A stretch of 64,000 nucleotides of DNA from Candidatus Parcubacteria bacterium. Lineage in GTDB: Bacteria; Patescibacteriota; Minisyncoccia; Minisyncoccales; JAGMAB01. The stretch lies in NCBI GenBank assembly GCA_023131055.1, contig JAGMAB010000001.1:1486-65485 (forward strand), read 5' to 3'. Positions 1 through 64,000 of this stretch are shown here, piece by piece. The notes beneath the pieces are model-generated. The model worked only from the letters and a program-made list of their open reading frames with translations, had not been told where the DNA came from and did not search any database. The stretch's first letter is position 1. Each line of letters begins with the position of its first letter. A program made the position numbers and the translations under genes.

Positions 1-155
1 CCAGAGCTATTAGAAATTTGGTTCGCATTGTCGGTCTTAAAAATCACGCTCGCGTGAATTTGAAGATTGAGGAACCTGAAGGCGGTAGAACTGCTCCTGT
101 TAGGGAAGAAAAAGCTCCTGCGGGAGAAAAAGGAATTGAAGATTTGAAACTGTAA
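1..155 (+). CDS. 3' end of a small KH-domain RNA-binding protein (YlqC-like), partial
   Basis: Frame ending at TAA 153-155 reads ...RAIRNLVRIVGLKNHARVNLKIEEPEGG.... This resembles the C-terminus of KH proteins that often precede trmD. A hairpin plus T-run follows at about 178-213. Confidence 0.45.
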   Translation, partial: RAIRNLVRIVGLKNHARVNLKIEEPEGGRTAPVREEKAPAGEKGIEDLKL

Positions 156-213
156 AAAAAACAGTTTACGAACTCAAAAAACAGTGTTAACATTTGGTTA
201 ACGCTGTTTTTGT

Positions 214-924
214 ATGAAATTTGACATAATCACAATATTTCCAGAGATTTTTGATTCTTATTTAAAAGAGAGCTTGATTTCTCGCGCGCGGAAAAAGAAA
301 TTGCTTAAGATTAATATCTATAATTTAAGAAAATATACAAAAGACGCGCACAAAACTGTTGATGACAGGCCTTTTGGCGGGGGATTGGGAATGGTATTCA
401 AAGTAGAACCGATATTTAAGGCGGTTACCGCCTTAAAGCGAAAAGCGAAAAGCGAAAAGCGAAAAACAAAAATTATTCTTTTTACGCCGCGGGGAAAACA
501 ATTTAATCAAAAAATGGCGTATCAATTTTCTAAATTAGACCATTTGATTATGATTTGCGGCAGATATGAAGGAGTGGACGAGAGAGTGGCGAAACATATT
601 GCTGACATAGAATTGTCAATCGGACCTTATGATTTAATGGGCGGAGAATTGCCGGCAATGGTGGTAATTGAAACAATGGCTCGTTTAATTCCAGGTATTA
701 TTGGCAAACCGGAATTATTAAAGCAGAGAATTCCAATTAAGCGCGGCAGGCAGGGCAGGGGATTTATTGAATATCCGCAATACACTCGCCCGCCAAAATT
801 TTTTGTTAAAAAACTTAGGCGGGCAAGACCAGAAGTTTGGCAAGTGCCAAAAGTTTTATTGTCAGGCAATCACAAAAAAATACAGGAGTGGCGTCAAAAA
901 CATCAAAAAATCATTGAAAAATGA
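214..924 (+). CDS. trmD: tRNA (guanine37-N1)-methyltransferase
   Basis: 236-aa ORF with MKFDIITIFPEIF, DDRPFGGGLGMV and CGRYEGVDERV motifs typical of TrmD. Ends in TGA. Confidence 0.95.
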   Translation: MKFDIITIFPEIFDSYLKESLISRARKKKLLKINIYNLRKYTKDAHKTVDDRPFGGGLGMVFKVEPIFKAVTALKRKAKSEKRKTKIILFTPRGKQFNQKMAYQFSKLDHLIMICGRYEGVDERVAKHIADIELSIGPYDLMGGELPAMVVIETMARLIPGIIGKPELLKQRIPIKRGRQGRGFIEYPQYTRPPKFFVKKLRRARPEVWQVPKVLLSGNHKKIQEWRQKHQKIIEK

Positions 925-952
925 AAAAAATTGTGCTAAACTATAAAAGATT

Positions 953-1035
953 GGGTAGGTACCTAAGCGGCCAACAGGACGTGGCTGTAAACCACGTAGC
1001 TTCGGCTTTCGGGGGTTCGAATCCCTCCCTGCCCA
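953..1035 (+). tRNA. tRNA-Tyr (anticodon GTA), long variable arm
   Basis: Hand-folded cloverleaf: acceptor GGGTAGG/CCTGCCC, anticodon stem CGTGG/CCACG with loop CTGTAAA, variable arm AGC-TTCG-GCT, T-loop TTCGAAT. No encoded CCA. Confidence 0.85.
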
Positions 1036-1042
1036 CAAAAAT

Positions 1043-1116
1043 GCCAGGATAGCTCAGACGGTTAGAGCACGGCATTGGTAATGCCGAGGCCAGCGGTTCA
1101 ACTCCGCTTCCTGGCT
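1043..1116 (+). tRNA. tRNA-Thr (anticodon GGT)
   Basis: Acceptor GCCAGGA/TCCTGGC, D-arm GCTC..GAGC, anticodon stem CGGCA/TGCCG with loop TTGGTAA, T-arm AGCGG-TTCAACT-CCGCT. Confidence 0.9.
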
Positions 1117-1119
1117 CAT

Positions 1120-1686
1120 ATGAAAAATAAAAAGGAAATCAAAAACATCACTAATTTTTTGTTTGAGGTCGGCAGTTTGAAAAGAATAATCAGAAGCGGT
1201 TATCAGACATTGGGTTCTGGTGGAGAAACAATTGCCGAGCATACTTTTTGCTGCGCCGTGATTGGTTATTCTTTAGCGAAAATGGAAAAAGCCGATGAAA
1301 ATAAAGTATTAAAAATGTGTCTTTTTCACGACCTTTTGGAAACCAGAACCGGCGACTTAAATCTTGTAAATAAACAATATAATAAAGCATTTGAAGAAAA
1401 AGCCAGAAAAGACCAATGTCAGAACCTGCCTTTTGGAAAAGAAATGCTAAAATTGCTTTCTGAATATGAAAAAAGAAAAACCAAAGAAGCGATTTTAGCC
1501 AAAGATGCTGATTTTTTAGAAGAGATGTGTCAACAAAAAGAACATTATGAAACTGGCAATTCCCGAGCGTTAGAATGGATGGAATATACAAAAAAGAGGT
1601 TAAAAACAAAAATAGCAAAACAAATCGCCGAACAAATTATAAAAAATAAAGTCAAAGATTGGTGGTGGAATTTAGTAGTTAAATGA
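1120..1686 (+). CDS. HD-domain phosphohydrolase (YfbR-like)
   Basis: Start moved to ATG 1120 (MKNKKEIK...) because the longer ORF overlaps tRNA-Thr. H...HD...D pattern present (AEHTF, LFHDLLETRTGDL, AKDADFLE). Confidence 0.75.
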   Translation: MKNKKEIKNITNFLFEVGSLKRIIRSGYQTLGSGGETIAEHTFCCAVIGYSLAKMEKADENKVLKMCLFHDLLETRTGDLNLVNKQYNKAFEEKARKDQCQNLPFGKEMLKLLSEYEKRKTKEAILAKDADFLEEMCQQKEHYETGNSRALEWMEYTKKRLKTKIAKQIAEQIIKNKVKDWWWNLVVK

Positions 1687-1699
1687 ATCAATTAAAAAT

Positions 1700-1861
1700 A
1701 TGGCAAAAAAGAAACCGTTTATAAAACTTCAATGTAAGGAATGCAAAAGAATAAATTATTTTATCCATAAATCAAAAAAAATGGTTGAGGAAAAGTTAGA
1801 ATTGAAAAAATTCTGCAAGTGGTGCAGAAAGCATACTTTACACAAAGAAATGAAGAAGTAA
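1700..1861 (+). CDS. rpmG: 50S ribosomal protein L33
   Basis: 53-aa ORF absent from the supplied track (too short): MAKKKPFIKLQCKECKRINYFIHKSKKMVEEKLELKKFCKWCRKHTLHKEMKK. Has the CxxC...CxxC zinc-type L33 pattern. Confidence 0.85.
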   Translation: MAKKKPFIKLQCKECKRINYFIHKSKKMVEEKLELKKFCKWCRKHTLHKEMKK

Positions 1862-1862
1862 T

Positions 1863-2213
1863 ATGGAGATAAAAATTATCAAAGATTCAATAAGTAAAAA
1901 AGAGATTATTGATATTGCTAAAAAACAATTTGGTGATTTGGTAAAAGCAGTAGTTGATGTAGAGCAGGAAATAATAGCTATAGGCGGTGAAATGCACGCT
2001 GATGAAGAAGTGGCGTTAATGGAACAGGAAGGGTCAAAACGAGAACACACTTGGGGTATAAATATATATCCTGAAAAAGCAGATGAAGAAAGAATTGAGT
2101 TTGATTCAATAATTAATATTAAACCTTTTTGTAATAATCGCTCACGAAATGTAGAAAATCTGGAAATAAAGGAGAAAATTAAGATTATTATAAATAAATT
2201 AGTTGTTGAGTGA
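1863..2213 (+). CDS. hypothetical protein (small, acidic)
   Basis: 116-aa ORF tightly packed after rpmG. No motif I can assign. Confidence 0.55.
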   Translation: MEIKIIKDSISKKEIIDIAKKQFGDLVKAVVDVEQEIIAIGGEMHADEEVALMEQEGSKREHTWGINIYPEKADEERIEFDSIINIKPFCNNRSRNVENLEIKEKIKIIINKLVVE

Positions 2214-2217
2214 AAAT

Positions 2218-2541
2218 ATGAAACCTATTCATAAAGAATTAGCTGAAGGAAGATGGTTTCAGCTTTCACTCTGTGAGCAGCTTGGAAATATCGGAAGTGA
2301 GGTGGGTCGGGCGCAACGATGGTTTAATAAAGATGAAAAACTTTATCAGGGCGCGGTTGAGCGAACGCTTGAGCTTTTTGATTTGACGCTTGCTGATTCG
2401 CGTTGGAAAGGGCGTTTAAGAGAGATTGGCCGTTTGAGAGAAGTATTTTGCGACGCTATTACTGGTGGTAAAGAATATAAAAGCACGCTCAAAGGCATAG
2501 AACGATATTTGTTTCCTTTTGCGTTTCTTTCGCGGCGCTAA
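2218..2541 (+). CDS. hypothetical protein
   Basis: ATG 2218 (MKPIHKELAEGRW...) lies just after the upstream TGA. The ORF-track start at 2203 is a TTG. Confidence 0.5.
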   Translation: MKPIHKELAEGRWFQLSLCEQLGNIGSEVGRAQRWFNKDEKLYQGAVERTLELFDLTLADSRWKGRLREIGRLREVFCDAITGGKEYKSTLKGIERYLFPFAFLSRR

Positions 2542-2561
2542 ATTAATAAGTGATAAATTTG

Positions 2562-2633
2562 GGGGACGTGGTGAAATGGCTATCATGAGAATCTCCAAAA
2601 TTCTTGTTCTAGGTTCGAATCCTAGCGTCCCCG
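2562..2633 (+). tRNA. tRNA-Trp (anticodon CCA)
   Basis: Acceptor GGGGACG/CGTCCCC, anticodon stem AGAAT/ATTCT with loop CTCCAAA, T-arm CTAGG-TTCGAAT-CCTAG. Confidence 0.85.
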
Positions 2634-2685
2634 CATTTGCCTAATTACGGATTACACACACAAATTACAAAAATTAATAAAATTT

Positions 2686-3207
2686 ATGGAAAAAGAAAAA
2701 ACTGAAAAATTAAAACATTCAGCAAACATTTTTTCATGGAGAATAAACGAGACAGAATTAAATTATCAAGTAGATAATTATTCTAAACTCAAAATAACCG
2801 AATCGTATCGTGGAATTTCAGTTTTGATTACCACTGCCTTATTAGGTATTTCGATATTGCTTGCCCTCTTTAATTTATATCCTTTAGAAGAAATTTTATA
2901 TGGGCTTATTATTTATGTTCCAATACTTTTATTTGTTTATAAAGGTCATCGCTGGGCTATAGTAGCTCTAATGATATTGTGGACATTTGAAAAAGGATAT
3001 CAATTTATTGAGGTTGGCGGAATTATGCCACTTATTTGGTGGGTAATTATAACACCTTATTTTTATAGAGTATTAAAAGTTGAAAACAAACGACGGAAAT
3101 TACCAATGAATCAAAGTACAATTAGCGATCAATGTTTCTGTAGTCATTGCGGAGAAGTAATAAATACTGACGCAAAATTTTGTGCGAAGTGCGGCACTAA
3201 AATTTAA
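2686..3207 (+). CDS. multi-pass membrane protein with C-terminal zinc ribbon
   Basis: Hydrophobic segments followed by CSHCGEVINTDAKFCAKCG at the C-terminus. Confidence 0.6.
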   Translation: MEKEKTEKLKHSANIFSWRINETELNYQVDNYSKLKITESYRGISVLITTALLGISILLALFNLYPLEEILYGLIIYVPILLFVYKGHRWAIVALMILWTFEKGYQFIEVGGIMPLIWWVIITPYFYRVLKVENKRRKLPMNQSTISDQCFCSHCGEVINTDAKFCAKCGTKI

Positions 3208-3212
3208 GTAAT

Positions 3213-4073
3213 ATGCTTTGTAAAAATTGCGGAAAAAAATCAGAGGGTAATGAGAAGTTTTGTACCAGTTGTGGTGCTTCTTTTTCAGATATTATTATCA
3301 ACGAAGAAAAATCTTCTAATGTTGGAGGGATTATTACGATTCTTATAATTCTTGCGGTTATTGGTTTTGGTATTTACGGTTCGTTAGACGAGGAATCTAT
3401 AGAGACAAATAATCAAGGTATATCGAGTTTCGATGCTGGTGATAGCGAGCAGGCAATTCAACAGTTTCAACGTGCTTCTATCGAAGCTGTCGGAGACGAT
3501 ACAAAAATGAATACGCTAATAAATCTTGGTTATGTGTATTCAAGCGAGTTACAATATCAACAGGCACTGCAGTCCTTTAGAGAAGCACTTACTTATGCAA
3601 ATAAAGAATCGTTTGAATATTTTTTAATTTCCGGGGAGATAGCATTACTTGAATGGAAACCCAATGCGGCAAAAATTAGTTATAATAAAGCGTACATGTT
3701 ACGCCCCAATGATTTTCAGATAAATAATGCACTTAATTTGTTTTATCTTGATGACGAGGTATCTCCGTACTATGTTGATTATTCAAAAGCCCTTCAGTAT
3801 GCGCAAAAAGCGTATGATGTTAGTGGGGCAGATGTAAAAAATATAGCGAAAGAAAATCTTGCCATAGCCCATTTTTTTAATGAAAATTATGACCAATCTA
3901 TATTATTACTCTCTTCATTCGATGTAGATACAAAACCTTATATTGCATATTGGCTCGGTTGGGCATATGCTTCCAAAGAAGACGAGGTCAAGGCAAAATT
4001 TTATTTTCAAAAAGCTGTAGATGCTGGGGTAGAGGTAGAACAAGAAGTTTATGATTATCTATATCTTTATTAA
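3213..4073 (+). CDS. zinc-ribbon / single-TM / TPR-like repeat protein
   Basis: N-terminal CKNCG...FCTSCG, TM helix IITILIILAVIGFGIYG, and a repetitive helical (TPR-like) C-terminal part. Confidence 0.6.
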   Translation: MLCKNCGKKSEGNEKFCTSCGASFSDIIINEEKSSNVGGIITILIILAVIGFGIYGSLDEESIETNNQGISSFDAGDSEQAIQQFQRASIEAVGDDTKMNTLINLGYVYSSELQYQQALQSFREALTYANKESFEYFLISGEIALLEWKPNAAKISYNKAYMLRPNDFQINNALNLFYLDDEVSPYYVDYSKALQYAQKAYDVSGADVKNIAKENLAIAHFFNENYDQSILLLSSFDVDTKPYIAYWLGWAYASKEDEVKAKFYFQKAVDAGVEVEQEVYDYLYLY

Positions 4074-4075
4074 AT

Positions 4076-4948
4076 ATGTTTTGTGTAAATTGCGGAAGCG
4101 AAATAAAAAAAGGTTCAAAATTTTGTACTAAATGCGGCAATAAATTTGAGCAAGTTCAACAAGCGGAAGTGAAGAAAAAGTTTTTTGATATCAAAAAACT
4201 TTTTCTTACTATTATCGTTGTTGGTGTTATATCTACTGGATTTTTTTTCTATTATCAAAATTCTTTCTCAGAAAAAATTGATTACGATATTGCTTCTGTA
4301 GTTGTAAATATTTATTGCGAAGGAAAAACAGAAGAAGAATCCTCGGGAGGTTCGGGAATAATTTTTTCTGAAGACGGATTAATATTAACAAATGCTCATA
4401 TTATCCCCGAAAGTGCAAGAAATGATATTTATATTGATGAAACTATTTGTCTTGTTACTTTACCTGACCCAGACACTGGTTCTCCGAATGAAATTTATTA
4501 CGCTTATCCAATTTTTGCCGAAGGATTAAGCGATGAATATGATCTTGTCTTTATGTAAATTCACGATGTGTTTTATGATCACGAAGAGGGTAAGGCGTAT
4601 GGAGAATATCCAAAAAAATTTCCAATGTATGCCAATAAAAAGCAGTGCAGTGATGATGATATAAAACTTGGCGAGCCAGTAAGGGTTTATGGATACCCTG
4701 CGATTACTGGCGGATATGCACTTACAATAACGGACGGCGTAGTGAGTAGTTTACTGATTGATGAAGGTTTAATAATCACTTCGGCAAAAATTAGTTACGG
4801 TAATTCTGGTGGATTGGCTGTAGATCAAAATGGTTGTATGATTGGCATACCGTCAATGATAATTGGGGACGAAAACGAAAGTTTTGGAGTTATAATCTCA
4901 AATGATATCATCAACGAATTTATTGCGAGATTAGAGTTATTGAAATAA
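4076..4948 (+). pseudogene. zinc-ribbon / TM / trypsin-like (S1, HtrA-type) serine protease interrupted by one in-frame TAA
   Basis: ORFs 4076-4558 and 4568-4948 share one frame, separated only by TAA 4556-4558. His motif LTNAHI and Asp motif YDLVFM lie upstream of the stop, Ser motif GNSGG lies downstream. Confidence 0.7.
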
Positions 4949-5026
4949 TAGATACTATCTCACTTTCCGAAAAAAGAATAACTTGGCAAAAAGAAAAGAG
5001 GGTGTAAAAAAACAGACTAGCGAAAG

Positions 5027-5074
5027 CAGGGGATAGCCCCTTGTTTTTTGTTGAAATGCGAAATGATTGAAAAA
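5027..5074 (+). repeat. copy 1 of a 48-nt intergenic repeat (hairpin + T-run + conserved 26-mer)
   Basis: CAGGGGATAGCCCCTTGTTTTTTGTTGAAATGCGAAATGATTGAAAA is nearly identical to 55359-55406. Confidence 0.85.
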
Positions 5075-5250
5075 AAAACAAGAAATAATTAGTAATAAGG
5101 TGGGGTAAAAAATTTGCCATTTTTCTTTTTAATGTGTAAAATAAATTTATGACTAATGAAATAACACCATTTTGCTAAAATCAGCAAAATGGTCAAAATT
5201 GGCTCAAATACGATTAGAAAACATAAAGAAGAAAATTAAAGAAGCTTAAT

Positions 5251-6798
5251 ATGAATAAAGTAGTTTTAATATCTGTAATTATTGGCGTATTGATATTTGG
5301 TGTTTATCAGGGTTTTCTTAAAAAAGAAGAACCGAGTTTTGATTTGGTTGAAGTAATACAAGGAGAGCTTTTCCAAGAAATTTCCGAAACAGGAATGGTT
5401 AAAAAAGGAAATGGCTTGGAACTTGGTTTCAAAAATTCGGGCAGGCTTGAAAAAATATATGTTGAAGTTGGCGATGAAGTTAAATCAGGACAATATATTG
5501 CAAAAATAGAAACAAGCCAATTACAAATTCAGGTTCAGGAAGCAAAGGCAAATTTAACTATTTTTCAATCAAAATTAAACAAATTATTAGCAGGCGCCAG
5601 CCAGGAAGAAATTCAAATTACTGAAACCAAAATTGCTATTGCTGAAATTTCTTTTGCCAATGCCGAGCAAAACTTAAAAGATGTTCAGGCAGATGCTGAG
5701 CAAGACCTAAAAAGCGCTAATGAAGACGCTTTGAATGTTTTAGACGATTGTTACTTAAAATCATATAACGCTTTTAATTCAGTTGATTTAATTCAAAGGA
5801 CATATTTTAGCGGAAATGACCAGGATAGCATTAATGTTAAAGAAAACAAAAATAAAATTGAACAAGCTGTTAAAGCAGATACAGATCTCTCGCAAATGGA
5901 AAATAATTTAGAAATTATTTCTGATGCATTAAAAATTATCAGAGAGATTTGCGAAGAGCCAAGTTATCGCAGTATAGTTTCCTCAACAGATAAGACATCT
6001 TTAGATAATCAAAGAACTTATATCAGCACAGGTTTGACCAACATTACTGATACTCAACAAACTATTTCCTCAACTATTACAACTAATGAATCTTTGCTTA
6101 ACACTGCTCAAGCGCAGGTTTCTTCAGCTGAAGGCAGTCTTCAGACATCTCAAGACGAACAAGCCCTGTTGATAGCTTCGCCAAGAGAGCAAGACATTGA
6201 TTTATACCAAGCCCAGGTAAAACAGGCGCAAGCCAAAGTTAATCTTTTAGAAAATCAAATTGCCGAGGCGATTCTTAAAAGCCCTATTAAAGGACAAATT
6301 ACCAAAGTAAACAAAAAACCGGGCGAATTGGTTCAATTAACAGATATTGTTCTTATACTTTTGCCTTCGGTTCCGTTTGAAATAGAAACAGATATTTATG
6401 AAGAAGATGTTGTGAAAATAAACATTGGAAATCCAGTAGATATTTCTTTAATCGCTTTTCCTAATAAAATTTTCACAGGTAAAGTTATATCCATTGATCC
6501 GGCTGAAAAACTGGTTGAAGGAGTAGTTTATTACAGAATAATTATTGCTTTTGAGGAAATACCAGAAGGAGTTAAACCGGGAATGACAGCTGATTTAATT
6601 ATTAAAACAGCTAAAAAAGAAAATGTTTTAATGATTGATGAAGAAGCAATTCAGAAAAAAGATGATAAAGTTTTTGTTGAAGTTTTAAAAGATGGGGAAA
6701 TTGAAGAAAGAGAAATAGAAACAGGCCTTTTAGGCAGTGATGATATGCTTGAGATTATTTCAGGACTTATAATAGGAGAAAAAGTAATTTTAAGATGA
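5251..6798 (+). CDS. HlyD/MacA-family periplasmic adaptor (membrane fusion protein)
   Basis: N-terminal TM, biotinyl-lipoyl-like motif (VEVGDEVKSGQYIAKIE), long coiled-coil, beta-barrel C-terminus. First gene of a three-gene operon with ABC ATPase and permease. Confidence 0.8.
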   Translation: MNKVVLISVIIGVLIFGVYQGFLKKEEPSFDLVEVIQGELFQEISETGMVKKGNGLELGFKNSGRLEKIYVEVGDEVKSGQYIAKIETSQLQIQVQEAKANLTIFQSKLNKLLAGASQEEIQITETKIAIAEISFANAEQNLKDVQADAEQDLKSANEDALNVLDDCYLKSYNAFNSVDLIQRTYFSGNDQDSINVKENKNKIEQAVKADTDLSQMENNLEIISDALKIIREICEEPSYRSIVSSTDKTSLDNQRTYISTGLTNITDTQQTISSTITTNESLLNTAQAQVSSAEGSLQTSQDEQALLIASPREQDIDLYQAQVKQAQAKVNLLENQIAEAILKSPIKGQITKVNKKPGELVQLTDIVLILLPSVPFEIETDIYEEDVVKINIGNPVDISLIAFPNKIFTGKVISIDPAEKLVEGVVYYRIIIAFEEIPEGVKPGMTADLIIKTAKKENVLMIDEEAIQKKDDKVFVEVLKDGEIEEREIETGLLGSDDMLEIISGLIIGEKVILR

Positions 6799-7511
6799 AT
6801 CCAGAGCCAATCATTAAATTAGAAAATGTCTGGAAGATTTATCAGTTGGGAAAGACAGAATTGGTCGCGCTAAAAGGATTAAGCCTGGAAATTAATCCAG
6901 GCGCTTTTGTGGCAGTTATGGGAGCTTCCGGGTCAGGGAAATCCACTCTTTTGAATATGATTGGGTGTTTAGATGTTCCGACAAAAGGAAAAGTTTATTT
7001 GAAAGGAAAAGATATTGCAAAAATGACGGAAAGTGAACTTGCCCAGTTTAGGGGAAAAGTATTGGGCTTTGTTTTTCAGGAGTTTAATTTGATTTCTCAT
7101 ATTAACTGTTTAGAAAATGTGATGTTTCCTATGATTTTTCAAGGTGTCCCGCCTCTAAAAAGAAAAGAAAAAGCGCAAGAAATTTTAAAAATGGTTGGCT
7201 TGGAAAATAGAATGGTTCACCAGCCAATGGAACTTTCCGGCGGCGAAAGGCAAAGAGTGGCGCTGGCAAGGGCATTTGCCAATAATCCGGAAGTGATTAT
7301 AGCTGATGAACCTACCGGAAATCTTGATTCAACCACCGGAAAAATGATAATGGAATTATTAAAAGATTTTCATATAAAACAAGGTAAGACAATGATTATT
7401 GTTACTCATGATCCGAATATCGCAAATTACGCCGAAGAAATAGTAAATATTAAAGACGGACAAATAGTTAAGAATCATTTAACTATGAAGAAAGTTTTAT
7501 GGAGCAAATAG
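6795..7511 (+). CDS. ABC transporter ATP-binding protein (MacB/LolD type)
   Basis: Walker A GASGSGKST, signature LSGGERQR, Walker B IIADEPTGNLD. 4-nt overlap with the upstream gene. Confidence 0.9.
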   Translation: MNPEPIIKLENVWKIYQLGKTELVALKGLSLEINPGAFVAVMGASGSGKSTLLNMIGCLDVPTKGKVYLKGKDIAKMTESELAQFRGKVLGFVFQEFNLISHINCLENVMFPMIFQGVPPLKRKEKAQEILKMVGLENRMVHQPMELSGGERQRVALARAFANNPEVIIADEPTGNLDSTTGKMIMELLKDFHIKQGKTMIIVTHDPNIANYAEEIVNIKDGQIVKNHLTMKKVLWSK

Positions 7512-8728
7512 AAGAATACTTTAAAATCGCGTTAAGAAATATACGAACCAGACGATTAAGAAGTTTATTAACTGTTTTAGGAATTATTATTGGCGTGTTT
7601 TTGATAATTTCTTTGCTTTCTTTAAGCGAAGGATTAAAAACAACAATTAACCAGCAATTACAGTCAATGGGCGGAGAAATGGTTATGGTAATGCCCGGAG
7701 GCGAAGAAGATATTTTTACCAGTATGCTCTTTGGCGGCGAAAAACTGCAAAAACAAGATATTGAAGCAATTAAAAAAGCAAAAGGCGTAGATAAAGTTTT
7801 AGGATTTTCTTATACCGGGACAGTAGCCAGATATAAAGACGAATCAAAACAAATCGCTATGTGCGGTTACGACCCCTGGAAAGAAAGTTTAGATGTTTTG
7901 AGTATTTTTCAGGGTTGGAGTTTGTCTGAAGGAAGATGGCCAAGCAAGGGAAATCAGATTTTAATCGGCCAATATATAGCTAATGAAATTTTTTCAAAAA
8001 AGATAAAAGCCGGTTCAGAAATGGTAATAAAAGGAAAAAAGTTTGAGGTGGCGGGAATATTAAATTCCTTGGGAAATAAGCAGGATGACAGCATGATTTA
8101 TATGGATATGAAGGTATATCAGAATTTAACCGGAGAAAAACAAGGGACTGCCGCATACGCGATAGTTAAACTTGAACAAGGAGCAGACGAAAATGTGGTA
8201 AAAACAGCGATTGAAGACAGTCTTGAAAAGACAAGAAAAAGAAGAGCCGGGACAGATGTTGCTGATTTTTCCGTTATTACCTCAGAAAAAATGGGAGAGA
8301 TGGTGGATACTATTTTAGGCATAATTCAGGTTGTTATTATTGGATTTGCCAGCATTGCCATTGTCGTGGGCGGTATTGGAATTACAAATAGTATGTTCAC
8401 TTCGGTCAGGGAAAGAACTAAAGAAATAGGAATTATGAAAGCGATAGGAGCCAAAAATTCAGCAATTCTTGCAATCTTTTTAATTGAATCAGGAATAGTG
8501 GGGATTTTTGGAGGCGTAGGCGGAGTATTATTTGGCAGTATTCTTGCTAAAGGAATTGATTATTATGGCCAGATTAATCCAACATTTTATTTTACAACAA
8601 CTATTTCTCCCTGGATGATTATTTTCGCTTTAGTTTTTTCTTTTTCTATAGGATGTTTAGCGGGATTTTTTCCTGCCAGGTCGGCGGCTAAACTCAAACC
8701 GGTAGAAGCATTAAGAAAATACGAGTAA
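7499..8728 (+). CDS. ABC transporter permease, MacB/FtsX-like
   Basis: N-terminal TM, large periplasmic domain, then a C-terminal three-TM FtsX-type domain (ERTKEIGIMKAIGA). Confidence 0.85.
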   Translation: MEQIEEYFKIALRNIRTRRLRSLLTVLGIIIGVFLIISLLSLSEGLKTTINQQLQSMGGEMVMVMPGGEEDIFTSMLFGGEKLQKQDIEAIKKAKGVDKVLGFSYTGTVARYKDESKQIAMCGYDPWKESLDVLSIFQGWSLSEGRWPSKGNQILIGQYIANEIFSKKIKAGSEMVIKGKKFEVAGILNSLGNKQDDSMIYMDMKVYQNLTGEKQGTAAYAIVKLEQGADENVVKTAIEDSLEKTRKRRAGTDVADFSVITSEKMGEMVDTILGIIQVVIIGFASIAIVVGGIGITNSMFTSVRERTKEIGIMKAIGAKNSAILAIFLIESGIVGIFGGVGGVLFGSILAKGIDYYGQINPTFYFTTTISPWMIIFALVFSFSIGCLAGFFPARSAAKLKPVEALRKYE

Positions 8729-8732
8729 AATT

Positions 8733-9056
8733 ATGTATTCATTAATTTTTTTAGCAGGATTTTGCGGCGGAGCAATCAGAGGATTGGTCGGCTTTATCAA
8801 ACACCAATATTCCTATAAAAATGTTGGTTTCAATCTGCCTTATTTTTTTGGAATGCTTTTTCTTTCAGGCACAGTCGGTGTCTTATGCGCGGCTTCCGTG
8901 AATGAATTAGGAATTGGTTTTTTGGACATAAGTTATTTTTCGCCGGCTTTAGCTTTTATTATCGGGTATGCCGGCGGTGATTTTATTGAAAATATCTATA
9001 AAATCATTGTCAAAAAATCGTCATTGTATCCGGAAAACAAAAAATTAACAAAATGA
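8733..9056 (+). CDS. small membrane protein
   Basis: 107-aa hydrophobic ORF ending the efflux operon. Confidence 0.45.
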   Translation: MYSLIFLAGFCGGAIRGLVGFIKHQYSYKNVGFNLPYFFGMLFLSGTVGVLCAASVNELGIGFLDISYFSPALAFIIGYAGGDFIENIYKIIVKKSSLYPENKKLTK

Positions 9057-9061
9057 AATCA

Positions 9062-9108
9062 GACAAAAACTTCAATACTGCGAAGTATAGAAGTTTTTGT
9101 CGGTTTTT
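9062..9108 (+). terminator. intrinsic terminator
   Basis: 12-bp stem GACAAAAACTTC / GAAGTTTTTGTC followed by a T-run at 9104-9108. Confidence 0.6.
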
Positions 9109-9113
9109 AAAAA

Positions 9114-9734
9114 ATGAATCCGTTAATCAATTATCTTCTTAGTATAAATATCCTTAAAACGCCGGGAATTATTGAAGCGTTTGAAAAAATTGACAGAAAA
9201 GATTTTGTTCCAGAAGAATTGAAAAAAGAAGCTTATTATGACAGGCCATTGCCTATTGGTTTTGGCCAGACAATTTCTCAGCCATTGGTTGTGGCGTTTA
9301 TGTTAGAACAGCTTCAGCCAAAATTAGATGATAAAATTCTGGATATTGGAACCGGCTCTGGCTGGACAACAGCTTTACTGGCTGAAATCGTTGGCCCAAA
9401 AGGTAAAGTGATAGCGATAGAACTTGTTTCTGAACTTATGGAGTTCGGTAAAAATAATGTGGCAAAATATAATTTTATAGAAAAGGGGCTCGTGGAATTT
9501 ATTTGCGCTGACGGTTCAAAAGGATACAAGCAAGAAGCGTGTTTTGACAAAATTCTTGCTTCGGCAAGCGCCCAGAAACAAATTCCTAATGCTTGGAAAG
9601 AACAGGTAAAAATAGGAGGCAGAATTGTCACGCCAGTGAGTTCTTCAATTTGGCTGTTTGTCAAAAAAAGCCAAGACAAATTTGAAGAAACCGAATATCC
9701 CGGTTTCGCCTTTGTGCCATTAATAGAAAAGTAA
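9114..9734 (+). CDS. pcm: protein-L-isoaspartate O-methyltransferase
   Basis: GQTISQP and LDIGTGSGWTTALLAEIVG motifs. Confidence 0.85.
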   Translation: MNPLINYLLSINILKTPGIIEAFEKIDRKDFVPEELKKEAYYDRPLPIGFGQTISQPLVVAFMLEQLQPKLDDKILDIGTGSGWTTALLAEIVGPKGKVIAIELVSELMEFGKNNVAKYNFIEKGLVEFICADGSKGYKQEACFDKILASASAQKQIPNAWKEQVKIGGRIVTPVSSSIWLFVKKSQDKFEETEYPGFAFVPLIEK

Positions 9735-9743
9735 TTTTATTTG

Positions 9744-10673
9744 ATGAGAAAATTTTTAATTATATTTATTTTATCCTTTGTATTTTTTTTCTTTTTTATT
9801 TCCTGGATTACCCCTTGTTATAAAAATGGTCTTTTTGAAGTGGAGCAAGGGCAGGGTTTGTGTCAAATAGCGGAAAATCTAAAAAAGCAGGGATTTATCC
9901 AGATGGAATTTCCCTTTTATAGTTATGTTTTATTAAAGGGCAAGTCCCAAAATCTGAAATCAGGAGTTTATTTATTTACCGCTTATGACACATTTTTAAG
10001 CATTGCTGAAAAAATAATTTCTGACGAAGCGATTAAAATGAAAATTACCATTATTGAAGGATGGAAAATAATAGATATCGGCGGCTATTTAGAAGATAAA
10101 GGCATTGTTTCTCGGGCTAAACATTTTTACGGCTTGGGTTCAGAGTTGCGCAATAAAGATTTTTCTCTTGATTTTGTTTTTTTAGAGGATGTAAATATAA
10201 AGGGAGTAATGGGATTAGAGGGATTTCTTTTTCCCGACACTTATGAAATCAATCCGGGAATGGGCATTACCAAGATAGTTGAAAAAATGCTTAATAATTT
10301 TGACAAAAAATTGACGCTGGAAATAAGACAAGAAATTGAAAAACAAAACAAAACAATTTTTGACATTGTAACAATGGCTTCTTTAATTGAAAAAGAAGTA
10401 AAAACAAAACAAGACAAAGAACTTGTTTCTGGAATTTTATGGAAACGGCTGGAAATAAATATGCCTTTACAAGTAGATTGTGAACTTAAAACATATGAAA
10501 ACCTAGGTCTTCCAATAGGTCCGATTTGTAATCCGGGGCTTAAAAGCATAATCGCGGCAATTGAGCCAAAACACAGCGAGTATTTGTATTATCTTTCCAC
10601 TCCTGAAGGAGAAACAATTTTTAGCAAAACATTAGAAGAGCATAACATAGCCAAAGCAAAGTATTTAAAGTAA
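9744..10673 (+). CDS. mltG: endolytic murein transglycosylase (YceG family)
   Basis: N-terminal TM and YceG motifs (EGFLFPDTYE, ASLIEKE). ATG 9744 preferred over TTG 9741. Confidence 0.8.
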   Translation: MRKFLIIFILSFVFFFFFISWITPCYKNGLFEVEQGQGLCQIAENLKKQGFIQMEFPFYSYVLLKGKSQNLKSGVYLFTAYDTFLSIAEKIISDEAIKMKITIIEGWKIIDIGGYLEDKGIVSRAKHFYGLGSELRNKDFSLDFVFLEDVNIKGVMGLEGFLFPDTYEINPGMGITKIVEKMLNNFDKKLTLEIRQEIEKQNKTIFDIVTMASLIEKEVKTKQDKELVSGILWKRLEINMPLQVDCELKTYENLGLPIGPICNPGLKSIIAAIEPKHSEYLYYLSTPEGETIFSKTLEEHNIAKAKYLK

Positions 10674-10678
10674 TGGTG

Positions 10679-10800
10679 TTGACAAAGGATTGATAATTTA
10701 CTAAACTAATAATACTGCAGACAAGGGGCATAAAATTAAGACCTCTCGAGGTAAAAAGTTTTTAACATTGTCTGCGGTAAAACGCGGATTTTTTAATTTT
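10679..10800 (+). promoter_or_regulatory. promoter (TTGACA-17-TAAACT) plus candidate L10 (rplJ) leader helix
   Basis: TTGACA starts at 10679. Downstream helix CTGCAGACAA...TTGTCTGCGG encloses about 60 nt directly before rplJ. Autoregulatory L10 leaders are known in many bacteria. Confidence 0.4.
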
Positions 10801-10805
10801 ATATC

Positions 10806-11318
10806 ATGGCACTTACAAAGGAACAAAAACAAAATATTCTGGAGGATTTAGAAGAAAAAATTAAAAAACAAAAAGCGCTTATTTTTGTTGATTTTACCGG
10901 TGTAAAAGTAAAAAACCTTTCTGAATTAAGAAAAGAATTAAAAAGCAATGAAAACGAGTTAAAAGTAGCTAAAAAAACTTTAATGAACATTGCTTTAAAG
11001 AAACTGGGAATAGAGATTGAACCGGATAAATTAAAAGGAGAAATCGGTTTAACATTTGGATATAAAGACGGATTGTCTTTGGCTAAGACAATTTATCAGT
11101 TTTCTTTAAAAAACGAGAATTTGAAAATTTTAGGAGGTTATTTTGAAAAGAAGTTTTTGGATGCCGAGCAAATTATTGAATTAGCTAAATTACCAAGCAA
11201 AGAAGAACTTTTGGCAAGATTTGTCGGCAGTATTTCTAGTCCAATATCAAATTTTGTAAATGTTTTACAAGGAAACATTAAAGGTCTGATATATACATTA
11301 AAACAAATTAAAGTATAA
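10806..11318 (+). CDS. rplJ: 50S ribosomal protein L10
   Basis: 170-aa ORF with typical L10 N-terminus ([31 protein letters not shown]), upstream of rplL. Confidence 0.9.
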
Positions 11319-11322
11319 AATT

Positions 11323-11898
11323 ATGGTTGAAGAACAAAAAAAAGAAGAAGTAAAACCAGAAGAACAAAAAGAAAAACAAAAAGAAGAATTAAAGGAAGAG
11401 CCTAAAGAAGAGATAAAAGAACAGCCTAAAGAGGAACCTAAAGCAGAGAAAAAAGAAGAGAAAAAAGAAGAGAAAGAAGAGAAAAAGGAAGAAAAGCCGG
11501 TTAAGATTCCGGAAAAGTTTAAGAAATTAGTTGAAGAAATTGAAAAAATGAGTGTTTTGGATTTATCTGAATTGGTAAAGATTTTAGAAAAAAAGTTCGG
11601 GGTTTCAGCGGCTGCTCCGGCAGCAGCGGCGGCTCCGGCAGGAGCTGTCCCGCCAAGCGGGACGCCAGCAGAAGAAAAAAGTGTCTTTAATATTGAGTTG
11701 AAAGAAATAGGCGATAAAAAAATTGAAGTGATTAAAGCAGTAAGGGATATTACTCAAAAGGGCTTAAAAGAATCCAAGGATTTGGTTGACGCTGCTGCTA
11801 AGGAACCTCAAACAGTGAAAGAAAATGTCAAGAAAGAGGAAGCAGAAGAAATAAAGAAAAAATTTGAAGCAGCAGGCGCCAAAGTGGAATTGAAATAA
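11323..11898 (+). CDS. rplL: 50S ribosomal protein L7/L12 with a ~60-aa K/E-rich N-terminal extension
   Basis: Canonical dimerisation domain, Ala/Pro hinge ([13 protein letters not shown]) and C-terminal domain ([12 protein letters not shown]...AGAKVELK), preceded by [22 protein letters not shown].... Confidence 0.9.
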
Positions 11899-11916
11899 AC
11901 TACTGAAATAAAACTT

Positions 11917-11947
11917 AAACCCGACCTCATAACAGGGCCGGGTTTTT
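11917..11947. terminator. bidirectional terminator hairpin between convergent genes
   Basis: AAACCCG...CGGGTTT stem with a flanking T-run, between the rplL stop and the stop of the minus-strand 530-aa gene. Confidence 0.55.
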
Positions 11948-11962
11948 GTATAATCTTCTTTT

Positions 11963-13555
11963 TTAAAATTGTACTTGATAAACTTTTGAGTTGTTTAAGA
12001 GGTGAATTGTTTTTCCATCACCGGAAACAGCAAAATCCAGAAGATTGTCAAATTTTTCGTTCTGGAATTGTTTAATAATTTGACCATCTTTATCTAAAAT
12101 AACTATTCTTTTTTCACAAGGTTCTAAAACATAAAGATAGGGGAGCGTTTCAAGAGTAAAAATTCGCGAGAAATTTTCAGGAAAAGGAGAAATATCTAAA
12201 ACAAAGGTTTCCTGGATTTTTCCGGCATAATATCTGTTTATAGAGTTATCCTGATTAAGAATCCAAATGCTTCCGTCTATTGCTATTGATTTTGCTCCAA
12301 TCAATGAATCAGATTTTGTCCAAACTTTTGGCTCTGCCCAAATTTGCTCTCCTAATAAAGCATATTTTATTATTTCACCGTCTATATTATTCAAAGAATA
12401 AAGGTTTGAATTGTAATCGCAAAAGATGTTAGATTCAAAATTCTCAGGAGCATTTTCTTTTAAAACAGACATTTTTTTAGAAATAAACTCATTTTCATCA
12501 AAATCCTGTACTATTAATAGTTCTTTTGCTCCTAAATCTAATTTTGTTTGTTCTTCTTTTGCTTGAAAAACAAAAAATCCAGTAGCAAGTAATAAAATAA
12601 AAATTGAAATTAGAATTAATTTCTTGTTTCTAATCAAATTGTTGAAATTTTGCTTTACTTTCAGACCAAAATTTTGACAAAGAATTTTAATTCTTTTGAA
12701 CAAAGTAAAATTAAAATGGGGAATAGCGATTTGGATTTTTGGAGGCCATTTCAAAGGAAATCCTTTAGTTATTTTCTTAACAGATATAATCTCTCTTTTT
12801 TGCGTTTTGGTTTCTTTACTTAAAGAAATTAACAAACAAACTCCTGAAATTTTCAAAAGTTCTTGTTTTTTATTATTTAAAATTTGTTTAATCTTATTGC
12901 TAAAATCCGGGTCAAATGGTTTTGTTTTTGCAATTTCAGATAATATATTTTGGCCTGCCCGCCCAAATTTTCCTTCAGAAAACTTAGGCGGGCTTTGAAA
13001 AAATTCAGAGACCTCTTTAGTCAAAATTAAAATCTGGTCATTTTCAATTAATTTTCCGGAAACAATATTGCCGAATATTTTTAAAGGATAAGGTTCAATT
13101 TCATCAAAATTTAATTTTTGGTCAATATCAATAATTTCTCCTTCTCTTAATAATAAAATTTTTAAATCATTGATTTTTGTAAAATTTAAATCGCCTTGCC
13201 CGTTTTTTTGCGAAAAATTTATGGAAAAAACAGCAAAACTCAAATTGCCCAGCCAGCCGACATTTCCTTTTTTAGATAAATCTTCTAAAAATTCGTTTGC
13301 TCTTTTTAAACCTTCTTTAAGTGATTTTTCCGGCGACACAACTAATGAGCTATAATATCTTTCTTTAATTAAATCAGACATTTGGTCTAAAAGCTTTAAG
13401 TTTTGACCGGCAACATTTTTTAGAACGCCTACCATATATAAACTTCCTTTTCTTCTTTCATAAATGTTTTCCGGCTCAAAACAAAAACTGTCAAAAATCA
13501 ATTTCTGATTGTCAGAATGCTTTGGCGGATTAAAATGAAACTCAAAAACCTGCAT
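11963..13555 (-). CDS. hypothetical membrane protein (cytoplasmic N-domain, one TM, repeat-rich extracytoplasmic C-domain)
   Basis: 530-aa ORF with central TM LILISIFILLLATGFFVF. No confident family assignment. Confidence 0.6.
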   Translation of the reverse strand: MQVFEFHFNPPKHSDNQKLIFDSFCFEPENIYERRKGSLYMVGVLKNVAGQNLKLLDQMSDLIKERYYSSLVVSPEKSLKEGLKRANEFLEDLSKKGNVGWLGNLSFAVFSINFSQKNGQGDLNFTKINDLKILLLREGEIIDIDQKLNFDEIEPYPLKIFGNIVSGKLIENDQILILTKEVSEFFQSPPKFSEGKFGRAGQNILSEIAKTKPFDPDFSNKIKQILNNKKQELLKISGVCLLISLSKETKTQKREIISVKKITKGFPLKWPPKIQIAIPHFNFTLFKRIKILCQNFGLKVKQNFNNLIRNKKLILISIFILLLATGFFVFQAKEEQTKLDLGAKELLIVQDFDENEFISKKMSVLKENAPENFESNIFCDYNSNLYSLNNIDGEIIKYALLGEQIWAEPKVWTKSDSLIGAKSIAIDGSIWILNQDNSINRYYAGKIQETFVLDISPFPENFSRIFTLETLPYLYVLEPCEKRIVILDKDGQIIKQFQNEKFDNLLDFAVSGDGKTIHLLNNSKVYQVQF

Positions 13556-13612
13556 GATTATAGTATATCATATCCTTTTTTAATTAAAATAAAAATGATA
13601 CAATGATTTAAT

Positions 13613-13685
13613 GGACGGTTGGCTCAATGGTTAGAGCGTCGCGTTCACATCGCGGAGGTTACAGGTTCAACTCCTGTACCGTCCA
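13613..13685 (+). tRNA. tRNA-Val (anticodon CAC)
   Basis: Acceptor GGACGGT/ACCGTCC, D-arm GCTC..GAGC, anticodon loop TTCACAT, T-arm ACAGG-TTCAACT-CCTGT. Confidence 0.9.
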
Positions 13686-13695
13686 CATTTTAATT

Positions 13696-14040
13696 ATGTT
13701 TTTGAAATCGCTAAAACCAAATGAAAAAATTAAGTGGACACAGCATTCTAAAGGAAAAATGCGCCAGTATCAGTTGTCAGAAAAAAGGGTCTTAAGGGTT
13801 TTAAGGAAACCAGATAGAAAAGAATATGGCATAGCTCCAAAAACAATTGCTGTTATGCAAACTACCGGCAGTAAAAAGCATCCAACTGAAATTTGGTTAA
13901 TGTACCAAACAATCAAATCAATAATCAGAATAATCAGTACTTGGAGATATCCTGGTGTAAGTCCAAAAGGCAAATCCCTGCCAATTCCGGATGATATTCT
14001 TAATGAGCTGGACAATTTGATAAAAAACAAGGAGAATTAA
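13696..14040 (+). CDS. hypothetical basic protein
   Basis: Start moved to ATG 13696 (MFLKSLKPNEK...) because the longer ORF overlaps tRNA-Val. Confidence 0.45.
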   Translation: MFLKSLKPNEKIKWTQHSKGKMRQYQLSEKRVLRVLRKPDRKEYGIAPKTIAVMQTTGSKKHPTEIWLMYQTIKSIIRIISTWRYPGVSPKGKSLPIPDDILNELDNLIKNKEN

Positions 14041-14047
14041 AGAAACT

Positions 14048-14383
14048 ATGGATTTTACAAAAGTTTTTGGCTGGCTTTTATTGTCAGCCGGCATAATAAT
14101 AATTATTTACACATTGTATTCTTCTTATAATATTTTTACCGGGCAGACAGACGCGCCTGAAATTTTTGAAATGGAAAAGCAAGAATCTTTGGTTCAAGGA
14201 AGCGGAATTCAAGACATACAAGCCCAAATGCAGGAGATGTTGGGCGAACAGCTAAAAGGGTTTATTCCAGCTGACACTTTGCCTAAAATACTTAATTTAA
14301 GTATTTGGACTATGTTAGCAGGTCTTCTAATTTTTGGCGGAAGCCAAATTTCTAATCTCGGAATTAAGTTGGTAAAAAAATGA
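14048..14383 (+). CDS. small two-TM membrane protein
   Basis: 111-aa ORF with hydrophobic N- and C-terminal helices. Overlaps the next gene by 4 nt. Confidence 0.5.
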   Translation: MDFTKVFGWLLLSAGIIIIIYTLYSSYNIFTGQTDAPEIFEMEKQESLVQGSGIQDIQAQMQEMLGEQLKGFIPADTLPKILNLSIWTMLAGLLIFGGSQISNLGIKLVKK

Positions 14384-14757
14384 ATACCTTCATTCAATGG
14401 CTTTCTTGGCAATTTTTTGAAATGCCTCAAAATATCTTAAGCGCCTGGCGAAATTTTCTTTTGTTTAATTTAAATTATTTCTCTATTCCTTTATTGCTTA
14501 GAACATTTTTCTCTCCTTGGCGAAAATACAAATGGTCTTATGGCAAGGGTTTTGATTTTGCGAAGTATATTGAGGTATTTTTTTCTAATTTTATTTCCCG
14601 TGTCATCGGAGCAATATTAAGAACTTTTTTAATAATTATCGGAATAATAATAGAAATTTTTATAATTTTCATTGGCGCTTTTGTATTTTTAGCATGGTTA
14701 ATTTTACCCATGCTTTTAATTTTTGGAATTTATTATGGCTGTAAAATTTTCTTTTGA
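14380..14757 (+). CDS. small membrane protein
   Basis: 125-aa ORF with a strongly hydrophobic C-terminal half, translationally coupled into the Hsp100-like gene. Confidence 0.5.
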   Translation: MNTFIQWLSWQFFEMPQNILSAWRNFLLFNLNYFSIPLLLRTFFSPWRKYKWSYGKGFDFAKYIEVFFSNFISRVIGAILRTFLIIIGIIIEIFIIFIGAFVFLAWLILPMLLIFGIYYGCKIFF

Positions 14758-17218
14758 TTTAAAAAACACAGCGATTTTTCAGGCAGTCAAATGGGGAAAT
14801 CATCCTGCTTTTAGATTTATCAGTTTTTTTAAAACAGTATTTTTACTGTTGTTTGTTATCTTTTTTGGATTTTTTTTATACGGTTTTATTCCAAACAAAT
14901 TTCCTGCTGAACTTTGTTCAAGATTATTAGGACTAAGTTTAATTCTTTTTGTTTTTTATATTGGTTTTTGCCTAAAAGAAAGTTTTTTTAATTCCAAATT
15001 TAAAAAACCAAAATTAAAGATAAAAATCTCTGACGCAATAAAAAACCATGGAAACCACAATTTAGCTGAATTTTTAAGTTATGAAACAGCTAAAGCAGTT
15101 TGGAAATCACAAAGCAACCCTAATAGTGTTGCGCATAATCTTCTTGTTTATAATCCTGAGCTTAGTTTTGTATTTTCCCGCGCTCTATTAAATCTAAATA
15201 AAATTAAAAAAACATTAAAAGCCCAAATTGGCAGAGAACTGTTATCCGCTAACTTTCAGAATATAATTCTTGAAGCGCTAAAAATCGCCGATAAAAACCA
15301 GCATCAAAGAATTGAAATAGGGGATATGCTTTCTGCTTTGGCAAAGCAGAATTTGATTTTCAAAAAAATTCTCATTAAGGCAAAAATCAAAGCCCAGGAT
15401 ATTGAAAACTTGTGTTTATGGCTTCAAAGACAAAAAGAAAAAATGAGGGAAAAGAAAAAATTCTGGGAATGGAAAAATTTAATCAAAAAAGGGTCTCTGG
15501 CAAAAGCATGGGCATCCGGCTATACTATTGTCTTGGATAAGTATTCAAATGATTTGTCAAAAATAGTAAAACAGCAAGGTTTTCCTGAAATAGTCGGACG
15601 GAAAAAAGAAATTAAAGCGATAGAAAGAATTTTATCCAAACAAAGAATTAACAATGTTATGTTAATAGGCGAGCCGGGAACCGGTCGGAAAAGCATAATT
15701 AGCGCTTTAGCCAAAAGAAGCTTATTGGGTGAAAGTTCGGCAAGAGTAAATTTCAAAAGAGTGGTTCAATTGGACTTGCCAAAAATCTTGGCGCAGACAA
15801 AAAGCCGGGAAGAAATAGAAAGTATTTTAGATACTATATTTAAAGAAGCGGTTGAAGCGGGAAATGTTATTTTAGTGATTGACAACTTTCATAATTTTGT
15901 TGATATTTCCGGCATTTTAGGTTCTTATCTGCGTTCTCCTAAATTTCAAATTGTCGCTATTACTACTTTTTCAGGCCTTCATAAATACATTGAAGAAAAA
16001 CAGGGAATTTTAGCTATGTTTGAGAAAGTAGAGGTTTCAGAAACTTCAGAAAAAGAAACTTTGATGATTTTACAAAACCTGTGTATAGGATTTGAACAAA
16101 AATACAAAAAGTTTATTAGTTTTCCCGCGCTTCGCGACATTATAAATCTTTCTTTGTGTTATGAACCGACAGTTCCTTTCCCCAAGAAAGCGATTGATTT
16201 ATTGGATGGAGTAATGGCTTATGTGTCTCAAACAAAAGACAAAATTGTTTTGCCTAAACATATAGCTGAAATTGTTTCTGAAAAAACTGAAATTCCGGTC
16301 GGAGAAGTGAGAGCTGAAGAAAAAGAAATTTTACTGAATTTAGAAAATTTAATTCATCAACGAATTATTAACCAGGAAAAAGCGGTTAGAGAAGTTTCTA
16401 CGGCTTTAAGAAGAGCCAGAGCGGGAATTAGCGGTAAAAAGGCTACAATGGGCAATTTTCTCTTTTTAGGGCCTACTGGCGTGGGAAAAACAGAAACCTC
16501 TAAAGTTTTAACGAATATATACTTTGGAAGCAAGGCAAAAATGATACGGCTTGATATGTCAGAATTTCAAGCGATAAAAGATATTCCTCGGTTGATTGGC
16601 TCGCCGGGACAGGAAGGATTACTTACTACTCTTGTTAAAGAAAATCCTTTTTCTTTAATTCTGCTTGATGAAATTGAAAAAGCCCATCCAAATATCTTAA
16701 ATTTGTTTTTACAGGTTTTAGACGAGGGCCATCTTACCGACGGTCTTGGCAGAAAAGTTATTTTTAGAAATACAATAATCATTGCCACTTCTAACGCAGG
16801 TTATAAAATAATCTTGGAAGCTCTGAAACAAAAAACCGAATGGTCAAATGTTAAGCAAAAACTTCTTGATTTTCTTTTTGAAAAAGCTATTTTCAGGCCG
16901 GAATTTATCAACCGATTTGACGCGGTTATAGTTTTTAGGCCTTTAACTAAAGAAAATCTTTTAGACATTGCCCAATTAATGCTTGAAAAATTAAAGAAAA
17001 ATCTTAAACAAAAAGACATTGAATTTATAATCACTGAACAGGTCAAAGAAAAAATCAGCGAGTTAGGTTATAACCCGGTTTTTGGAGCCAGAGCAATGAA
17101 AAGAGTTATTCAGGATAAAATAGAAAATGTTTTAGCCAAAGCGATTTTATCAGGGGAACTAAAAAGAGGGGACAGGGTAGAAATCAACCCGGAATTTAAA
17201 CTAATAATCAATCATTAA
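14735..17218 (+). CDS. membrane-anchored Clp/Hsp100-family AAA+ ATPase (degenerate D1, canonical D2)
   Basis: N-terminal TM helices. D1 reads LIGEPGTGRKS / VILVIDNFH. D2 reads LGPTGVGKTE / LILLDEIEKAH / RPEFINRFD. ATG 14735 preferred over TTG 14723. Confidence 0.85.
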   Translation: MAVKFSFDLKNTAIFQAVKWGNHPAFRFISFFKTVFLLLFVIFFGFFLYGFIPNKFPAELCSRLLGLSLILFVFYIGFCLKESFFNSKFKKPKLKIKISDAIKNHGNHNLAEFLSYETAKAVWKSQSNPNSVAHNLLVYNPELSFVFSRALLNLNKIKKTLKAQIGRELLSANFQNIILEALKIADKNQHQRIEIGDMLSALAKQNLIFKKILIKAKIKAQDIENLCLWLQRQKEKMREKKKFWEWKNLIKKGSLAKAWASGYTIVLDKYSNDLSKIVKQQGFPEIVGRKKEIKAIERILSKQRINNVMLIGEPGTGRKSIISALAKRSLLGESSARVNFKRVVQLDLPKILAQTKSREEIESILDTIFKEAVEAGNVILVIDNFHNFVDISGILGSYLRSPKFQIVAITTFSGLHKYIEEKQGILAMFEKVEVSETSEKETLMILQNLCIGFEQKYKKFISFPALRDIINLSLCYEPTVPFPKKAIDLLDGVMAYVSQTKDKIVLPKHIAEIVSEKTEIPVGEVRAEEKEILLNLENLIHQRIINQEKAVREVSTALRRARAGISGKKATMGNFLFLGPTGVGKTETSKVLTNIYFGSKAKMIRLDMSEFQAIKDIPRLIGSPGQEGLLTTLVKENPFSLILLDEIEKAHPNILNLFLQVLDEGHLTDGLGRKVIFRNTIIIATSNAGYKIILEALKQKTEWSNVKQKLLDFLFEKAIFRPEFINRFDAVIVFRPLTKENLLDIAQLMLEKLKKNLKQKDIEFIITEQVKEKISELGYNPVFGARAMKRVIQDKIENVLAKAILSGELKRGDRVEINPEFKLIINH

Positions 17219-17240
17219 ATTGAAAAAGTTTTAATAAAAA

Positions 17241-17415
17241 AATCTTCAGGCATCTCGCCTCAGGGGACACGCAGTCAGCTAATTATAGAATAGAATTTAG
17301 TTTCAGCTGCTGCTGTTTCTCGCCAAGCCATAATATCTTAAAAGAAAACACAGACCTATTCTTGGGCTTGACTGCGAAGCGTCCCCTTCAACGAGTTGCC
17401 TTCAGATTTATTTTT
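17241..17415 (+). ncRNA. candidate rod-like structured RNA (unclassified; 6S-like is one hypothesis)
   Basis: The 5' and 3' ends pair over a long range: AAATCT..AGGCA/TGCCT..AGATTT, CTCG/CGAG, GGGGAC/GTCCCC, CGCAGTCA/TGACTGCG, AGAATAG/CTATTCT. Ends in a T-run. Lies in a 245-nt gap between CDSs. Confidence 0.4.
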
Positions 17416-17464
17416 CAATGAGAAAATTTCAGAAATATTTAAAAATTACAAAAGATTTACTTTT

Positions 17465-17800
17465 ATGGTTAAAAAAAGAATTCCAAAAAAAATAATTAGA
17501 GTAGTTAGAGATTATACTAAACGATTGGAAGAACAAGATAAAATTCCTATAAAAAAGGTAATAATTTTCGGTTCCTACGCTAAGGGAAATCCTCATAAGT
17601 GGAGTGATGTTGATGTTTGTATTATTTCTCCAAAGTTTAAGGATACTATGAAAGTTTTGCAATTTTTATTGATAAAAAGAAATAGAGAAGAAGTAATGGC
17701 TGGTTTAGAACCAATAGGTTTTTCAGGCAAGGATTTTAGAGAAGGAAGCAGTTTAATTCAAGAAATCAAAAAAACAGGTATTACTCTTGACAAATTTTGA
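17465..17800 (+). CDS. minimal nucleotidyltransferase (MNT-type, Pol-beta superfamily)
   Basis: VIIFGSYAKGNPHKWSDVDVCIIS matches the GS...DxD nucleotidyltransferase motif. ATG 17465 preferred. Confidence 0.7.
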   Translation: MVKKRIPKKIIRVVRDYTKRLEEQDKIPIKKVIIFGSYAKGNPHKWSDVDVCIISPKFKDTMKVLQFLLIKRNREEVMAGLEPIGFSGKDFREGSSLIQEIKKTGITLDKF

Positions 17801-17830
17801 GAGGAAAAAGAATTTAAAGTAAAAACACCC

Positions 17831-17854
17831 TATAAGGTGTTTTTGTTATTTTAT
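17831..17854. terminator. bidirectional terminator
   Basis: AAAAACACC-CTATAA-GGTGTTTTT between convergent genes. Confidence 0.55.
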
Positions 17855-17892
17855 TGCAAAGAGATAAAAAAAAGAGGAGTTGAAAAGTCCTC

Positions 17893-18186
17893 TTAAATGT
17901 ATTTTTTTAATGAGCTGAATGAGCTGTTTTTTTTGGGGCGTAGACCGATTATAAATATGGCACCAGCCACAATTATTACGACAATTCCCCACGCGGTATC
18001 TACTATTGCCAGAAATGTCATAGGAAGTGTTTCGCCTGAAAAGGTCAATATTTCAAGACCTTTTATTCCTAATAAGAATGCTATCCCTGACAGTAGAAGG
18101 ATTGTGCCAAGAATTGCGTAAACAACTGCCATTACTGTCATAAACGCTATTTGCGATATCCTTTCCAATTTTACGCTTTCTTCCAT
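17893..18186 (-). CDS. small membrane protein
   Basis: Start placed at the ATG preceded by AAGGAGGTG (MEESVKLERISQ...). Three hydrophobic helices. Confidence 0.55.
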   Translation of the reverse strand: MEESVKLERISQIAFMTVMAVVYAILGTILLLSGIAFLLGIKGLEILTFSGETLPMTFLAIVDTAWGIVVIIVAGAIFIIGLRPKKNSSFSSLKKYI

Positions 18187-18350
18187 TTTTTTTCTTTTCA
18201 CCTCCTTATTTACTTTTTTAAAGTATAGCATTATCACAAAATTTATCAATAGCTCTCATAATTAATTTTTAACCTTTATTTTAGCGTTCTGGGGAAAACC
18301 TGTGGAAAAAACCTTGTTTTAATCGGGATTTTAACCAAGTTTTATTTTAG

Positions 18351-18434
18351 TTGACCGGGTGTTTGAAATGGGGTTAAATAGGCATAGGTGGGGAATTGTG
18401 GAAAACTATGGGATAACTGCCTAAAACTGTGGAA
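18351..18434 (+). promoter_or_regulatory. dcw-cluster promoter (TTGACC-17-TTAAAT) with phased MraZ-box-like repeats
   Basis: GTGGGG (18388), GTGGAA (18398) and ATGGGA (18408) at 10-nt spacing, plus GTGGAA (18429). TGTGGAAAACTATG occurs twice. Confidence 0.5.
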
Positions 18435-18438
18435 AACT

Positions 18439-18870
18439 ATGCTTATTGGTGAATACTCATATACTATAGATGAAAAAAAACGATTAGCCATTCCTTCAAA
18501 GTTTAGGCTGTGTTTAGGTAAGAAAGCGGTAATCACCAAAGGATTGGATAATTGTCTTTTTCTTTATCCAATGAAAGAATGGGAAAAATTATCTGAAAAA
18601 TTAAGCAAGCTTCCTTTGTCTCAAGCCGACGCGCGGGGATTTGCGCGAATTATGCTTATCGGCGCAATGGATGTAAATTTAGACAACTTGGGAAGAATTT
18701 TAATTCCTGATTATTTAAAAAAATATGCCGGTTTAAACAAAAAAGTGGTTATTGCCGGAGTTCTTAATAGATTAGAAGTTTGGGATGAGAAAAAATGGCA
18801 GGAATACAAACAAAAAACAGAAGCTGGAATAGGAGATATTGCGGAACGATTAGGCGAACTCGGCGTTTAA
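18439..18870 (+). CDS. mraZ: transcriptional regulator MraZ
   Basis: MLIGEYSYTIDEKKRLAIPSKFR... shows the duplicated SpoVT/AbrB-like MraZ pattern. Precedes rsmH. Confidence 0.9.
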   Translation: MLIGEYSYTIDEKKRLAIPSKFRLCLGKKAVITKGLDNCLFLYPMKEWEKLSEKLSKLPLSQADARGFARIMLIGAMDVNLDNLGRILIPDYLKKYAGLNKKVVIAGVLNRLEVWDEKKWQEYKQKTEAGIGDIAERLGELGV

Positions 18871-18873
18871 TTT

Positions 18874-19758
18874 ATGCTTCATCAGCCAGTTTTACAAAAA
18901 GAAGTTCTTGGATATTTAGACCCCAAGACAAATGAGAATTTTATTGACTGCACAATTGGCTTGGCAGGCCATAGCAAAACTATTCTAAAAAAGAATTGTC
19001 CTAAAGGTAAAATTTTAGGAATTGAAACAGACCCTAAACTCTACAAAAAATTATTGAAATTAAATCTTAATAGATTAATCTTGGCAAACGACTCTTATCT
19101 GAATTTAGAAGAAATCGTTAAAAAAGAAAAAATTGGTTTAATATCAGGAATTTTATTTGACTTAGGCGTATCAAGCTGGCATTTTGAAAAATCTGGACGC
19201 GGATTCTCATTTCAAAAAGATGAACCGCTCATTATGCGATACGATTGGAATTCAAACGAAAAATTGACTGCTAAGGAAATTATAAACAAATGGCCAAGAC
19301 AAGAGATTGAAAGAATTTTAAGAGAATACGGAGAAGAAAAATTTAGTAAAAGAATCGCGAAAAAAATTTGCGAAACAAGAAAAACAAAACCAATAAAAAC
19401 AACTTTTGAATTAATAGAAGTTATCAAAAAAGCAGTTCCTAATTGGTATCGCCAACAAAAAATTCATCCTGCAACCCGCACTTTCCAAGCCCTAAGAATT
19501 GCAGTGAATAATGAATTAAATAATTTAGAAAAAACTTTGCCAATTGCCTTAAAAATTTTAAAACCAAAAGGGAAATTAGTTATAATCTCTTTTCATTCTG
19601 GCGAGGATAGAATTGTAAAAAAATTTTTAAGAGAAAATTACAGAAAAGGTCTATTAAAAATTTTAACAAAAAAACCGGTTAGTCCAACGAGAACAGAAAT
19701 TAAATCTAATCCTCGTTCAAGATCGGCTAAACTGCGAGCAGCAGAAAAATTATTATGA
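18874..19758 (+). CDS. rsmH: 16S rRNA (cytosine1402-N4)-methyltransferase
   Basis: HQPVL, DCTIGLAGHS, FDLGVSSWH and ISFHSGEDRIVK motifs. Confidence 0.9.
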   Translation: MLHQPVLQKEVLGYLDPKTNENFIDCTIGLAGHSKTILKKNCPKGKILGIETDPKLYKKLLKLNLNRLILANDSYLNLEEIVKKEKIGLISGILFDLGVSSWHFEKSGRGFSFQKDEPLIMRYDWNSNEKLTAKEIINKWPRQEIERILREYGEEKFSKRIAKKICETRKTKPIKTTFELIEVIKKAVPNWYRQQKIHPATRTFQALRIAVNNELNNLEKTLPIALKILKPKGKLVIISFHSGEDRIVKKFLRENYRKGLLKILTKKPVSPTRTEIKSNPRSRSAKLRAAEKLL

Positions 19759-20051
19759 CAAACATCTTAAACATTTCAAAAAATTTTTGGCTTTGTATAT
19801 TTGCTTCAATATTATTTCTTTTGCTTTTTTATGTTTTACAAGTTAACTGTTTAACTCAAGAGATTTATCTTTTGGAAAACAACGAAAATAAACTGGTTCA
19901 ACTTTTTAGCGAAAATGAAATTCTTGAAATTAATTTCTCGCGCTCCAATTCTCTGGCAAACATTGAAAACTATCTACTAGACGGAAGGTTTGAAAAAGTA
20001 AGCCAAATAAAATATATTCAAATCTTAGAAAGCGCTATAGCAACGAAATAA
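19755..20051 (+). CDS. FtsL-like small bitopic division protein
   Basis: 98 aa with a single TM, located between rsmH and ftsI. Assigned by position only. Confidence 0.45.
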   Translation: MTNILNISKNFWLCIFASILFLLLFYVLQVNCLTQEIYLLENNENKLVQLFSENEILEINFSRSNSLANIENYLLDGRFEKVSQIKYIQILESAIATK

Positions 20052-21652
20052 TGGTAATGAAGAATTTAAGAACAAATATAATTTTTTGTATTTTTATTCT
20101 TTTTTCTTTTCTGCTTTTAAGCAGGCTTTTTTATGTTCAAATTATTCAGAAGGATTTTTACAAGGCATTGGCTCAAGGTTTGTATAATTCTGATACTCAA
20201 ACAGAAAGTAAAAGAGGAGAAATTTTTTTTAAGGACAATGAACCATTGGCTATTAATAAAAATTGGCCGTTAGTTTTCGCTTGTCCGCCAAAAGTTGTTG
20301 AAAAAGAAAAAACCGCCCGGATATTAAGCGAAAAGCTCTCTTTAGACAAAAATTTTGTTTTGGAAAAACTTAAAAAAGACAGCTTATATTCATTGCTAAA
20401 AGATAAATTAAATCAGGAGGAAGCAGAGGTTTTAAAAAACCTAAACCTGCCAGGTATTTATTCCACTGCCACGCAAGGCCGATATTATCCACAGGACTCT
20501 CTTGCGTCACAGACAATTGGATTTTTAGGAGCTGACAACAATGGACAATACGGCTTGGAAGAATATTATAATGATGTTTTAGAAAATTCCGACATTGTTT
20601 TAACATTGGATTATAAAGTTCAGTTTATGGCTGAAAAATTATTAAGTCAGGCAAAAGAAAATCTTGATATTGAAGCAGGGCAAATTATAGTAATAGAGCC
20701 GGTTTCCGGCAAAATAGTCGCTTTAGCTAATTTTCCTAATTTTAACCCTAATCAATATAATAAATACGCGCAGCAAGGAAACCTGAATATCTTTCAAAAT
20801 AGCAATACCCAAAAACTTTTTGAACCCGGCTCGGTTTTCAAGCCAATCACTTTTGCCGCCGCGCTAAACGAAGAAAAAATTACTCCTTTAACTACTTATA
20901 TTGATAAAGGAGTAGTGAAAATTGGCGGTTGGCCTATTTATAATTATGAGAAAAAAGTTTATCCCGGCGCAATAACCATGACAGAGGTCTTGGAAAAATC
21001 AATTAATACAGGAGCCGTATTTGTTGAAAAAAAACTTTCACATAATATGTTTCTTGATTATGTTGATAGATTTGGCATTTTTGAAGCGACTGGAATTGAT
21101 TTGAGTGAGACATATTCTGAAAATGAAGAATTTAAAAAGGGTTATGAAATAAATTTTGCCACTGCTTCTTTTGGCCAGGGAATTATGATGACCCCGATTC
21201 AACTAATTAGGGCTTACTGCGCTATTGCCAATGGCGGAGAATTAGTAAAACCGTATCTTGTGGAAGATGTTGGGGTCAGACCCCAACATTCCCAAGTTAT
21301 CTCTTCAAAAACTTCTCGCCAACTCACAACTATGTTAATCAGCGTAGTGGATAATGGTTTTGCCAAGACAGCCCAAGTTCCCGGCTATTATATCGCGGGT
21401 AAAACTGGAACCGCGCAAGTGGCATTTTCCGCTTTGGGAATTGACAAACGAGGCTATTCTGAAAAAACTATTCAGACATTTGTCGGCTGGGTTGGCGGCT
21501 TTAATCCTGATTTTTTAATTTTAGTAAAACTTGACAATCCAAAGACAAAAACTGCCGAGTATTCCGCGGTGCCTGTTTTCCACGACTTAGTTGAATACAT
21601 TATTCATTATTATCAAATTCCGCCTGACAGAGAACAGAATGAAACACCTTGA
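20051..21652 (+). CDS. ftsI: penicillin-binding protein 2/3 (transpeptidase, FtsI-like)
   Basis: N-terminal TM, then SVFK (SxxK), SIN (SxN) and KTGT motifs. Confidence 0.85.
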   Translation: MVMKNLRTNIIFCIFILFSFLLLSRLFYVQIIQKDFYKALAQGLYNSDTQTESKRGEIFFKDNEPLAINKNWPLVFACPPKVVEKEKTARILSEKLSLDKNFVLEKLKKDSLYSLLKDKLNQEEAEVLKNLNLPGIYSTATQGRYYPQDSLASQTIGFLGADNNGQYGLEEYYNDVLENSDIVLTLDYKVQFMAEKLLSQAKENLDIEAGQIIVIEPVSGKIVALANFPNFNPNQYNKYAQQGNLNIFQNSNTQKLFEPGSVFKPITFAAALNEEKITPLTTYIDKGVVKIGGWPIYNYEKKVYPGAITMTEVLEKSINTGAVFVEKKLSHNMFLDYVDRFGIFEATGIDLSETYSENEEFKKGYEINFATASFGQGIMMTPIQLIRAYCAIANGGELVKPYLVEDVGVRPQHSQVISSKTSRQLTTMLISVVDNGFAKTAQVPGYYIAGKTGTAQVAFSALGIDKRGYSEKTIQTFVGWVGGFNPDFLILVKLDNPKTKTAEYSAVPVFHDLVEYIIHYYQIPPDREQNETP

Positions 21653-21689
21653 AAAAATCTCTTAATTTGATAAGATTTAGTTATTGACT

Positions 21690-21762
21690 GCCCTCATCGT
21701 CTAGTGGCTCAGGACATCAGATTCTCATTCTGATAACACCGGTTCGACTCCGGTTGAGGGCG
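21690..21762 (+). tRNA. tRNA-Glu (anticodon CTC)
   Basis: Acceptor GCCCTCA/TGAGGGC, anticodon stem TCAGA/TCTGA with loop TTCTCAT, T-arm ACCGG-TTCGACT-CCGGT. Ends 2 nt before the next ATG. Confidence 0.9.
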
Positions 21763-21764
21763 CT

Positions 21765-24350
21765 ATGGCTAAAGTTTTCTGGCATAATTTAAACGGGAGC
21801 GAAGTTGTTAAATTATTGAAAAGTAATGAAAAAAACGGCTTAAGCGAAAAACAAGCAAGAATTCGCAGAAAAGAATTTGGCAGAAATTTACTTCCCCAGA
21901 AAAAACCTTTGTCTTCTCTAAAGATATTTTTAGACCAGCTTCGCAGCCCTTTAATTTATATTTTAATAATTGCCGGAATCATCACTTTGATTTTAGGCGA
22001 ACTCACCGACACCGCTGTTATTTTTGGAGCGGTTTTTATTAATACTATTGTTGGTTATTTTCAGGAAAACAAAGCGTCTAACGCGTTAAAAGAACTTAGG
22101 AAAGTAGTAAAACAAGAGGCGCAGGTAATAAGAAATGGAAACGAAAAAATTATTGATTCTTCGGAATTATTACCCGGAGATATTTTTAAATTAAAAGCCG
22201 GGGACAAAGCGCCGGCTGACGGCAGGATTTTAGAAACGCATAATTTAAAAATCAATGAAATGGCTTTAACCGGCGAATGGCTGCCCGCGGAAAAACATTC
22301 AGACATTATTAAAACAGAGACGCAAATGGCTGACCGGGACAATATGGTTTATATGGGCACAATTGTCGCGGCTGGAACAGGGAAAATAATAGCTACTGAA
22401 ACAGGAAAAGAAACAGAAATCGGCAAAGTGGCAAAAATGGTAAAAGAAATTAAAGAAGAAAAAACGCCTCTGCAAAAGAAATTAGCTAATCTCAGTAAAA
22501 TTATCGGAGGAGTTGTGGCAATTATTTGTATTTTTATTTTTATTGAAGGGATAGTCACAGGCAATACTTTTTTGGAAATGTTCACCACTTCAGTAGCAAT
22601 AGCCGTGGCGTCTATTCCAGAGGGATTGCCGGTTTGCCTCACAATAATATTATCTTTGGGAATGCAGAGAATTTTGAAAAAAAAGGGATTGGTCAGAAAA
22701 TTGCTGGCAGCGGAAACATTAGGCGCGTGTTCAGTCATATGTTCTGACAAGACGGCAACTCTCACTCAAGGAAAAATTAGAGTAACCAAAGTATTAGCCA
22801 AAAACAATGAGAACAAAAAATTAGCTCCTAAAATTGCTATATTGTGCAATGAAGCGTTTGTTGAAAATCCATCTGCGACGAAAGATAAATGGAAATTAAG
22901 GGGAAGGCCAACTGACAAAGCATTGCTTTATTTTGGATTAGAACAAGGTCTATCCCGAAAAAAATTGGAAAAAGAAATGCCTAAAATTGATGAACTGCCT
23001 TTTGACAATGAAAAAAAGTTTTTAGCCACTCTTCATCAATTAAATAATAAAAACATTGTTTTTGTTTGCGGGGCTCCGGAAATAATTTTGGAAAAATCAA
23101 AACTAAACAATAAAGAAAGAAAAAAATGGGAACAGGAATTAGAAAAAATGGCTTGTAAAGGACTCCGTATCATTGCTCTTGCCGCGCGCGTAACAAAACA
23201 ACAAAAAATTTCTGACCAGGACATTCAAAATTTAGATTTCATCGCGCTGCTGGGACTTTCCGACCCATTAAGAAAAGAAGTAAAAAAGGCGATTACAATT
23301 TGCAAGCAGGCAGGAATAAAACCTATTATAGTTACCGGCGACCATAAATTAACCGCTAAAGCCATAGCCGACGAGATCGGCTTAAAAACAAAAAAAGAAA
23401 ATATTATTGAAGGAAAGGATTTAGACAAACTTTCAGACCAGGAATTTCAAGAACGGTTAAAAGATATTAATGTCTACGCCCGCGTGGAACCAAAACACAA
23501 AATGAGAATAATTTCCGCGTGGCAGGAAAAAGGAGAAGTTGTCGCAATGACAGGCGACGGAATCAATGACGCGCCTGCTTTGAAACGCGCAGATATTGGC
23601 GTTGCCTTGGGTTCCGGGACAGACATAGCCAAAGAGGTTTCGGATTTAATTCTTTTGCCTGATAATTTTAATATTATCGTTGCCGCGATAGAAGAAGGAA
23701 GGGCGATTATGGATAATGTCAGAAAAGTAATTACTTATTTGCTTGCAGACAGTTTTTCCGAAGTGATATTGGTGAGCGGCGCTTTATTAGCCGGGTTTCC
23801 CTTGCCGATTTTGCCTGCCCAGATTTTGTGGATAAACTTGGTGGAAGACGGCCTGCCGGATATTGCCTTGGCTTTTGAGCCAAAAGAAAAGAACTTAATG
23901 AAAGAAAAAGTTAAAAAGAGAAAAGCGCCTTTATTAACCAAGGAGATGAAAACAATAATTTTTATTATCGGCTTAATTACCGATTTAATACTCTTGGGTT
24001 TGTTTTTCTGGCTATGGAAACAAAATCATGACATTACTTATATTAGGACAATGATTTTCGCGTGCCTTACCATAGATTCGCTTTTCTATGTTTTTTCCTG
24101 TAAAAGCTTAAAACGAAATTTATGGCATATAAATCCTTTTTCAAATAAATTTTTGGTCATTGCATGGGTAATTGGAATAATAATGCTTGTTCTGGCTGTT
24201 TACAGCCCGGTTCTTCAGACATTTTTAAAAACAACGCCTCTTGGTTTTGCCGACTGGTTAATTATATTTGCCTTGGGTATAATAGAATTAATTTTAATTG
24301 AAGCGGTAAAATGGCATTTTATAACCAAGAAAGAATCTAAATCTCTATGA
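21765..24350 (+). CDS. P-type cation-transporting ATPase (type II, Ca2+-ATPase-like)
   Basis: TGEW, PEGLP, CSDKTATLT (phosphorylation site, G to A variant), TGDH and MTGDGINDAPAL motifs. 861 aa. Confidence 0.9.
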   Translation: MAKVFWHNLNGSEVVKLLKSNEKNGLSEKQARIRRKEFGRNLLPQKKPLSSLKIFLDQLRSPLIYILIIAGIITLILGELTDTAVIFGAVFINTIVGYFQENKASNALKELRKVVKQEAQVIRNGNEKIIDSSELLPGDIFKLKAGDKAPADGRILETHNLKINEMALTGEWLPAEKHSDIIKTETQMADRDNMVYMGTIVAAGTGKIIATETGKETEIGKVAKMVKEIKEEKTPLQKKLANLSKIIGGVVAIICIFIFIEGIVTGNTFLEMFTTSVAIAVASIPEGLPVCLTIILSLGMQRILKKKGLVRKLLAAETLGACSVICSDKTATLTQGKIRVTKVLAKNNENKKLAPKIAILCNEAFVENPSATKDKWKLRGRPTDKALLYFGLEQGLSRKKLEKEMPKIDELPFDNEKKFLATLHQLNNKNIVFVCGAPEIILEKSKLNNKERKKWEQELEKMACKGLRIIALAARVTKQQKISDQDIQNLDFIALLGLSDPLRKEVKKAITICKQAGIKPIIVTGDHKLTAKAIADEIGLKTKKENIIEGKDLDKLSDQEFQERLKDINVYARVEPKHKMRIISAWQEKGEVVAMTGDGINDAPALKRADIGVALGSGTDIAKEVSDLILLPDNFNIIVAAIEEGRAIMDNVRKVITYLLADSFSEVILVSGALLAGFPLPILPAQILWINLVEDGLPDIALAFEPKEKNLMKEKVKKRKAPLLTKEMKTIIFIIGLITDLILLGLFFWLWKQNHDITYIRTMIFACLTIDSLFYVFSCKSLKRNLWHINPFSNKFLVIAWVIGIIMLVLAVYSPVLQTFLKTTPLGFADWLIIFALGIIELILIEAVKWHFITKKESKSL

Positions 24351-25300
24351 TTTTTCACATTTTTATTTTTATTGTTTCCTGTATTTTGCTTTTTATATCT
24401 TGCAACTGGCTGATTAGCTCATTGTTAAGAATGGCTAAATTTTTGGGCTGGCGGGAATTTGTCGTTGCTTTTTTTATTATGGCCATAGCCGGAACAATAC
24501 CTAATCTTTTCGTCGGCATTTCCTCGGCTATACATAATGTTCCACAGATTTCTTTGGGCGATATTGTCGGCGGCAACCTGATTGATTTAACCTTAGTAGC
24601 CGCGCTAGCCGCTATATTTGCCGGCGCCCTACCTGCAAAAAGCAAGATGATTCAAACATCGGCAATTTTTACAATAGTCGTTGCCGTCTTGCCAATGCTT
24701 TTAATTTTAGACGGAGTATTGGGCAGGGGAGACGGAATAGTTTTAATTTTATGTTTCTTTCTTTATGTTTATTGGCTTTTTTCCAAAAAAGAAAGATTTA
24801 CCAAAATTTATAACAATCAAGAAATGGCGCCCGCGCAGGAAATTTCAAGTTTTTTTAAGGACTTAGGGAAAATAATTTTATCAATGATTATATTATTGCT
24901 CGCGGCGGAAGGGGTTGTTAACGCGGCTTCATTTTTTGCAGGGAATTTTAACTTATCATTGGGTTTAGTTGGAATTTTATTCGTGAGTTTTGGCAATGCT
25001 CTGCCGGAAATCTATTTTACCATTGCCTTGGCAAGAAAAGGCAAAAACTGGATGATTTTGGGAAACTTAATGGGTTCAATTATTATACCGGTTACTTTGG
25101 TCTTGGGAATTGTGGCATTAATTTGTCCAATTCAAATAATTCACTTTTCTCCTTTTGCCATTGGCAGGTTTTTCCTTATAATCGCGGCTATGTTTTTTCT
25201 TATGTTTATCAGAACTGACAGGCAAATTACCAGAAAAGAAGCGCTTTTTCTTCTCGCATTTTACATACTTTTCATAATCTCTGAATTGCAATTCGGGTAA
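24347..25300 (+). CDS. Ca2+/Na+ antiporter (CaCA/YrbG family)
   Basis: About ten TM segments with alpha-repeat motifs GNALPE and GDIVGGNLIDL. 4-nt overlap with the ATPase gene. Confidence 0.8.
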   Translation: MIFHIFIFIVSCILLFISCNWLISSLLRMAKFLGWREFVVAFFIMAIAGTIPNLFVGISSAIHNVPQISLGDIVGGNLIDLTLVAALAAIFAGALPAKSKMIQTSAIFTIVVAVLPMLLILDGVLGRGDGIVLILCFFLYVYWLFSKKERFTKIYNNQEMAPAQEISSFFKDLGKIILSMIILLLAAEGVVNAASFFAGNFNLSLGLVGILFVSFGNALPEIYFTIALARKGKNWMILGNLMGSIIIPVTLVLGIVALICPIQIIHFSPFAIGRFFLIIAAMFFLMFIRTDRQITRKEALFLLAFYILFIISELQFG

Positions 25301-25338
25301 AAATTGACCAAAACCAAAAAAAATGTTAAGCTGATTTA

Positions 25339-26367
25339 ATGGAAGGATTAGTAATTTTACTTTTGGTTTTGGTTGTTATAGGCATAGGAATGATAATTTT
25401 TTTATTGTTAAGAAAAAAGCCGGAAAAAGAAGATAATTCTTTAATGATGCTTCAACAGCAGATAAGCCAAATCAATCAAATTCTTGATAATAAATTATCT
25501 GAATCAACAAAGGTAATACAAACTCAATTCAGCCAAAGCGCTAAGATTATTCAGGATGTTACCGAGAAATTAACCAAATTAGACAATACCAATAAACAAG
25601 TAGTAAGTTTTGCCGAACAGCTGCAATCTTTGGAAAACATTTTAAAAAATCCCAAACAACGAGGGATTTTAGGAGAGTATTTTCTGGAAGAGTTGTTAAA
25701 AAATGTTTTAAGCCCGAATCAATATCAGATGCAGTATGAATTCAAAGACAAAAAAGCGGTAGACGCGGTAATTTTTGTAAAGGATAAAATTATTCCAATT
25801 GATTCAAAGTTTTCTCTTGAAAATTATAACAGAATTATTGAAGAAAACGATCCAATCAGGCGGGAACAATTAGAAAAAGCGTTTAAGCAGGATTTGAAAA
25901 ACAGGATTGACGAAACATCCAAATACATCAGACCTAATGAAAATACTCTTGAATTCGCTTTTATGTTTATTCCCGCGGAAGCGGTTTATTATGATTTGTT
26001 AGTTAATAAAATCGGAGCAGTCAAGGTTAATACACGGGATTTAATTGATTACGCTGTGAGAGAAAAGCATGTCCATATTGTTTCACCCACTTCTTTTTAC
26101 GCTTATTTGCAAACAATTTTACAGGGCTTGCGCGCCATGCAGATTGAAGAATCAGCCAAGGAAATCCGCAAAAGAGTAGAGATATTGGCGCGACATTTGA
26201 TAAGTTATGAAGAATATCTTAAAAAACTCGGAAATAATCTTGGCACAACAGTAAATATGTATAATAATACTTACAAGGAATTTGCTAAAATTGATAAAGA
26301 TGTGGTAAAAATCACTGAAGGGGAAAGAACAATTGAACCGTTACAATTAGAAAAACCAGAGCAATAA
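25339..26367 (+). CDS. rmuC: DNA recombination protein RmuC
   Basis: N-terminal TM, coiled-coil, and C-terminal RmuC nuclease-like region (VIFVKDKIIPIDSKF, FMFIPAEAVY). Confidence 0.8.
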   Translation: MEGLVILLLVLVVIGIGMIIFLLLRKKPEKEDNSLMMLQQQISQINQILDNKLSESTKVIQTQFSQSAKIIQDVTEKLTKLDNTNKQVVSFAEQLQSLENILKNPKQRGILGEYFLEELLKNVLSPNQYQMQYEFKDKKAVDAVIFVKDKIIPIDSKFSLENYNRIIEENDPIRREQLEKAFKQDLKNRIDETSKYIRPNENTLEFAFMFIPAEAVYYDLLVNKIGAVKVNTRDLIDYAVREKHVHIVSPTSFYAYLQTILQGLRAMQIEESAKEIRKRVEILARHLISYEEYLKKLGNNLGTTVNMYNNTYKEFAKIDKDVVKITEGERTIEPLQLEKPEQ

Positions 26368-26369
26368 AT

Positions 26370-26687
26370 ATGTTTGCAGTAATTAAAACCGGGGGCAAGC
26401 AATATCTTGTTTCGCCCGGAGACAAAATTAAAATTGAGAAACTGGCTCTTGAAGAAGGAAAAGAGACAACCTTTAAGGAGGTTTTATTATTGGAAAAAAA
26501 CAAGAAACTTGAAATCGGAACTCCGCTTGTTAAAGGAGCAAAAGTTCTCGCTAAAATTTTAAAACAGGACAAAGCGAAAAAAGTAATTGTTTTCAAATAC
26601 AAAGCGAAAAAAAGATACAAAGTAAAAAAAGGCCACCGCCAGACCTTCACAGAAGTAGAAATATTGAAAATTGAAACAAAAGAATAA
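26370..26687 (+). CDS. rplU: 50S ribosomal protein L21
   Basis: MFAVIKTGGKQYLVSPGDKIKIEKL... and KKGHRQTFTEVEI match L21. Confidence 0.9.
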   Translation: MFAVIKTGGKQYLVSPGDKIKIEKLALEEGKETTFKEVLLLEKNKKLEIGTPLVKGAKVLAKILKQDKAKKVIVFKYKAKKRYKVKKGHRQTFTEVEILKIETKE

Positions 26688-27311
26688 TTATCTTCGGTTT
26701 TCTAAGGCGGAAGATAATGTTTCCTGATTAGCGTATTCTAATTCGCTGCTAATTGGCAACCCTTGCCCCAAGCGGGTGATTTTTATTGGTTCGGCAGGCT
26801 CACCACAAGTCAACGGCTTTAACAGCCGTTCCAAATATAAAGCGGTTGCTTGGCCTTCAGCAGTAAAATTATTAGCAAGAATAATTTCCTGAAAATTGCT
26901 CTTTTTTATTCTTTCAACAAGCTGTTCAGCTCTTATTTTTTTTATTGTTTCTTTTTTAAGATTTGAAATTGTTCCGCCTAAAATGAAATACAAACCTTTG
27001 TATTTCATTGTCTTTTCAAGCGCGTATAAGTCAGTTTCCGTTTCAACAACGCAAAGCAGATTCCTATCCCGCATTTTATTTCGGCATATTGCGCAAAGAT
27101 TTTCTCCCGCGTCTGTTGATTCAAAAACATTAAAGCAAAAAGAGCAGGTTTTTATTGTCTTTTTCAAATTAGAAATAGAATCCAAAAGTTCTTTTATTTC
27201 CTGCTCTGAAAGCCGCATTAAATAAAAAACAAAACGGACGGCAGTACGCGGTCCGATTGTCGGAAAGCGGGAAAATAAATTAACAAGTTTTTGTATGGAA
27301 GGCAAAAACAT
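26688..27311 (-). CDS. recR: recombination protein RecR
   Basis: IQKLVNLFSRFPTIGPRTAVRF (HhH), C4 zinc finger (CSFC...CAIC) and Toprim region. Confidence 0.9.
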   Translation of the reverse strand: MFLPSIQKLVNLFSRFPTIGPRTAVRFVFYLMRLSEQEIKELLDSISNLKKTIKTCSFCFNVFESTDAGENLCAICRNKMRDRNLLCVVETETDLYALEKTMKYKGLYFILGGTISNLKKETIKKIRAEQLVERIKKSNFQEIILANNFTAEGQATALYLERLLKPLTCGEPAEPIKITRLGQGLPISSELEYANQETLSSALENRR

Positions 27312-27313
27312 AA

Positions 27314-29983
27314 TTACTCTTCGTCTTGATATCCTTTTTCTAAATTGCGGAATAATACCGTGCGGTCGTCAAAATATAATTCTGTTTTTCCAATAGGACC
27401 GTTGCGGTGTTTCGCCACGATAATATCAGCGATATTTTTTCTTGAACTGTTTTGCCGATAACGGTCTTCGCGATGAATAAACAACACTACATCCGCGTCC
27501 TGTTCCAAAGAATTATGAACAATAACATCATTGGCAATAAAATTATGAGCACCTTCTACTGTAGCATCATAAACCTCTTGCATTCCTAAGGGTTTTATTG
27601 AAACAATTTTGTCCCAAAAAATATCTGAATCAGCTAAATTACGAATAGTAGAATTTTCTTCTAATGCTAAACAAAGCCGAAGCATTCTTTCTCGGCTAAT
27701 TCCATGCTTAAAAAGCGTGCTTCCGCAGTAGGACATATCAAGCCGTTCAGCCACTTCACGCCAGCCAATTCCTACTTCTTGTTTAACTGGTTCAATAACA
27801 ATTTTCCAAGCTATTTTAGGAATTATATCTACATTAGTATTAGTAGTAATTTTTTCTAATGAAGCGATAAGAGATGGAATAATCTTTTTTCTTTTTCCAT
27901 TAATTCCAACTTTATTAAGGAATTTTAATTGTTCATTCGCTCCCTCAACATAAACATGATACATTGTTCTGTATCCTTTTTTTGATTTAATCCCCCGCAG
28001 AGAGCTTTGAATGTCTAATCTAAGGAGCAAATGTTGAACCTGTTCAGCCAAGACCTCGCTTGAACTGGAATAATAAATATTTCCTGTTGGCTTCCTTGCT
28101 TTTAGATATTTCCAACTTAAATTTCCATCAGTTGCCCAAAGGTGCCGCAGAAAAAGAGATATTTTATTTTTATCACATTGAAAAACTGCTTGAGGAATTT
28201 GTTTTTGCCAGGAACGAACACGTTTAATCCCAAGTTTTTTAAACCAATTAGTAATAGGATGATATTTTCCGCGAGCAAGTTGATAAGGGCTGGTAAGATA
28301 AATATGTTCCCAATTTTTTTGCTTTACTATTTTGCCGGTTATATTAAATAATTCTTTGGCTGCTTTTTTTACGGTTTGGATATTCTCTTTTTCGCCGTTA
28401 GTATAATGAAACGGTTGATTAGGAAGAATACAACCATCTCCTAAAAGATGAGCAAGTAAAATAAGTTCGTTTTCCGAAAGAAGGTTTAAAGATTTTTTGA
28501 TTTTAATTTTTCTTGGAAGAGCAATAAAATCATTAACTTTTAACTCATCTAATCTTCTCCAGCCATCTAATTTGAAAAAGGGATGATTGGCGCTTGCCTT
28601 AATTTTTCGTCCGCTTCTCGTTTTTAATTCAAAAACCATTTTTTTACCCGAAGGAAAAACTTTTATCATTTTATGTGATTTTAATTTGTAGGCATCTTCA
28701 ATACTTAAAATTTCAACAGGTGTTTGATTTTTTCTTTCTGCCAGTTCTTTGATTGGAATTCTTTCACCAGTATCAGTTTTTATAATGAGCGTATCACCGG
28801 TTAAGCATCCGCTTTCGCGAAGGTCGGACAACCGCGGGATTTGCGGAGAACGCTGTTCAACAGCCCTGGATAATTGAGACAAAGCTAAAACCGGAACATT
28901 AAGCTCTCTTGCCAAACCTTTAAGCGAACGGGAAATCTCGCTCATTTGCTGAACCATATTTATCCTAAAATCCCTTGATTCCATTAACTGAAGATAATCA
29001 ACGATAATCAGTCCTAATCCTTTATTTGCCTGTAATCGTCTTGACATTGCCTTCATTTGCAAAACATTTGCCGAAACAGCGTCATCTATGTAAATCGGCG
29101 CCTCGGATAAAACCCCCAGGGCTTGCTGAATTCTGGAAAAATCATTATCATCTCCGGAATCAGAAAGCCGTCCGGTTCTTAAACGCCACAAATCAACATT
29201 TGCCGTGCTGGCAATCAACCTGTCAACTATTTGGTCTCTTGACATTTCCAAACTGAATATACCTACCGGTTCTTTTTGATTTATGGCAATGTGAGCCGCA
29301 ATATTAAGCGCTAATGTGGATTTTCCCAGCGAAGGCCTGGATGCCAAAATTAACAAATCAGATTTCTGCAAGCCGGCAAGGATATTATCCAAACCGATAA
29401 AGCCTGTGGCTAAACCCCGTATATTCTCCTTATGTTTGGATAACCTGTCAATTCTTTCAAAAGCGTCTTCCAAAGTTGCTTTTACCGGCACAAAATTCTG
29501 GGTTAAACTTTTTTGCGCAATGCTGAATATTTTTTTCTCTGCCTCGTCTAAAAGAATATCAGTATCTTCGGTTTCATTATAGCCCAAAACACCGATTTCA
29601 TGGCTCACGCTAATCAAATCCCTTAAAATCCTTTTTTGCTGGACAATTTTGGCATAACTGAAAACATTGCTGGCAGTTGGAACTGAATTTATCAGTTCGG
29701 TTAAATAACTATTTCCGCCAATTTCTTCAAGCTGCGTTTTTTCCTTAAGCCGATTAGAAAGAGATAAAAGGTCAATTGGTTCTCCTTTTTCAAACAAATC
29801 CAAACTGCATTGGTAAATGTCCTGGTGCGATTTATTATAAAAATCGCGCGGTTTCAAAAAATCAGCCACTTTTACCACAGCGTTTTTGTCTAAAAGCAAA
29901 CAGCCAAGCAAACATTGCTCCGCTTCAATGTTTTGCGGAGGCAGCTTGTTGGGCAGTTCCGTGTTTGAAGAATCATTTGTCAT
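27314..29983 (-). CDS. dnaB: replicative DNA helicase DnaB, interrupted by an intein
   Basis: PPQNIEAEQCLLG N-domain, Walker A SRPSLGKST, IIVDYLQLM, and RESG|C...HN|SLEQDADVV junctions. Start taken at MTNDSS (29983). The ORF extends to 30019. Confidence 0.9.
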   Translation of the reverse strand: MTNDSSNTELPNKLPPQNIEAEQCLLGCLLLDKNAVVKVADFLKPRDFYNKSHQDIYQCSLDLFEKGEPIDLLSLSNRLKEKTQLEEIGGNSYLTELINSVPTASNVFSYAKIVQQKRILRDLISVSHEIGVLGYNETEDTDILLDEAEKKIFSIAQKSLTQNFVPVKATLEDAFERIDRLSKHKENIRGLATGFIGLDNILAGLQKSDLLILASRPSLGKSTLALNIAAHIAINQKEPVGIFSLEMSRDQIVDRLIASTANVDLWRLRTGRLSDSGDDNDFSRIQQALGVLSEAPIYIDDAVSANVLQMKAMSRRLQANKGLGLIIVDYLQLMESRDFRINMVQQMSEISRSLKGLARELNVPVLALSQLSRAVEQRSPQIPRLSDLRESGCLTGDTLIIKTDTGERIPIKELAERKNQTPVEILSIEDAYKLKSHKMIKVFPSGKKMVFELKTRSGRKIKASANHPFFKLDGWRRLDELKVNDFIALPRKIKIKKSLNLLSENELILLAHLLGDGCILPNQPFHYTNGEKENIQTVKKAAKELFNITGKIVKQKNWEHIYLTSPYQLARGKYHPITNWFKKLGIKRVRSWQKQIPQAVFQCDKNKISLFLRHLWATDGNLSWKYLKARKPTGNIYYSSSSEVLAEQVQHLLLRLDIQSSLRGIKSKKGYRTMYHVYVEGANEQLKFLNKVGINGKRKKIIPSLIASLEKITTNTNVDIIPKIAWKIVIEPVKQEVGIGWREVAERLDMSYCGSTLFKHGISRERMLRLCLALEENSTIRNLADSDIFWDKIVSIKPLGMQEVYDATVEGAHNFIANDVIVHNSLEQDADVVLFIHREDRYRQNSSRKNIADIIVAKHRNGPIGKTELYFDDRTVLFRNLEKGYQDEE
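27512..28807 (-). mobile_element. 432-aa DnaB intein with LAGLIDADG homing-endonuclease domain
   Basis: Begins at Cys (CLTGDTLI, codon 28807-28805) and ends VIVHN (Asn codon 27514-27512), followed by Ser+1. LAGLIDADG-like blocks LLAHLLGDGC and LRHLWATDGN. Confidence 0.85.
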
Positions 29984-30002
29984 CAAGTATAATATATCAA
30001 AT

Positions 30003-31145
30003 ATGGCAAAAAAACTCAAGGTTGGTCTAATCTCTTTTCATTCTTTTTTTCAGCCCGGAGGAGTTAAAAAACATATTCTGGGTCTGCGCAAAGAATTTAA
30101 AAAAATAGGGGTTGATACAAAAATTATCGCGCCGAGAAGAAAAAAAACAGAAAACTATGGCAAAGATGTTATTTTGCTTGGCACTTCTTTTGCCATGCCT
30201 TTTTCCGGCAGCCAGGCAGATTTTTGCATAAATTTTAACCCTATTTCTCTTAAAAGAACTTTAGAAAAAGAAAAGTTTGATGTTTTGCATTTTCATAATT
30301 TCGGCTTTCCTTCCGCTTTACAAGTTTTGCAAATGTCTGATGCTCTAAACATTCTCACTTTCCACGCTAACATTAAAGGAAGCAAGTTTTTGAAAAACTT
30401 TCCTGAAATTATTTATCTTTTTCAAAAAATCGCTCAATGGAAAATAGACGGAGTTATCGGCGTGGCGCAATTAAATTTAGAATACTTTAAGAATTTCAAA
30501 AAACCTAAAGCGATAATTCCAAATGGAATTGACCTGGAAGAATTTAATCCTAATGCTCCAAAAATTGAAAAATTCAATGATGGAAAAATCAATATCTTGT
30601 TTGTTGGACGGATTGAAGAAAGAAAAGGCTTAATTTATTTGTTAAAAGCATACAAAATTTTGCAAAAAAAATTCTCCAACTTACGGCTTATTATTATTGG
30701 AGACGGCGACTTAAAAAAAGATTGTGAATTATATGTTAAAGAGCAAAAACTTAAACAAGTTTTTTTTGAGGGACAAATTTCCGGGAAAAAACTTGTTTCT
30801 TATTTTACTACCTGCGATATTTTTGTCAGCCCTGCTATTTTTGGCGAAAGTTTTGGCATTGTCTTGTTAGAAGCAATGGCTTGCGCCAAACCAATAGTAT
30901 GCTTTAGCAATCTTGGCTATAAACAACTTTTACAGAGAACAAAAGGTGAAAAATTTTTAGTAAAACCGCGCGACTATAATGGTTTAGCTAACAAAATCGC
31001 AATTCTGGTTAAAGACAAAAAATTAAGGAAGGAAATGGGCAAATGGGGAAGAAAAGAAGCAGAAAATTATTCCTGGAATAAAATCGCCAAAAAAATCTTA
31101 GATTTTTATCAATTATGCAAACAATCTAAACAGAAATTTTCTTGA
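30003..31145 (+). CDS. glycosyltransferase family 4 (GT-B)
   Basis: Start at ATG 30003 ([14 protein letters not shown]...). Has the E-x7-E region [12 protein letters not shown]. Confidence 0.8.
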
Positions 31146-32553
31146 TTTTTATTCCTGTTTTAGTATCTTCAATAACATATCCTTGTTTTTTTATTTCTGC
31201 GCGGATTTCATCAGCTTTCTGGTAATTTTTCTGTTTCCGCTCTTGCTCCCGTTGTTTAACCAATTCCTGTATTTTTTCAGGAATTTTTATCTTTTTAATT
31301 TGAGATAAATCCAAGCCAAAAACCTTGTCAAAATCCATTAAAAGTTTGTATTTTGCTTTTGCTGGAATTTTTTTGTCTTTAATCATCTGCCACATTAAAG
31401 CCAGCGCCTTTGGCATATTCAAATCGTCTTGAATAAATCCTAAAAACCTCTTCTGGTAATTTTTAACACTACGAGAAATGTTCTCGTAGTGTTTACTATT
31501 TGACGGAGAACTGTTCTCTGTCAGTTCTGTAATTTTTTGATAGAGATTATCCAAGCTATTCTGAGCTCCTTTTAACGCATTTAAGGAAAAACATAATTTT
31601 GAACGATAATGAGCGCCAAGGCATAAATAACGATAAGCAAGGGGATTAAATCCTTTTTTGATTAAATTTTCCAGAATAATAATATTTCCCTCTGACTTTG
31701 CCATTTTACCTTTATCTAAAATAAGAAATTCACCATGTAGCCAATATCTGGCAAAAACTTTTCCATAAGCAGCTTCTGCTTGGGCAATCTCATTAGTATG
31801 ATGAATAGAAATATGGTCAATGCCGCCGCAGTGAATGTCAAAAACAATGCCTAAATTCTTTATTCCCATTACCACGCACTCGGTATGCCAGCCCGGAAAT
31901 CCAACACCCCAGGGCGATTTCCATTCCATTTGCCTCTTTCCTGTTTTTGGCGAAAATTTCCATAAAGCAAAATCTGTTGGATTTTTTTTGCCGGATACCA
32001 TCTCAACTCTTGCTCTGGTTTTATCCTGTCTTTTTTTTGTTTTCCACAGCCGTCCATAAGTTTTTAGCTTTGAAGTATCAAAATAAACTCCGTCAGAAAT
32101 TTTATAAGTAAAGCCCTTTTTTTCAAGAATTTTAATTAAATTGAGCTGGTCTTTTATGGTATCAGTTGCTTTTATCCAGATATTTGGCGGTTTTATATTC
32201 AAGCGATTTATGTCCTGTTTAAACGCTTTGGTATAAAATTCAGCGATTTGCCAGACAGTTTTTCTCTCTCTTTTGGCTCCTTTTTCCAGTTTGTCCTCGC
32301 CGGTATCAGCGTCAGAAGTCAGATGCCCGACATCAGTAATATTCATTATATGCTTTACTTTGTAATGGCTATATTCCAAAACCCTTTTTAAAATATCTTC
32401 AAAAATATAAGTCCGCAAATTGCCAATATGCGCAAACCAGTAAACAGTCGGACCACAAGTATAAAGCCCGGCTTTACCCTTTTTCAACGGTTTAAAGATT
32501 TGTTTTTTCCGCGATAGAGTGTTGTAGAGTTTGAGCATAGATTGAATTTTCAA
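31126..32553 (-). CDS. cysS: cysteine--tRNA ligase
   Basis: HIGN ([10 protein letters not shown]), CGGIDH... and KMAKS (KMSKS variant). 20-nt convergent overlap with the GT4 gene. Confidence 0.9.
31502..31522. repeat. palindromic element copy inside cysS
   Basis: GACGGAGAACTGTTCTCTGTC. On the coding strand it reads GAACTGACAGAGAACAGTTCTCCGT, encoding ELTENSSP, the same octapeptide and near-identical DNA as in eno. Confidence 0.8.
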
Positions 32554-32656
32554 TTATCAATTTCTAATTTTCATTAAATTTTCAATGTTTTAATTTTCAA
32601 TTTATTCTTTGTTATTATTTTATTATATCTCTTTTTTATTAAATTGGTAGCTGGGG

Positions 32657-32685
32657 TTGACAGAATTTTACTGATATGCTATGTT
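32657..32685 (+). promoter_or_regulatory. sigma70-like promoter (TTGACA-17-TATGTT)
   Basis: GGGGTTGACAGAATTTTACTGATATGCTATGTT, about 70 nt upstream of the micropeptide operon. Same GGTTGACA style as the promoters of the 43-48 kb island. Confidence 0.45.
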
Positions 32686-32753
32686 AAAAACAGTTCCCGA
32701 AAAACATAATAGGGAAATGGCAAAGAAAGTAAAAAACAGGAGGAAATAAAAAA

Positions 32754-32894
32754 ATGACAATTGGAGTTGTAATAGAGGTTGTAGCAATAGTGATTGCAAT
32801 TGGGTTTGTTATAGCCGGAGTTATAGTAGGCATTCAGTGCTTATTGCACTACAGAAGTGAAAAGAAAAAGGCAAAGATAGTGTGGGAAGAATAA
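32754..32894 (+). CDS. 46-aa single-TM micropeptide (unannotated small ORF)
   Basis: AGGAGG lies 8 nt before the ATG. Sequence MTIGVVIEVVAIVIAIGFVIAGVIVGIQCLLHYRSEKKKAKIVWEE. Below the ORF-track size cut-off. Confidence 0.45.
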   Translation: MTIGVVIEVVAIVIAIGFVIAGVIVGIQCLLHYRSEKKKAKIVWEE

Positions 32895-32907
32895 AAGGAG
32901 GTAAAAA

Positions 32908-33081
32908 ATGAACGAGGAAGAAAGAAAGAGAATAACGGAAATGGTAGTAGGGAAAGTAGTAGAAAACCTAAAAGCCAAAGGTGAAGAAGACAGTATTATG
33001 GCGATATTGCGTCCTGGCGGTGCTGGAGAGATATATTCTGATAATTCATATCTCAATAAACACTGCAAAATCAGGGGGTAA
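32908..33081 (+). CDS. 57-aa soluble small protein (unannotated small ORF)
   Basis: AAGGAGGT lies 6 nt before the ATG. Sequence MNEEERKRITEMVVGKVVENLKAKGEEDSIMAILRPGGAGEIYSDNSYLNKHCKIRG. Confidence 0.45.
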   Translation: MNEEERKRITEMVVGKVVENLKAKGEEDSIMAILRPGGAGEIYSDNSYLNKHCKIRG

Positions 33082-33083
33082 AA

Positions 33084-33197
33084 ATGGAAGCAGTTACTGG
33101 TGTAGTAATAGTGGTTATAATAGCCATAGGTTTGATTTGGACAGCAGTAGCAATACTATTGTACAAACCAAACAAAATTTCAAAAATGGGGGGTTAA
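33084..33197 (+). CDS. 37-aa single-TM micropeptide (unannotated small ORF)
   Basis: GGGGGT lies 5 nt before the ATG, which is 2 nt after the previous stop. Sequence MEAVTGVVIVVIIAIGLIWTAVAILLYKPNKISKMGG. Confidence 0.4.
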   Translation: MEAVTGVVIVVIIAIGLIWTAVAILLYKPNKISKMGG

Positions 33198-33217
33198 ATT
33201 TTTAACTCCTTCTTTTT

Positions 33218-34084
33218 TTAGAGATACTTTTCACCACGGTCAGGAAAGATGGTTATGATATTACCTTGAGGAATTTCTTTACCAATTTTTTGAGCGATAA
33301 ACATTGCCGCGCCAGACGAGACCCCGACAAAAATCCCATATTCTTTGGCTAATTTTTTTTGCCAAACCAAAGCGTCTTTTCCATCAACCTCATAAATTTT
33401 ATCAATAATTTTCAAGTCCAGAATCGGCGGCGTATAACCCTCTTTCAAAGATTTTAGTCCTTCAATATCCGAGCCCTTTTTTGGCATAATGCCAATAATT
33501 TTGATTTTTGGATATTTTTCTTTTAACCGTTTTCCAATACCTGTAATAGTGCCGCCCGTGCCAATACCGGCAATAAAATAATCAATTAATGGGCGAGAAC
33601 ATTTCTCGCCCATTTGGTCTAAGATTTCCTGGGCAGTTGTTTCATAATGAACTTTAACATTTTCTTCATTTTCATATTGATTAAGCATTACTAAACCCTG
33701 TTCATTTTCTTTGACTAATTTTTTGGTGAATTTTATGGCGTTGTCACGCCAGTCCTCATCTTTGATTAAAATTATTTCTCCGTTAAAAAACTCTATCATT
33801 TTTCTTTTCATAATATTCATTGATTTTGGCATTACAATTTTCACTTTATAACCTTTTATCGCTCCAAGCATTGCCAAAGAAATTCCGGTGTTGCCGCTTG
33901 TTGGTTCAATAATTGTTTTGTCTTTGGTTAAAATTCCTTGTTTTTCCGCTTTTTCCAGCATTGCCAAAACAATCCTGTCTTTTATAGACCCTGTAGGATT
34001 AAATCCTTCTAATTTGGCAAAAATGTTACTCCCGACTTTCACCAAAGGCGTTTTTCCAATAGTATCTAAAATATTATTATTCAT
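33218..34084 (-). CDS. cysK: cysteine synthase (O-acetylserine sulfhydrylase, PLP-dependent)
   Basis: NPTGSIKDR and PTSGNTGISLA motifs, and GIGTGGTITG. Confidence 0.85.
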   Translation of the reverse strand: MNNNILDTIGKTPLVKVGSNIFAKLEGFNPTGSIKDRIVLAMLEKAEKQGILTKDKTIIEPTSGNTGISLAMLGAIKGYKVKIVMPKSMNIMKRKMIEFFNGEIILIKDEDWRDNAIKFTKKLVKENEQGLVMLNQYENEENVKVHYETTAQEILDQMGEKCSRPLIDYFIAGIGTGGTITGIGKRLKEKYPKIKIIGIMPKKGSDIEGLKSLKEGYTPPILDLKIIDKIYEVDGKDALVWQKKLAKEYGIFVGVSSGAAMFIAQKIGKEIPQGNIITIFPDRGEKYL

Positions 34085-34146
34085 AAAAATACCTTTTTAC
34101 CATACCATTTTTTGATTTTTTTGAAAACTTGTGATAAACTAAAACC

Positions 34147-34743
34147 ATGAAAAAAGCGGATATTATCATTGCTTTTTTAGCCGGAGAAGGTGTTGCATGG
34201 CTATTTGTTTGGTTTTTAAAAAAATCCGCAATAGAAATAGCTTTTTTAAATTGGGGCTTGCCAATTTTATTTCCTTTTTTCGCAATAATTTTTCTCTGGG
34301 CGTCTTATCTAATTGGTAAAAGATATTTATTTGTTTTTCAGCTGGCAAAATTTATTTTAATCGGGTCTTTATTCGCGGTATTTGATTTAATGCTTTTGAA
34401 TTCTTTAATGGCATACTTTGGAATTACAAAAGGAATTGAGTATTCAATTTTTGTCACGGCTTCGTTTGTCATTGCCACCAGTATAAAGTATATAGCCGAC
34501 AAGTTTTGGGCTTTTGAGAAATCCGAGAAAAAAGGAATGGGTAAGGAATTTACAGGATTTTTTATTATCACTTTGATAAGCGGTGGAATTCACATTGGAG
34601 TTGCTTCTCTAATAGTTAATGTTATTGGCGCTCAGTTTGGTATTTCTTCTTTAGTTTGGGCTAATATCGGCAAAATCTTAGGCATTGTTGTGGCATCTGC
34701 CTGGAATTTTCTCGGCTATAAATTTATCGTCTTCAATGTTTAA
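34147..34743 (+). CDS. GtrA-like membrane protein
   Basis: Hydrophobic helices and C-terminal WNFLGYKFIVF typical of GtrA-family proteins. Confidence 0.6.
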   Translation: MKKADIIIAFLAGEGVAWLFVWFLKKSAIEIAFLNWGLPILFPFFAIIFLWASYLIGKRYLFVFQLAKFILIGSLFAVFDLMLLNSLMAYFGITKGIEYSIFVTASFVIATSIKYIADKFWAFEKSEKKGMGKEFTGFFIITLISGGIHIGVASLIVNVIGAQFGISSLVWANIGKILGIVVASAWNFLGYKFIVFNV

Positions 34744-34760
34744 AACCCGACATTAAACAT

Positions 34761-35873
34761 ATGGCAAATTTAGTTTTATATCGTAAATACAGGCCCCAGA
34801 CATTTAAGGAAATCATCGGACAAGAGCATATTATTAAAACTTTAACCAATGCCGTGGCTGATGATATGGTTTCCCACGCTTATTTGTTTTCAGGTCCGCG
34901 AGGTTCGGGGAAAACCACTATTGCAAGAATTTTAGCCAAAGCGGTTAATTGCGAAGCAAGAAAAAAAGGGGAATATGAACCGTGCAACAAATGCTCATCC
35001 TGCTTGGAAATAAGGCAGGACAGGTCTCTGGATTTAATTGAAATTGACGCCGCGTCCCACCGGGGAATAGATGATATAAGAGAATTAAAAGAAGGCATTA
35101 AATTTGCGCCGACAAAATCGCGCTACAAGATTTTCATTATAGACGAATGCCATCAGTTAAGCAAAGACGCGTCTAACGCTCTTTTGAAAACATTGGAAGA
35201 ACCACCTTTACACGCTATTTTTATTTTAGCAACAACGGAAATTCATAAAATGATCGCCACAATTATTTCCCGGTGCCAGAGATTTGATTTCCGCAAATTA
35301 ACTGTTCCGAAAATAATCCAACGCCTGAAACTTATTTCCGAGAAAGAAAAAATTAAAATTGAGAAGCCCGCGTTAGAACTGATTGCCTTGCATTCAGGCG
35401 GCTCTATGAGAGACGCTGAAAGTATGTTTCACCAAGTTTTAACTTTTGTTGGAAAAACAGACAGAGAAATCAAAGCCAATGACATTAAGGATTTATTGGG
35501 CTTGGTTGAAATAAAATTAATCAGCCAATTCTGCGATTTTCTTGGACAAAAAAAACCGGGACAGGCAATTAGTTTTTTAAATGATTTGACTGAAAAAGGT
35601 TCTGACCTTGAAGAATTTACCAAAGCACTAATAAATTATTTAAGGCAGGGCCTGATTTTAAAAATAGCAGGAAAAGAAACCGCGGAGCCGATTATTACCG
35701 GCTTAACAAAAGAAGAATTTCAGCTCCTTGAAAATCAGACAAAACTTTTTCAGGAGCAAGAGCTTCAAAAAATCATCAATCTTTTTATTCAAGCGTCAAA
35801 CCAAATGAAGTATTCGCCCATACAGCAATTACCATTGGAATTAGCCATAATTGAATCTTGCGAAAAGATATAA
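34761..35873 (+). CDS. dnaX: DNA polymerase III subunit gamma/tau (short form)
   Basis: YRPQTFKEIIGQEH, GPRGSGKTT, zinc module CNKCSSC, IIDECHQL and SRCQRFDF. Confidence 0.9.
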   Translation: MANLVLYRKYRPQTFKEIIGQEHIIKTLTNAVADDMVSHAYLFSGPRGSGKTTIARILAKAVNCEARKKGEYEPCNKCSSCLEIRQDRSLDLIEIDAASHRGIDDIRELKEGIKFAPTKSRYKIFIIDECHQLSKDASNALLKTLEEPPLHAIFILATTEIHKMIATIISRCQRFDFRKLTVPKIIQRLKLISEKEKIKIEKPALELIALHSGGSMRDAESMFHQVLTFVGKTDREIKANDIKDLLGLVEIKLISQFCDFLGQKKPGQAISFLNDLTEKGSDLEEFTKALINYLRQGLILKIAGKETAEPIITGLTKEEFQLLENQTKLFQEQELQKIINLFIQASNQMKYSPIQQLPLELAIIESCEKI

Positions 35874-35929
35874 AACAAAAAAAAGATTAGTAATAATCTT
35901 GCGACCGCAAGAACATTACTAATTATTAT

Positions 35930-36000
35930 TCCGGGGTCGTCTAACGGTAGGACGGTTGGTTTTGATCCAATTAATCTTCGTTCGAATCGAAGCCCCGGAA
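35930..36000 (+). tRNA. tRNA-Gln (anticodon TTG)
   Basis: Acceptor TCCGGGG/CCCCGGA, anticodon stem GTTGG/CCAAT with loop TTTTGAT, T-arm CTTCG-TTCGAAT-CGAAG. Confidence 0.9.
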
Positions 36001-36145
36001 CAATTGTAAAAAAGCGTGAATTTGTATCGCTTTACGGTCATAATTCACGGTTTTTTATTGCATTTTTCATCGCAAAAAAAATCCGCAAATAGAAATCCGC
36101 AAACAGAACGTTGAAAAAAGTCCTGAAAAGAGGTAATGTGGGAAA

Positions 36146-37096
36146 ATGGGCAAACATGAAAGAAAATCAATTGAAGAAGCAGAAAAAATTATTGTAAAAA
36201 TTTTAAGTTCTAAAACTCTTAATGGTTTTGATAAAAGAAATCATTGGTTTAATCATGCTTTTTCTATAGCAAAAAGAATCAAAAAAGATTTCCCAAAAAT
36301 TACATTGGCTCGCCATCTAGGTAATAGCTATGATAACACAGGAGATATAATGATTATTTTTAATGGTAAAAAATTCTTTATTGAAATAAAGATGAGTGAT
36401 ACAAAATCAGGTATTGGAACTAAAGCTAATATTAGCCAAGATGCCCTTACAGAGAATTATCTTTTTACAAGAAATATAAAAAGTTGGAGTAAATTTCGTC
36501 AGGAAAAAAATCATGATAAGTGGGTTAATGATTTTTTGAATCAATTTACTAATTATCCACAGAATATTTTAAAAATTACTAATCCAGCAACGCAGAAGGA
36601 AGAAAAAGCAAGGTATTTAAGAAAATTAGCAAAAAAAAGAAATAAAAAAGCCAAGAGCATTCTTGACGATATCCAAAAAAAAGATAAAAAAGAAAAAATT
36701 GAATATTTAACCTATCTAAGCAGTCAAAAACAACAAAAGAAAATGATTAAAAGGTTTTTTATTTTGATTACATTAGGAATTCACAGAAAAGAAGAATTAG
36801 AAAATTTAATAAAGAAAGATGATTTTTTTCAAAAACTTAAAAACTTCTTTGTATATTACAGCAATTTTAATAAAGGTAAAATTGTTATCAGAAAAGAAGA
36901 TGCTGGAAAAAGAATTGAACAAATATTGAAAAAACATTCTGATTTTAAAATTATTTTTCCAGTAAAAGTAAGCCATTGTAAAATAGTTGGTGTAAAAGGC
37001 AAGAATTCTAAACAGTTATTACAAATAGTTTTTCACTGGAAAAATATTGCTCAAGGCATTAAAACTCCGTGTCTTAATATTTTTGACTTAGCTTAA
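36146..37096 (+). CDS. putative type II restriction endonuclease (PD-(D/E)XK-like)
   Basis: 316 aa with no recognisable family, but GDIMIIFNGKKFFIEIKMS fits D...ExK. Convergent with the methyltransferase gene, with overlapping stops. Confidence 0.45.
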   Translation: MGKHERKSIEEAEKIIVKILSSKTLNGFDKRNHWFNHAFSIAKRIKKDFPKITLARHLGNSYDNTGDIMIIFNGKKFFIEIKMSDTKSGIGTKANISQDALTENYLFTRNIKSWSKFRQEKNHDKWVNDFLNQFTNYPQNILKITNPATQKEEKARYLRKLAKKRNKKAKSILDDIQKKDKKEKIEYLTYLSSQKQQKKMIKRFFILITLGIHRKEELENLIKKDDFFQKLKNFFVYYSNFNKGKIVIRKEDAGKRIEQILKKHSDFKIIFPVKVSHCKIVGVKGKNSKQLLQIVFHWKNIAQGIKTPCLNIFDLA

Positions 37097-38931
37097 TTTA
37101 TATTAATCGGAAATAGTTTTCCCAACTCTGTCTTGGAAATTTGAGTATTTCCTGTGATATTGGATACGAAATTTAATTTTTCTTTTGAGGATAGTTGTTT
37201 AGCAACATCCCAAACAGTTAAATTATTTTTTAATGGATTATAAGCAAAATCCATTTTTATTTGGCTTTTTTTATCGGGAGGGAATATTACATTAACATGA
37301 TTTTCGGCAATAAACTTCATTCCGGAAGGGATAATAGCTGATTTTAATCTTGCCGACTTAACTGTTCCCGTGATTCTATTTGTTACGATTGCAGGTCCGA
37401 CATTAAAATTATTAGTCCTAACATACTGAGGTTTATCTTTTCTTGTAATTGGTATTTTTAACCCATCTAGGGTTATATTGTGCGCCCATATTAAAGAGAT
37501 GGCGCCTTTTGGGTTATGTGTAAGAATATCTCTATTTTGGTTCCACACCAATCTCCCTGTTTTAACTTCAAAGTTTAAATCATGTAAAGTCACTTTGCCC
37601 TTGAAAGCATTTTTCAGGTAGTTTGTATTTTCGCTAAAGATTAAAATACCATTTTTCTTAAATAAATAATCTCCTTTATTTTTACCTTTTTTAAGGATTA
37701 ACAACATTATTGATTGCTGGGCTCCATGAAATAATTTAGGATCTTTGATAACTTGCAAGTATTCAATATTAGAATTCTCAACAATAAACTTTCTTACTTT
37801 TGAGAAATAAGCTCCATTATTCATAGATGGAGGAACTACATACGCAAGGTACCCGCCTTTTTTAAGTAAATTTATTCCTTGGTGAATAAATAAACTAAAG
37901 ATATTTACACGACCATTTATTATATCGCCGAATTTCTGTCTTAATGTTTTTGATAGTGTAAATTCATAATAAGGCGGATTTCCAATCACAAAATCATATT
38001 TTCCATATTCTTTATTGAAAAGAGTGTTAGTAGTTTTTATGTTTGCCGTCGGAATTAATTCTTTAGCTATATCTACTAATTTTTTATCTATATCCCATGC
38101 CTCTAATCTGGGATTCTTAAAATATTCTTTCGCTGTAATTAAAAATTCCCCTGTGCCGCAAGCCGGATCTAAAACTCGTGGATTTTTAACAGTATTTGGT
38201 AATTTATTAAGCAATATTTTTCTTATAGACTTGGGTGTAAAATATTGACCGAGAGATTTTCTGTGCCCGATATCCGTTTCTCTCATATATTTAATAGTAG
38301 CTTCAGTAAATTCCTTGCTATCTTGGATTATATCTTGTAGTTCTTTGAAATTTCTAATTACACTAATGACTTTCCCTTGAATAATTAAATCTTTTGTAAA
38401 AATTGGCTTTAGGTTTGGATTGGCTGGTTGTAATCTAAATCTACTCTTTTCTTTGTAAATTTTCTTTAAGGTTACCTCGTTGTCGTTTATTAAGGCAACA
38501 ACTGTTTCGCCATTTTCTGCTGTTGGTTGTTTTCTAATTATTACAGTATCACCGTCAAAAATTCCTTCATCAATCATACTGTTTCCTTGAACCCTTAAAG
38601 CGTAATGTTTCCCTGATTTAGATAACTGATTTTTAGGCACTTCAATAGTTTCTGTATCTTCAATAGCTTCAATCGGCTGTCCGGCTGCAATAGTTCCTAA
38701 TATAGATATTTTTACTAAATCTGAAGATTTCTTTTTTTTATTTATTTCAATAACTCTTGATTGTGTTTTTAGATAACCTTTTTCTCTTAACGCTTCTATG
38801 TGTTGATGAATAGTTGATACCGAAGACAATCTAAAATGCCTCTTTATTTCTTCCAAAGAGGGAGCATAAGTATTTTCTTTAATATACTTAGTAATAAAAT
38901 CTAATATTTGTTTTTGTCTTTTTGTTAGCAT
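37093..38931 (-). CDS. LexA repressor (wHTH + S24 autopeptidase) fused to a gamma-class N6-adenine DNA methyltransferase
   Basis: Residues 1-205: LexA wHTH, AAG cleavage site (A83-G84), GNSM (S118), TLKK (K156). Residues 206-612: LDPACGTGEFL (motif I), GNPPY (motif IV), and a long target-recognition domain. Confidence 0.8.
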   Translation of the reverse strand: MLTKRQKQILDFITKYIKENTYAPSLEEIKRHFRLSSVSTIHQHIEALREKGYLKTQSRVIEINKKKKSSDLVKISILGTIAAGQPIEAIEDTETIEVPKNQLSKSGKHYALRVQGNSMIDEGIFDGDTVIIRKQPTAENGETVVALINDNEVTLKKIYKEKSRFRLQPANPNLKPIFTKDLIIQGKVISVIRNFKELQDIIQDSKEFTEATIKYMRETDIGHRKSLGQYFTPKSIRKILLNKLPNTVKNPRVLDPACGTGEFLITAKEYFKNPRLEAWDIDKKLVDIAKELIPTANIKTTNTLFNKEYGKYDFVIGNPPYYEFTLSKTLRQKFGDIINGRVNIFSLFIHQGINLLKKGGYLAYVVPPSMNNGAYFSKVRKFIVENSNIEYLQVIKDPKLFHGAQQSIMLLILKKGKNKGDYLFKKNGILIFSENTNYLKNAFKGKVTLHDLNFEVKTGRLVWNQNRDILTHNPKGAISLIWAHNITLDGLKIPITRKDKPQYVRTNNFNVGPAIVTNRITGTVKSARLKSAIIPSGMKFIAENHVNVIFPPDKKSQIKMDFAYNPLKNNLTVWDVAKQLSSKEKLNFVSNITGNTQISKTELGKLFPININ

Positions 38932-38935
38932 AGGT

Positions 38936-38967
38936 TTGACAAGGTTTTTACTCTTGTTATAATTATA
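38936..38967. promoter_or_regulatory. interdigitated divergent promoters
   Basis: Plus strand: TTGACA (38936-41), 16-nt spacer, TATAAT (38958-63). Minus strand: extended -10 TGCTATAAT (38970-38962) facing the LexA-methylase gene. The -10 hexamers overlap. Confidence 0.45.
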
Positions 38968-39020
38968 GCATACCGAAAAAGAACCGAAAATGCTGTCAAC
39001 CTGTGGAAAACTTTTTAACC

Positions 39021-39057
39021 AAAAAAAACCGCCTCGCTTGCAGCGCGGCGGTTTTTT
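39021..39057. terminator. bidirectional GC-rich terminator hairpin
   Basis: A-run, then CCGCCTCGC-TTGCA-GCGCGGCGG, then T-run. Lies between the plus-strand promoter at 38936 and the CYTH gene. Confidence 0.6.
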
Positions 39058-39071
39058 GGTAAAATAGAAAT

Positions 39072-39638
39072 ATGAATGTTGAAGTGGAAATAAAAGTTAA
39101 AATAGATAGTTTTGAAGAAGTGAAAAAGAATTTGCTTGACGCCGGCAAATTAGTAAAAACAATAAAACAAATTGATGAATATTATATTCCTTGTCATAGG
39201 GATTTTTTTGCTAATAAACCTCATCCTGTAGAATGGTTGAGAATAAGAACTAATCCTGATAAAGTAGTTTTTGAATATGATAAGTCCATAAATAAAAAAT
39301 CTGACGGCGAGCAGGAATGCGCCAAAGAATATGAAACAGAAATTTCTCAACCTAATGAATTTAGAAAAATTTTAGAATTTTTGGATTTCAAAAAAATAAT
39401 GACAGTTGATAAACAAAGAGAATACTGGAATTGTGGAGATTTTGAAGTTTGCTTGGACAATGTTAAAGATTTAGGATTTTTCATTGAAGTAGAGGCAAAA
39501 GGGGATTTTGAAAATACAGAAAAGGCGAAAAAAGGATGTATGGATTTTTTAGATAAACTTGGAATTGAAAATTGGCAAGAAAACCATATCAAAAAAGGGT
39601 ATCCTGTTCTACTTTTAGAAAAAAATTTGGTAAAATGA
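39072..39638 (+). CDS. CYTH-domain protein (CyaB-like class IV adenylyl cyclase / triphosphate tunnel metalloenzyme)
   Basis: N-terminal ExExK signature (MNVEVEIKVKI) and size and charge pattern of the CYTH fold. Confidence 0.75.
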   Translation: MNVEVEIKVKIDSFEEVKKNLLDAGKLVKTIKQIDEYYIPCHRDFFANKPHPVEWLRIRTNPDKVVFEYDKSINKKSDGEQECAKEYETEISQPNEFRKILEFLDFKKIMTVDKQREYWNCGDFEVCLDNVKDLGFFIEVEAKGDFENTEKAKKGCMDFLDKLGIENWQENHIKKGYPVLLLEKNLVK

Positions 39639-39845
39639 TAGTGAAAGTTCGTAGAGGTTTAATTCCCGTAGTATAGAAAAAGTGTTGACATAATTTTTAA
39701 TTTGCGTAGTATAAATAATGATGAAAACCTTTGTTCAAATAGAATACACAAGAGCAATTTAGCAGGGAAATAATTGATTGCGAATAGCCGAAAACGACTA
39801 ATGTATTTGGCTATTGTATTAAATTATTTAATCCCTGTTTTTTTT

Positions 39846-41405
39846 ATGGACAAAAATAACATAAAAATTCCAAAATTTTTTTACGAGAACCAATCAGAAA
39901 AAATTAAAAATCCTTTATTGGTTCTGCATAATATTTCAAAATCCTATGGAGAAGAGGATCTGTTTTCTGCTCTTGATTTAACAATAAATTCTAATGACAG
40001 AATCGCTATTGTGGGAGCGAATGGAATAGGCAAAAGCGCTCTTTTGAAAATAATTATAGGAATAGAGGAAGCAGACGAAGGAAATATCAGTAAAAACAAA
40101 AATCTTAAAATAGGATATCTGCCGCAAGAAACCCTTTGGAAATCTCTTCAAAACACGCTTTTAGAAGAAATGCATTCGGTAAGCGCGGAAACGCTAAAAC
40201 TGAATAGCCTTCGCTATGAAGGATTGATAAAAAATCTTTTAGAAAATTTTGGTTTTTCAGAACAATATCTGCAAAGGAAAATTAAGACATTAAGCGGCGG
40301 AGAAAGGACAAAATTAGCGTTGGCTAAAATTTTAACCCTGAAACCTAATTTGTTGATTTTAGACGAGCCGACTAATCATCTTGACTTAAAAACAATAGAA
40401 TGGCTGGAACAATTCTTGTTAAATTGGAATAAAACCATAATATGCGTATCTCACGATAGATTATTTTTGGATAAAATGTGCGATAAGACATTTGAATTAA
40501 CCAGACAGGGATTGCAAAAATATTATTGTTCTTATTCTGAATACATAAAAGAAAAAGAAAAGCGTATTGAAATACAAGAAAAGAATTATAAAAATCAGCA
40601 AAAGTATTTCAAGAAACAGCAGGAATTTATTGACCGTTTCAGATATAAGGCGGCAATAGCCGGACAAGTTCAAGGCAGGATTAAGCAATTAGCAAAAGTA
40701 GAACGATTAGAAAATCCGAAAGCAACCAGCGATATCAAAATCGCTTTTGACATTGCAGAGAAAACCTGTTCAAAGGTCTTAGAAATCAATGATTTAATAG
40801 TTGGAGATAAGCAATCGCCTTTATTTGAAATACAAGACAGAATAGAAGTAAATTGGGGAGATAAAATCGGCATTATAGGGAATAACGGAGCAGGAAAATC
40901 AAGTTTGTTAAAAACCATTATTGGCGAGCGCCAGAATGTTATTGGAAAAGCAAAAATAACACAAGGAATAAAAATAGGTTATTACGCGCAAGCGCATGAA
41001 GAATTAGATCCGGAAAAAAGTATATTAGAAGAAGTAGCTTCTAAAACAATATCCGATGAAGAAAAAATCAGAAATGTTTTGGGCTGCCTTTTGTTTACCC
41101 AAAACCAGACCGCTAAAAAAATTCATCAATTAAGCGGCGGGGAACGGGCAAGAGTAGCTTTGGCTGAATTAATATTGCAAAGGTCAAATTTCCTTGTATT
41201 AGACGAGCCAACAAATCATTTAGACCTCCCAAGCAAAGAAGTTGTGACTAATATGCTTAAAGAATACAAAGGCGCGATTCTTTTAGTTTCCCACGACCGC
41301 TATATTCTCAATAAAGTATGTAATAATATTTGGGAAATTAAAAATAAGAAATTAAAAGCATATTTAGGGAATTATAAAGATTATCTCTATGCTTTGATGG
41401 ATTAA
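39846..41405 (+). CDS. ABC-F family ATPase (translation-factor type, no TM domain)
   Basis: Two ABC cassettes (GANGIGKS / LSGGERTK / LILDEPTNHLD and GNNGAGKS / LSGGERAR / LVLDEPTNHLD) joined by a basic linker. ATG 39846 preferred over TTG 39774. Confidence 0.85.
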   Translation: MDKNNIKIPKFFYENQSEKIKNPLLVLHNISKSYGEEDLFSALDLTINSNDRIAIVGANGIGKSALLKIIIGIEEADEGNISKNKNLKIGYLPQETLWKSLQNTLLEEMHSVSAETLKLNSLRYEGLIKNLLENFGFSEQYLQRKIKTLSGGERTKLALAKILTLKPNLLILDEPTNHLDLKTIEWLEQFLLNWNKTIICVSHDRLFLDKMCDKTFELTRQGLQKYYCSYSEYIKEKEKRIEIQEKNYKNQQKYFKKQQEFIDRFRYKAAIAGQVQGRIKQLAKVERLENPKATSDIKIAFDIAEKTCSKVLEINDLIVGDKQSPLFEIQDRIEVNWGDKIGIIGNNGAGKSSLLKTIIGERQNVIGKAKITQGIKIGYYAQAHEELDPEKSILEEVASKTISDEEKIRNVLGCLLFTQNQTAKKIHQLSGGERARVALAELILQRSNFLVLDEPTNHLDLPSKEVVTNMLKEYKGAILLVSHDRYILNKVCNNIWEIKNKKLKAYLGNYKDYLYALMD

Positions 41406-41423
41406 ATTTTGAGCGGTTTTTTG

Positions 41424-41452
41424 TTGACAAAAAGCCGTATCTCTTGTTTAAT
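41424..41452 (+). promoter_or_regulatory. promoter TTGACA-17-TTTAAT placing the start site at or near the typA ATG
   Basis: The -10 element ends at 41452 and the ATG is at 41459. No Shine-Dalgarno sequence lies between them. Confidence 0.4.
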
Positions 41453-41458
41453 AACATT

Positions 41459-43270
41459 ATGGATAAAATTAATATCAGAAACATCGCTATTATCGCTCAT
41501 GTTGACCACGGAAAAACCACGCTGATTGACGCTTTACTGCGCCAGTCCAAAACCGGCTTGGACAAAGATTTGGTTGACAAAGTATGCATAATGGACAGCA
41601 ATGAGCTGGAAAAAGAAAGAGGCATTACTATTTTTTCTAAAAATGCCGCGATTTTTTATAACGGAACTAAAATCAATATCATTGACACTCCGGGTCACGC
41701 GGATTTTGGCGGAGAAGTGGAAAGAGTTTTGAATATGGCGGATGGCTGTTTGCTGTTAATTGACGCAAAAGAAGGTCCAATGCATCAGACCAGATTTGTT
41801 TTGAAAAAGGCGCTTGAAATGGGACATAAAATTATCGTGGTGATTAATAAAATTGATAAACCCGGCGCAAGAATAGATTTTGCCTTAAACGCGACCCTTG
41901 ATTTGTTTTTAGAATTAAGCGCGGATGAAAATGCTTTGAATTTCCCGGTCATTTACGCTTCCGGAAGACAGGGCAAAGCAGGAATGGAACCAGACCTTAA
42001 TAAAATGACTGATATTATCCCTGTTTTTGACGCAATTCTCAAACATATTCCTTCTCCCTTAGGCGATAAGCAAAAACCTCTGCAAATGCTTGTTACATCA
42101 ATTTCAGGAGATGATTTTAAGGGAAGAATTTGCATTGGCAGAATTCATAACGGCGTTATTAAATCCGGACAGGAAATAACTTACATCAATAAATTCGGCA
42201 AAGAAAAGAAATACCGTTTGATTTCTTTAATGACCTTTTCAGGCTTAAACAAAGTTGAAACAGCAGAGGTTTCAGCCGGCGATATTGCGGCTTTAGCCGG
42301 CATACCGGACGCGACAGTCGGAGAAACCATTGCGGCTCCTGAAAATCCAAAAGCTCTGCCTTTAATCAATATAGAAAAACCGACAGTTAAAATGACATTT
42401 TTGGTCAATAATTCTCCGTTTGCCGGCAAAGAAGGAAAGTTTTCAACTTCGCGCCAATTAAAAGCAAGATTGTATAAAGAACTGGAAACCGATGTGGCGT
42501 TAAACATTGAAGAATTAACAAGCGTGAGCTGGATTGTTTCCGGACGCGGAGAACTGCATTTAGCTATTTTTATTGAAAGAATGCGGCGCGAGGGTTATGA
42601 ATTGCAGGTTTCCAGACCACAGGTGATTGTTAAAGAAATTGACGGGCAGAAAATGGCGCCGTTTGAAAAGGTTTGCGTTGAAGTGCCGGAAAAATTCCAT
42701 GGTTCTGTGATACAAAAAATGAATAGCCGAAAAGGAGAAATGGTTGATATGAAAAATATTGACAACACGGTTTTTTTGGAATTTATTATTCCAACAAGAG
42801 GCCTTTTCGGATACCGGAACGAATTTCTAACCGACACCAAAGGCACAGGTATTATTAACGCTAATTTTTATAAATATCAAAAGGATCCCGGCAACTGGAA
42901 AGAAAGAGACCATGGTTCTTTGGTGGCGCACGAAACAGGTATGACCAATTTATACGGATTGAGAAACATTCAAAGCAGAGGGGTTTTGTTTTTGGGACCG
43001 GCAATTAAAGTTTATGAAGGACAAGTTGTGGGACAAAATTCAAGAAGCAATGATATCAGAGTAAATGTCTGCAAGGAAAAACAGCTTTCAAATATGCGTT
43101 CGCGGGGCGAGGGCACGACCGAGCATTTTAACGAACCGAAAATCATGGAATTGGAAGACGCCCTGGTTTATATCAGCGATGACGAGCTTGTAGAAATTAC
43201 TCCCAAAAATATCCGCATAAGAAAAATCTTTTTGGACGAAATCAGCGCGAAACGCGCCGCGAAAATTTGA
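41459..43270 (+). CDS. typA: translational GTPase TypA/BipA
   Basis: IRNIAIIAHVDHGKTTL, DTPGHADFGGEVER and NKIDK motifs. About 600 aa. Confidence 0.9.
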   Translation: MDKINIRNIAIIAHVDHGKTTLIDALLRQSKTGLDKDLVDKVCIMDSNELEKERGITIFSKNAAIFYNGTKINIIDTPGHADFGGEVERVLNMADGCLLLIDAKEGPMHQTRFVLKKALEMGHKIIVVINKIDKPGARIDFALNATLDLFLELSADENALNFPVIYASGRQGKAGMEPDLNKMTDIIPVFDAILKHIPSPLGDKQKPLQMLVTSISGDDFKGRICIGRIHNGVIKSGQEITYINKFGKEKKYRLISLMTFSGLNKVETAEVSAGDIAALAGIPDATVGETIAAPENPKALPLINIEKPTVKMTFLVNNSPFAGKEGKFSTSRQLKARLYKELETDVALNIEELTSVSWIVSGRGELHLAIFIERMRREGYELQVSRPQVIVKEIDGQKMAPFEKVCVEVPEKFHGSVIQKMNSRKGEMVDMKNIDNTVFLEFIIPTRGLFGYRNEFLTDTKGTGIINANFYKYQKDPGNWKERDHGSLVAHETGMTNLYGLRNIQSRGVLFLGPAIKVYEGQVVGQNSRSNDIRVNVCKEKQLSNMRSRGEGTTEHFNEPKIMELEDALVYISDDELVEITPKNIRIRKIFLDEISAKRAAKI

Positions 43271-43317
43271 CAAAAATTCTTAAATTTGCTATTTTAAAAA
43301 AAATTGGATGAGACCTC

Positions 43318-43345
43318 TTGACAAGGTTTCTTGGTTTGTTAAACT
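43318..43345 (+). promoter_or_regulatory. promoter TTGACAAGGTTT...TAAACT (island promoter 1)
   Basis: TTGACA 43318-23, 16-nt spacer, TAAACT 43340-45. Followed by a ~180-nt leader with a long imperfect hairpin (about 43409-43462). Confidence 0.5.
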
Positions 43346-43531
43346 GGGCTCTCCTGATATTGGCAAGTTCTAAAATAGTTGTTATATTTGTTTTATAATA
43401 AAAGCATTGTAGGTGATTGATTGGTTATTAGTAAAAAATTAGCAATCAGTCAGTCGCCTGCAATAAAACATTGTAGTGATTCAGTTAGGGGATAATGTAT
43501 GCCTGGGACGACTAAAAAGGAGTAATAAATT

Positions 43532-44011
43532 ATGAAAGAAAAAGCGATAGAAGTTTTGAATGAAGCATTGCATAGGATAATAGAAAACTCGCGAGTGATA
43601 AAACCAACGGCAATTGAACACCATTGCGCAGATGGACCAGACAGCAGGGGATATACAATGGGACGCAGAGTTTTCCAGTTAAATGATATTAAGTTCGAAA
43701 TAGCGGATTTGACAACTGAAAAACAACATATAGCTAGAGTAGATGTGATAGCGGATATGAATAAATACGGCGATATTACAAGAAAAAGTATTGATTTTAT
43801 TCCAGGTGAGCAATGGGACCAAGGAAAAATAGAGATAACAGAACATTGGTGGTTTCCGGCTTATGATTCCGTCTGTTCAGCAAGGGTATCGGAAACGGTA
43901 AAAAGAAGAACAAAAAAACAAATAGAGACACTGATTCAATGGCTGCGAGATCAGGGAGTACAGCTCTTTAATACAACAAAATACAGGATTAGTACAGATA
44001 TTTTAAAATAA
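43532..44011 (+). CDS. hypothetical protein (island gene 1)
   Basis: 159-aa ORF with RBS AAAGGAG. Its codon usage differs from the flanking genes (more ATA/AGG/ACA/GTG). Confidence 0.55.
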   Translation: MKEKAIEVLNEALHRIIENSRVIKPTAIEHHCADGPDSRGYTMGRRVFQLNDIKFEIADLTTEKQHIARVDVIADMNKYGDITRKSIDFIPGEQWDQGKIEITEHWWFPAYDSVCSARVSETVKRRTKKQIETLIQWLRDQGVQLFNTTKYRISTDILK

Positions 44012-44019
44012 AATTTAAA

Positions 44020-44070
44020 AGGCGATGAGAGTTGAATTATACTCAATTCAATGACTCGCCTGTTTTTTTT
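44020..44070 (+). terminator. intrinsic terminator
   Basis: GGCGA..TTGAATT / AATTCAA..TCGCC hairpin followed by T9. Confidence 0.6.
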
Positions 44071-44081
44071 GTAGGGGGGGG

Positions 44082-44110
44082 TTGACAAGTTTTAGAATAC
44101 TTGTTATAAT
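44082..44110 (+). promoter_or_regulatory. consensus promoter TTGACA-17-TATAAT (island promoter 2)
   Basis: GGGGGGGTTGACAAGTTTTAGAATACTTGTTATAAT. Confidence 0.5.
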
Positions 44111-44158
44111 TATTTATAATAAAAGGCGTAGTAAATTTACTATGCTTTTTATTAATTT

Positions 44159-44226
44159 AAAGAACTATTTCTGGGCGCCGACTAACGAAATTTCCTCCTT
44201 AGTCCGGCGCCCAAAAATGGTTCTTT
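44159..44226 (+). other. long near-perfect hairpin with an anti-SD-like loop (UUUCCUCCUUA)
   Basis: Outer stem AAAGAAC/GTTCTTT, inner 13-bp GC stem GGGCGCCGACTAA/TTAGTCCGGCGCCC, 13-nt loop CGAAATTTCCTCC. Sits between island promoters 2 and 3. Confidence 0.5.
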
Positions 44227-44230
44227 TGGG

Positions 44231-44259
44231 TTGACAAGGTTTTATTAGAGTGTTATATA
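44231..44259 (+). promoter_or_regulatory. promoter TTGACAAGGTTT-17-TATATA (island promoter 3)
   Basis: GGGTTGACAAGGTTTTATTAGAGTGTTATATA, about 65 nt upstream of the GT2 gene. Confidence 0.5.
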
Positions 44260-44325
44260 ACTATTATAAAACAAGTTCCTTAAAAATTAAATAGAAAAAC
44301 CTTAGGAGGTGAAAAAAAAGAAAAA

Positions 44326-45444
44326 ATGAATGATGTAGAACTGAACATACTGAACATAAAGGAAAATGAAAAACCTACGGTAACAGTGTTGATTCCCGCT
44401 TACAATGAAGAAGAACATATAGCAGAAACTATTCAAAACATTAAAGAACAAAGCTATCCGAATATAATACAGATTTTGGTAGTTGATGACGCTTCAACCG
44501 ATAATACTAACAAGATAGCAAGAGAATACGGCGCAGAAGTTATTAGAACGCCTGAAAATTCAGGAACAAAAGCCCAAGCGCAGAATTTTGCTCTTCCTTA
44601 TTTAAAAGGAGAACTAACAATGACAATAGACGCTGATACGACATTAGACCCAAAAGCAACCGAAGATATAGTAAAGAAATTTATTGAAGAACAAGATATT
44701 GCTTCAGTATGCGGGTTTGTGGTGCCGGAGAGAAGAAAAAATTTCTGGGAATTAGGTAGGACAATACAATACCTTTACGGACTCTTTATGCGAAAGAAAA
44801 CACAGGAATATTTGGGCATACCGATTGTCTGTTCCGGCTGTTTCTCTACATTTAATACAAAGATTTTGCAAGAGTATGGATTCAAAGACAGAACAATGGT
44901 TGAAGACATGGACTTGACCTGGCAGTTTCTGACAGAAAAGAAAAAAGTGAGATTTTTACCGGATGTAGTATGTTTTCCAAAAGACCCACACAACTGGAAA
45001 ACATACAGAGGACAAGTGAGCAGATGGTTAAGGGGATTTTTTCAGTGTATGTCTATTTACAAAAAAGATGTTTGGAAAAACAAAAAATTGGCGTTCTTTC
45101 TTTATTGGTATTTACTGGAGGGATTAATAGGGGCTATATTTTATCCTTTATTAATCTGGACTTTGATATATCCTCCAAGCCAATATTTAGTGATAACAGA
45201 GCCAATATATTTAGTGATTCCATTGAAAGCTGTGATGCCATTGATGTTTCTGTCTTCTGTAGCAATAGTAACGATTTGTTCGCTTTACCAGGGAAGTAAA
45301 TTGAAAATAAAGAAAACAGAGGTCTTGAAAGGAATACCGTGTTATTTCGTTCTAATTTTGTTGGATTGCTTCATGTTTTTTGAAGCATTTGTGAATGAGT
45401 GGGTATTGAAAAGGAAATTGGAAAAATGGGAAAAAGGACATTAA
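44326..45444 (+). CDS. processive family-2 glycosyltransferase, membrane-embedded (PgaC/IcaA/NodC-like synthase)
   Basis: VLIPAYNEE, VVDDASTDNT, TIDADT, VEDMDLT and QVSRWLRG (QxxRW), plus C-terminal TM helices. Confidence 0.85.
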   Translation: MNDVELNILNIKENEKPTVTVLIPAYNEEEHIAETIQNIKEQSYPNIIQILVVDDASTDNTNKIAREYGAEVIRTPENSGTKAQAQNFALPYLKGELTMTIDADTTLDPKATEDIVKKFIEEQDIASVCGFVVPERRKNFWELGRTIQYLYGLFMRKKTQEYLGIPIVCSGCFSTFNTKILQEYGFKDRTMVEDMDLTWQFLTEKKKVRFLPDVVCFPKDPHNWKTYRGQVSRWLRGFFQCMSIYKKDVWKNKKLAFFLYWYLLEGLIGAIFYPLLIWTLIYPPSQYLVITEPIYLVIPLKAVMPLMFLSSVAIVTICSLYQGSKLKIKKTEVLKGIPCYFVLILLDCFMFFEAFVNEWVLKRKLEKWEKGH

Positions 45445-47324
45445 TAGGAATTGGTATAGTTGTGTTATTATGTGTTTTTTTCGGGCTTGGCATATTTGCC
45501 GAACCATACATAATGCACGACACAGAAGTGAATAAAGTAGAAGTGAATATAGATGATGTCAAAAGCATAGATAATGTCATAGAAAATGCCGTGGTTTTAG
45601 AGAAGCAATCAGAAACACCAGCGACGCCAGCGACGCCAGTAATGATACTCGGTCTTTCTAAGATTGAGTTGAGAACAAAAGACAAAGAATCTGTCGGGGT
45701 TCAAGTAGACAGAGTGATAAGAGACTATCTTTGGTACAATTCGGCGTTTGACGCCAGTGTTCCGGCAGATAGAATTCCGTATTCCTCTTCGCAACTCGTG
45801 TGTTATATGGAAGGCGCGAGAGTAATAGAAATGATGGAATGGGCAAATATGTCAGTTATTCCGCTAACACCGAGCATTGCGCTGAAGAAAGACGATGGTT
45901 ATTATTACGGCGCTGACGGACAGGGAAACTTTATTTTTCAGATATGTCCGAGCAAAACAGAATATCCGACCTGTGAATTTATCAACGAAAGTAATAATGA
46001 ATATATAGTAATGCGCGACACGCACGGATTCAACGCTGTTGCTGAACAAGCGTATCTCAATAAAGACAAAGTAGATTTGGTGATTGCCTGCATGGATATG
46101 CCGGACAAAGCAAAAGCCGCGTTGTATTTGGCGCAGAATGGAATTCAATGCTACGCGCCCTGCGACAGGTTTACCAACGATTTGATGAACTACAAAGAGA
46201 AATTCGGCATAGGAACAGAAATATTGGGCAGCGCGCCAATCAGAAAAACAAATTACGGCGCTGTTATAGGAGATCAGCCAGTAGTGATATCACTTAATGA
46301 ACCAATTATAGCCCAATACACTGACAGGATGTATCCAGATCAGTATTGCGATACACCGAGCAGATATTTCAGAGAACTGCAAAGAGTTTATAAAATAAAC
46401 CTTTCAGTTACAGAGGTTTATGCCAATATTGGAGAAACCTGTAATCTAGTAAAAGAAGCAAAAGAACAAAACGCAGAAGTTATAGGCGCAAGAATATTCA
46501 ATGAAACTGATTACCTGCCGCTTAAAAACTGGTTGGAAGAAAACAAAAACCACAGGGTTATTTTGTTTCATTCTGCGGCATACGAGTTTGGCATCGAGCT
46601 ATTCAGAGCATATCCAGGGCAAACAAGTTTTGGGGATATTAACCCAAAATTTGTTGGTGATAACTTTGAACCCAAGAAAAACATATCCGCATTGGTGAGT
46701 TTCACTTTTGATGACAGCAATCCAAACCACCTGGAGAAAATTGCTCCTTTTTTGGAACAATATGATATGAAAGCAACGAGATACTATGTTACAGGCGTTT
46801 CCTGGACTAATTTCACTGAATGTAAAATCCTGCAGGACCAGTACAATTGGGAAATAGGCGGCCATACAAGAACTCATCCAGACCTGACAAATATCACACT
46901 GGAACAAGTAAAACAAGAAATTTGTGGAGGTAAAAGTGATTTTATTGCTAACGGTATTGCTGTAAAGAGCTTTGCGCCGCCATACACCGAAATAAACGCA
47001 GATACAATGAATATTGTCAAAGAGTGCTACGAGTCCTGCCGCAATGACTGGGGGATTAATTATCCTCCCTACGAACCATATCGTATTAGGATGCTTAGCT
47101 CGTTGGATAATATAGATAGGCTAAAAATCTCAGAGATTTCCGACAAGCTAGACGAGGCAATAGAAAACAATGGCTGGATAGTATTTTACAGCCATAGAGT
47201 AGATAATACAGGAAACCCGTATTGCACAGACGAACAGTTTTTCAAAGAACTTCTGAATCTAATCAGCAAAAAACCAGAGATTGAAGTAGTGACTGTTTCT
47301 GAAGGATTAGAATGGCGCTGGTAG
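45399..47324 (+). CDS. membrane-anchored protein with C-terminal NodB-type polysaccharide deacetylase domain (PgaB/IcaB-like)
   Basis: N-terminal TM, ~400-aa unassigned middle region, then FTFDDSNPNH and GGHTRTHPD motifs. ATG 45426 is an alternative start. Overlaps the end of the GT2 gene. Confidence 0.75.
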   Translation: MGIEKEIGKMGKRTLIGIGIVVLLCVFFGLGIFAEPYIMHDTEVNKVEVNIDDVKSIDNVIENAVVLEKQSETPATPATPVMILGLSKIELRTKDKESVGVQVDRVIRDYLWYNSAFDASVPADRIPYSSSQLVCYMEGARVIEMMEWANMSVIPLTPSIALKKDDGYYYGADGQGNFIFQICPSKTEYPTCEFINESNNEYIVMRDTHGFNAVAEQAYLNKDKVDLVIACMDMPDKAKAALYLAQNGIQCYAPCDRFTNDLMNYKEKFGIGTEILGSAPIRKTNYGAVIGDQPVVISLNEPIIAQYTDRMYPDQYCDTPSRYFRELQRVYKINLSVTEVYANIGETCNLVKEAKEQNAEVIGARIFNETDYLPLKNWLEENKNHRVILFHSAAYEFGIELFRAYPGQTSFGDINPKFVGDNFEPKKNISALVSFTFDDSNPNHLEKIAPFLEQYDMKATRYYVTGVSWTNFTECKILQDQYNWEIGGHTRTHPDLTNITLEQVKQEICGGKSDFIANGIAVKSFAPPYTEINADTMNIVKECYESCRNDWGINYPPYEPYRIRMLSSLDNIDRLKISEISDKLDEAIENNGWIVFYSHRVDNTGNPYCTDEQFFKELLNLISKKPEIEVVTVSEGLEWRW

Positions 47325-47363
47325 TAAGGGAAGAAAAAGATTAGGAGGTGAAAAAAAGAAAAA

Positions 47364-47972
47364 ATGAAAAAAAGATTGGGAGAAATCTTGAATGTGACAT
47401 ACGTGCCATGCTGCCCAAGCTGCAGTGATTTGATACACTATCTCATCAGGCACCCGGTATTTGCTATAGTAGTTATCTGCCTTATTGTATTTCCAATAGG
47501 AGGCATTGAATACTTTATCTGCAACGATGTGAATTTGGGAACAGATGAAAAGGCAGAACAATACTACGAAGCAATTTTGCAGGTACACCAAGATATAGGA
47601 TTCAACGAGAACGAATATCCACCGTCAGGATTGACGCTTGAGCAGGCAAAAGAAATTCCGTGTATAAACAACGATACAGATGCAGAATATTGGTTATCTG
47701 AAGAATACAATAAGGATATAGGGAGAGTGTATTACTATATCCTTCTGGCGATTTACCACAGATGGCTGCATCCAGAAGACGCTAACCATACGGCGATGGA
47801 AATACTGAACAATCCGGAGATTATCGGAAATTTCACGTTAGACAACCGCTCATATAACTACGCGACAGTGGCGTATTTCCACAATAGGAGTGTGGTTAAC
47901 GCACATTTACTAACAAATAGTACATTACCAACAGACGAACTGGAAAGAGTAAAAGCTTTGCTACCAAAGTAA
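47364..47972 (+). CDS. hypothetical membrane-anchored protein
   Basis: 202 aa with one TM (FAIVVICLIVFPIGGI). Its translation-initiation region is nearly identical to that of the GT2 gene. Confidence 0.5.
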   Translation: MKKRLGEILNVTYVPCCPSCSDLIHYLIRHPVFAIVVICLIVFPIGGIEYFICNDVNLGTDEKAEQYYEAILQVHQDIGFNENEYPPSGLTLEQAKEIPCINNDTDAEYWLSEEYNKDIGRVYYYILLAIYHRWLHPEDANHTAMEILNNPEIIGNFTLDNRSYNYATVAYFHNRSVVNAHLLTNSTLPTDELERVKALLPK

Positions 47973-48027
47973 AGCTAAAATAAAAATAGCTCCTTTTATT
48001 TTTTTAGGAGCAGGAGGAAATATATTG

Positions 48028-48066
48028 GCTGATTCTGGAGGTTTTTCCAGAATCGGCATTTTTTTT
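48028..48066 (+). terminator. intrinsic terminator
   Basis: GCTGATTCTGG-AGGTTTTT-CCAGAATCGGC followed by T8. Confidence 0.6.
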
Positions 48067-48073
48067 ATTTGTC

Positions 48074-48139
48074 TTGACATAAATAGAAAATAAAGATACT
48101 ATGATAGGGACTTGACAAGGTTTTATGGTTGTGTAAACT
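48074..48139 (+). promoter_or_regulatory. tandem promoters (TTGACA-17-TACTAT and TTGACAAGGTTT-16-TAAACT)
   Basis: TTGACA at 48074 and 48112, with a third TTGACA at 48168. About 340 nt upstream of the first TasA-like gene. Confidence 0.45.
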
Positions 48140-48479
48140 GTGTGATACAGGATGTTATCGGAACAGCTTGACATTTATCTTGTTAAGAGTTAAGAGTATA
48201 GTATAGTATAGAATAGAATAGAAGAAACAAATTAATCTATTTAGAGGAGGAACTAAATAATCATTTGTGGTATTTTTATTGATACTAAATAATAATTGGC
48301 AAACAAACAGAGGTTTTTGTTTTGGAACTTCTTCCTAAGAAGGGGAGAGGTTTTTTTGTGAGTTCAAACTTTAGTTCTTAGAAAAATCTAAGAGTTAAAG
48401 CTTGGACTCTATAGAGAGCCCAAAAGGAGGAAAAATAACAAAGGTCGAAAAAAAAGATAAATTAAATGAACAAAAAATT

Positions 48480-49574
48480 ATGAACAAAAAAATTCTAATT
48501 AGTTTAAGCGTAATCGGAGTTGTTGCTGCTATTGTCATTGGTGGAACTGCGGCTTATTTCAGCGACACTGAAACAAGTAAAGATAATCTTTTTGTCGCCG
48601 GCACCATAGATATTTTTGTTGATGGTGATAATTTTGATTGGGAAGGACACGCTACATTAGAAGATATGAAACCTTGTTATACTGACTACATTAATTTCAC
48701 GATTTATAATAACCTAAGCGACCCAAATCCAGTTAATGTTTGGAAGCACTTGATAATCACTTATGAAGAAGACGGTGCAACTTCTGAACCTGAGTGCACA
48801 GAGCAAGGTGGAGAATGGATTAAGGGAGATCCAGGGCAATGTTATTGGAATGGTCATGTTAACAACAATAACATTTCCAGCATTATAGATTATGATCTTA
48901 TAGTAGAAGTGTATGACAGCTGCGGTAGATTGATTTGGTGGCAGACCATTTATGACAAAGAAGTTACTGTAGCAGAAATTGCCTGCAAAGAAATTTATTT
49001 AGGAATGATTCCAGTTGACGGATATATGAAAGTAATTCAGAGTTATCATATGCAGGATCCTAATTTTTCCACAAACTGGGCGCAAGGCGATATAATGGCT
49101 TTTGATCTTGAAATTACAGGTATTCAGCTTCGCGGAGAAGCTTGGTTAGATTTCAAACAGGCAACAAAGAGTCCAGAAGAGTATTGGAAAGTTCAAAATC
49201 CAGGAAACCCTGCTGGTACTTTGACTTACATAGTAAAGCATCCAGAATTTGACTATGACTTCAACGCCAGTGGACTTCAAACTGACACAGAATACAGCTT
49301 GATTTACTATGCTGACCCATGGCCAGGAAACAACCCTGGTGCTTTACTTGGAACAGCAACAACTGATGGAAGCGGTAATATTGCTATGTCAAGTTCTGTT
49401 GAACTGAATATGAATCTTCCAGGTCCTGGCGATCTTAATCATCCAGATGGCGCTAAAGTTTGGTTGGTTCCATCCAGCGACTATGATGCAGGTACTAATG
49501 AGTTGACATATTGGAATCCTGGTAACTACTTGTTTGAAATTGGTTTGATTTACTACTACGATACTGATTTCTAA
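48480..49574 (+). CDS. secreted TasA/camelysin-like protein 1 (SipW-type signal)
   Basis: MNKKILISLSVIGVVAAIVIGGTAAYFSDTETSKDNLFVAGTIDI, compared with B. subtilis TasA GGGTWAAFND..FASGTLDL. ATG 48480 preferred over the TTG at 48402. Confidence 0.7.
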   Translation: MNKKILISLSVIGVVAAIVIGGTAAYFSDTETSKDNLFVAGTIDIFVDGDNFDWEGHATLEDMKPCYTDYINFTIYNNLSDPNPVNVWKHLIITYEEDGATSEPECTEQGGEWIKGDPGQCYWNGHVNNNNISSIIDYDLIVEVYDSCGRLIWWQTIYDKEVTVAEIACKEIYLGMIPVDGYMKVIQSYHMQDPNFSTNWAQGDIMAFDLEITGIQLRGEAWLDFKQATKSPEEYWKVQNPGNPAGTLTYIVKHPEFDYDFNASGLQTDTEYSLIYYADPWPGNNPGALLGTATTDGSGNIAMSSSVELNMNLPGPGDLNHPDGAKVWLVPSSDYDAGTNELTYWNPGNYLFEIGLIYYYDTDF

Positions 49575-49688
49575 GATTGAAATCTTTTCGGTTGTCTCAA
49601 TCTTGTGAATTGGGACAACCTATAAAGGTTTTGAAATAAAAAAACCAAAGGTCGGAAAAGATAAATAACTAACAAAGAACAAAAAATT

Positions 49689-51521
49689 ATGAACAAAAAA
49701 ATATTAATTAGTTTAGCGCTTATTGGCGTTGTTGGCGTTATTGCTACTGGCGCGACTGTTTCTTACTTTACTGACACTGAATCCAGTGTTGGCAATGTTT
49801 TCACTGCTGGAAGCATTGACTTGAAGATTGACAATCACGCTTGGTTTAATGGCGGGTATATGGAGGAATTTAGTTGGGAGCTTGATGACTTGACAGACCA
49901 ACTTTTCTTCAACTACACTGACTTAAAGCCAGGTGATTGGGAGGAAGACACTATCAGCATCCGTGTTGATAATAATCCTGCATGGATATGTGGAGAGATT
50001 ACAATTACCAACAATGACGATATGACTTGTACAGAGCCGGAAATGGATGATGACCCAACATGTGATGAACCTGACGCAGATATTTGGGATGGTGACTTAG
50101 CTCAGGAATTAGCATTTATTTATTGGGTAGATGATGGAGACAATGTTCTTGAAAGTGATGAGTATTTTTATGGACCAATATCTCCTGGGGCTTTATTGCC
50201 AGATGGCTCAATTAGATTCCCAATTGCTGATGTGAACTATTCCGTAGCTGGATATGATCCAGGTACAGGATTAGGACTTCCTATTGTTGGTCTTGAGACC
50301 TATTATATTGCCAAAGCATTTTGTTTTGGTGATATAGATATTGTTCCTGTTGTCCAAGACGGATATAGTGATCAGATGAACCCTGGTAGTCCGCAAGGCC
50401 CTGGATTTACTTGTAATGGCGCCTTAGTTAATAACGCTTCTCAGTCAGATAGTTTAACAGGTGATATTTCCTTTACCGCAGTGCAGTACAGAAATAATAC
50501 TGATTATGTTTGTGTTATAGTGCCAGAGTGTGAGGACGATGAGGATTGTGATGACGAAAATGCGTGCACTTTGGATGTCTGCGACGAGGATAACCTTTGT
50601 CAAAACATTTGTTTAGTGGACGATCCTTGTGACGATGGAAATGATCACACTGTTAATGACAAATGTACTCAAGTCGGAGAAGATTGTCTTTGTAAAGGCA
50701 CACTTGTTGAATGTATAAGTAATGAGGAGTGCAATGACTACAACGAATGTACTTTGGATATCTGCGACGAAAACGGCGTTTGCCAAAACACTTGTTTAGT
50801 AGGTCAATCTTGTGATGATGGAGAGCATTACACCATTAATGATGAATGTACTCAAGTTGGAGAGGATTGCTTTTGTGAAGGCGAACCTGTTGACTGTATA
50901 GACGCTGGAGATTGCAATGACAATGATCCATGCACAATTGATACTTGTGAAAATAATGTCTGTGTCTACACTCCTATAGTTTGTAATGACCAAGATCCAT
51001 GTACAACTGATGCCTGTGTTGACGGAACCTGTGTGTACACTCCTATAGTTTGTAATGATGGGGATCCATGTACAACTGATGCCTGTGTTGGCGGAGAATG
51101 CGTGTACACTCCTATAGTTTGTAATGATGGGGATCCATGTACAACTGATGCCTGTGTTGACGGAACCTGTGTCTACACTCCTATAGTTTGTGATGACCAG
51201 AATCCTTGTACAACTGACGCTTGTGTTGGCGGAGTCTGTATATACACTCCTATTTGTGAGGGTACTGACATAGAGTGCGGTTGCACAAGTTGCGAAAACT
51301 GTAACGACCAGGATGGCTGGGTTGATGTAGGCGGCACATACGCATGCTGTCAAGGCGATTACATGCTGTGTACTTGCCAAAATCAAGAATATATAGATTA
51401 CTCTTGTCAAGGCACTTCTTGTGTTTCTGCAACAACAAATTGGCGCACAGTTGGGACAGACTGTTCTACATGTTATCCATATTGTTGTGATGACGCGCAG
51501 TGCGTGCCCTGCAATTATTAA
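49689..51521 (+). CDS. secreted TasA/camelysin-like protein 2 with Cys-rich repeat C-terminal region
   Basis: MNKKILISLALIGVVGVIATGATVSYFTDTESSVGNVFTAGSIDL and DLKPGDWEE, then about 300 aa of CxDxDPCTxDxC-type repeats. Confidence 0.75.
   Translation: MNKKILISLALIGVVGVIATGATVSYFTDTESSVGNVFTAGSIDLKIDNHAWFNGGYMEEFSWELDDLTDQLFFNYTDLKPGDWEEDTISIRVDNNPAWICGEITITNNDDMTCTEPEMDDDPTCDEPDADIWDGDLAQELAFIYWVDDGDNVLESDEYFYGPISPGALLPDGSIRFPIADVNYSVAGYDPGTGLGLPIVGLETYYIAKAFCFGDIDIVPVVQDGYSDQMNPGSPQGPGFTCNGALVNNASQSDSLTGDISFTAVQYRNNTDYVCVIVPECEDDEDCDDENACTLDVCDEDNLCQNICLVDDPCDDGNDHTVNDKCTQVGEDCLCKGTLVECISNEECNDYNECTLDICDENGVCQNTCLVGQSCDDGEHYTINDECTQVGEDCFCEGEPVDCIDAGDCNDNDPCTIDTCENNVCVYTPIVCNDQDPCTTDACVDGTCVYTPIVCNDGDPCTTDACVGGECVYTPIVCNDGDPCTTDACVDGTCVYTPIVCDDQNPCTTDACVGGVCIYTPICEGTDIECGCTSCENCNDQDGWVDVGGTYACCQGDYMLCTCQNQEYIDYSCQGTSCVSATTNWRTVGTDCSTCYPYCCDDAQCVPCNY
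50913..51262 (+). repeat. tandem 69-nt (23-aa) coding repeats
   Basis: The unit TACACTCCTATAGTTTGTAATGA... restarts at 50967, 51036, 51105, 51174 and 51243 and encodes YTPIVCNDxDPCTTDACVxGxCV. Confidence 0.9.
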
Positions 51522-51625
51522 CAGTCAAGGAATTAGATAGATTTGAATTCTTTTTGATTGCCTCATAACTCTCCTTGTGGTAAAAATAGGGGCAATCTAT
51601 AAAGGATTTAAGAAGTGTTTTGAGT

Positions 51626-52129
51626 ATGAAACCATTGAAAATAATTTATTACATTTTTGTTGGACTGATTGCCGCGGTCGCGCTTTTGCTGATTTTCTCA
51701 ATTTTTCCAATTTCAGGAAATTTCAAACCAATGATAGTCCAGTCCGGTTCAATGGAACCGGCAATTAAAATGGGAAGCGTAGTAGTAGTTAAACCAGCAG
51801 ATAATTATAAAATTGGCGATGTAATTACATTTGGCGAGGTTAGTAAAACTAAAACGCCGACTACTCATCGGGTTCACGACATAAAAGTAAATGAAGGAAA
51901 ACCATATTATATTACCAAAGGAGATGCTAATAACGCGCCTGACCAGAAAGAAATTGCTAAAAAAGATATTGTTGGCAAAGTTTTATTCAGTATTCCTTAT
52001 CTTGGATACGGCGTGGATTTCGCTAAAAAACCGATCGGTTTTGCTTTAATTATTATTATCCCGGCAATGCTCGTTATTGGCGATGAAATAAAGAAAATTT
52101 TTAGAGAAATCAAAAAGAAAAAACAATGA
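51626..52129 (+). CDS. sipW: signal peptidase I, SipW/archaeal-ER type (S26B)
   Basis: N-terminal TM, VQSGSMEPAIKMGSVVVV and TTHRV motifs, C-terminal TM. 4-nt overlap with the next gene. Confidence 0.8.
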   Translation: MKPLKIIYYIFVGLIAAVALLLIFSIFPISGNFKPMIVQSGSMEPAIKMGSVVVVKPADNYKIGDVITFGEVSKTKTPTTHRVHDIKVNEGKPYYITKGDANNAPDQKEIAKKDIVGKVLFSIPYLGYGVDFAKKPIGFALIIIIPAMLVIGDEIKKIFREIKKKKQ

Positions 52130-53868
52130 GACAATCTATTATAAAAATTATATCATTATTGTTAATTATCGGTCTTAACTGGACCGGGATTTCAGCTGTT
52201 CACAGTACTTTGGCTTATTTTAGTGATAATGAAGATTCTAATGGTAATATCTATCAAGCCGGCACCTTAGATTTTTGTTTAAATTCTTCAAGTTTAAATA
52301 AGTTTATAGGACTCACCGAAAAAGTTTTATTAGGTTCTGTCTTAACAAATAATGGTAGCCTCGGTTTTCAGTACACAGTGACGGCTGAAAAAATTTCTGG
52401 AAGTGATGATTTTTGCAATGCCCTCAAATTAGAAGCTGAATTGAATGGAATTGAAAAACATGACGATGCTCTTATGTCTTTTGATATTCCGGCCTCAACC
52501 ATGCTTGGAAGTTGGAGTTTTGAGATTAAATTACCGGTTTACGCAGCGAATATTTCTCATGGAGAAACCTGCGAGGTTGACCTTGTATTTAAAGGTTGGC
52601 AGACCGATATGCCGGTTTACGGAACAGCGGGCTTTTTTGACGAAGAGAGAATTCATATTAATCTCACCAGCAGGATGGTTGTTTTAAATGAATTCTTACC
52701 AAATCCTAACGGGTTAGTTCCTGATTATGGATTTGATTTTGGTGAAGATAGCGACAGTAAACCCCAAGGAGAATGGGTAGAGTTATACAACAATAGTAAT
52801 TCAAACCACAACCTGGCTGGCTGGTATATTTGGGATGCCAGCAATGATAATTCAAACAAGGTCTTCATTACTGATTCAAATACAATCCCTGGAACTACAA
52901 CTATCCCGGCTAATGGCTGGCTTGTAGTGTATATGAATAAAGCAGTGTTTGATAACACCGGTGATACCGTTAAGTTATTTGATGGTGCTGACACTTTAAT
53001 TGATTCATATACTTATATGGCGGATAATGATTATTGTGAAATTGAACCAACACCCGGAGATGAAAATACCACCAATACAACCGGTAGTTGCGGGGGTGTT
53101 CCACCAAATAAATCATATGCTCGTATTCCTGATGGTATTGGTTACTGGGTAGATCCTATTCCTACGCCCGGCAGGATGAATAAGTTAATTGAAGAAGAAC
53201 CTATTGCTGAGGAAATCTTATCTACAGAAGAAACTCCAGCCATTGAAGAAGAGGCAGTTGCCACCGAAGAAGAACCGCCTGTGGTGGAAGAGCTACCTAT
53301 GGAAGAAGAAACTCCTTCAATCAAAGAACCTGCGCCAGAAGAACCAGCTGACGACGAAGTTCCAGTTGAGGAAATTCCAGTTAAAGAAGTCCCAGTGGTT
53401 GAAGAAGAAAAACAACCAGTAGTAGAAGAAGAATTGCCTGTTGAAGAAACTGTTCCTGAACAACCAGTAATTATTGAAGAACCAGTTCCAGTTATGGAAG
53501 GCGAGGATGGAGAAACAATTTTTGATGAAGTGTTTGATAATATAGAAAATACAATAAAAGAAGCGATAGAAGAAGTAATGCCTATTGAAGAAGAACTGCC
53601 TATTGAAGAATCCGAATCTGAAATAACCGAAGGAATGATTGAGGTCAAACCTCAATCAATTCCAGAACTGGAACAACCAGTGGTAGAACCAGTGATTGAA
53701 AAGCCAGTAATTATTGATGAACCAGTAGTTGAAGAAGTAATAGAAGAAATAATTGAACTATTGGTTGAACCAGTAATTGAACCATCGATTGAAGAACAGC
53801 CAGTTATTATTCCTGAAGATAATCCTTCTAAACCAATTGATGATTTAGGAGAAGAAACCAATGAATAA
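52126..53868 (+). CDS. secreted TasA-like protein 3 fused to a lamin-tail domain and an acidic E/P/V-rich tail
   Basis: Signal and STLAYFSDNEDSNGNIYQAGTLDF, lamin-tail-like VVLNEFLPNPNG...EWVELYNNSN..LAGWYIWD, then a ~230-aa EExP(V/I) low-complexity tail. Confidence 0.7.
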   Translation: MRQSIIKIISLLLIIGLNWTGISAVHSTLAYFSDNEDSNGNIYQAGTLDFCLNSSSLNKFIGLTEKVLLGSVLTNNGSLGFQYTVTAEKISGSDDFCNALKLEAELNGIEKHDDALMSFDIPASTMLGSWSFEIKLPVYAANISHGETCEVDLVFKGWQTDMPVYGTAGFFDEERIHINLTSRMVVLNEFLPNPNGLVPDYGFDFGEDSDSKPQGEWVELYNNSNSNHNLAGWYIWDASNDNSNKVFITDSNTIPGTTTIPANGWLVVYMNKAVFDNTGDTVKLFDGADTLIDSYTYMADNDYCEIEPTPGDENTTNTTGSCGGVPPNKSYARIPDGIGYWVDPIPTPGRMNKLIEEEPIAEEILSTEETPAIEEEAVATEEEPPVVEELPMEEETPSIKEPAPEEPADDEVPVEEIPVKEVPVVEEEKQPVVEEELPVEETVPEQPVIIEEPVPVMEGEDGETIFDEVFDNIENTIKEAIEEVMPIEEELPIEESESEITEGMIEVKPQSIPELEQPVVEPVIEKPVIIDEPVVEEVIEEIIELLVEPVIEPSIEEQPVIIPEDNPSKPIDDLGEETNE

Positions 53869-55288
53869 ATTTGCAAAAACAATTTTAATAGTTTCCATTG
53901 CCATTTTTGGCGCGGGATTATTAGTGGTAGATTCTACTCAAGCTCAAGTTGTTGATGAGTTAGTTGTAGAATTTGAAAAAACACCTTTATTTGACGAGGC
54001 AGATTTTAAGCCGGGCGACAGTATTACCAGATGGGTAAAAGTAACCAATAACAGCGGTCAAACTCAACCAATTGCTACTGAAGCAATAAACTGGCCTGGT
54101 TTTCCTAATTCAAGCAATGTGCCAAATGATGATTTGTCCCGGGCTTTGTTAATCGTTATTAAAAAACAAGGAGGTTCTGATTTATACGGCGGTTCAAGTT
54201 CAACCGGTTCTAAATCTCTTTATAATTTTTATCAAGATAGTGATACATACCAAGAAATTTATCTATCTGAAGTTAATAATACACAAACAACTCAATATGA
54301 TTTTACGATTTCATTTCCATCAGAAAAAGAGAATGAATGGCAGGAAAAAACAACTGGTTTTGATATTATAATCGGTTTTCAAGGAACCGAAGGCGGTCCA
54401 ACACCTCCCAGTCCTCCTAGTCCGCCCGGTGGTGGTGGTGGTGGTGGTGGACTGCCACCAGGTCTAATTATTCAATATGAAAACACTGTTTGTGTCAGCA
54501 GCACTGATGCTATTATAACTTGGCTGACAAGTTATAACTCAACAAGCAGAGTGATTTATGACATTGAACCAGATAAATTTGTTTTATCCAGTTCCCCAAA
54601 TTATGGCTATGCTGATTCTACTGTTGAAGAAGATACTCCGGCTAATACCAGCGGAGTTACAGGCCATACAGTAGAAATTACCGGTCTTTCACCTAATACA
54701 GATTATTATTTTCGCTGTATTTCTCACGCTTCACCCCCAACAATCGGCACAGAACATAGTTTCACTACTTTAGCTATGGGAGAAAGAGATCCTTGTTGTG
54801 AAGGAACAACCGAAGAAGAAGGTCCTATTGCCCTTGGTGAGCAGGAAGAGGAGGAGGAAGAGGAAATTCTAATTCCTGAAATAATAGGCGAAGAAGAGGA
54901 GTTTCCTGCTTTTGGTGAGCAGGAAGAAGAGGAGGAAGAAATTCTCACTCCTGAAATAATAGGTGAAGAAGGTATTACTGAAGGAGAAGAGGAAATCACA
55001 GAAGAAGACACTTCACGCTTTTTAGCAGCAATTGTCAACTTTTTTACTTTGGAAAATTACTGTTGGCTCTTAACCCTTATTGGAATTATTTTGGCTTGTC
55101 TATTTGCCTTATCTAAAAATAAGAAGAAGTACTATTTGGGTTTAATTTTTGGTGTAATTGTATTAATTATTTTAGTTGTTTTATTAAAGTGTCTATTTTT
55201 AATAATTCCAATAGTTATATTAATTGTTTCTTTTCTTATCACATTATTAAAAAAGAAAAAACAAGCCCAAGAAACAAGTTGGAGTTAG
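53861..55288 (+). CDS. surface protein: TasA-fold-like N-domain, Pro/Gly linker, FN3-like domain, poly-Glu repeats, C-terminal TM anchor
   Basis: Signal peptide, FKPGDSITRWVKVTNNSG ... NEWQEKTTGFDIIIGFQG, PTPPSPPSPPGGGGGGG, FN3-like ITWLTSY..TDYYFRC, duplicated GEQEEEEEE..PEIIGEE, and three terminal TM helices. Confidence 0.6.
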   Translation: MNKFAKTILIVSIAIFGAGLLVVDSTQAQVVDELVVEFEKTPLFDEADFKPGDSITRWVKVTNNSGQTQPIATEAINWPGFPNSSNVPNDDLSRALLIVIKKQGGSDLYGGSSSTGSKSLYNFYQDSDTYQEIYLSEVNNTQTTQYDFTISFPSEKENEWQEKTTGFDIIIGFQGTEGGPTPPSPPSPPGGGGGGGGLPPGLIIQYENTVCVSSTDAIITWLTSYNSTSRVIYDIEPDKFVLSSSPNYGYADSTVEEDTPANTSGVTGHTVEITGLSPNTDYYFRCISHASPPTIGTEHSFTTLAMGERDPCCEGTTEEEGPIALGEQEEEEEEEILIPEIIGEEEEFPAFGEQEEEEEEILTPEIIGEEGITEGEEEITEEDTSRFLAAIVNFFTLENYCWLLTLIGIILACLFALSKNKKKYYLGLIFGVIVLIILVVLLKCLFLIIPIVILIVSFLITLLKKKKQAQETSWS

Positions 55289-55358
55289 AATAATTAACAA
55301 ATTATATAGGTGTTCTTAAAAACGGAAACATCCAACTATGACAGTATAGTAGTAAAAA

Positions 55359-55406
55359 CAGGGGATAATCCCCTGTTTTTTTGTTGAAATGCGAAATGAT
55401 TGAAAA
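55359..55406 (+). repeat. copy 2 of the 48-nt intergenic repeat (terminator hairpin + conserved 26-mer)
   Basis: CAGGGGATAATCCCCTGTTTTTTTGTTGAAATGCGAAATGATTGAAAA. Compare with 5027-5074. Confidence 0.85.
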
Positions 55407-55432
55407 CCAGTTAAAAAAGAAGTAAAATAAAA

Positions 55433-55684
55433 TTGATGTTAATTAAAGTTAAAGTTTTTCCAAATTCAAAAAAACAAGAAATAATCAAAAGGGCAAAAGA
55501 TAGTTTTGATGTTAAAGTTAAGGCAAAACCGATAAAAGGACAAGCGAATAGGGAAGTTATAAAAGCGCTTGCTTCTTTTCTTAAAATTCCGGAATCAAGA
55601 ATAAGAATGATTAAAGGATTTAAACAAAGAAACAAAGTTTTTGAAATTTTAAAAAGTGTTGACCTTGTGTTTCTGACAGGGTAA
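55433..55684 (+). CDS. YggU-like (DUF167) small protein
   Basis: MLIKVKVFPNSKKQEI...KAKPIKGQANREVIKALASFLKIP fits the YggU pattern. Confidence 0.7.
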   Translation: MMLIKVKVFPNSKKQEIIKRAKDSFDVKVKAKPIKGQANREVIKALASFLKIPESRIRMIKGFKQRNKVFEILKSVDLVFLTG

Positions 55685-55693
55685 AATTAATTA

Positions 55694-57118
55694 ATGTTAA
55701 AAAAACCTAAAAAAACAATTAAAAAGCGCAAAATAATTAAGAGGGTTAAAACAAAAGCAAAAGCAAGAGCAAAGAAGGAGACAGACAAGGTAAAAAAAAC
55801 CAAAATCAAAGTAATTGGCATTGGCGGCGGCGGAAATTCAATTGTCTCGGAAATTGCCTCGCGGATGAAAAAAGCGAATTTTGTTGTTGCCAACACTGAT
55901 ATTCAGGCGTTAAAATCATCAAGCAGGCGCGCCGCGCATTTTCAGTTTGGCTTAAATCTTACCCAAGGACTTGGAACCGGAATGAATACGGAATTAGGAA
56001 TGGCTGCTGCCCAGGATGAAAAAGACAGAATAAAAAAAATGTTGGAAAATCAGGATTTAGTAATTTTGGTTGTTTCTCTGGGAGGAGGAACAGGGTCTGG
56101 CGCGGCTCCTATATTCGCTAAAATCTGCAAAGACCTGGGCAATTTATGCTTAGGTATTTTTACTTTGCCTTTTGAATTTGAAGGAGAAAAGAAAATGGAA
56201 ATCGCTAAAAACAGTTTGGCAAAACTAAAGTATCAATTAAACGCTTTTTCAGTTATTCCCAATGAAAGAATTTTCAGAATTATTGATGAAAAAACTCCGC
56301 TAAAAATGGCTCTCTCGGCAATAAATAAAAGTTTAACCGAAAGTTTGGAAGGCCTGATTGAAACAATTTACGAACCCGGCCTAATCAATATTGACTTTGC
56401 CGACTTAAAAACAATTCTTAGCGGACAGGGAAAATTGGCTTATCTAAATACCATAGAAATCCAGAAAAAAAGAGACACTGCCAAAGAAGCGATTGAAAAA
56501 GTCCTGAATTCTCCGTTATATCCTTACAGCATTAAAGGAGCTAAAGGAATTTTATTAAACATATCAGGACCAAAAGACCTTGGACTTTTTGAAGTGAGCA
56601 AAATTTCAAAGACAATTTCCGACCTGTTAAATAAAGAAGCAAAAATTATTTTTGGAGTTTCTCATAATAAAAAAAATTCCAATGTTATTAAAACAACTTT
56701 GCTGGCTACCGGCATTCCTTCACAGCGTCTTTCATTAAAAAAGCCTGCTGTACAGAAGAAAGTATTGCCAAAGAAAACATTGCCCAAGAAAAAAAGAAAA
56801 AGAAAAGTTTCCAAGCCAAGCAAAATAACCAAACCAATTAAAAAAATAAAAAAAACCAAGCCAATTAAACCAATCAAGCCGGTTAAACCGGTTCAAACCC
56901 CAAAAAATCTTCTACCAAAAGTTATTGATGCTTCGGCAGGCTCAGCACCAATAATTTCAATTCATCCTGAAGAAAAACATTTGGAAGAAAAAAATTCTGA
57001 AAAAGTCAGAAAAAACGCTCTTCAAATAAAAAAGGAAGTGGAGGAAACCGAGAAAAAAATGAACGAACAGGAAAAAATCTGGGAAACTCCAACTTTCTTG
57101 CGAAGAAAACATGAGTAA
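55694..57118 (+). CDS. ftsZ: cell division protein FtsZ with basic N- and C-terminal extensions
   Basis: VIGIGGGGNSIV, GGGTGSGAAP and NIDFADLK motifs. ~35-aa K/R-rich N-terminus and ~130-aa K/P-rich C-terminal tail. Confidence 0.9.
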   Translation: MLKKPKKTIKKRKIIKRVKTKAKARAKKETDKVKKTKIKVIGIGGGGNSIVSEIASRMKKANFVVANTDIQALKSSSRRAAHFQFGLNLTQGLGTGMNTELGMAAAQDEKDRIKKMLENQDLVILVVSLGGGTGSGAAPIFAKICKDLGNLCLGIFTLPFEFEGEKKMEIAKNSLAKLKYQLNAFSVIPNERIFRIIDEKTPLKMALSAINKSLTESLEGLIETIYEPGLINIDFADLKTILSGQGKLAYLNTIEIQKKRDTAKEAIEKVLNSPLYPYSIKGAKGILLNISGPKDLGLFEVSKISKTISDLLNKEAKIIFGVSHNKKNSNVIKTTLLATGIPSQRLSLKKPAVQKKVLPKKTLPKKKRKRKVSKPSKITKPIKKIKKTKPIKPIKPVKPVQTPKNLLPKVIDASAGSAPIISIHPEEKHLEEKNSEKVRKNALQIKKEVEETEKKMNEQEKIWETPTFLRRKHE

Positions 57119-58046
57119 TATTATGTATGATTTAATTATTATTGGCGGCGGACCCACCGGAATTACCGCAGGAATTTACGCCGCGCGGCAAAATTTAAAA
57201 ACGCTTTTGATTGCTAAAAGTTTTGGAGGACAAATGACCCGTAAAGCAGTTGCTATTGAGAATTATCCCGGATTTGAGGAAATTTCCGGAATGGATTTAA
57301 TCCAAAAATTTGAAGAACACTTAAAAAAATATGAAATTACGATTGAAAGGGATTCAGTGATTGAATTAAGCAAAAACCAGGAGAATTTCCTTGTTATTAC
57401 AAAAGGAAAAAAGCAATTTCAGGCAAGCGCTGTTATCATTGCTTCCGGAGCCGACCCGCGTTCTTTGGGAGTTCCCGGAGAAAAAGAATTTGTCGGCAAA
57501 GGAATAAGCTTTTGCGTCCAATGCGACGGTCCTTTGTTTTTTGGCAAGAAAGTGGCAATAATCGGCGGCGGCAATGCCGGTTTTGAAGCCGCTTTATCTC
57601 TAAGTAAAATTGCGGAAAAAATTTATATTTTAGAATATGGCGCAAAAGCAATAGCGGATAAAACCATTCAGGAAAAAATTAAGAAAAAAGAAAACACGCA
57701 AGTGCTCACTTCCGCTGCGCTAAAAGAAATTAAAGGAAAAGAATTTGTGAGTTCAATTGTTTATCAAGACAGAAAAACCGAAAAAAACATTGAACTTGTT
57801 TTGGATGGCGTTTTTATTGAAATCGGCAGCAAACCCGCAACAAATTTTATCAAGGACTTGGTTGATTTTAATGAAAGAGGAGAAATTAAAATCAATCTAT
57901 CAAACTGCCAAACCAAAACAGAGGGTCTTTTCGCGGCCGGCGATGTTACTGAAATAAAAGCAAAGCAAATAGTCATTGCCGCGGGCGAAGGAGCCAAAGC
58001 CGCTATATCTGTTAATGATTACTTGCAGAGGAAAAATGAGGATTAA
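57111..58046 (+). CDS. trxB: thioredoxin-disulfide reductase
   Basis: IIIGGGPTGITAG, redox CVQCDG, IIGGGNAGFE and AAGDV motifs. Confidence 0.9.
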   Translation: MSNIMYDLIIIGGGPTGITAGIYAARQNLKTLLIAKSFGGQMTRKAVAIENYPGFEEISGMDLIQKFEEHLKKYEITIERDSVIELSKNQENFLVITKGKKQFQASAVIIASGADPRSLGVPGEKEFVGKGISFCVQCDGPLFFGKKVAIIGGGNAGFEAALSLSKIAEKIYILEYGAKAIADKTIQEKIKKKENTQVLTSAALKEIKGKEFVSSIVYQDRKTEKNIELVLDGVFIEIGSKPATNFIKDLVDFNERGEIKINLSNCQTKTEGLFAAGDVTEIKAKQIVIAAGEGAKAAISVNDYLQRKNED

Positions 58047-59304
58047 AAAAATTCAAGCCAGAGAAATTCTGGATTCAAGAGGAAATTTAACAATTGAAGC
58101 GGAACTATCTGCTGATTTTGGCAAGTTTTCTGCTTCGGTTCCATCCGGCGCCTCGGTTGGAAAATATGAAGCCAAAGAATTAAAATCTCATAAAGCGATA
58201 AAAAACATAGAAAAGATTATTGCTTTGCGATTAAAAGGAAAAAATGTAAGCACCCAGAAAGAAATAGATGATTTAATGATAAAGTTAGACGGCACTAAAA
58301 ATAAATCGCGATTAGGCGCTAATGCTATTTTAAGCGTATCCATAGCGTTCTGCCGCGCCAGCGCGGCAGCCAAAAATATCCCTTTATATCAGCGCATTGC
58401 TCAATTAGGGGAAAACAAGTCTCCTTTAACTTTGCCGCAGCCTTGTTTTAATATTATCAATGGAGGAGCTCATGCCGGAAATAATTTAGATTTTCAAGAA
58501 TTTATGATTGTTCCTCAAATTAAACCTTTTTCCAAAGCTTTACGAGCTGGTTGTGAAATTTATCAGGAATTGGCAAAAATTTTACAGAAAAAATACGGCA
58601 AATCAGCTATAAATGTTGGATTGGAAGGCGGATTTGCTCCGCCAATAAAATATCCGGAAGATGCCTTGAATCTAATTCAAAAAGCAATAAAACAAACCGG
58701 CTATAACGGCGAAGCCGATATATCCAGAGAAGCTGGCTATAAAAACAAAGTGAAAATTATTTTGGATGTTGCCGCTTCCCAGTTTTTTCAAAACAAAAAA
58801 TACAAAACAAATTTTGGCGTTTTCAATTCTAAACAATTATTAAAATATTATTTGTCTTTAATCAAAAAATATCCGATTATGGCAATTGAGGATCCTTTTG
58901 CTGAAAATGATTGGCAGGGTTTCAAAGAGCTGACGGAGAACAGTTCTCCGTTAGATAACGGAGAACTGTTCTCCGTAATTGGCGATGATTTAACTGTTAC
59001 AAATATCAAAAGAATTAAAAAAGCGGTTCAGGAAAAAGCGGTTCAGGGCATAATAATAAAACCAAATCAAATCGGAACAATTTCAGAAACAATAGAAGCA
59101 ATAAAATACGCCAAAAAAAATAATCTGAAAATTTTTGTCAAACATCGTTCAGGAGAAACCAATGACGATTTTATCGCTGATTTAGCAGTAGGAATAGGCG
59201 CTGATGGAATAATGGCAGGCGCGCCTGCCTGCGGCGAACGCGTGGCAAAATACAACCGCTTGCTGAAAATTGAACAAGAATTAAAAGAAGAAAAAAATGG
59301 CTAA
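58036..59304 (+). CDS. eno: enolase (phosphopyruvate hydratase)
   Basis: Start at ATG 58036 (MRIKKIQAREILDSRGNLTIE). GANAILSVS, IEDPF, GDDLTVTN, IKPNQIGT and SHRSGET-like motifs. Confidence 0.9.
   Translation: MRIKKIQAREILDSRGNLTIEAELSADFGKFSASVPSGASVGKYEAKELKSHKAIKNIEKIIALRLKGKNVSTQKEIDDLMIKLDGTKNKSRLGANAILSVSIAFCRASAAAKNIPLYQRIAQLGENKSPLTLPQPCFNIINGGAHAGNNLDFQEFMIVPQIKPFSKALRAGCEIYQELAKILQKKYGKSAINVGLEGGFAPPIKYPEDALNLIQKAIKQTGYNGEADISREAGYKNKVKIILDVAASQFFQNKKYKTNFGVFNSKQLLKYYLSLIKKYPIMAIEDPFAENDWQGFKELTENSSPLDNGELFSVIGDDLTVTNIKRIKKAVQEKAVQGIIIKPNQIGTISETIEAIKYAKKNNLKIFVKHRSGETNDDFIADLAVGIGADGIMAGAPACGERVAKYNRLLKIEQELKEEKNG
58933..58976. repeat. 44-nt perfect inverted repeat (two 19-nt palindromes) inside eno
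   Basis: ACGGAGAACAGTTCTCCGT-TAGATA-ACGGAGAACTGTTCTCCGT. Encodes part of [17 protein letters not shown]. Related copy in cysS. Confidence 0.9.
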
Positions 59305-59974
59305 ATTAATTTTATTAAGACATCTCAAATCGCAATGGAATTTGGAAAACAGATTTTCCGGCTGGGTTGATGTTCCTTTATGTAAAGAAGGAATTAAAAA
59401 AGCCAAAGAAATTTCCAAAAAAGTATTTAAAAATAAAATTGACATTGCTTATTCTTCCCCCTTGCTTAGAAACCAAAACACATTGGTAAGAATTTTGGAT
59501 TATGTTGCTCGCAAATACCCGATTTTTATCCATCTTGACAAAGGAAAAATGAAAAAATACGGGAATTTCACGGAAATACACAAAAACTATTTGCCCGTAT
59601 ATATTTCTGAAAATTTAAATGAAAGATATTATGGAAAACTGCAGGGATTAAACAAGCAAGAAATTATTAAAAAATACGGGCTAAAAAAAGTTCATCTTTG
59701 GAGAAGGGGATTTGAGCAAACTCCTCCGGGCGGCGAAAGCTTAAAAGACACATATAAAAGAGCAGTGCCATTTTTTCGCAGATATATTGAAAAAGATTTA
59801 AAAAAAGGAAAAAATGTTTTAATAGTAGCCAGCCATAATAGTTTGCGCGCAATAGTTAAATATATTGAAAAAATATCTGACAAAGACATTGCTGAGCTTG
59901 AAATACCTTTTGCCGGAATAATAAATTATAAATTTCATAAATCATTAAAATTAAAAAACAAAAACATACTTTAA
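59297..59974 (+). CDS. gpmA: 2,3-bisphosphoglycerate-dependent phosphoglycerate mutase family protein
   Basis: LLRHLKSQWNLENRFSGWVDVPL (RHG-type motif variant) and IVASHNSLRA. Confidence 0.8.
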   Translation: MAKLILLRHLKSQWNLENRFSGWVDVPLCKEGIKKAKEISKKVFKNKIDIAYSSPLLRNQNTLVRILDYVARKYPIFIHLDKGKMKKYGNFTEIHKNYLPVYISENLNERYYGKLQGLNKQEIIKKYGLKKVHLWRRGFEQTPPGGESLKDTYKRAVPFFRRYIEKDLKKGKNVLIVASHNSLRAIVKYIEKISDKDIAELEIPFAGIINYKFHKSLKLKNKNIL

Positions 59975-60033
59975 AATAAATGCCCAAAATTCTAAAGGTC
60001 GTTTGAAAATTCAAAAAGTGCGGGATAAAATTT

Positions 60034-60300
60034 ATGAAGGTCTTAAAAATCGGAGCAAAATGGTGTCCGGGATGCAAAATAATGACGCCAAGATGGCAGG
60101 AAATTGAAAAAGAAAACCCTTGGCTGAAAACCGAATACATTGGAGTGGACGAGCATCCGGAAATGATAAACAAATATCATATTACAAATATGCCGGCTTT
60201 TCTTTTTTTAGACAAAGAGGAAAAAGAAATTACAAGATTTTCCGGAGAAGTAGAAAAAGAAATTTTGGTCAAATGTATTTTAGAAAATAAAGATAAATAA
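60034..60300 (+). CDS. small thioredoxin-like protein
   Basis: 88 aa with the WCPGCK active-site motif. Confidence 0.7.
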   Translation: MKVLKIGAKWCPGCKIMTPRWQEIEKENPWLKTEYIGVDEHPEMINKYHITNMPAFLFLDKEEKEITRFSGEVEKEILVKCILENKDK

Positions 60301-60335
60301 TTGCCAAGTTTTTTATTTTGTGATAGCATAAAATT

Positions 60336-61004
60336 ATGTTTAATATGTTTACAAAATCTATCAAAATTTTAGCGTTAATTGCTTTCCTTGTGGCTGCGGG
60401 CGTAATATCTATCGGGATTTTTTCCAATCTTGATAAAATCAAAACTCTCTCTTCTCAACAAGATAAAGAGCAAGATTCAAACGCGCAAAAAATAGCTGAA
60501 AAAGCAATAGATTATATTAATGAAAATATGCTGAAGGGAACAACCGCTTCCTTAATAAGCGTTGTTGAAGAAACCGGATTGTATACATTCCAATTAAAAA
60601 TAGGGGATAATGAATTTACTTCTTATGTAACTTCAGACGGAAAATTTTTATTTCCAGACCCGCCTGTTGATTTAGAACAAAAAATTTCTAAAGAAGAGCC
60701 GGAACAACCTGAAGAAAAAGAATATTCTTTAAAAACATTAGAGAATTTGGCTAAGTGTTTAACTGAAAAGGGGGCAAAGTTTTATGGCTCTTCCGGATGC
60801 GGTTGGTGTAATCGCCAGAAGACCCTTTTTGGAGAAGCGTCTCAATATCTGCCCTATGTTGAATGCGCGGATGAAAAGACAAAGCATCTCTGCGAAGAAG
60901 CAGAAATTGGACCAATCCCTACTTGGGATTTCCCAGACGGGCAAAGAGTAGAGGGATTTCAATCCATTGAAAAATTAGCCGAGTTATCCGGCTGCTCTCT
61001 ATGA
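60336..61004 (+). CDS. membrane-anchored extracytoplasmic thioredoxin-fold protein
   Basis: N-terminal TM. C-terminal region GCGWCNRQK (CxxC) with further Cys residues. Confidence 0.5.
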   Translation: MFNMFTKSIKILALIAFLVAAGVISIGIFSNLDKIKTLSSQQDKEQDSNAQKIAEKAIDYINENMLKGTTASLISVVEETGLYTFQLKIGDNEFTSYVTSDGKFLFPDPPVDLEQKISKEEPEQPEEKEYSLKTLENLAKCLTEKGAKFYGSSGCGWCNRQKTLFGEASQYLPYVECADEKTKHLCEEAEIGPIPTWDFPDGQRVEGFQSIEKLAELSGCSL

Positions 61005-61234
61005 TTAAAATTTATTTAACTCCTACCTGCCCTTATTGTTCTACTCTTAAAGGATTTTTGAAAGAGCGTAATATAGATTTTCAAGAAATTGATGTCTCTC
61101 AAAATGAAAAAGACAGAGATGAAATGATTGCAAAATCGCATCAAATGGAAGTGCCGGTAGTGGAAATTGACAACGAGATTGTAGTAAGCTTTGACAGAGA
61201 AAAAATCTGTAAATTACTTAATATCAAAGATTAA
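61001..61234 (+). CDS. glutaredoxin/NrdH-like redoxin
   Basis: 77 aa, MIKIYLTPTCPYCSTLKGFL (CPYC motif). Confidence 0.75.
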   Translation: MIKIYLTPTCPYCSTLKGFLKERNIDFQEIDVSQNEKDRDEMIAKSHQMEVPVVEIDNEIVVSFDREKICKLLNIKD

Positions 61235-61236
61235 AG

Positions 61237-62247
61237 ATGATAAAAATTGCTATAAACGGATTTGGGAGAATTGGGAGAGCAACATTTAAAAGGATTCTTG
61301 ACAAGCATCCTGATTTAGAAATTGCGGCGATTAATGATTTAACAGACCCGAAAACATTGGCGCATCTGTTAAAATATGATTCTTTGTATGGAATTTATAA
61401 CAAAACGATTCAATCTACCGAGAACTCGCTTATTGTAGCTGATAAAGAAATTAGAATTTTTGCCGAGAAAGACCCGATTAATCTGCCCTGGAAAAAAATG
61501 GGAATTGACATTGTTTTGGAATGCACCGGCATTTTCAGGGATTATGAAGGCGCAAAAAAACATCTAAAAGCCGGGGCAAAAAAAGTAGTAATTTCCGCTC
61601 CGTCCAAAACACCTGAAAAAATTCCGTCTTTTATCTTGGGAGTAAATGAAGAAAAATTTGACGCTAAAAAAGACGAAATTATGGATATGGGTTCCTGCAC
61701 TACTAATTGTTTGGCGCCGGTGGTCAAAATTCTTCAGGACAATTTCAAAATTATTCAGGGGTTTATGACCACTATTCATAGTTATACTAATGACCAAAAA
61801 ATTTTAGACCTGCCGCACAAGGATTTGCGTCGGGCAAGAGCAGCCGGTATAAATATCATTCCAACCACTACAGGAGCCACAAAAGCAATCGGAAAAGTAA
61901 TGCCGGAACTTGAAGGAAAGTTAAACGGCATAGCAATGAGAGTGCCCCTGCCTGTTGTTTCAGTTATAGATTTAATTTGCCAAACAGAAAAGAAAACATC
62001 TATTGAAGAAGTAAATTATATTTTCAAAAAAGAATCTCAAACAGACAAATTAAAAGGAATTTTTGGAATTGAAGACGCGCCTTTGGTTTCTTCGGACTAC
62101 AAAGGAAATTCTTTTTCCGCAATTGTTGACGCCGGGTTAACAATGGCGCAAGATAATCTGGTAAAAGTTGTCGCTTGGTATGACAATGAATACGGCTACG
62201 CGTGCCGCTTGGCAGAATTCGCCGAATTTGTCGGCAAAAGAATTTAA
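61237..62247 (+). CDS. gap: glyceraldehyde-3-phosphate dehydrogenase
   Basis: INGFGRIGR, SCTTNCLAP and WYDNEYGY motifs. Confidence 0.95.
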   Translation: MIKIAINGFGRIGRATFKRILDKHPDLEIAAINDLTDPKTLAHLLKYDSLYGIYNKTIQSTENSLIVADKEIRIFAEKDPINLPWKKMGIDIVLECTGIFRDYEGAKKHLKAGAKKVVISAPSKTPEKIPSFILGVNEEKFDAKKDEIMDMGSCTTNCLAPVVKILQDNFKIIQGFMTTIHSYTNDQKILDLPHKDLRRARAAGINIIPTTTGATKAIGKVMPELEGKLNGIAMRVPLPVVSVIDLICQTEKKTSIEEVNYIFKKESQTDKLKGIFGIEDAPLVSSDYKGNSFSAIVDAGLTMAQDNLVKVVAWYDNEYGYACRLAEFAEFVGKRI

Positions 62248-62307
62248 GAACCTGCCTCGCTTTGCTCGGCAGAACCTTGCTGCCTTTGGCAGTAAACATT
62301 AAACATT

Positions 62308-62328
62308 GCCGCTAACAAGCGGCTTTTT
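62308..62328 (+). terminator. intrinsic terminator after gap
   Basis: GCCGCT-AACA-AGCGGC followed by TTTTT. Confidence 0.6.
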
Positions 62329-62363
62329 AATTTGTCTAAATTTTGGTAAGATAAAGATACAAT

Positions 62364-62972
62364 ATGGCTTTGTTAAATTTTGAAGAAACAAAAAAACTTT
62401 TGCGGAAATATAAAATTCCGCTTTGCAAAACCAAAATAAGCAAATCAAAAGAACAAGCGATTAAAATAGCTGAAAAAATCGGGTATCCTTTGGTTTTGAA
62501 AATTGCTCCGCTTAAAATTGTTCATAAAACAAAAATTAACGGAGTGAAAACAGGAATAAAAAATGAAAAACAATTGAAAAAAACTTGGGATAATTTGTCA
62601 AAAGTCAAAGAAATTGAAGGAATTCTAATTCAAAAAATGCTCTCCGGCAGGGAAATAGTTTTGGGAATAAAAAGAGACCTGCAGCTTGGTTCGGTTTTAA
62701 TGTTTGGTTTGGGCGGAATTTTTGTTGAAGTTGTAAAAGATGTCTCTTTCAGAATTTGCCCTGTTTCAAAAAAACAAGCTGAAAAAATGGTCAAGGAAAT
62801 AAAGGGTTATCCTGTTTTATCTAACGAGGTGAATATTAAACAAATTATTAAAATCATTGTTAATCTTTCAAAACTTGCCGGAAGACAAAAAAAGATTAAA
62901 GAAATTGACTTAAATCCAATAATTGTTAATGAGAAAAAAGCGTTAGTTGTAGACGCTAAAATTATTGTATGA
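62364..62972 (+). CDS. acetyl-CoA synthetase (ADP-forming) ATP-grasp (beta-like) subunit
   Basis: 202 aa with an ATP-grasp pattern (KIGYPLVLKI..., GIKRDLQLGSVLMFGLGGIFVEV, DLNPIIV). ATGA overlap into the alpha-like gene. Confidence 0.65.
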   Translation: MALLNFEETKKLLRKYKIPLCKTKISKSKEQAIKIAEKIGYPLVLKIAPLKIVHKTKINGVKTGIKNEKQLKKTWDNLSKVKEIEGILIQKMLSGREIVLGIKRDLQLGSVLMFGLGGIFVEVVKDVSFRICPVSKKQAEKMVKEIKGYPVLSNEVNIKQIIKIIVNLSKLAGRQKKIKEIDLNPIIVNEKKALVVDAKIIV

Positions 62973-64000
62973 GAAATTTAGAAAGAATCTTTAATCCAAA
63001 ATCAATTGCCGTGCTTGGCGCCAAATCCGATATAAAATCAGTTGGATGGGGACTGATGAAAAATGTTTTAGAAGGCAAGACAAAAAGAAAAATTTTTGTG
63101 GTCAATCCTTTTAAAAAAGAAGTTTTTGGAATTAAGTGTTTTCCCAGCATAAAATCAATAAATGAGACGATTGATTTGGCAATAATTGTTGTACCGGCGC
63201 GCATAGTATTAAAAGTTGTAAAAGAATGCTGTGAGAAAAGAGTTGGGGGACTTATAATAATTTCTTCCGGTTTTGCGGAACGAGGAGAAAAAGGACAAAT
63301 TCTCCAAAAGAAAATTACGGAGATGGTTAAACAAGCAAAAATTCCGTTAATAGGACCCAATGTTTTAGGCATTATTCGTCCCTCAAAAAATTTAAACGCT
63401 TCATTCGCTCCGGCAACTCCCAACCAAGGAAAAATTGCCGTTGTTTCCCAATCAGGCGCTTTAATTGACTCAATAATTGACAGGTCGCTTTTTGAAAATT
63501 ATGGCTTTTCTACTTTAATTTCCTACGGAAATGAAGCGGATTTAGAATTATCTGATTTTCTTTTGTGGTTGAAAAAAGATAAAGAAACAAAGGTGATTGC
63601 TGTTTATCTTGAAGGTTTGAAGAACGGGCAAAAATTTATGAAAGTTGCCAAAGAAGTTGTAAAAATAAAACCAATTGTAATTATAAAAGCGGGAAGAAGT
63701 AAAAAAGGCGTTGAAGCCATAACTACTCACACCGCGTCTTTAGCCGGAGATTATGAAATTTATTCTGCGGCTTTCAAACAAATAGGTCTAATTCAAGTTG
63801 ATACGGTTGAACAACTTTTTGACACTGCTAAAAGTTTGGCTTGGCAGCCTAAATGCAAGAATAATATAGGCATTGTAACCAATGGCGGCGGCTGCGGCGT
63901 TTTAATGGCTGATTACTGCGACGAATTAGGAATTAAATTGGCAAAATTAAGCAAAACGACTTTAAAAAAATTAGCAAAAACAAAAAAAATGCACTTTGCT
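62969..64000 (+). CDS. acetyl-CoA synthetase (ADP-forming) CoA-binding/ligase (alpha-like) subunit, 3'-truncated by the window end
   Basis: Own translation: MRNLERIFNPKSIAVLGAKSD...VVPARIV...IGPNVLGII...VSQSGAL...HTASLAG.... Open to the window end and not listed in the ORF track. Confidence 0.75.
   Translation, partial: MRNLERIFNPKSIAVLGAKSDIKSVGWGLMKNVLEGKTKRKIFVVNPFKKEVFGIKCFPSIKSINETIDLAIIVVPARIVLKVVKECCEKRVGGLIIISSGFAERGEKGQILQKKITEMVKQAKIPLIGPNVLGIIRPSKNLNASFAPATPNQGKIAVVSQSGALIDSIIDRSLFENYGFSTLISYGNEADLELSDFLLWLKKDKETKVIAVYLEGLKNGQKFMKVAKEVVKIKPIVIIKAGRSKKGVEAITTHTASLAGDYEIYSAAFKQIGLIQVDTVEQLFDTAKSLAWQPKCKNNIGIVTNGGGCGVLMADYCDELGIKLAKLSKTTLKKLAKTKKMHFA

Follow-up and report, generated by a model that had tools for sequence, protein, structure and literature searches.

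Restriction-modification (R-M) systems have to keep the methylase in balance with the nuclease, or they kill their host. The known means of keeping that balance are C proteins, methylases that carry a helix-turn-helix (HTH), and, in the case of Type I systems, proteolysis by ClpXP once DNA has been damaged. C proteins are not known, to us at least, to sense DNA damage. In the M.SsoII type of system, a single polypeptide both methylates DNA and binds its own promoter region, thus controlling the expression of the R-M genes (PMC3978073 and PMC6100179).

Here we analyze a gene in which a DNA methyltransferase (MTase) is joined to a LexA repressor. The gene is found in a 64-kb window (by which we mean the whole stretch of DNA analyzed), and its source is an uncultured member of the Patescibacteria (CPR). 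We lean towards the reading that its product is an autorepressed, DNA-damage-inducible methylase of a mobile Type II R-M system, an interpretation that we hold to be moderately probable.

A LexA-methylase gene and its family

The fusion gene is one uninterrupted ORF of 612 amino acids with an ATG start. The coding features of the module are as follows.

37093-38931, minus strand: LexA-MTase fusion gene, the modification subunit of the R-M module (ORF, domains, more than 120 clusters of full-length homologs)
38737-38931, minus strand: LexA winged-HTH DNA-binding domain (DBD), aa 1-65 (Pfam LexA_DNA_bind, alignment to LexA structures); its recognition helix is placed at about aa 37-46 (SVSTIHQHIE), where the helix residues track the operator half-site
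38680-38685, minus strand: codons of the predicted Ala83-Gly84 self-cleavage site (aligned to E. coli A84-G85, invariant in 40 orthologs)
38365-38703, minus strand: Peptidase S24 catalytic and dimerization domain, aa 77-189 (Pfam)
38578-38580 and 38464-38466, minus strand: Ser118 and Lys156 of the S24 dyad, both invariant
37093-38316, minus strand: gamma-class N6-adenine DNA methyltransferase, aa 206-612 (Pfam N6_Mtase and Eco57I, PADLOC MTase_II, PDB matches)
38149-38169 and 37969-37980, minus strand: MTase motif I and NPPY, with the C-terminal target-recognition region after them
36146-37096, plus strand: predicted cognate restriction endonuclease, 316 aa (conserved convergent partner, fold match)
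36344-36346, 36383-36385 and 36389-36391, plus strand: D67, E80 and K82, the putative catalytic residues of the endonuclease (invariant; PD-(D/E)XK)

The original prediction, made from the letters alone, described one ORF with two modules, of which the N-terminal one was a whole LexA and the C-terminal one a gamma-class MTase. Both halves of that description hold. For the N-terminal half, Pfam reports LexA_DNA_bind (PF01726) at residues 2-57 with 64.5 bits and Peptidase_S24 (PF00717) at residues 77-189 with 105.8 bits. The NCBIfam lexA equivalog TIGR00498 (a model of 203 positions with a cut-off of 110.95 bits) reaches 197.2 bits over residues 2-195, so there is much more here than an HTH. A residue alignment to the LexA structures 1jhh and 7b5g pairs A83-G84 with E. 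coli A84-G85, S118 with S119 and K156 with K156, confirming the numbering close to that of E. coli that had been proposed. The C-terminal MTase takes the protein well outside the ~200-aa size of a stand-alone LexA. A tblastn search agrees with the earlier claim that there is no second lexA in the 64-kb window.

In the C-terminal half, Pfam finds N6_Mtase at residues 224-455 (78.4 bits) and Eco57I at residues 280-401 (68.9 bits), and the order of motif I (LDPACGTGEFL, aa 254-264) followed by motif IV (NPPY, aa 318-321) is that of the gamma class. The solved structures of CamA, M.BseCI and M.TaqI match it with E-values of 1e-10 to 1e-12 in a search of the PDB, while TaqI_C has no Pfam match in this MTase. 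Stand-alone MTase homologs begin at about residue 205 of the fusion. A full-length AlphaFold2 model from a 40-sequence alignment was poor (pLDDT 53.6), and we set it aside for the geometry of the cleavage loop, the S24-MTase junction and the fold search.

Could the fusion be two adjacent genes, a lexA and an M gene, joined by a sequencing or assembly error? A genuine split does exist in one related locus (L038), where a 204-aa lexA ends in a stop codon and is followed, after a gap of 5 nt, by a 401-aa MTase. But the same continuous architecture, of 610-639 aa, is present in more than 120 protein clusters (clustered at 90% identity; the source assemblies, in NCBI, JGI, ENA and Logan, are independent), all apparently from Patescibacteria, and a continuous LexA-MTase ORF with a conserved linker region of ~20 aa is also found at ~24 genome loci. 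Because more than 120 independent clusters have the same architecture, the fusion is not an assembly artifact. This alternative is effectively refuted, and with it the chimera or frameshift near nt 38317 about which the original prediction had been cautious.

The same data change the picture of a one-off architecture. It is a large family spread across the Patescibacteria, and common by the standard that the original prediction had set, although we found no sign of an earlier characterization. Our literature search found no publication on a LexA-MTase fusion, with the Patescibacteria SOS study of Sanchez-Osuna et al. 2017 lying outside the comparison, and the LexA-methylase design is apparently undescribed so far. 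The organisms in which it occurs, the CPR/Patescibacteria, have tiny genomes.

The residues that self-cleavage and methylation would need are retained in the homologs; for the Ser/Lys dyad, this was a check that the original prediction had named. Across 40 aligned homologs there is no variation at A83, G84, S118, K156, D255-P256, G259, G261 or N318-P-P-Y321. The cleavage-site Gly, the Ser and the Lys likewise do not vary among 55 LexA fusions of greater divergence, where conservation of the cleavage-site Ala is 90% or higher. The most conserved domain is S24, with a mean pairwise identity of 0.80; the MTase core follows at 0.75 and the DBD at 0.61.

The flanks of the fusion module show no synteny across loci, that is, the module is mobile. 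A phage or prophage origin was considered and rejected: a viral contig collection has the MTase half only, at 36 loci, and no annotated phage record spans at least 80% of the fusion protein.

We also observe that LexA fusions in Patescibacteria recur with every class of DNA MTase, a pattern that speaks for a strong selective advantage. The partners among the 55 closest long LexA relatives include N6_N4 (beta, 30), Eco57I (gamma, 7), D12 (5) and C5 (3). Split lexA-M and lexA-DpnI operons occur too, and the same LexA-plus-operator cassette lies ahead of D12, beta+gamma and split versions as well as a lexA-DpnI operon. Two LexA fusions of differing specificity can stand side by side (L018, L010), and two or three with different half-sites can be found on one contig or MAG (L018, L010, and L012 with L038).

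Promoter region and restriction partner

Upstream of the fusion gene we find the following elements.

38972-38989, minus strand: predicted LexA operator, TTTCGGT-N4-TTTCGGT, a direct repeat with an 11-bp period that overlaps the -35/spacer of the fusion promoter
38962-38970, minus strand: extended -10 element TGcTATAAT of the fusion promoter (the best forward promoter; TG-n-TATAAT is kept in most loci)
38936-38963, plus strand: opposite-strand perfect consensus promoter TTGACA-16-TATAAT, with TG, predicted from sequence
39002-39010, minus strand: DnaA-box-like 9-mer TTTTCCACA (consensus TTWTCCACA), directly upstream of the operator
39028-39051, no strand assigned: hairpin rich in G+C with runs of A and T on its flanks, similar to a bidirectional terminator

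Of 26 LexA-fusion promoters, 20 contain the operator with a match of at least 8/9, compared with 3.7% of shuffles, and its period is always 11. Within the window it is the sole exact match, in a stretch that at 64 kb is too short to exclude further operators in the genome. At each locus it is unique to the fusion promoter, in a total of ~250 kb scanned, a sequence that holds no SOS-type genes. From one locus to another both half-sites change in step, following the recognition helix of the LexA, with the pairs HQH-CGGT, HHH-CGAT, HKH-CGCT and HEH-CGGG.

The opposite-strand promoter, whose -10 overlaps the forward -10, points through the operator towards a CYTH gene; at 10/12 or better it is present in 13 of 21 loci (5.5% of shuffles). 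The DnaA-box-like 9-mer is found in 17 of the 21 fusion promoters, against a background of 0.009 per 150 nt, and the hairpin separates the regulatory region from the divergent CYTH gene. Divergent upstream genes were discarded as conserved partners, being heterogeneous (GIY-YIG, trypsin-like peptidase and unknowns elsewhere, CYTH in the window).

On the other side of the fusion, the original prediction had assumed an R-M context without naming a restriction gene, and the convergent neighbor at 36146-37096 now provides one. The two genes overlap by 4 nt at their 3′ ends, and the neighbor is kept beside the fusion in ~21 loci. It also adjoins stand-alone MTases in Aminicenantes, Chloroflexi, Acidobacteriota, Zixibacteria and archaea. 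Searched by sequence, it has no match in Pfam, NCBIfam, PADLOC or the PDB. Its AlphaFold2 model has a pLDDT of 86.9, and the best Foldseek match of that model is R.HinP1I with a probability of 0.99, in a match that is weak overall (E-value 1.2e-3, TM 0.33/0.40); Hjc resolvases come after it. From gene pairing and modeled fold, we predict that this 316-aa neighbor is the restriction endonuclease of the fusion MTase, with a HinP1I-like fold.

What precedes the endonuclease gene in the window is a tRNA-Gln and a spacer of 145 nt, and a C gene is absent from that region; C-protein-like ORFs do occur upstream of R in L004, L012, L015, L021 and L025. The gene starts ~2.8 kb from the M promoter. Because an operator of the LexA-fusion type was not found at the endonuclease promoter, any effect on R would be indirect. 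A direct repeat at that promoter (AAATCCGCAAA twice, with a 14-bp period, at 36079-36103) is not conserved elsewhere, and we left it out of the model. We tried to derive the recognition site from palindrome avoidance in the window and in the pooled loci, but GGCC, GATC, TCGA, CTAG, TGCA and ACGT are all depleted (the most depleted 6-mer is TTTAAA), and with many sites depleted at once the recognition site is not assignable in this way. The neighbors of MTase homologs in the cultured Brachyspira and Thermogladius belong to no informative Pfam family from which the site could be inferred.

A proposed circuit and its alternatives

We propose that the fusion protein dimerizes via its S24 domain, and that its winged HTHs would bind TTTCGGT-N4-TTTCGGT, which overlaps the -35/spacer of the extended -10 promoter that drives the fusion gene, so that the methylase represses its own synthesis. 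RecA-ssDNA filaments, arising for instance from DNA damage that includes the breaks of self-restriction, would then lead the Ser118/Lys156 dyad to cut between Ala83 and Gly84. The cut would part the DNA-binding domain from the S24-MTase body, which may stay active, and derepression of the promoter would raise the methylase output. Since no terminator is predicted at the convergent junction, the increased M transcription may continue antisense into the endonuclease gene and interfere with it. The overall outcome would be that damage tilts the M:R balance to the side of protection, as restriction alleviation built into the module itself. Counting against this circuit, neither the window nor 0.9 Mb of related loci, a small sample, yielded a recA. 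The 64-kb window has no SOS genes.

Is the fusion instead an ordinary genome-wide SOS repressor, of recA, uvr and polymerase genes, that captured a methylase, either as a passenger or as a way to get an SOS-induced one? The protein does score above the lexA equivalog cut-off, NCBI names it "transcriptional repressor LexA", the window offers no other lexA, and one citing paper groups the Patescibacteria SOS study with LexA cases that have direct-repeat motifs. Moreover, stand-alone LexAs of the same clade have the same cassette and operator type, and for that reason an operator at the protein's own promoter cannot tell a local controller from a global SOS repressor. Several observations make us regard a global repressor as unlikely. 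The half-site differs between close relatives (CGGT, CGAT, CGCT, CGGG, CTAT), a variation that fits poorly with a regulon of many sites, and fusions with different half-sites coexist on one contig or in one MAG. The operator lies at fusion promoters only in the ~250 kb, and the module is mobile. At L015, a locus from a complete genome, a frameshift interrupts the DBD and the operator is decayed as well, with the S24-MTase part left intact.

Two further alternatives concern the cut itself. The LexA module could act for autorepression and dimerization only, like the N-terminal HTH of M.SsoII, with no coupling to damage. A regulatory DNA-binding region at the N-terminus is well established for MTases such as M.SsoII (PMC3978073 and PMC6100179), the operator overlaps the promoter, and cleavage of the fusion is a prediction. 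Yet both the 40 orthologs and the 55 divergent fusions have kept the Ala-Gly site and the Ser/Lys dyad, within the most conserved region of the protein. Non-cleaving relatives of LexA and CI usually lose their cleavage or dyad residues, and we find a module that never cuts distinctly unlikely. Alternatively, cleavage could inactivate or destabilize the methylase, in which case damage or phage infection would tip the balance to restriction or cell suicide, in the manner of abortive infection. Once LexA of E. coli has been cleaved, ClpXP and Lon degrade its fragments, and the N-terminal fragment of the fusion would end in ...TIAA, like the ...VAA of E. coli. The lexA-DpnI operon suggests that this LexA clade can directly control a restriction enzyme, and damage-responsive induction of defense is a known theme (BrxR; PMC9122589). 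But a cut at A83-G84 leaves the MTase domain whole, derepression of the promoter would restore the full-length protein, and we see no evidence of a degradation signal on the C-terminal product. We give such a switch little credence.

For the damage-inducible methylase that we favor, the selective logic is uncertain, because a methylase raised by damage could also aid an infecting phage. If that reading is true, a methylase inside a self-cleaving SOS sensor would be a new and very direct way of balancing an R-M system, with the synthesis of the methylase reset by the very signal of damage. A broader reading, which taken as a whole we find possible if rather doubtful, is that a radiating clade of LexA paralogs in Patescibacteria may have taken over the role of the R-M controller protein. 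Each paralog would be tied, by covalent fusion or through an operon, to the methylase or nuclease of a single restriction system and have its own co-evolving operator, a direct repeat with an 11-bp period, and all would answer to one common RecA-ssDNA signal. Damage, including self-restriction, would then, through proteolysis, unhook all the methylases from their promoters at once and cause a genome-wide burst of protective methylation. If true, this would be a LexA-based restriction-alleviation circuit described in no other lineage.

There are practical consequences as well. The natural set of LexA variants, with helix residues that co-vary with operator bases, offers a ready-made candidate specificity code, and such compact, putatively damage-inducible parts, protein plus operator, could serve synthetic biology. 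In CPR genomes, proteins annotated as "transcriptional repressor LexA" are often R-M methylases, which affects both reconstructions of SOS regulons and censuses of R-M systems.

Comparison with known systems

The MTase half shares its SAM-binding motif, NPPY and gamma domain order with M.TaqI, M.BseCI and CamA; unlike them, and at low identity to them, it carries a LexA N-terminal module. That module aligns end to end, over 195 aa, with LexA of the E. coli and T. maritima type (TIGR00498; 1jhh, 3k2z), and has the winged HTH, the Ala-Gly site, the Ser/Lys dyad, the S24 fold as judged from sequence, and a predicted operator at its own promoter. Unlike LexA, the fusion bears a 400-aa C-terminal DNA methylase, and the half-sites of its predicted operator stand as direct repeats of 11-bp period instead of a palindrome, with a specificity that varies among close relatives. 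There are also several paralogs per genome, each tied to a restriction system, and a wider regulon was not found in the sequence scanned, which is free of SOS-type genes.

Like M.SsoII, M.Ecl18kI, M.EcoRII and M.MspI, the fusion combines an N-terminal DNA-binding module with a predicted site at its own promoter. Those enzymes are C5-MTases with a simple HTH of ~70 aa and divergent M and R promoters, and they have neither a protease nor signal sensing. The fusion, in contrast, has a 195-aa LexA with a protease domain, an N6-adenine MTase, a convergent R gene, and relatives whose partner MTases are of all classes. The likeness to C proteins is in having small, system-specific transcription factors and operators that govern when, and in what ratio, M and R are made, with specificities that are insulated where several systems coexist. 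C proteins, however, are separate HTH proteins of the XRE type, usually co-transcribed with R, whereas the window of the fusion has no C gene.

Finally, a damage signal that alters defense, as we propose here, is also a feature of BrxR/CapW (WYL), CapH/CapP and Type I restriction alleviation (PMC9122589 and PMC12707154). Unlike BrxR/CapW and CapH/CapP, the fusion has no WYL domain (Pfam, PADLOC) and no metallopeptidase pair. Type I restriction alleviation works by ClpXP proteolysis of HsdR and not through LexA, whereas in the fusion the proposed sensor is covalently part of the methylase.

The fusion protein and its relatives

The reading frame at 37093-38931 on the reverse strand runs through 612 codons from an ATG without interruption, and it encodes, in this order, four Pfam domains:

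aa 2-57, LexA_DNA_bind
aa 77-189, Peptidase_S24 (S24)
aa 224-455, N6_Mtase
aa 280-401, Eco57I

The NCBIfam LexA equivalog TIGR00498 covers aa 2-195, near its full model length, with 197 bits against a curated cut-off of 111. In comparisons with solved structures, the LexA half can be aligned over its whole length with the LexA of T. maritima (3k2z, E 8e-35) and with that of E. coli, where A83-G84 corresponds to A84-G85, S118 to S119, and K156 to K156. In the PDB the C-terminal half matches CamA, M.BseCI and M.TaqI, which are gamma-class adenine methylases of Type II, and in PADLOC it matches the MTase_II models. Its DPACGTG SAM motif (aa 255-261) stands ahead of NPPY (aa 318-321), which is the gamma-class order. 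A tblastn search finds no second lexA within the 64-kb window. The original prediction is right in all details that we checked: one 612-aa frame joining LexA to an N6-adenine methylase, an Ala-Gly site, serine and lysine numbered almost as in E. coli, a gamma-class methylase with motif I before motif IV, and a window with no separate lexA gene.

An assembly artefact is ruled out by the number and origin of the homologs. The domain-architecture search that the prediction had proposed, run on 5.8 billion proteins, recovers LexA, S24 and N6-methylase together at full length in more than 120 distinct 90%-identity clusters (610-639 aa, 66-95% identical) from independent NCBI, JGI, ENA and Logan assemblies. 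Databases annotate the fusion proteins as plain LexA or plain methylase; the cluster labels read ‘transcriptional repressor LexA’, ‘hypothetical protein’ or ‘adenine-specific DNA-methyltransferase’. The named organisms among the clusters are Candidatus Nealsonbacteria, Portnoybacteria or Patescibacteria group. A scan using one genome per species gives about 24 loci with the full fusion, and all their named hosts are Patescibacteria (Nealson-, Portnoy-, Buchanan-, Magasanik- and Doudnabacteria, and a complete 562-kb Parcubacteria genome).

Among 40 aligned homologs, A83, G84, the Ser/Lys dyad on which the prediction depended (S118, K156), the SAM motif and NPPY are all invariant, as is a large share of the C-terminal recognition region. 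Mean pairwise identity is 0.80 for S24, 0.75 for the methylase core, 0.70 for the target-recognition region and 0.61 for the DNA-binding domain. The putatively self-cleaving S24 domain is the best-conserved part of the fusion.

The LexA module is not restricted to this one methylase. When aa 1-200 alone are searched against 1.84 billion 50%-identity representatives, 43 of the closest 50 relatives are long, at 270-890 aa, and LexA is N-terminal in nearly all of these; stand-alone LexAs of about 200 aa dominate only lower in the list. Pfam scans find LexA_DNA_bind and Peptidase_S24 in all 55 long relatives examined. Their C-terminal partners are N6_N4_Mtase (30), Eco57I/N6_Mtase (7/5), D12 Dam-like (5) and C5 cytosine methylases (3); a few are truncated or have no assigned partner. 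These 55 divergent fusions all keep the Ser, the Lys and the Gly of the cleavage site, and conservation of the Ala at that site is 90% or more. The LexA-methylase fusion is a general design.

The arrangement has many forms. In two related loci, L018 and L010, a second R-M-like pair, made up of a LexA-D12 methylase and its own convergent partner, lies directly beside the LexA-gamma methylase system:

L018 3338-5761 and L010 99-2241, LexA-D12 (Dam-like) methylase and 264-aa protein, directly upstream of the LexA-gamma methylase system

The 264-aa protein (starting M..RRAMTTEAARRVKLAGHEAEKEF...) has no known domain, and is presumably a new restriction endonuclease family. Locus L045 encodes a 1129-aa LexA-beta-gamma double methylase. 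Locus L038 has a split form, in which a 204-aa lexA ends in a stop codon and is followed after 5 nt by a 401-aa methylase, and in L041 a LexA-like gene is divergent from the methylase. The closest stand-alone LexA (213 aa, 61% identical to the LexA module of the window) lies 15 nt upstream of a DpnI-family restriction gene. At L081 (1125-2551) and L082, this LexA and the gene for the methyl-directed DpnI-family endonuclease form an apparent operon, which uses the same operator cassette (ATGTTCGGT twice).

We find no fusion in annotated phage genomes, and the viral contig collection has the methylase half alone; judged by these collections, the fusion is not a prophage repressor. The viral relatives of the methylase half (L086-L101, from IMG/VR) are stand-alone homologs of 30-54% identity, some on contigs from GVMAG giant-virus bins.

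The restriction-modification module

The fusion gene has a convergent neighbor whose 3′ end overlaps its own by 4 nt:

35930-36001, forward strand, tRNA-Gln(ttg), directly upstream of the partner gene and abutting the module
36146-37096, forward strand, partner gene, 316 aa

The partner has no sequence match in Pfam, NCBIfam, PADLOC or the PDB. By tblastn it is conserved, convergent and adjacent, in about 21 fusion loci (50-78% identity). The methylase half (aa ~205-611) also occurs alone, in proteins that measure about 400 aa and are 41-59% identical to it; these are spread widely over bacteria and archaea (including Aminicenantes, Chloroflexi, Zixibacteria, Brachyspira, Sulfolobales, Desulfurococcales and Halobacteriales), and the partner adjoins stand-alone methylases too, at 33-46% identity, in Aminicenantes, Chloroflexi, Acidobacteriota, Zixibacteria, and Nitrososphaeria and Acidilobaceae archaea. 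Residues D67, E80 and K82 are invariant in its homologs, the signature of PD-(D/E)XK nucleases. A confident AlphaFold2 model (pLDDT 86.9, pTM 0.82) has as its best PDB structural match the restriction enzyme HinP1I, with probability 0.99 and a weak overall fit (E 1.2e-3, TM 0.33/0.40), followed by Hjc resolvases and other PD-(D/E)XK nucleases. In several related loci, the ORF directly ahead of the partner gene has at its end an HTH sequence (...QSYISKIERGERRIDI...) typical of controller proteins. Taken together, the conserved position, the PD-(D/E)XK residues, the HinP1I-like model and the controller-like ORF point to a restriction endonuclease.

The flanks of the different loci show no synteny: the CYTH gene never recurs and dnaX does only once. 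tRNA genes flank the module in L005, L017 and L018 as well as in the window, which suggests tRNA-linked insertion of a restriction-modification (R-M) island. Our conclusion is that the module is a mobile R-M system of Type II, with LexA as part of its M subunit.

In L030, L034, L038, L041 and L045, members of the same methylase family are paired with another convergent protein, of about 310-320 aa and unrelated to the first, which has the motif SSRSKADLFE, for example:

L045 7256-8218, reverse strand, alternative convergent partner, motif SSRSKADLFE

It matches nothing in Pfam or PADLOC, and it may serve this methylase family as an alternative endonuclease.

The endonuclease gene has a putative promoter, and shortly before its -35 there is a direct repeat, AAATCCGCAAA twice with a 14-bp period (36079-36103, forward strand). 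Its reverse complement TTTGCGGAT loosely resembles the LexA half-site; the repeat is not conserved in other loci. No terminator is predicted at the convergent junction, and the first on the methylase strand lies about 430 nt inside the endonuclease gene, so that methylase transcripts may run antisense into it.

The predicted operator and the promoter region

The predicted elements upstream of the fusion gene are as follows:

38972-38989, reverse strand, predicted LexA operator TTTCGGT-N4-TTTCGGT, a tandem direct repeat of 11-bp period
38962-38970, reverse strand, extended -10 TGcTATAAT, 1 nt beyond the end of the operator
39002-39010, reverse strand, DnaA-box-like 9-mer, with equivalents in L002-L022, L081 and L083
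38936-38963, forward strand, consensus sigma-70-type promoter TTGACA-16-TATAAT, 12/12 with TG

The window holds this one exact operator match, with near-matches at chance level. Counting 9-mer repeats of at least 8/9 identity, the arrangement is present in 20 of 26 LexA-fusion promoters, always with period 11, vs. 3.7% of shuffled controls. The half-site varies by locus (TTTCGGT, TTTCGAT, TTTCGCT, TTTCGGG, TTTCTAT, GTTCT, TATCGG) and both copies change together, as is characteristic of sites that a dimer reads. It also varies in step with the predicted recognition helix: CGGT is paired with H-Q-H, whose Q is Gln43 in the window, CGAT with H-H-H, CGCT with H-K-H, and CGGG with H-E-H. The pairing holds across different methylase partners and stand-alone lexA genes, as in L005 with L081, L012 with L045, and L020 with the D12 fusion of L018. 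The adjacent fusions of L018 have different half-sites, each operator being found at its own promoter only; the same is true of L012 and L038, which come from one MAG. The sequence covered, the window and its related loci, contains no recA and no SOS-type genes. Other phyla are known to have LexA motifs that are direct repeats, and a paper that cites the SOS study of Patescibacteria places it among these cases (PMC7739468).

Just upstream of the operator, a DnaA-box-like 9-mer TTWTCCACA is found in 17 of 21 fusion loci, vs. a background of 0.009 per 150 nt. It takes the form TTATCCACA or TTTTCCACA in either orientation, and some loci have a second, inverted copy adjoining the ATG. That the 9-mer is constant while the half-sites vary suggests a conserved host factor rather than LexA, possibly DnaA.

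Elsewhere in the window, where TTTTCCACA is enriched overall (9 observed vs. 2.07 expected), three copies lie close together at the promoter of mraZ (18388-18870) and at the start of this gene, which heads an mraZ-mraW-PBP division cluster:

18301-18309, 18397-18405 and 18428-18436, reverse strand, copies of TTTTCCACA

The replicative helicase DnaB of the window (27314-30019, reverse strand, 901 aa in total) is interrupted by an intein with a LAGLIDADG homing-endonuclease domain.

The opposite-strand promoter has a -10 that overlaps the forward -10 and a -35 a few nt from the fusion ATG. It scores at least 10/12 in 13 of 21 loci, vs. 5.5% of shuffles, and is predicted to point through the operator to the upstream gene, which is different in each locus. 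In the window it faces a hairpin (39028-39051) and then the CYTH gene (39072-39638).

A model of regulation and its alternatives

The fusion protein would dimerize via S24, and the dimer would bind the direct repeat overlapping its own promoter, keeping methylase synthesis at a set point. RecA-ssDNA filaments would stimulate cleavage at A83-G84, which would remove the DNA-binding domain and derepress the promoter; the remaining S24-methylase body should stay catalytically intact. We lean towards this overall model of an autorepressed, RecA-cleaved, damage-derepressed LexA-methylase. Our confidence is high for the fusion, its R-M identity and the operator assignment, moderate for a cleavage competence predicted from conserved residues, and lower for the physiological purpose of the coupling.

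The protein could instead be a global SOS repressor which captured a methylase. In locus L015 (6001-7843, complete genome AP024682.1), the DNA-binding domain is out of frame and the operator is degenerate, with an S24-methylase ORF of 547 aa intact. Either the regulator is decaying or the sequence contains an error; the state of the locus fits an accessory regulator better than an essential one. We consider a global repressor unlikely. Slightly less probable is an autorepressor that does not cleave, as a conservation that peaks in S24 (0.80) is unexpected for a mere spacer or dimerization handle. That cleavage destabilizes the methylase, favoring restriction or suicide, we find the most doubtful of the three.

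The original prediction had considered that the architecture might belong to a common, already characterized family. Common it is, but in full-text literature searches neither fusions of LexA with methyltransferases nor R-M systems under LexA control turned up, and a review of R-M biology from 2025, 270,000 characters long, never uses the word LexA. Autoregulating methylases, C proteins and damage-responsive defense regulators are all known. What appears to be new is the combination, found only in Patescibacteria: a complete and putatively self-cleaving SOS sensor has a covalent link to R-M methylases of every class, and a family of direct-repeat operators co-evolves.

As in the M.SsoII family, the methylase proposed here would hold its own synthesis at a set point; the M.SsoII family uses a simple HTH (PMC3978073, PMC6100179). 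Restriction enzymes of Type II are known to set off the SOS response when they attack their own genome (PMC3874152), and damage-induced restriction alleviation is established for Type I systems, via a different, proteolytic route (PMC12707154). The LexA-coupled methylase would be the Type II feedback equivalent of that alleviation.

Follow-up and report, generated by a model that had tools for sequence, protein, structure and literature searches.

At 48.07-55.39 kb of the window (the whole 64,000-nucleotide stretch analysed), a Patescibacteria chromosome of Paceibacteria/Parcubacteria type (Nealsonbacteria-like) carries a single operon that encodes three proteins with a SipW-type signal and a TasA-like domain (A, B and D), a signal peptidase (S) and a membrane-anchored paralogue (E) that has no donor arm. 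We put at roughly 60% the probability that its products assemble, by donor-strand exchange, into a TasA-superfamily fibre anchored to the cell. The results support the reading of the locus as a fibre or adhesion apparatus proposed in a preliminary description, and from them we infer both polymerisation into a fibre and a role in adhesion.

Operon architecture

Five co-directional genes fill the region (Table 1), and the ORFs, the peptide strings and the VQSGSMEP motif quoted in the preliminary description were all found at the positions claimed for them. Terminators lie at both flanks. The promoter-like sites, which come only from a consensus scan that overall was not above shuffle expectation, are directly 3' of the upstream terminator and are therefore the likely operon start; at the other end, the fold of 55285-55430, which contains the closing terminator, has z = -3.7. 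The peptidase gene overlaps D by 4 nt and D overlaps E by 8 nt, overlaps that suggest translational coupling. The hairpin that follows gene A (-29.2 kcal/mol, z = -4.7, with none of 200 shuffles folding equally well) may be an attenuator or a transcript stabiliser that raises the stoichiometry of A over the downstream products. Just upstream of the operon, the window also holds genes for an EPS-type GT2 synthase and a polysaccharide deacetylase.

Table 1. Coordinates of the operon, its genes and their domains in the window.
Feature	Position (nt)	Strand	Residues	Description
Upstream terminator	48028-48057			strong; ends the gene upstream of the operon
Promoter-like sites (two)	48074..48139	+		TTGACA-17-TACTAT and TTGACA-16-TAAACT
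Gene A	48480-49574	+	364 aa	putative major fibre subunit
A signal peptide			1-25	SipW-type; predicted cleavage between GGTAA and YFSD
A donor-arm motif	48555-48602		26-41	YFSDTETSKDNLFVAG
A jelly roll	48603-49127		42-216	TasA-like
A second β-sandwich	49131-49538		218-353	unknown family
RNA hairpin	49590..49620	+		directly 3' of gene A, without T-run
Gene B	49689-51521	+	610 aa	accessory TasA-like paralogue
B N-terminus			~1-270 (jelly roll)	SipW-type signal; predicted cleavage between TVS and YFTD
B Cys-rich repeat region	50499-51518		271-610
Gene S	51620-52129	+	169 aa	SipW-type signal peptidase I (S26B, archaeal/ER-type)
S catalytic residues	51749-51751; 51866-51868; 51923-51925		Ser44; His83; Asp102
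Gene D	52126-53868	+	580 aa	putative tip/initiator subunit
D N-terminus			~47-165 (short TasA-like domain)	SipW-type signal, predicted cleavage between TLA and YFSD; donor arm
D lamin-tail domain (LTD)	52744-53016		207-297	60.2 bits
D tail	53173-53865		350-580	Glu/Pro/Val/Ile-rich
Gene E	53861-55288	+	475 aa	putative strand-accepting terminator and membrane anchor
E signal peptide				ordinary type, T-Q-A site; family consensus A-x-A, Ala28 invariant
E TasA-like domain	53954-54391		32-177	no donor arm; followed by Pro/Gly linker
E FN3-like domain	54470-54766		204-302	Pur_ac_phosph_N, 38.6 bits
E Glu-rich linker			312-382	46% Glu
E membrane helices	55013-55282		385-474	about three, by TM scan
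Closing terminator	55355..55386	+		canonical; 11-bp G+C-rich stem, then U-run; closes operon

The signal peptidase

Assignment of S to the S26B/SipW peptidases, originally made from VQSGSMEP, is borne out by its score of 125 bits against TIGR02228 (cutoff 51.85), and a TM scan places one helix at each end of the protein. Its catalytic Ser, His and Asp align with those of SEC11A (7p2p, E 3e-12) in the segments SGSMEP, HRV and KGD, and each is at least 90% conserved among 63 cassette peptidases. Against the Bacillus SipW equivalog the score is 111 bits, below the cutoff of 190.

Three arm-bearing TasA-like proteins

A SipW-cognate signature had been claimed for three ORFs, and in all three the TIGR04088 'cognate_SipW' model scores above its curated cutoff of 19 bits (A, 36.1; B, 26.7; D, 20.9). 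Profile likeness to TasA/camelysin is found in A, which reaches 30.1 bits against Pfam Peptidase_M73 (PF12389, gathering score 22.5) over profile positions 4-73 only, i.e. the signal, the arm and the first strands; B (17.9) and D (16.8, or 19.2 for its N-domain alone) fall under the threshold. With hhalign the N-domains of B and D match that of A at 100% (E 1e-51) and 98.7%, respectively. A D orthologue at one related locus (L003) has precomputed PF12389 and LTD matches, and a near-full-length B orthologue is present at another (L022). Full-length relatives of A are 45-85% identical to it; at E<=1e-10 its relatives form 2217 clusters at 50% identity, and one is encoded in each of 436 stretches from species-representative genomes.

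The AF2 model of A has a pLDDT of 83.7 overall, with a confident core and an arm below 50, and the N-terminal arm (residues 15-37) is unstructured and unpacked in the monomer, as expected of a free donor strand. In Foldseek this model matches TasA structures 5of2 (prob 1.00, TM 0.48) and 5of1, and the model of E, whose N-domain has a pLDDT above 90, matches the TasA fibre 8aur (prob 1.00, TM 0.38, E 1e-5), so that the structural likeness to TasA that had been anticipated is found in both. With TM 0.38-0.48 and E 1e-5 to 5e-4 these matches are moderate, and they stand among many generic β-sandwich matches; sequence searches with the locus proteins retrieved no PDB TasA.

Conservation in the A, B and D families is highest in the arm (motif T.AYFSDTE.S..N.F.AG.[IL]D; F27, D29, T30 and E31 invariant), which is missing from the E family. 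The TasA donor residues F29, I32 and F39 are hydrophobic; the middle position is Thr here.

Beyond these shared elements each accessory protein has its own modules, and profiles or composition confirm all those described previously: Cys-rich repeats in B, the LTD in D, the FN3-like domain in E and Glu-rich tails in D and E. The repeats of B match Dicty_CTDC (44 bits, 6 stretches), 59 of its 64 Cys residues lie beyond residue 270, and only 9 of 41 related cassettes have an additional TasA-like gene between A and S. Residues 350-580 of D are 31% Glu, and a TM scan of D found no membrane anchor. An LKPGD-like strand, said to occur in several of the four proteins, does not extend to D, which has no such motif.

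An arm-less, membrane-anchored paralogue

Neither E nor 52 relatives match PF12389 or TIGR04088 in Pfam and NCBIfam profile searches. When alignments are trimmed, hhalign matches the E N-domain to those of D (98.4%, E 1e-14) and A (97.0%, E 1e-10), the alignment sets having no ORF in common, and the homology begins with the very strand that comes after the arm; the E family consensus has no arm. Of the four TasA-like proteins originally counted, E shows its likeness to TasA only in trimmed profile-profile comparison and in Foldseek. The C-terminal membrane anchor that had been noted is present in E, with about three helices and not one, and two E relatives have LPXTG anchors.

Of 34 related loci whose flanks are long enough to judge, 22 repeat the gene order A-(b)-S-D-E, b being an optional extra paralogue; nearly all are in Patescibacteria, and the flanking genes differ among these 22. 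Another 5 of the 34 have an E-like gene after SipW and no recognisable D, and 6 have SipW or SipW-D with no E found downstream. The last group would suit a system of released matrix fibres like those of the B. subtilis biofilm, in which E is an unrelated or merely co-regulated membrane adhesin and neither terminates nor anchors; TasA itself forms a matrix fibre (PMC9674648), and the EPS-type genes lie close by. We regard this as improbable, however: E has as its N-domain a homologue of the subunits' jelly roll in which, specifically, the arm is missing, its gene overlaps D, it directly follows SipW-D at the 22 loci (with the E-like genes at 5 more), some of its relatives bear LPXTG anchors, and the EPS genes are not conserved beside the cassette.

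Proposed assembly

In the cell-anchored fibre that we favour, A, B and D would be exported through Sec and cleaved just before Y-F-x-D by the S26B peptidase that the operon encodes. The arm of each would be the counterpart of the TasA donor strand (residues 28-38 of TasA, the first strand being donated by TapA; PMC9674648) and would slot into the groove of the next subunit's jelly roll. The shaft would consist of A, the most conserved protein with two domains, whose extra C-terminal domain has no known TasA counterpart and could hinder packing. D, with its arm, small jelly roll, LTD, long acidic tail and no anchor, would be the initiator or the cap at the far end of the fibre, a role like that of TapA or TafC, and B would be an optional minor subunit displaying Cys-rich repeats. 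E combines an arm-less jelly roll with a stalk (FN3), an acidic linker and three membrane helices. Since it could accept a strand but has none to donate, it would stop the fibre growing and hold it at the membrane, in the manner of TafF or PapH.

These proteins might instead be non-polymeric surface or secreted proteins that share a peptidase, their jelly rolls carrying, or serving as binding modules for, adhesin domains (LTD, Cys-rich repeats, FN3) or acting as camelysin-like proteases. PF12389 is formally a peptidase family, each protein has a different putative binding domain, the AF2 monomers of A and E fold confidently without a partner, and Kuroda et al. read a sipW-adjacent, highly expressed protein simply as one with a 'galactose-binding domain fold'. 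The strong conservation of the arm would nevertheless be unexpected if this segment served no purpose once the signal is cleaved, inspection of the family's invariant columns by eye showed no metalloprotease motif, and all TasA-superfamily members solved to date are donor-strand filaments. Three arm-bearing proteins with one arm-less, anchored homologue follow the logic of a strand-exchange polymer, and we consider a fibre-free system unlikely.

That the locus is foreign, either because a piece of Firmicute or archaeal DNA was mis-assembled into the sequence or because it was gained horizontally very recently and is atypical of the organism, is essentially refuted, the archaeal/ER type of the peptidase and the archaeal, Chloroflexota or Bacillota labels on some related loci notwithstanding: G+C is uniform across the window, the neighbours are bacterial housekeeping genes (BipA, ABC-F, DnaX, FtsZ, TrxR, enolase, GAPDH), Patescibacteria MAGs supply the nearest relatives of A, E and the entire cassette (best, Ca. 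Nealsonbacteria, 81%), A relatives are as widely encoded as described above, the Chloroflexota and Bacillota loci have the order SipW-A-b without D and E, and one 'Nanoarchaeia'-labelled locus holds bacterial rpoB, rpoC and YceG. Firmicute contamination, raised in the preliminary description, is thereby ruled out, and every check named there as able to overturn the TasA-type reading came out in its favour, as far as these were run.

Relation to known fibre systems

TasA-superfamily loci commonly comprise major, minor and tip subunits with a TIGR02228 peptidase and anchors. Like tapA-sipW-tasA of B. subtilis (PDB 5OF1/5OF2 for the monomer, 8AUR for the fibre), the operon has an S26B peptidase within it, substrates with TIGR04088 signals, mature proteins that start x-F-x-D, a segment that serves as donor strand in TasA and would do so here, a jelly-roll core and an arm-bearing accessory protein (TapA there; D, and B where present, here). 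The two differ in gene order, which is A-B-SipW-D-E here; unlike in B. subtilis, the putative major subunit has an additional C-terminal β-sandwich, there is an arm-less anchored paralogue, and LTD and Cys-rich modules are present on the accessory proteins. A profile search found no TapA homologue in the locus. The hosts also differ, an ultra-small Patescibacterium here and a biofilm-forming Firmicute there.

In its parts list the operon resembles the haloarchaeal Tafi (TafA/TafC/TafD/TafE/TafF/TafG; PMC11821415, PMC12337348): both combine a major with a minor or adapter subunit, a tip that bears an additional binding domain, a signal peptidase of their own and an anchor. In the Tafi model TafC is the tip, TafE the adapter, TafA the core and TafF the anchor, and TafF resembles the pilins in its N-domain but not in its signal peptide and has three TM helices at its C-terminus (PMC11821415), a combination also seen in E. 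For both systems assembly is proposed to run from tip to shaft to anchor by strand donation. Tafi is archaeal and its subunits have Tat signals, whereas the system described here is bacterial with Sec/SipW-type signals; Tafi is decorated with laminin-G domains in place of LTD, FN3 and Cys repeats, and neither a DUF5305 (TafG) accessory nor a TafB regulator was seen at the locus.

Archaeal bundling pili (AbpA, PMC9245690) and AbpX fibrils (bioRxiv 10.64898/2026.01.04.697558) likewise have TasA-superfamily jelly rolls, an adjacent TIGR02228 peptidase, minor and tip subunits and chaperone-free donor-strand complementation, the last of these presumptive here. In bacterial loci of this type cell-envelope anchors are predicted to join the polymer, as here; those described in bacteria are SLH or LPXTG anchors, not a multi-pass membrane tail, and AbpX-linked peptidases have ten TM helices where S has two. 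With chaperone-usher pili the operon shares only the logic of an accept-only subunit (PapH) that ends the polymer at the cell-proximal end; this is an analogy, with no homology and no chaperone, usher or outer membrane.

The suggestion that such an apparatus was new to this kind of organism went too far, since Wang et al. 2022 (PMC9245690) had already included Patescibacteria in their list of phyla with homologues of PF12389, and relatives appear at NCBI under the name 'TasA family protein'. Nor is the cassette universal, because sipW is present in only one of the three archaeon-parasitising Paceibacteria MAGs in a supplementary table of Kuroda et al. The bacterium is ultra-small and probably host-dependent, and the fibre may serve in attachment to the host cell. 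A TasA-like fibre set has never been studied in Patescibacteria, yet the one described here is close to the fibre systems of Bacillus and archaea.

Organisation of the operon and its flanks

The genes for the four TasA-like secreted proteins (A, B, D and E) and for the SipW-type signal peptidase encoded between B and D run in one direction through 48480-55288 of the window. Promoter-like hexamers are found 3' of the terminator that closes the preceding gene, a very stable hairpin stands directly after A and a canonical terminator after E, features that together make the five genes look like one operon. Both the hairpin and the terminator after E were missed by a simple terminator scan. The flanks are made up of bacterial housekeeping genes, with ABC-F, BipA and DnaX upstream and FtsZ, thioredoxin reductase, enolase, GpmA and GAPDH downstream, and the G+C content is even at ~0.35.

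Features of the operon and of its surroundings (positions in the window)
Feature	Position	Strand	Length	Remarks
Gene A	48480-49574	+	364 aa
Second β-sandwich of A	49131-49538	+		residues 218-353
Gene B	49689-51521	+	610 aa
Peptidase gene	51620-52129	+	169 aa
Gene D	52126-53868	+	580 aa	4-nt overlap with peptidase gene
Gene E	53861-55288	+	475 aa	8-nt overlap with D
Terminator	48028-48057			13-bp stem; closes the gene upstream of the operon
Hairpin	49590-49620	+		directly 3' of A; very stable, no T-run/U-run; z -4.7
Intrinsic terminator	55355-55386	+		3' of E; canonical
LexA/methylase ORF	37093-38931	-	612 aa
Exopolysaccharide-type pair	44326-47324	+	372 aa, 641 aa
Membrane protein	47364-47972		202 aa
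Antisense ORF	50796-51410	-	204 aa	inside Cys-rich repeat region of B
FtsZ	55694-57118	+	474 aa

The membrane protein encoded just upstream was considered as a TafG-like peptidase accessory and rejected, since it has no family match, is separated from the operon by a terminator and does not recur as an upstream gene among relatives. Some 1 kb before the operon, a gene for a PgaC/IcaA-like GT2 synthase overlaps one for a larger protein with a C-terminal polysaccharide deacetylase; this pair is not kept beside the cassette in relatives, and ribosomal L10/L12 genes lie upstream in the related locus L001. Two further observations concern other genes of the window. An unusual repressor-methylase fusion joins LexA DNA-binding and Peptidase_S24 (LexA-like autoprotease) domains to an N6 DNA methylase/Eco57I-type methyltransferase, and FtsZ carries a Lys/Pro-rich C-terminal extension of ~130 residues and a Lys-rich N-terminal leader.

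The signal peptidase

The peptidase scores 125 bits against TIGR02228, the model for archaeal-type signal peptidase I (archaeal/ER-type, MEROPS S26B; cutoff 51.85), and matches human SEC11A with an E value of 3e-12. Its catalytic residues are present as anticipated: Ser44 (SGSMEP), His83 (HRV) and Asp102 (KGD) align with those of SEC11A and are at least 90% conserved among 63 cassette peptidases. The Bacillus SipW equivalog NF046067 is not reached (111 bits, cutoff 190). Judged by its sequence, the enzyme is predicted to be SipW-like in its working and is not an orthologue by the NCBI criterion.

Protein A and the predicted donor arm

The strings quoted in the preliminary description are all found in the sequence, and the SipW-cognate signature that it assigned to three ORFs is borne out by TIGR04088, the SipW-cognate signal model, which scores 36.1 bits in A, 26.7 in B and 20.9 in D (domain-model cutoff 19 bits). 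PF12389 (Peptidase_M73; TasA/camelysin) matches A with 30.1 bits over profile positions 4-73 only, and B (17.9-18.2 bits) and D (16.8-19.2 bits) lie below its gathering score of 22.5, so that, of the four secreted proteins, A alone is TasA/camelysin by the Pfam definition. Precomputed PF12389 assignments are also carried by relatives of A and by the D orthologue of a related locus, L003.

The structural similarity to TasA that had been proposed is recovered with Foldseek, in which the model of A matches 5of2 (probability 1.00, TM(target) 0.48) and 5of1 (probability 0.99). The AF2 monomer (pLDDT 83.7, residues 15-37 below 50) consists of a jelly roll (42-216) followed by a second β-sandwich (218-353), both confident. 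The TM scores of the A model and of the E model described below are moderate because both are multidomain. Searches of the PDB by sequence, whether with A by itself, with the profile of its family or with a relative from Bacillota, found no TasA/camelysin chain, and the tie to solved TasA structures therefore rests on Pfam, NCBIfam and Foldseek. No Pfam family matched the second β-sandwich, which also occurs alone or in other architectures, many profile matches covering only positions ~216-357.

[quoted passage not shown] Aligned to the TasA site GGGTWA↓AFND, the mature N-termini of A, B and D would be YFSD, YFTD and YFSD, respectively. [quoted passage not shown] Within the A, B and D families no part is better conserved than T.AYFSDTE.S..N.F.AG.[IL]D, and F27, D29, T30 and E31 are invariant in the A family.

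Protein E is an arm-less, membrane-tethered homologue

Of the four proteins that the preliminary description took to be TasA-like, E is the weakest case; its likeness to TasA shows only after its N-domain has been trimmed and by Foldseek, and its signal is not of the SipW type. Neither TIGR04088 nor PF12389 matches E or any of 52 E relatives (PF12389 at E<=0.1), and when the E and A families are compared profile to profile at full length, the result is insignificant (3.3% probability). We then excised the N-domains of A, B, D and E orthologues from 78 related loci, aligned each set and ran the alignments, which have no ORFs in common, against one another with hhalign. The E N-domain matches that of D at 98.4% (E 1e-14, 116 columns) and that of A at 97.0% (E 1e-10). 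The match with D starts at E residue 32, where D-E-L-V-V-E-F is aligned with G-T-L-D-F, the strand of D that comes right after the arm.

From N- to C-terminus, the AF2 model of E contains a β domain (34-173, pLDDT >90), a Pro/Gly linker, an FN3-like domain, a disordered Glu-rich spacer and helices at 385-474. Hydrophobic segments are found at 397-418 and 431-449, and a hydrophobicity scan together with the positions of Lys clusters fits about three transmembrane helices with the N-terminus outside. The structural similarity to TasA holds for E as well (Foldseek against the TasA fibre 8aur: probability 1.00, E 1e-5, TM(target) 0.38), in a list that also holds many two-domain Ig/FN3 matches due to the FN3 domain. 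That domain is matched by Pur_ac_phosph_N (PF16656, FN3-like) at residues 213-303 with 38.6 bits (GA 30), as it is in 52 of 52 E relatives.

The signal peptide of E is ordinary. Its site is of the small-x-Ala kind, reading T-Q-A in E itself and A-x-A in the consensus of the family, where Ala28 is invariant, and only ~3 residues separate this site from the first core strand; a donor arm is absent. The trimmed N-domain homology, the AF2 model and the Foldseek match thus make E a TasA-like protein of a special kind, with an ordinary signal peptide and no arm. The LPXTG Gram_pos_anchor model is matched by 2 of 52 E relatives, which fits an anchoring role for E; in some lineages sortase-type anchoring may take the place of the membrane tail.

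Accessory domains of B and D

The Cys-rich, lamin-tail, FN3 and acidic-tail decorations that had been described were all confirmed. B contains six Dicty_CTDC-type Cys-rich repeats, with 59 Cys past residue 270, D has a lamin-tail domain (PF00932, residues 207-297, 60.2 bits, GA 34.3), and both D and E have Glu-rich tails. When B and D are scanned against Pfam and NCBIfam, no TapA family is listed. The ORF antisense to B is most likely a by-product of repetitive, codon-biased sequence and not a gene.

Conservation of the cassette

Full-length A relatives share 45-85% identity, and the number of 50%-identity clusters found by an exhaustive profile search with the A family falls from 6287 at E<=1e-3 to 2217 at E<=1e-10 and to 396 at E<=1e-30. 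With one genome per species, A relatives are encoded in 436 stretches; the best is from Ca. Nealsonbacteria (81%) and the remainder are mostly from Patescibacteria (Nealson-, Parcu-, Paceibacterota, Moran-, Woese-, Campbell-, Woyke-, Portnoybacteria, WWE3). The order A-(extra TasA paralogue)-SipW-D-E is found in 22 of the 34 loci in which A has two domains and is followed by 5.5 kb of sequence or more, and other arrangements there are A-SipW-D (3), A-SipW...E (5) and A-SipW only (3). Flanks differ from genome to genome. An extra paralogue occupies the B position in just 9 of 41 cassettes, and the Cys-rich B has a near-full-length orthologue in a single MAG of Parcubacteria (L022), there encoded upstream of A. 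Loci from Chloroflexota and Bacillota have the order SipW-A-b, with D and E absent.

Spread across domains to DPANN archaea was considered and rejected as unsupported. A 40-kb contig labelled 'Candidatus Nanoarchaeia archaeon' (L042; DASVHF010000072.1, 1-19029) carries bacterial-type rpoB, rpoC and YceG beside an A-SipW-...-E-like cassette, which makes its archaeal label doubtful, and the other archaeal-labelled matches are mostly short contigs of 2-8 kb. Taxon labels of some third-party assemblies are unreliable. The E-like gene of L042 (11318-12307) has RTX calcium-binding repeats instead of the FN3 stalk. In L001 (Ca. Nealsonbacteria CSMAG_2411), the closest relative, three N_methyl (type IV pilin-like) genes lie at 19242-21089, 2.5-5 kb downstream of the cassette, so that two appendage systems are neighbours there; this is not so in the window.

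A proposed fibre

Three arm-bearing secreted proteins, an arm-less, membrane-tethered homologue and a dedicated peptidase suggest a polymer that is built by strand exchange and has a defined end. The peptidase would free the arms and A would polymerise as the shaft, a role suggested by its being the most conserved protein and the product of the first gene, and by the hairpin after A, which may raise its stoichiometry. D, which would donate a strand and has no anchor, would start or cap the distal end and show its lamin-tail domain and acidic tail, and B may be an optional minor subunit displaying its Cys-rich repeats. E, predicted to accept the last arm and to be unable to donate one, would terminate the fibre and anchor it on an FN3/acidic-spacer stalk. 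The earlier reading of the locus as coding for a TasA-type fibre has the support of the sequences and of the predicted structures; that the subunits polymerise, their order, where they are cleaved and their biological role are what we infer.

We tentatively propose, with a probability of roughly 0.3, that A-SipW-D-E encodes a membrane-anchored, chaperone-free donor-strand pilus that serves Paceibacteria-type Patescibacteria as a host-attachment organelle beside type IV pili, with the host surface set by the lamin-tail tip of D (and by B-type Cys-rich subunits where present) and the arm-less E as a built-in terminator and anchor. Fibres released into a matrix, as an alternative, would draw on the same arms and peptidase and would make a bystander of E; we consider this unlikely. 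It is also improbable that the proteins are non-polymeric adhesins or camelysin-like proteases with a common signal peptidase, a reading that is favoured by the formal status of PF12389 as a peptidase family and opposed by the conservation of the arm in A, B and D. A foreign or mis-assembled fragment is effectively excluded by composition, flanks and the distribution of relatives.

Comparison with known systems

In the scheme proposed from AlphaFold models for the haloarchaeal Tat-fimbriae (Tafi), TafC is the tip, TafE the adapter, TafA the core, TafF the anchor and TafD the peptidase, and TafF combines an N-domain resembling a pilin with three C-terminal transmembrane helices and a signal peptide of another type than that of the pilins (PMC11821415; PMC12337348). 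E shares this architecture, having a subunit-like N-domain without a donor strand, a differing signal peptide and C-terminal transmembrane helices, a likeness that is an architectural match and not a family assignment. The assembly proposed here for A, D and E is the same as the Tafi tip-shaft-anchor model, and in its organisation (tip, shaft, arm-less membrane anchor, peptidase) the locus is nearer to archaeal Tafi than to Bacillus tapA-sipW-tasA. What D has in common with TapA is functional only, a donor-like arm at the N-terminus. The general picture of TasA-superfamily loci in the AbpX preprint (bioRxiv 10.64898/2026.01.04.697558) agrees with the proposed mechanism. From sequence and models, the locus appears to be a Patescibacteria variant of the TasA-superfamily fibre operon and not a new kind of system.

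Patescibacteria have been listed among the phyla with readily identifiable PF12389 homologues (Wang et al. 2022; PMC9245690), and annotation pipelines already give such homologues a name. The few named A relatives at NCBI are 'TasA family protein' or 'SipW-dependent-type signal peptide-containing protein' (Ca. Pacebacteria, Parcubacteria), and E relatives are named only 'fibronectin type III domain-containing protein' (Minisyncoccales, Parcubacteria, Nealsonbacteria). We found no literature linking SipW or TasA to a locus, architecture or function in Patescibacteria, and no description of a membrane-anchored, chaperone-free donor-strand pilus in Bacteria, such as has been proposed for haloarchaeal Tafi.

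Implications for Patescibacteria and the TasA superfamily

Much of bacterial diversity belongs to the Patescibacteria. To our knowledge, all that have been cultivated live attached to other microbes, and we know of no attachment structures other than type IV pili that have been analysed in them so far. Two papers on cultured Paceibacteria that parasitise archaea (PMC10936435, PMC12281837) mention only genes for (type IV) pili and, where the cells touch, unexplained 'extracellular substances'. The sole sipW (K13280) among three MAGs is PMX.50_00004, and PMX.50_00003, described as having a 'galactose-binding domain fold', ranks in the top five signal-peptide genes by expression (Kuroda et al. 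2024). By gene number the two are neighbours, which we regard only as a lead to expression of an A-type gene in culture.

The operon is conserved and easy to recognise, would encode a surface fibre of a second kind and is a concrete, testable candidate for the material seen where the cells touch. Within the TasA superfamily, an arm-less tethered paralogue beside the subunits is a natural experiment that would show how chaperone-free fibres are terminated and anchored. Should no fibre form, the cassette would remain a useful set of markers, namely secreted proteins of a bacterial lineage that depend on a signal peptidase of archaeal type.
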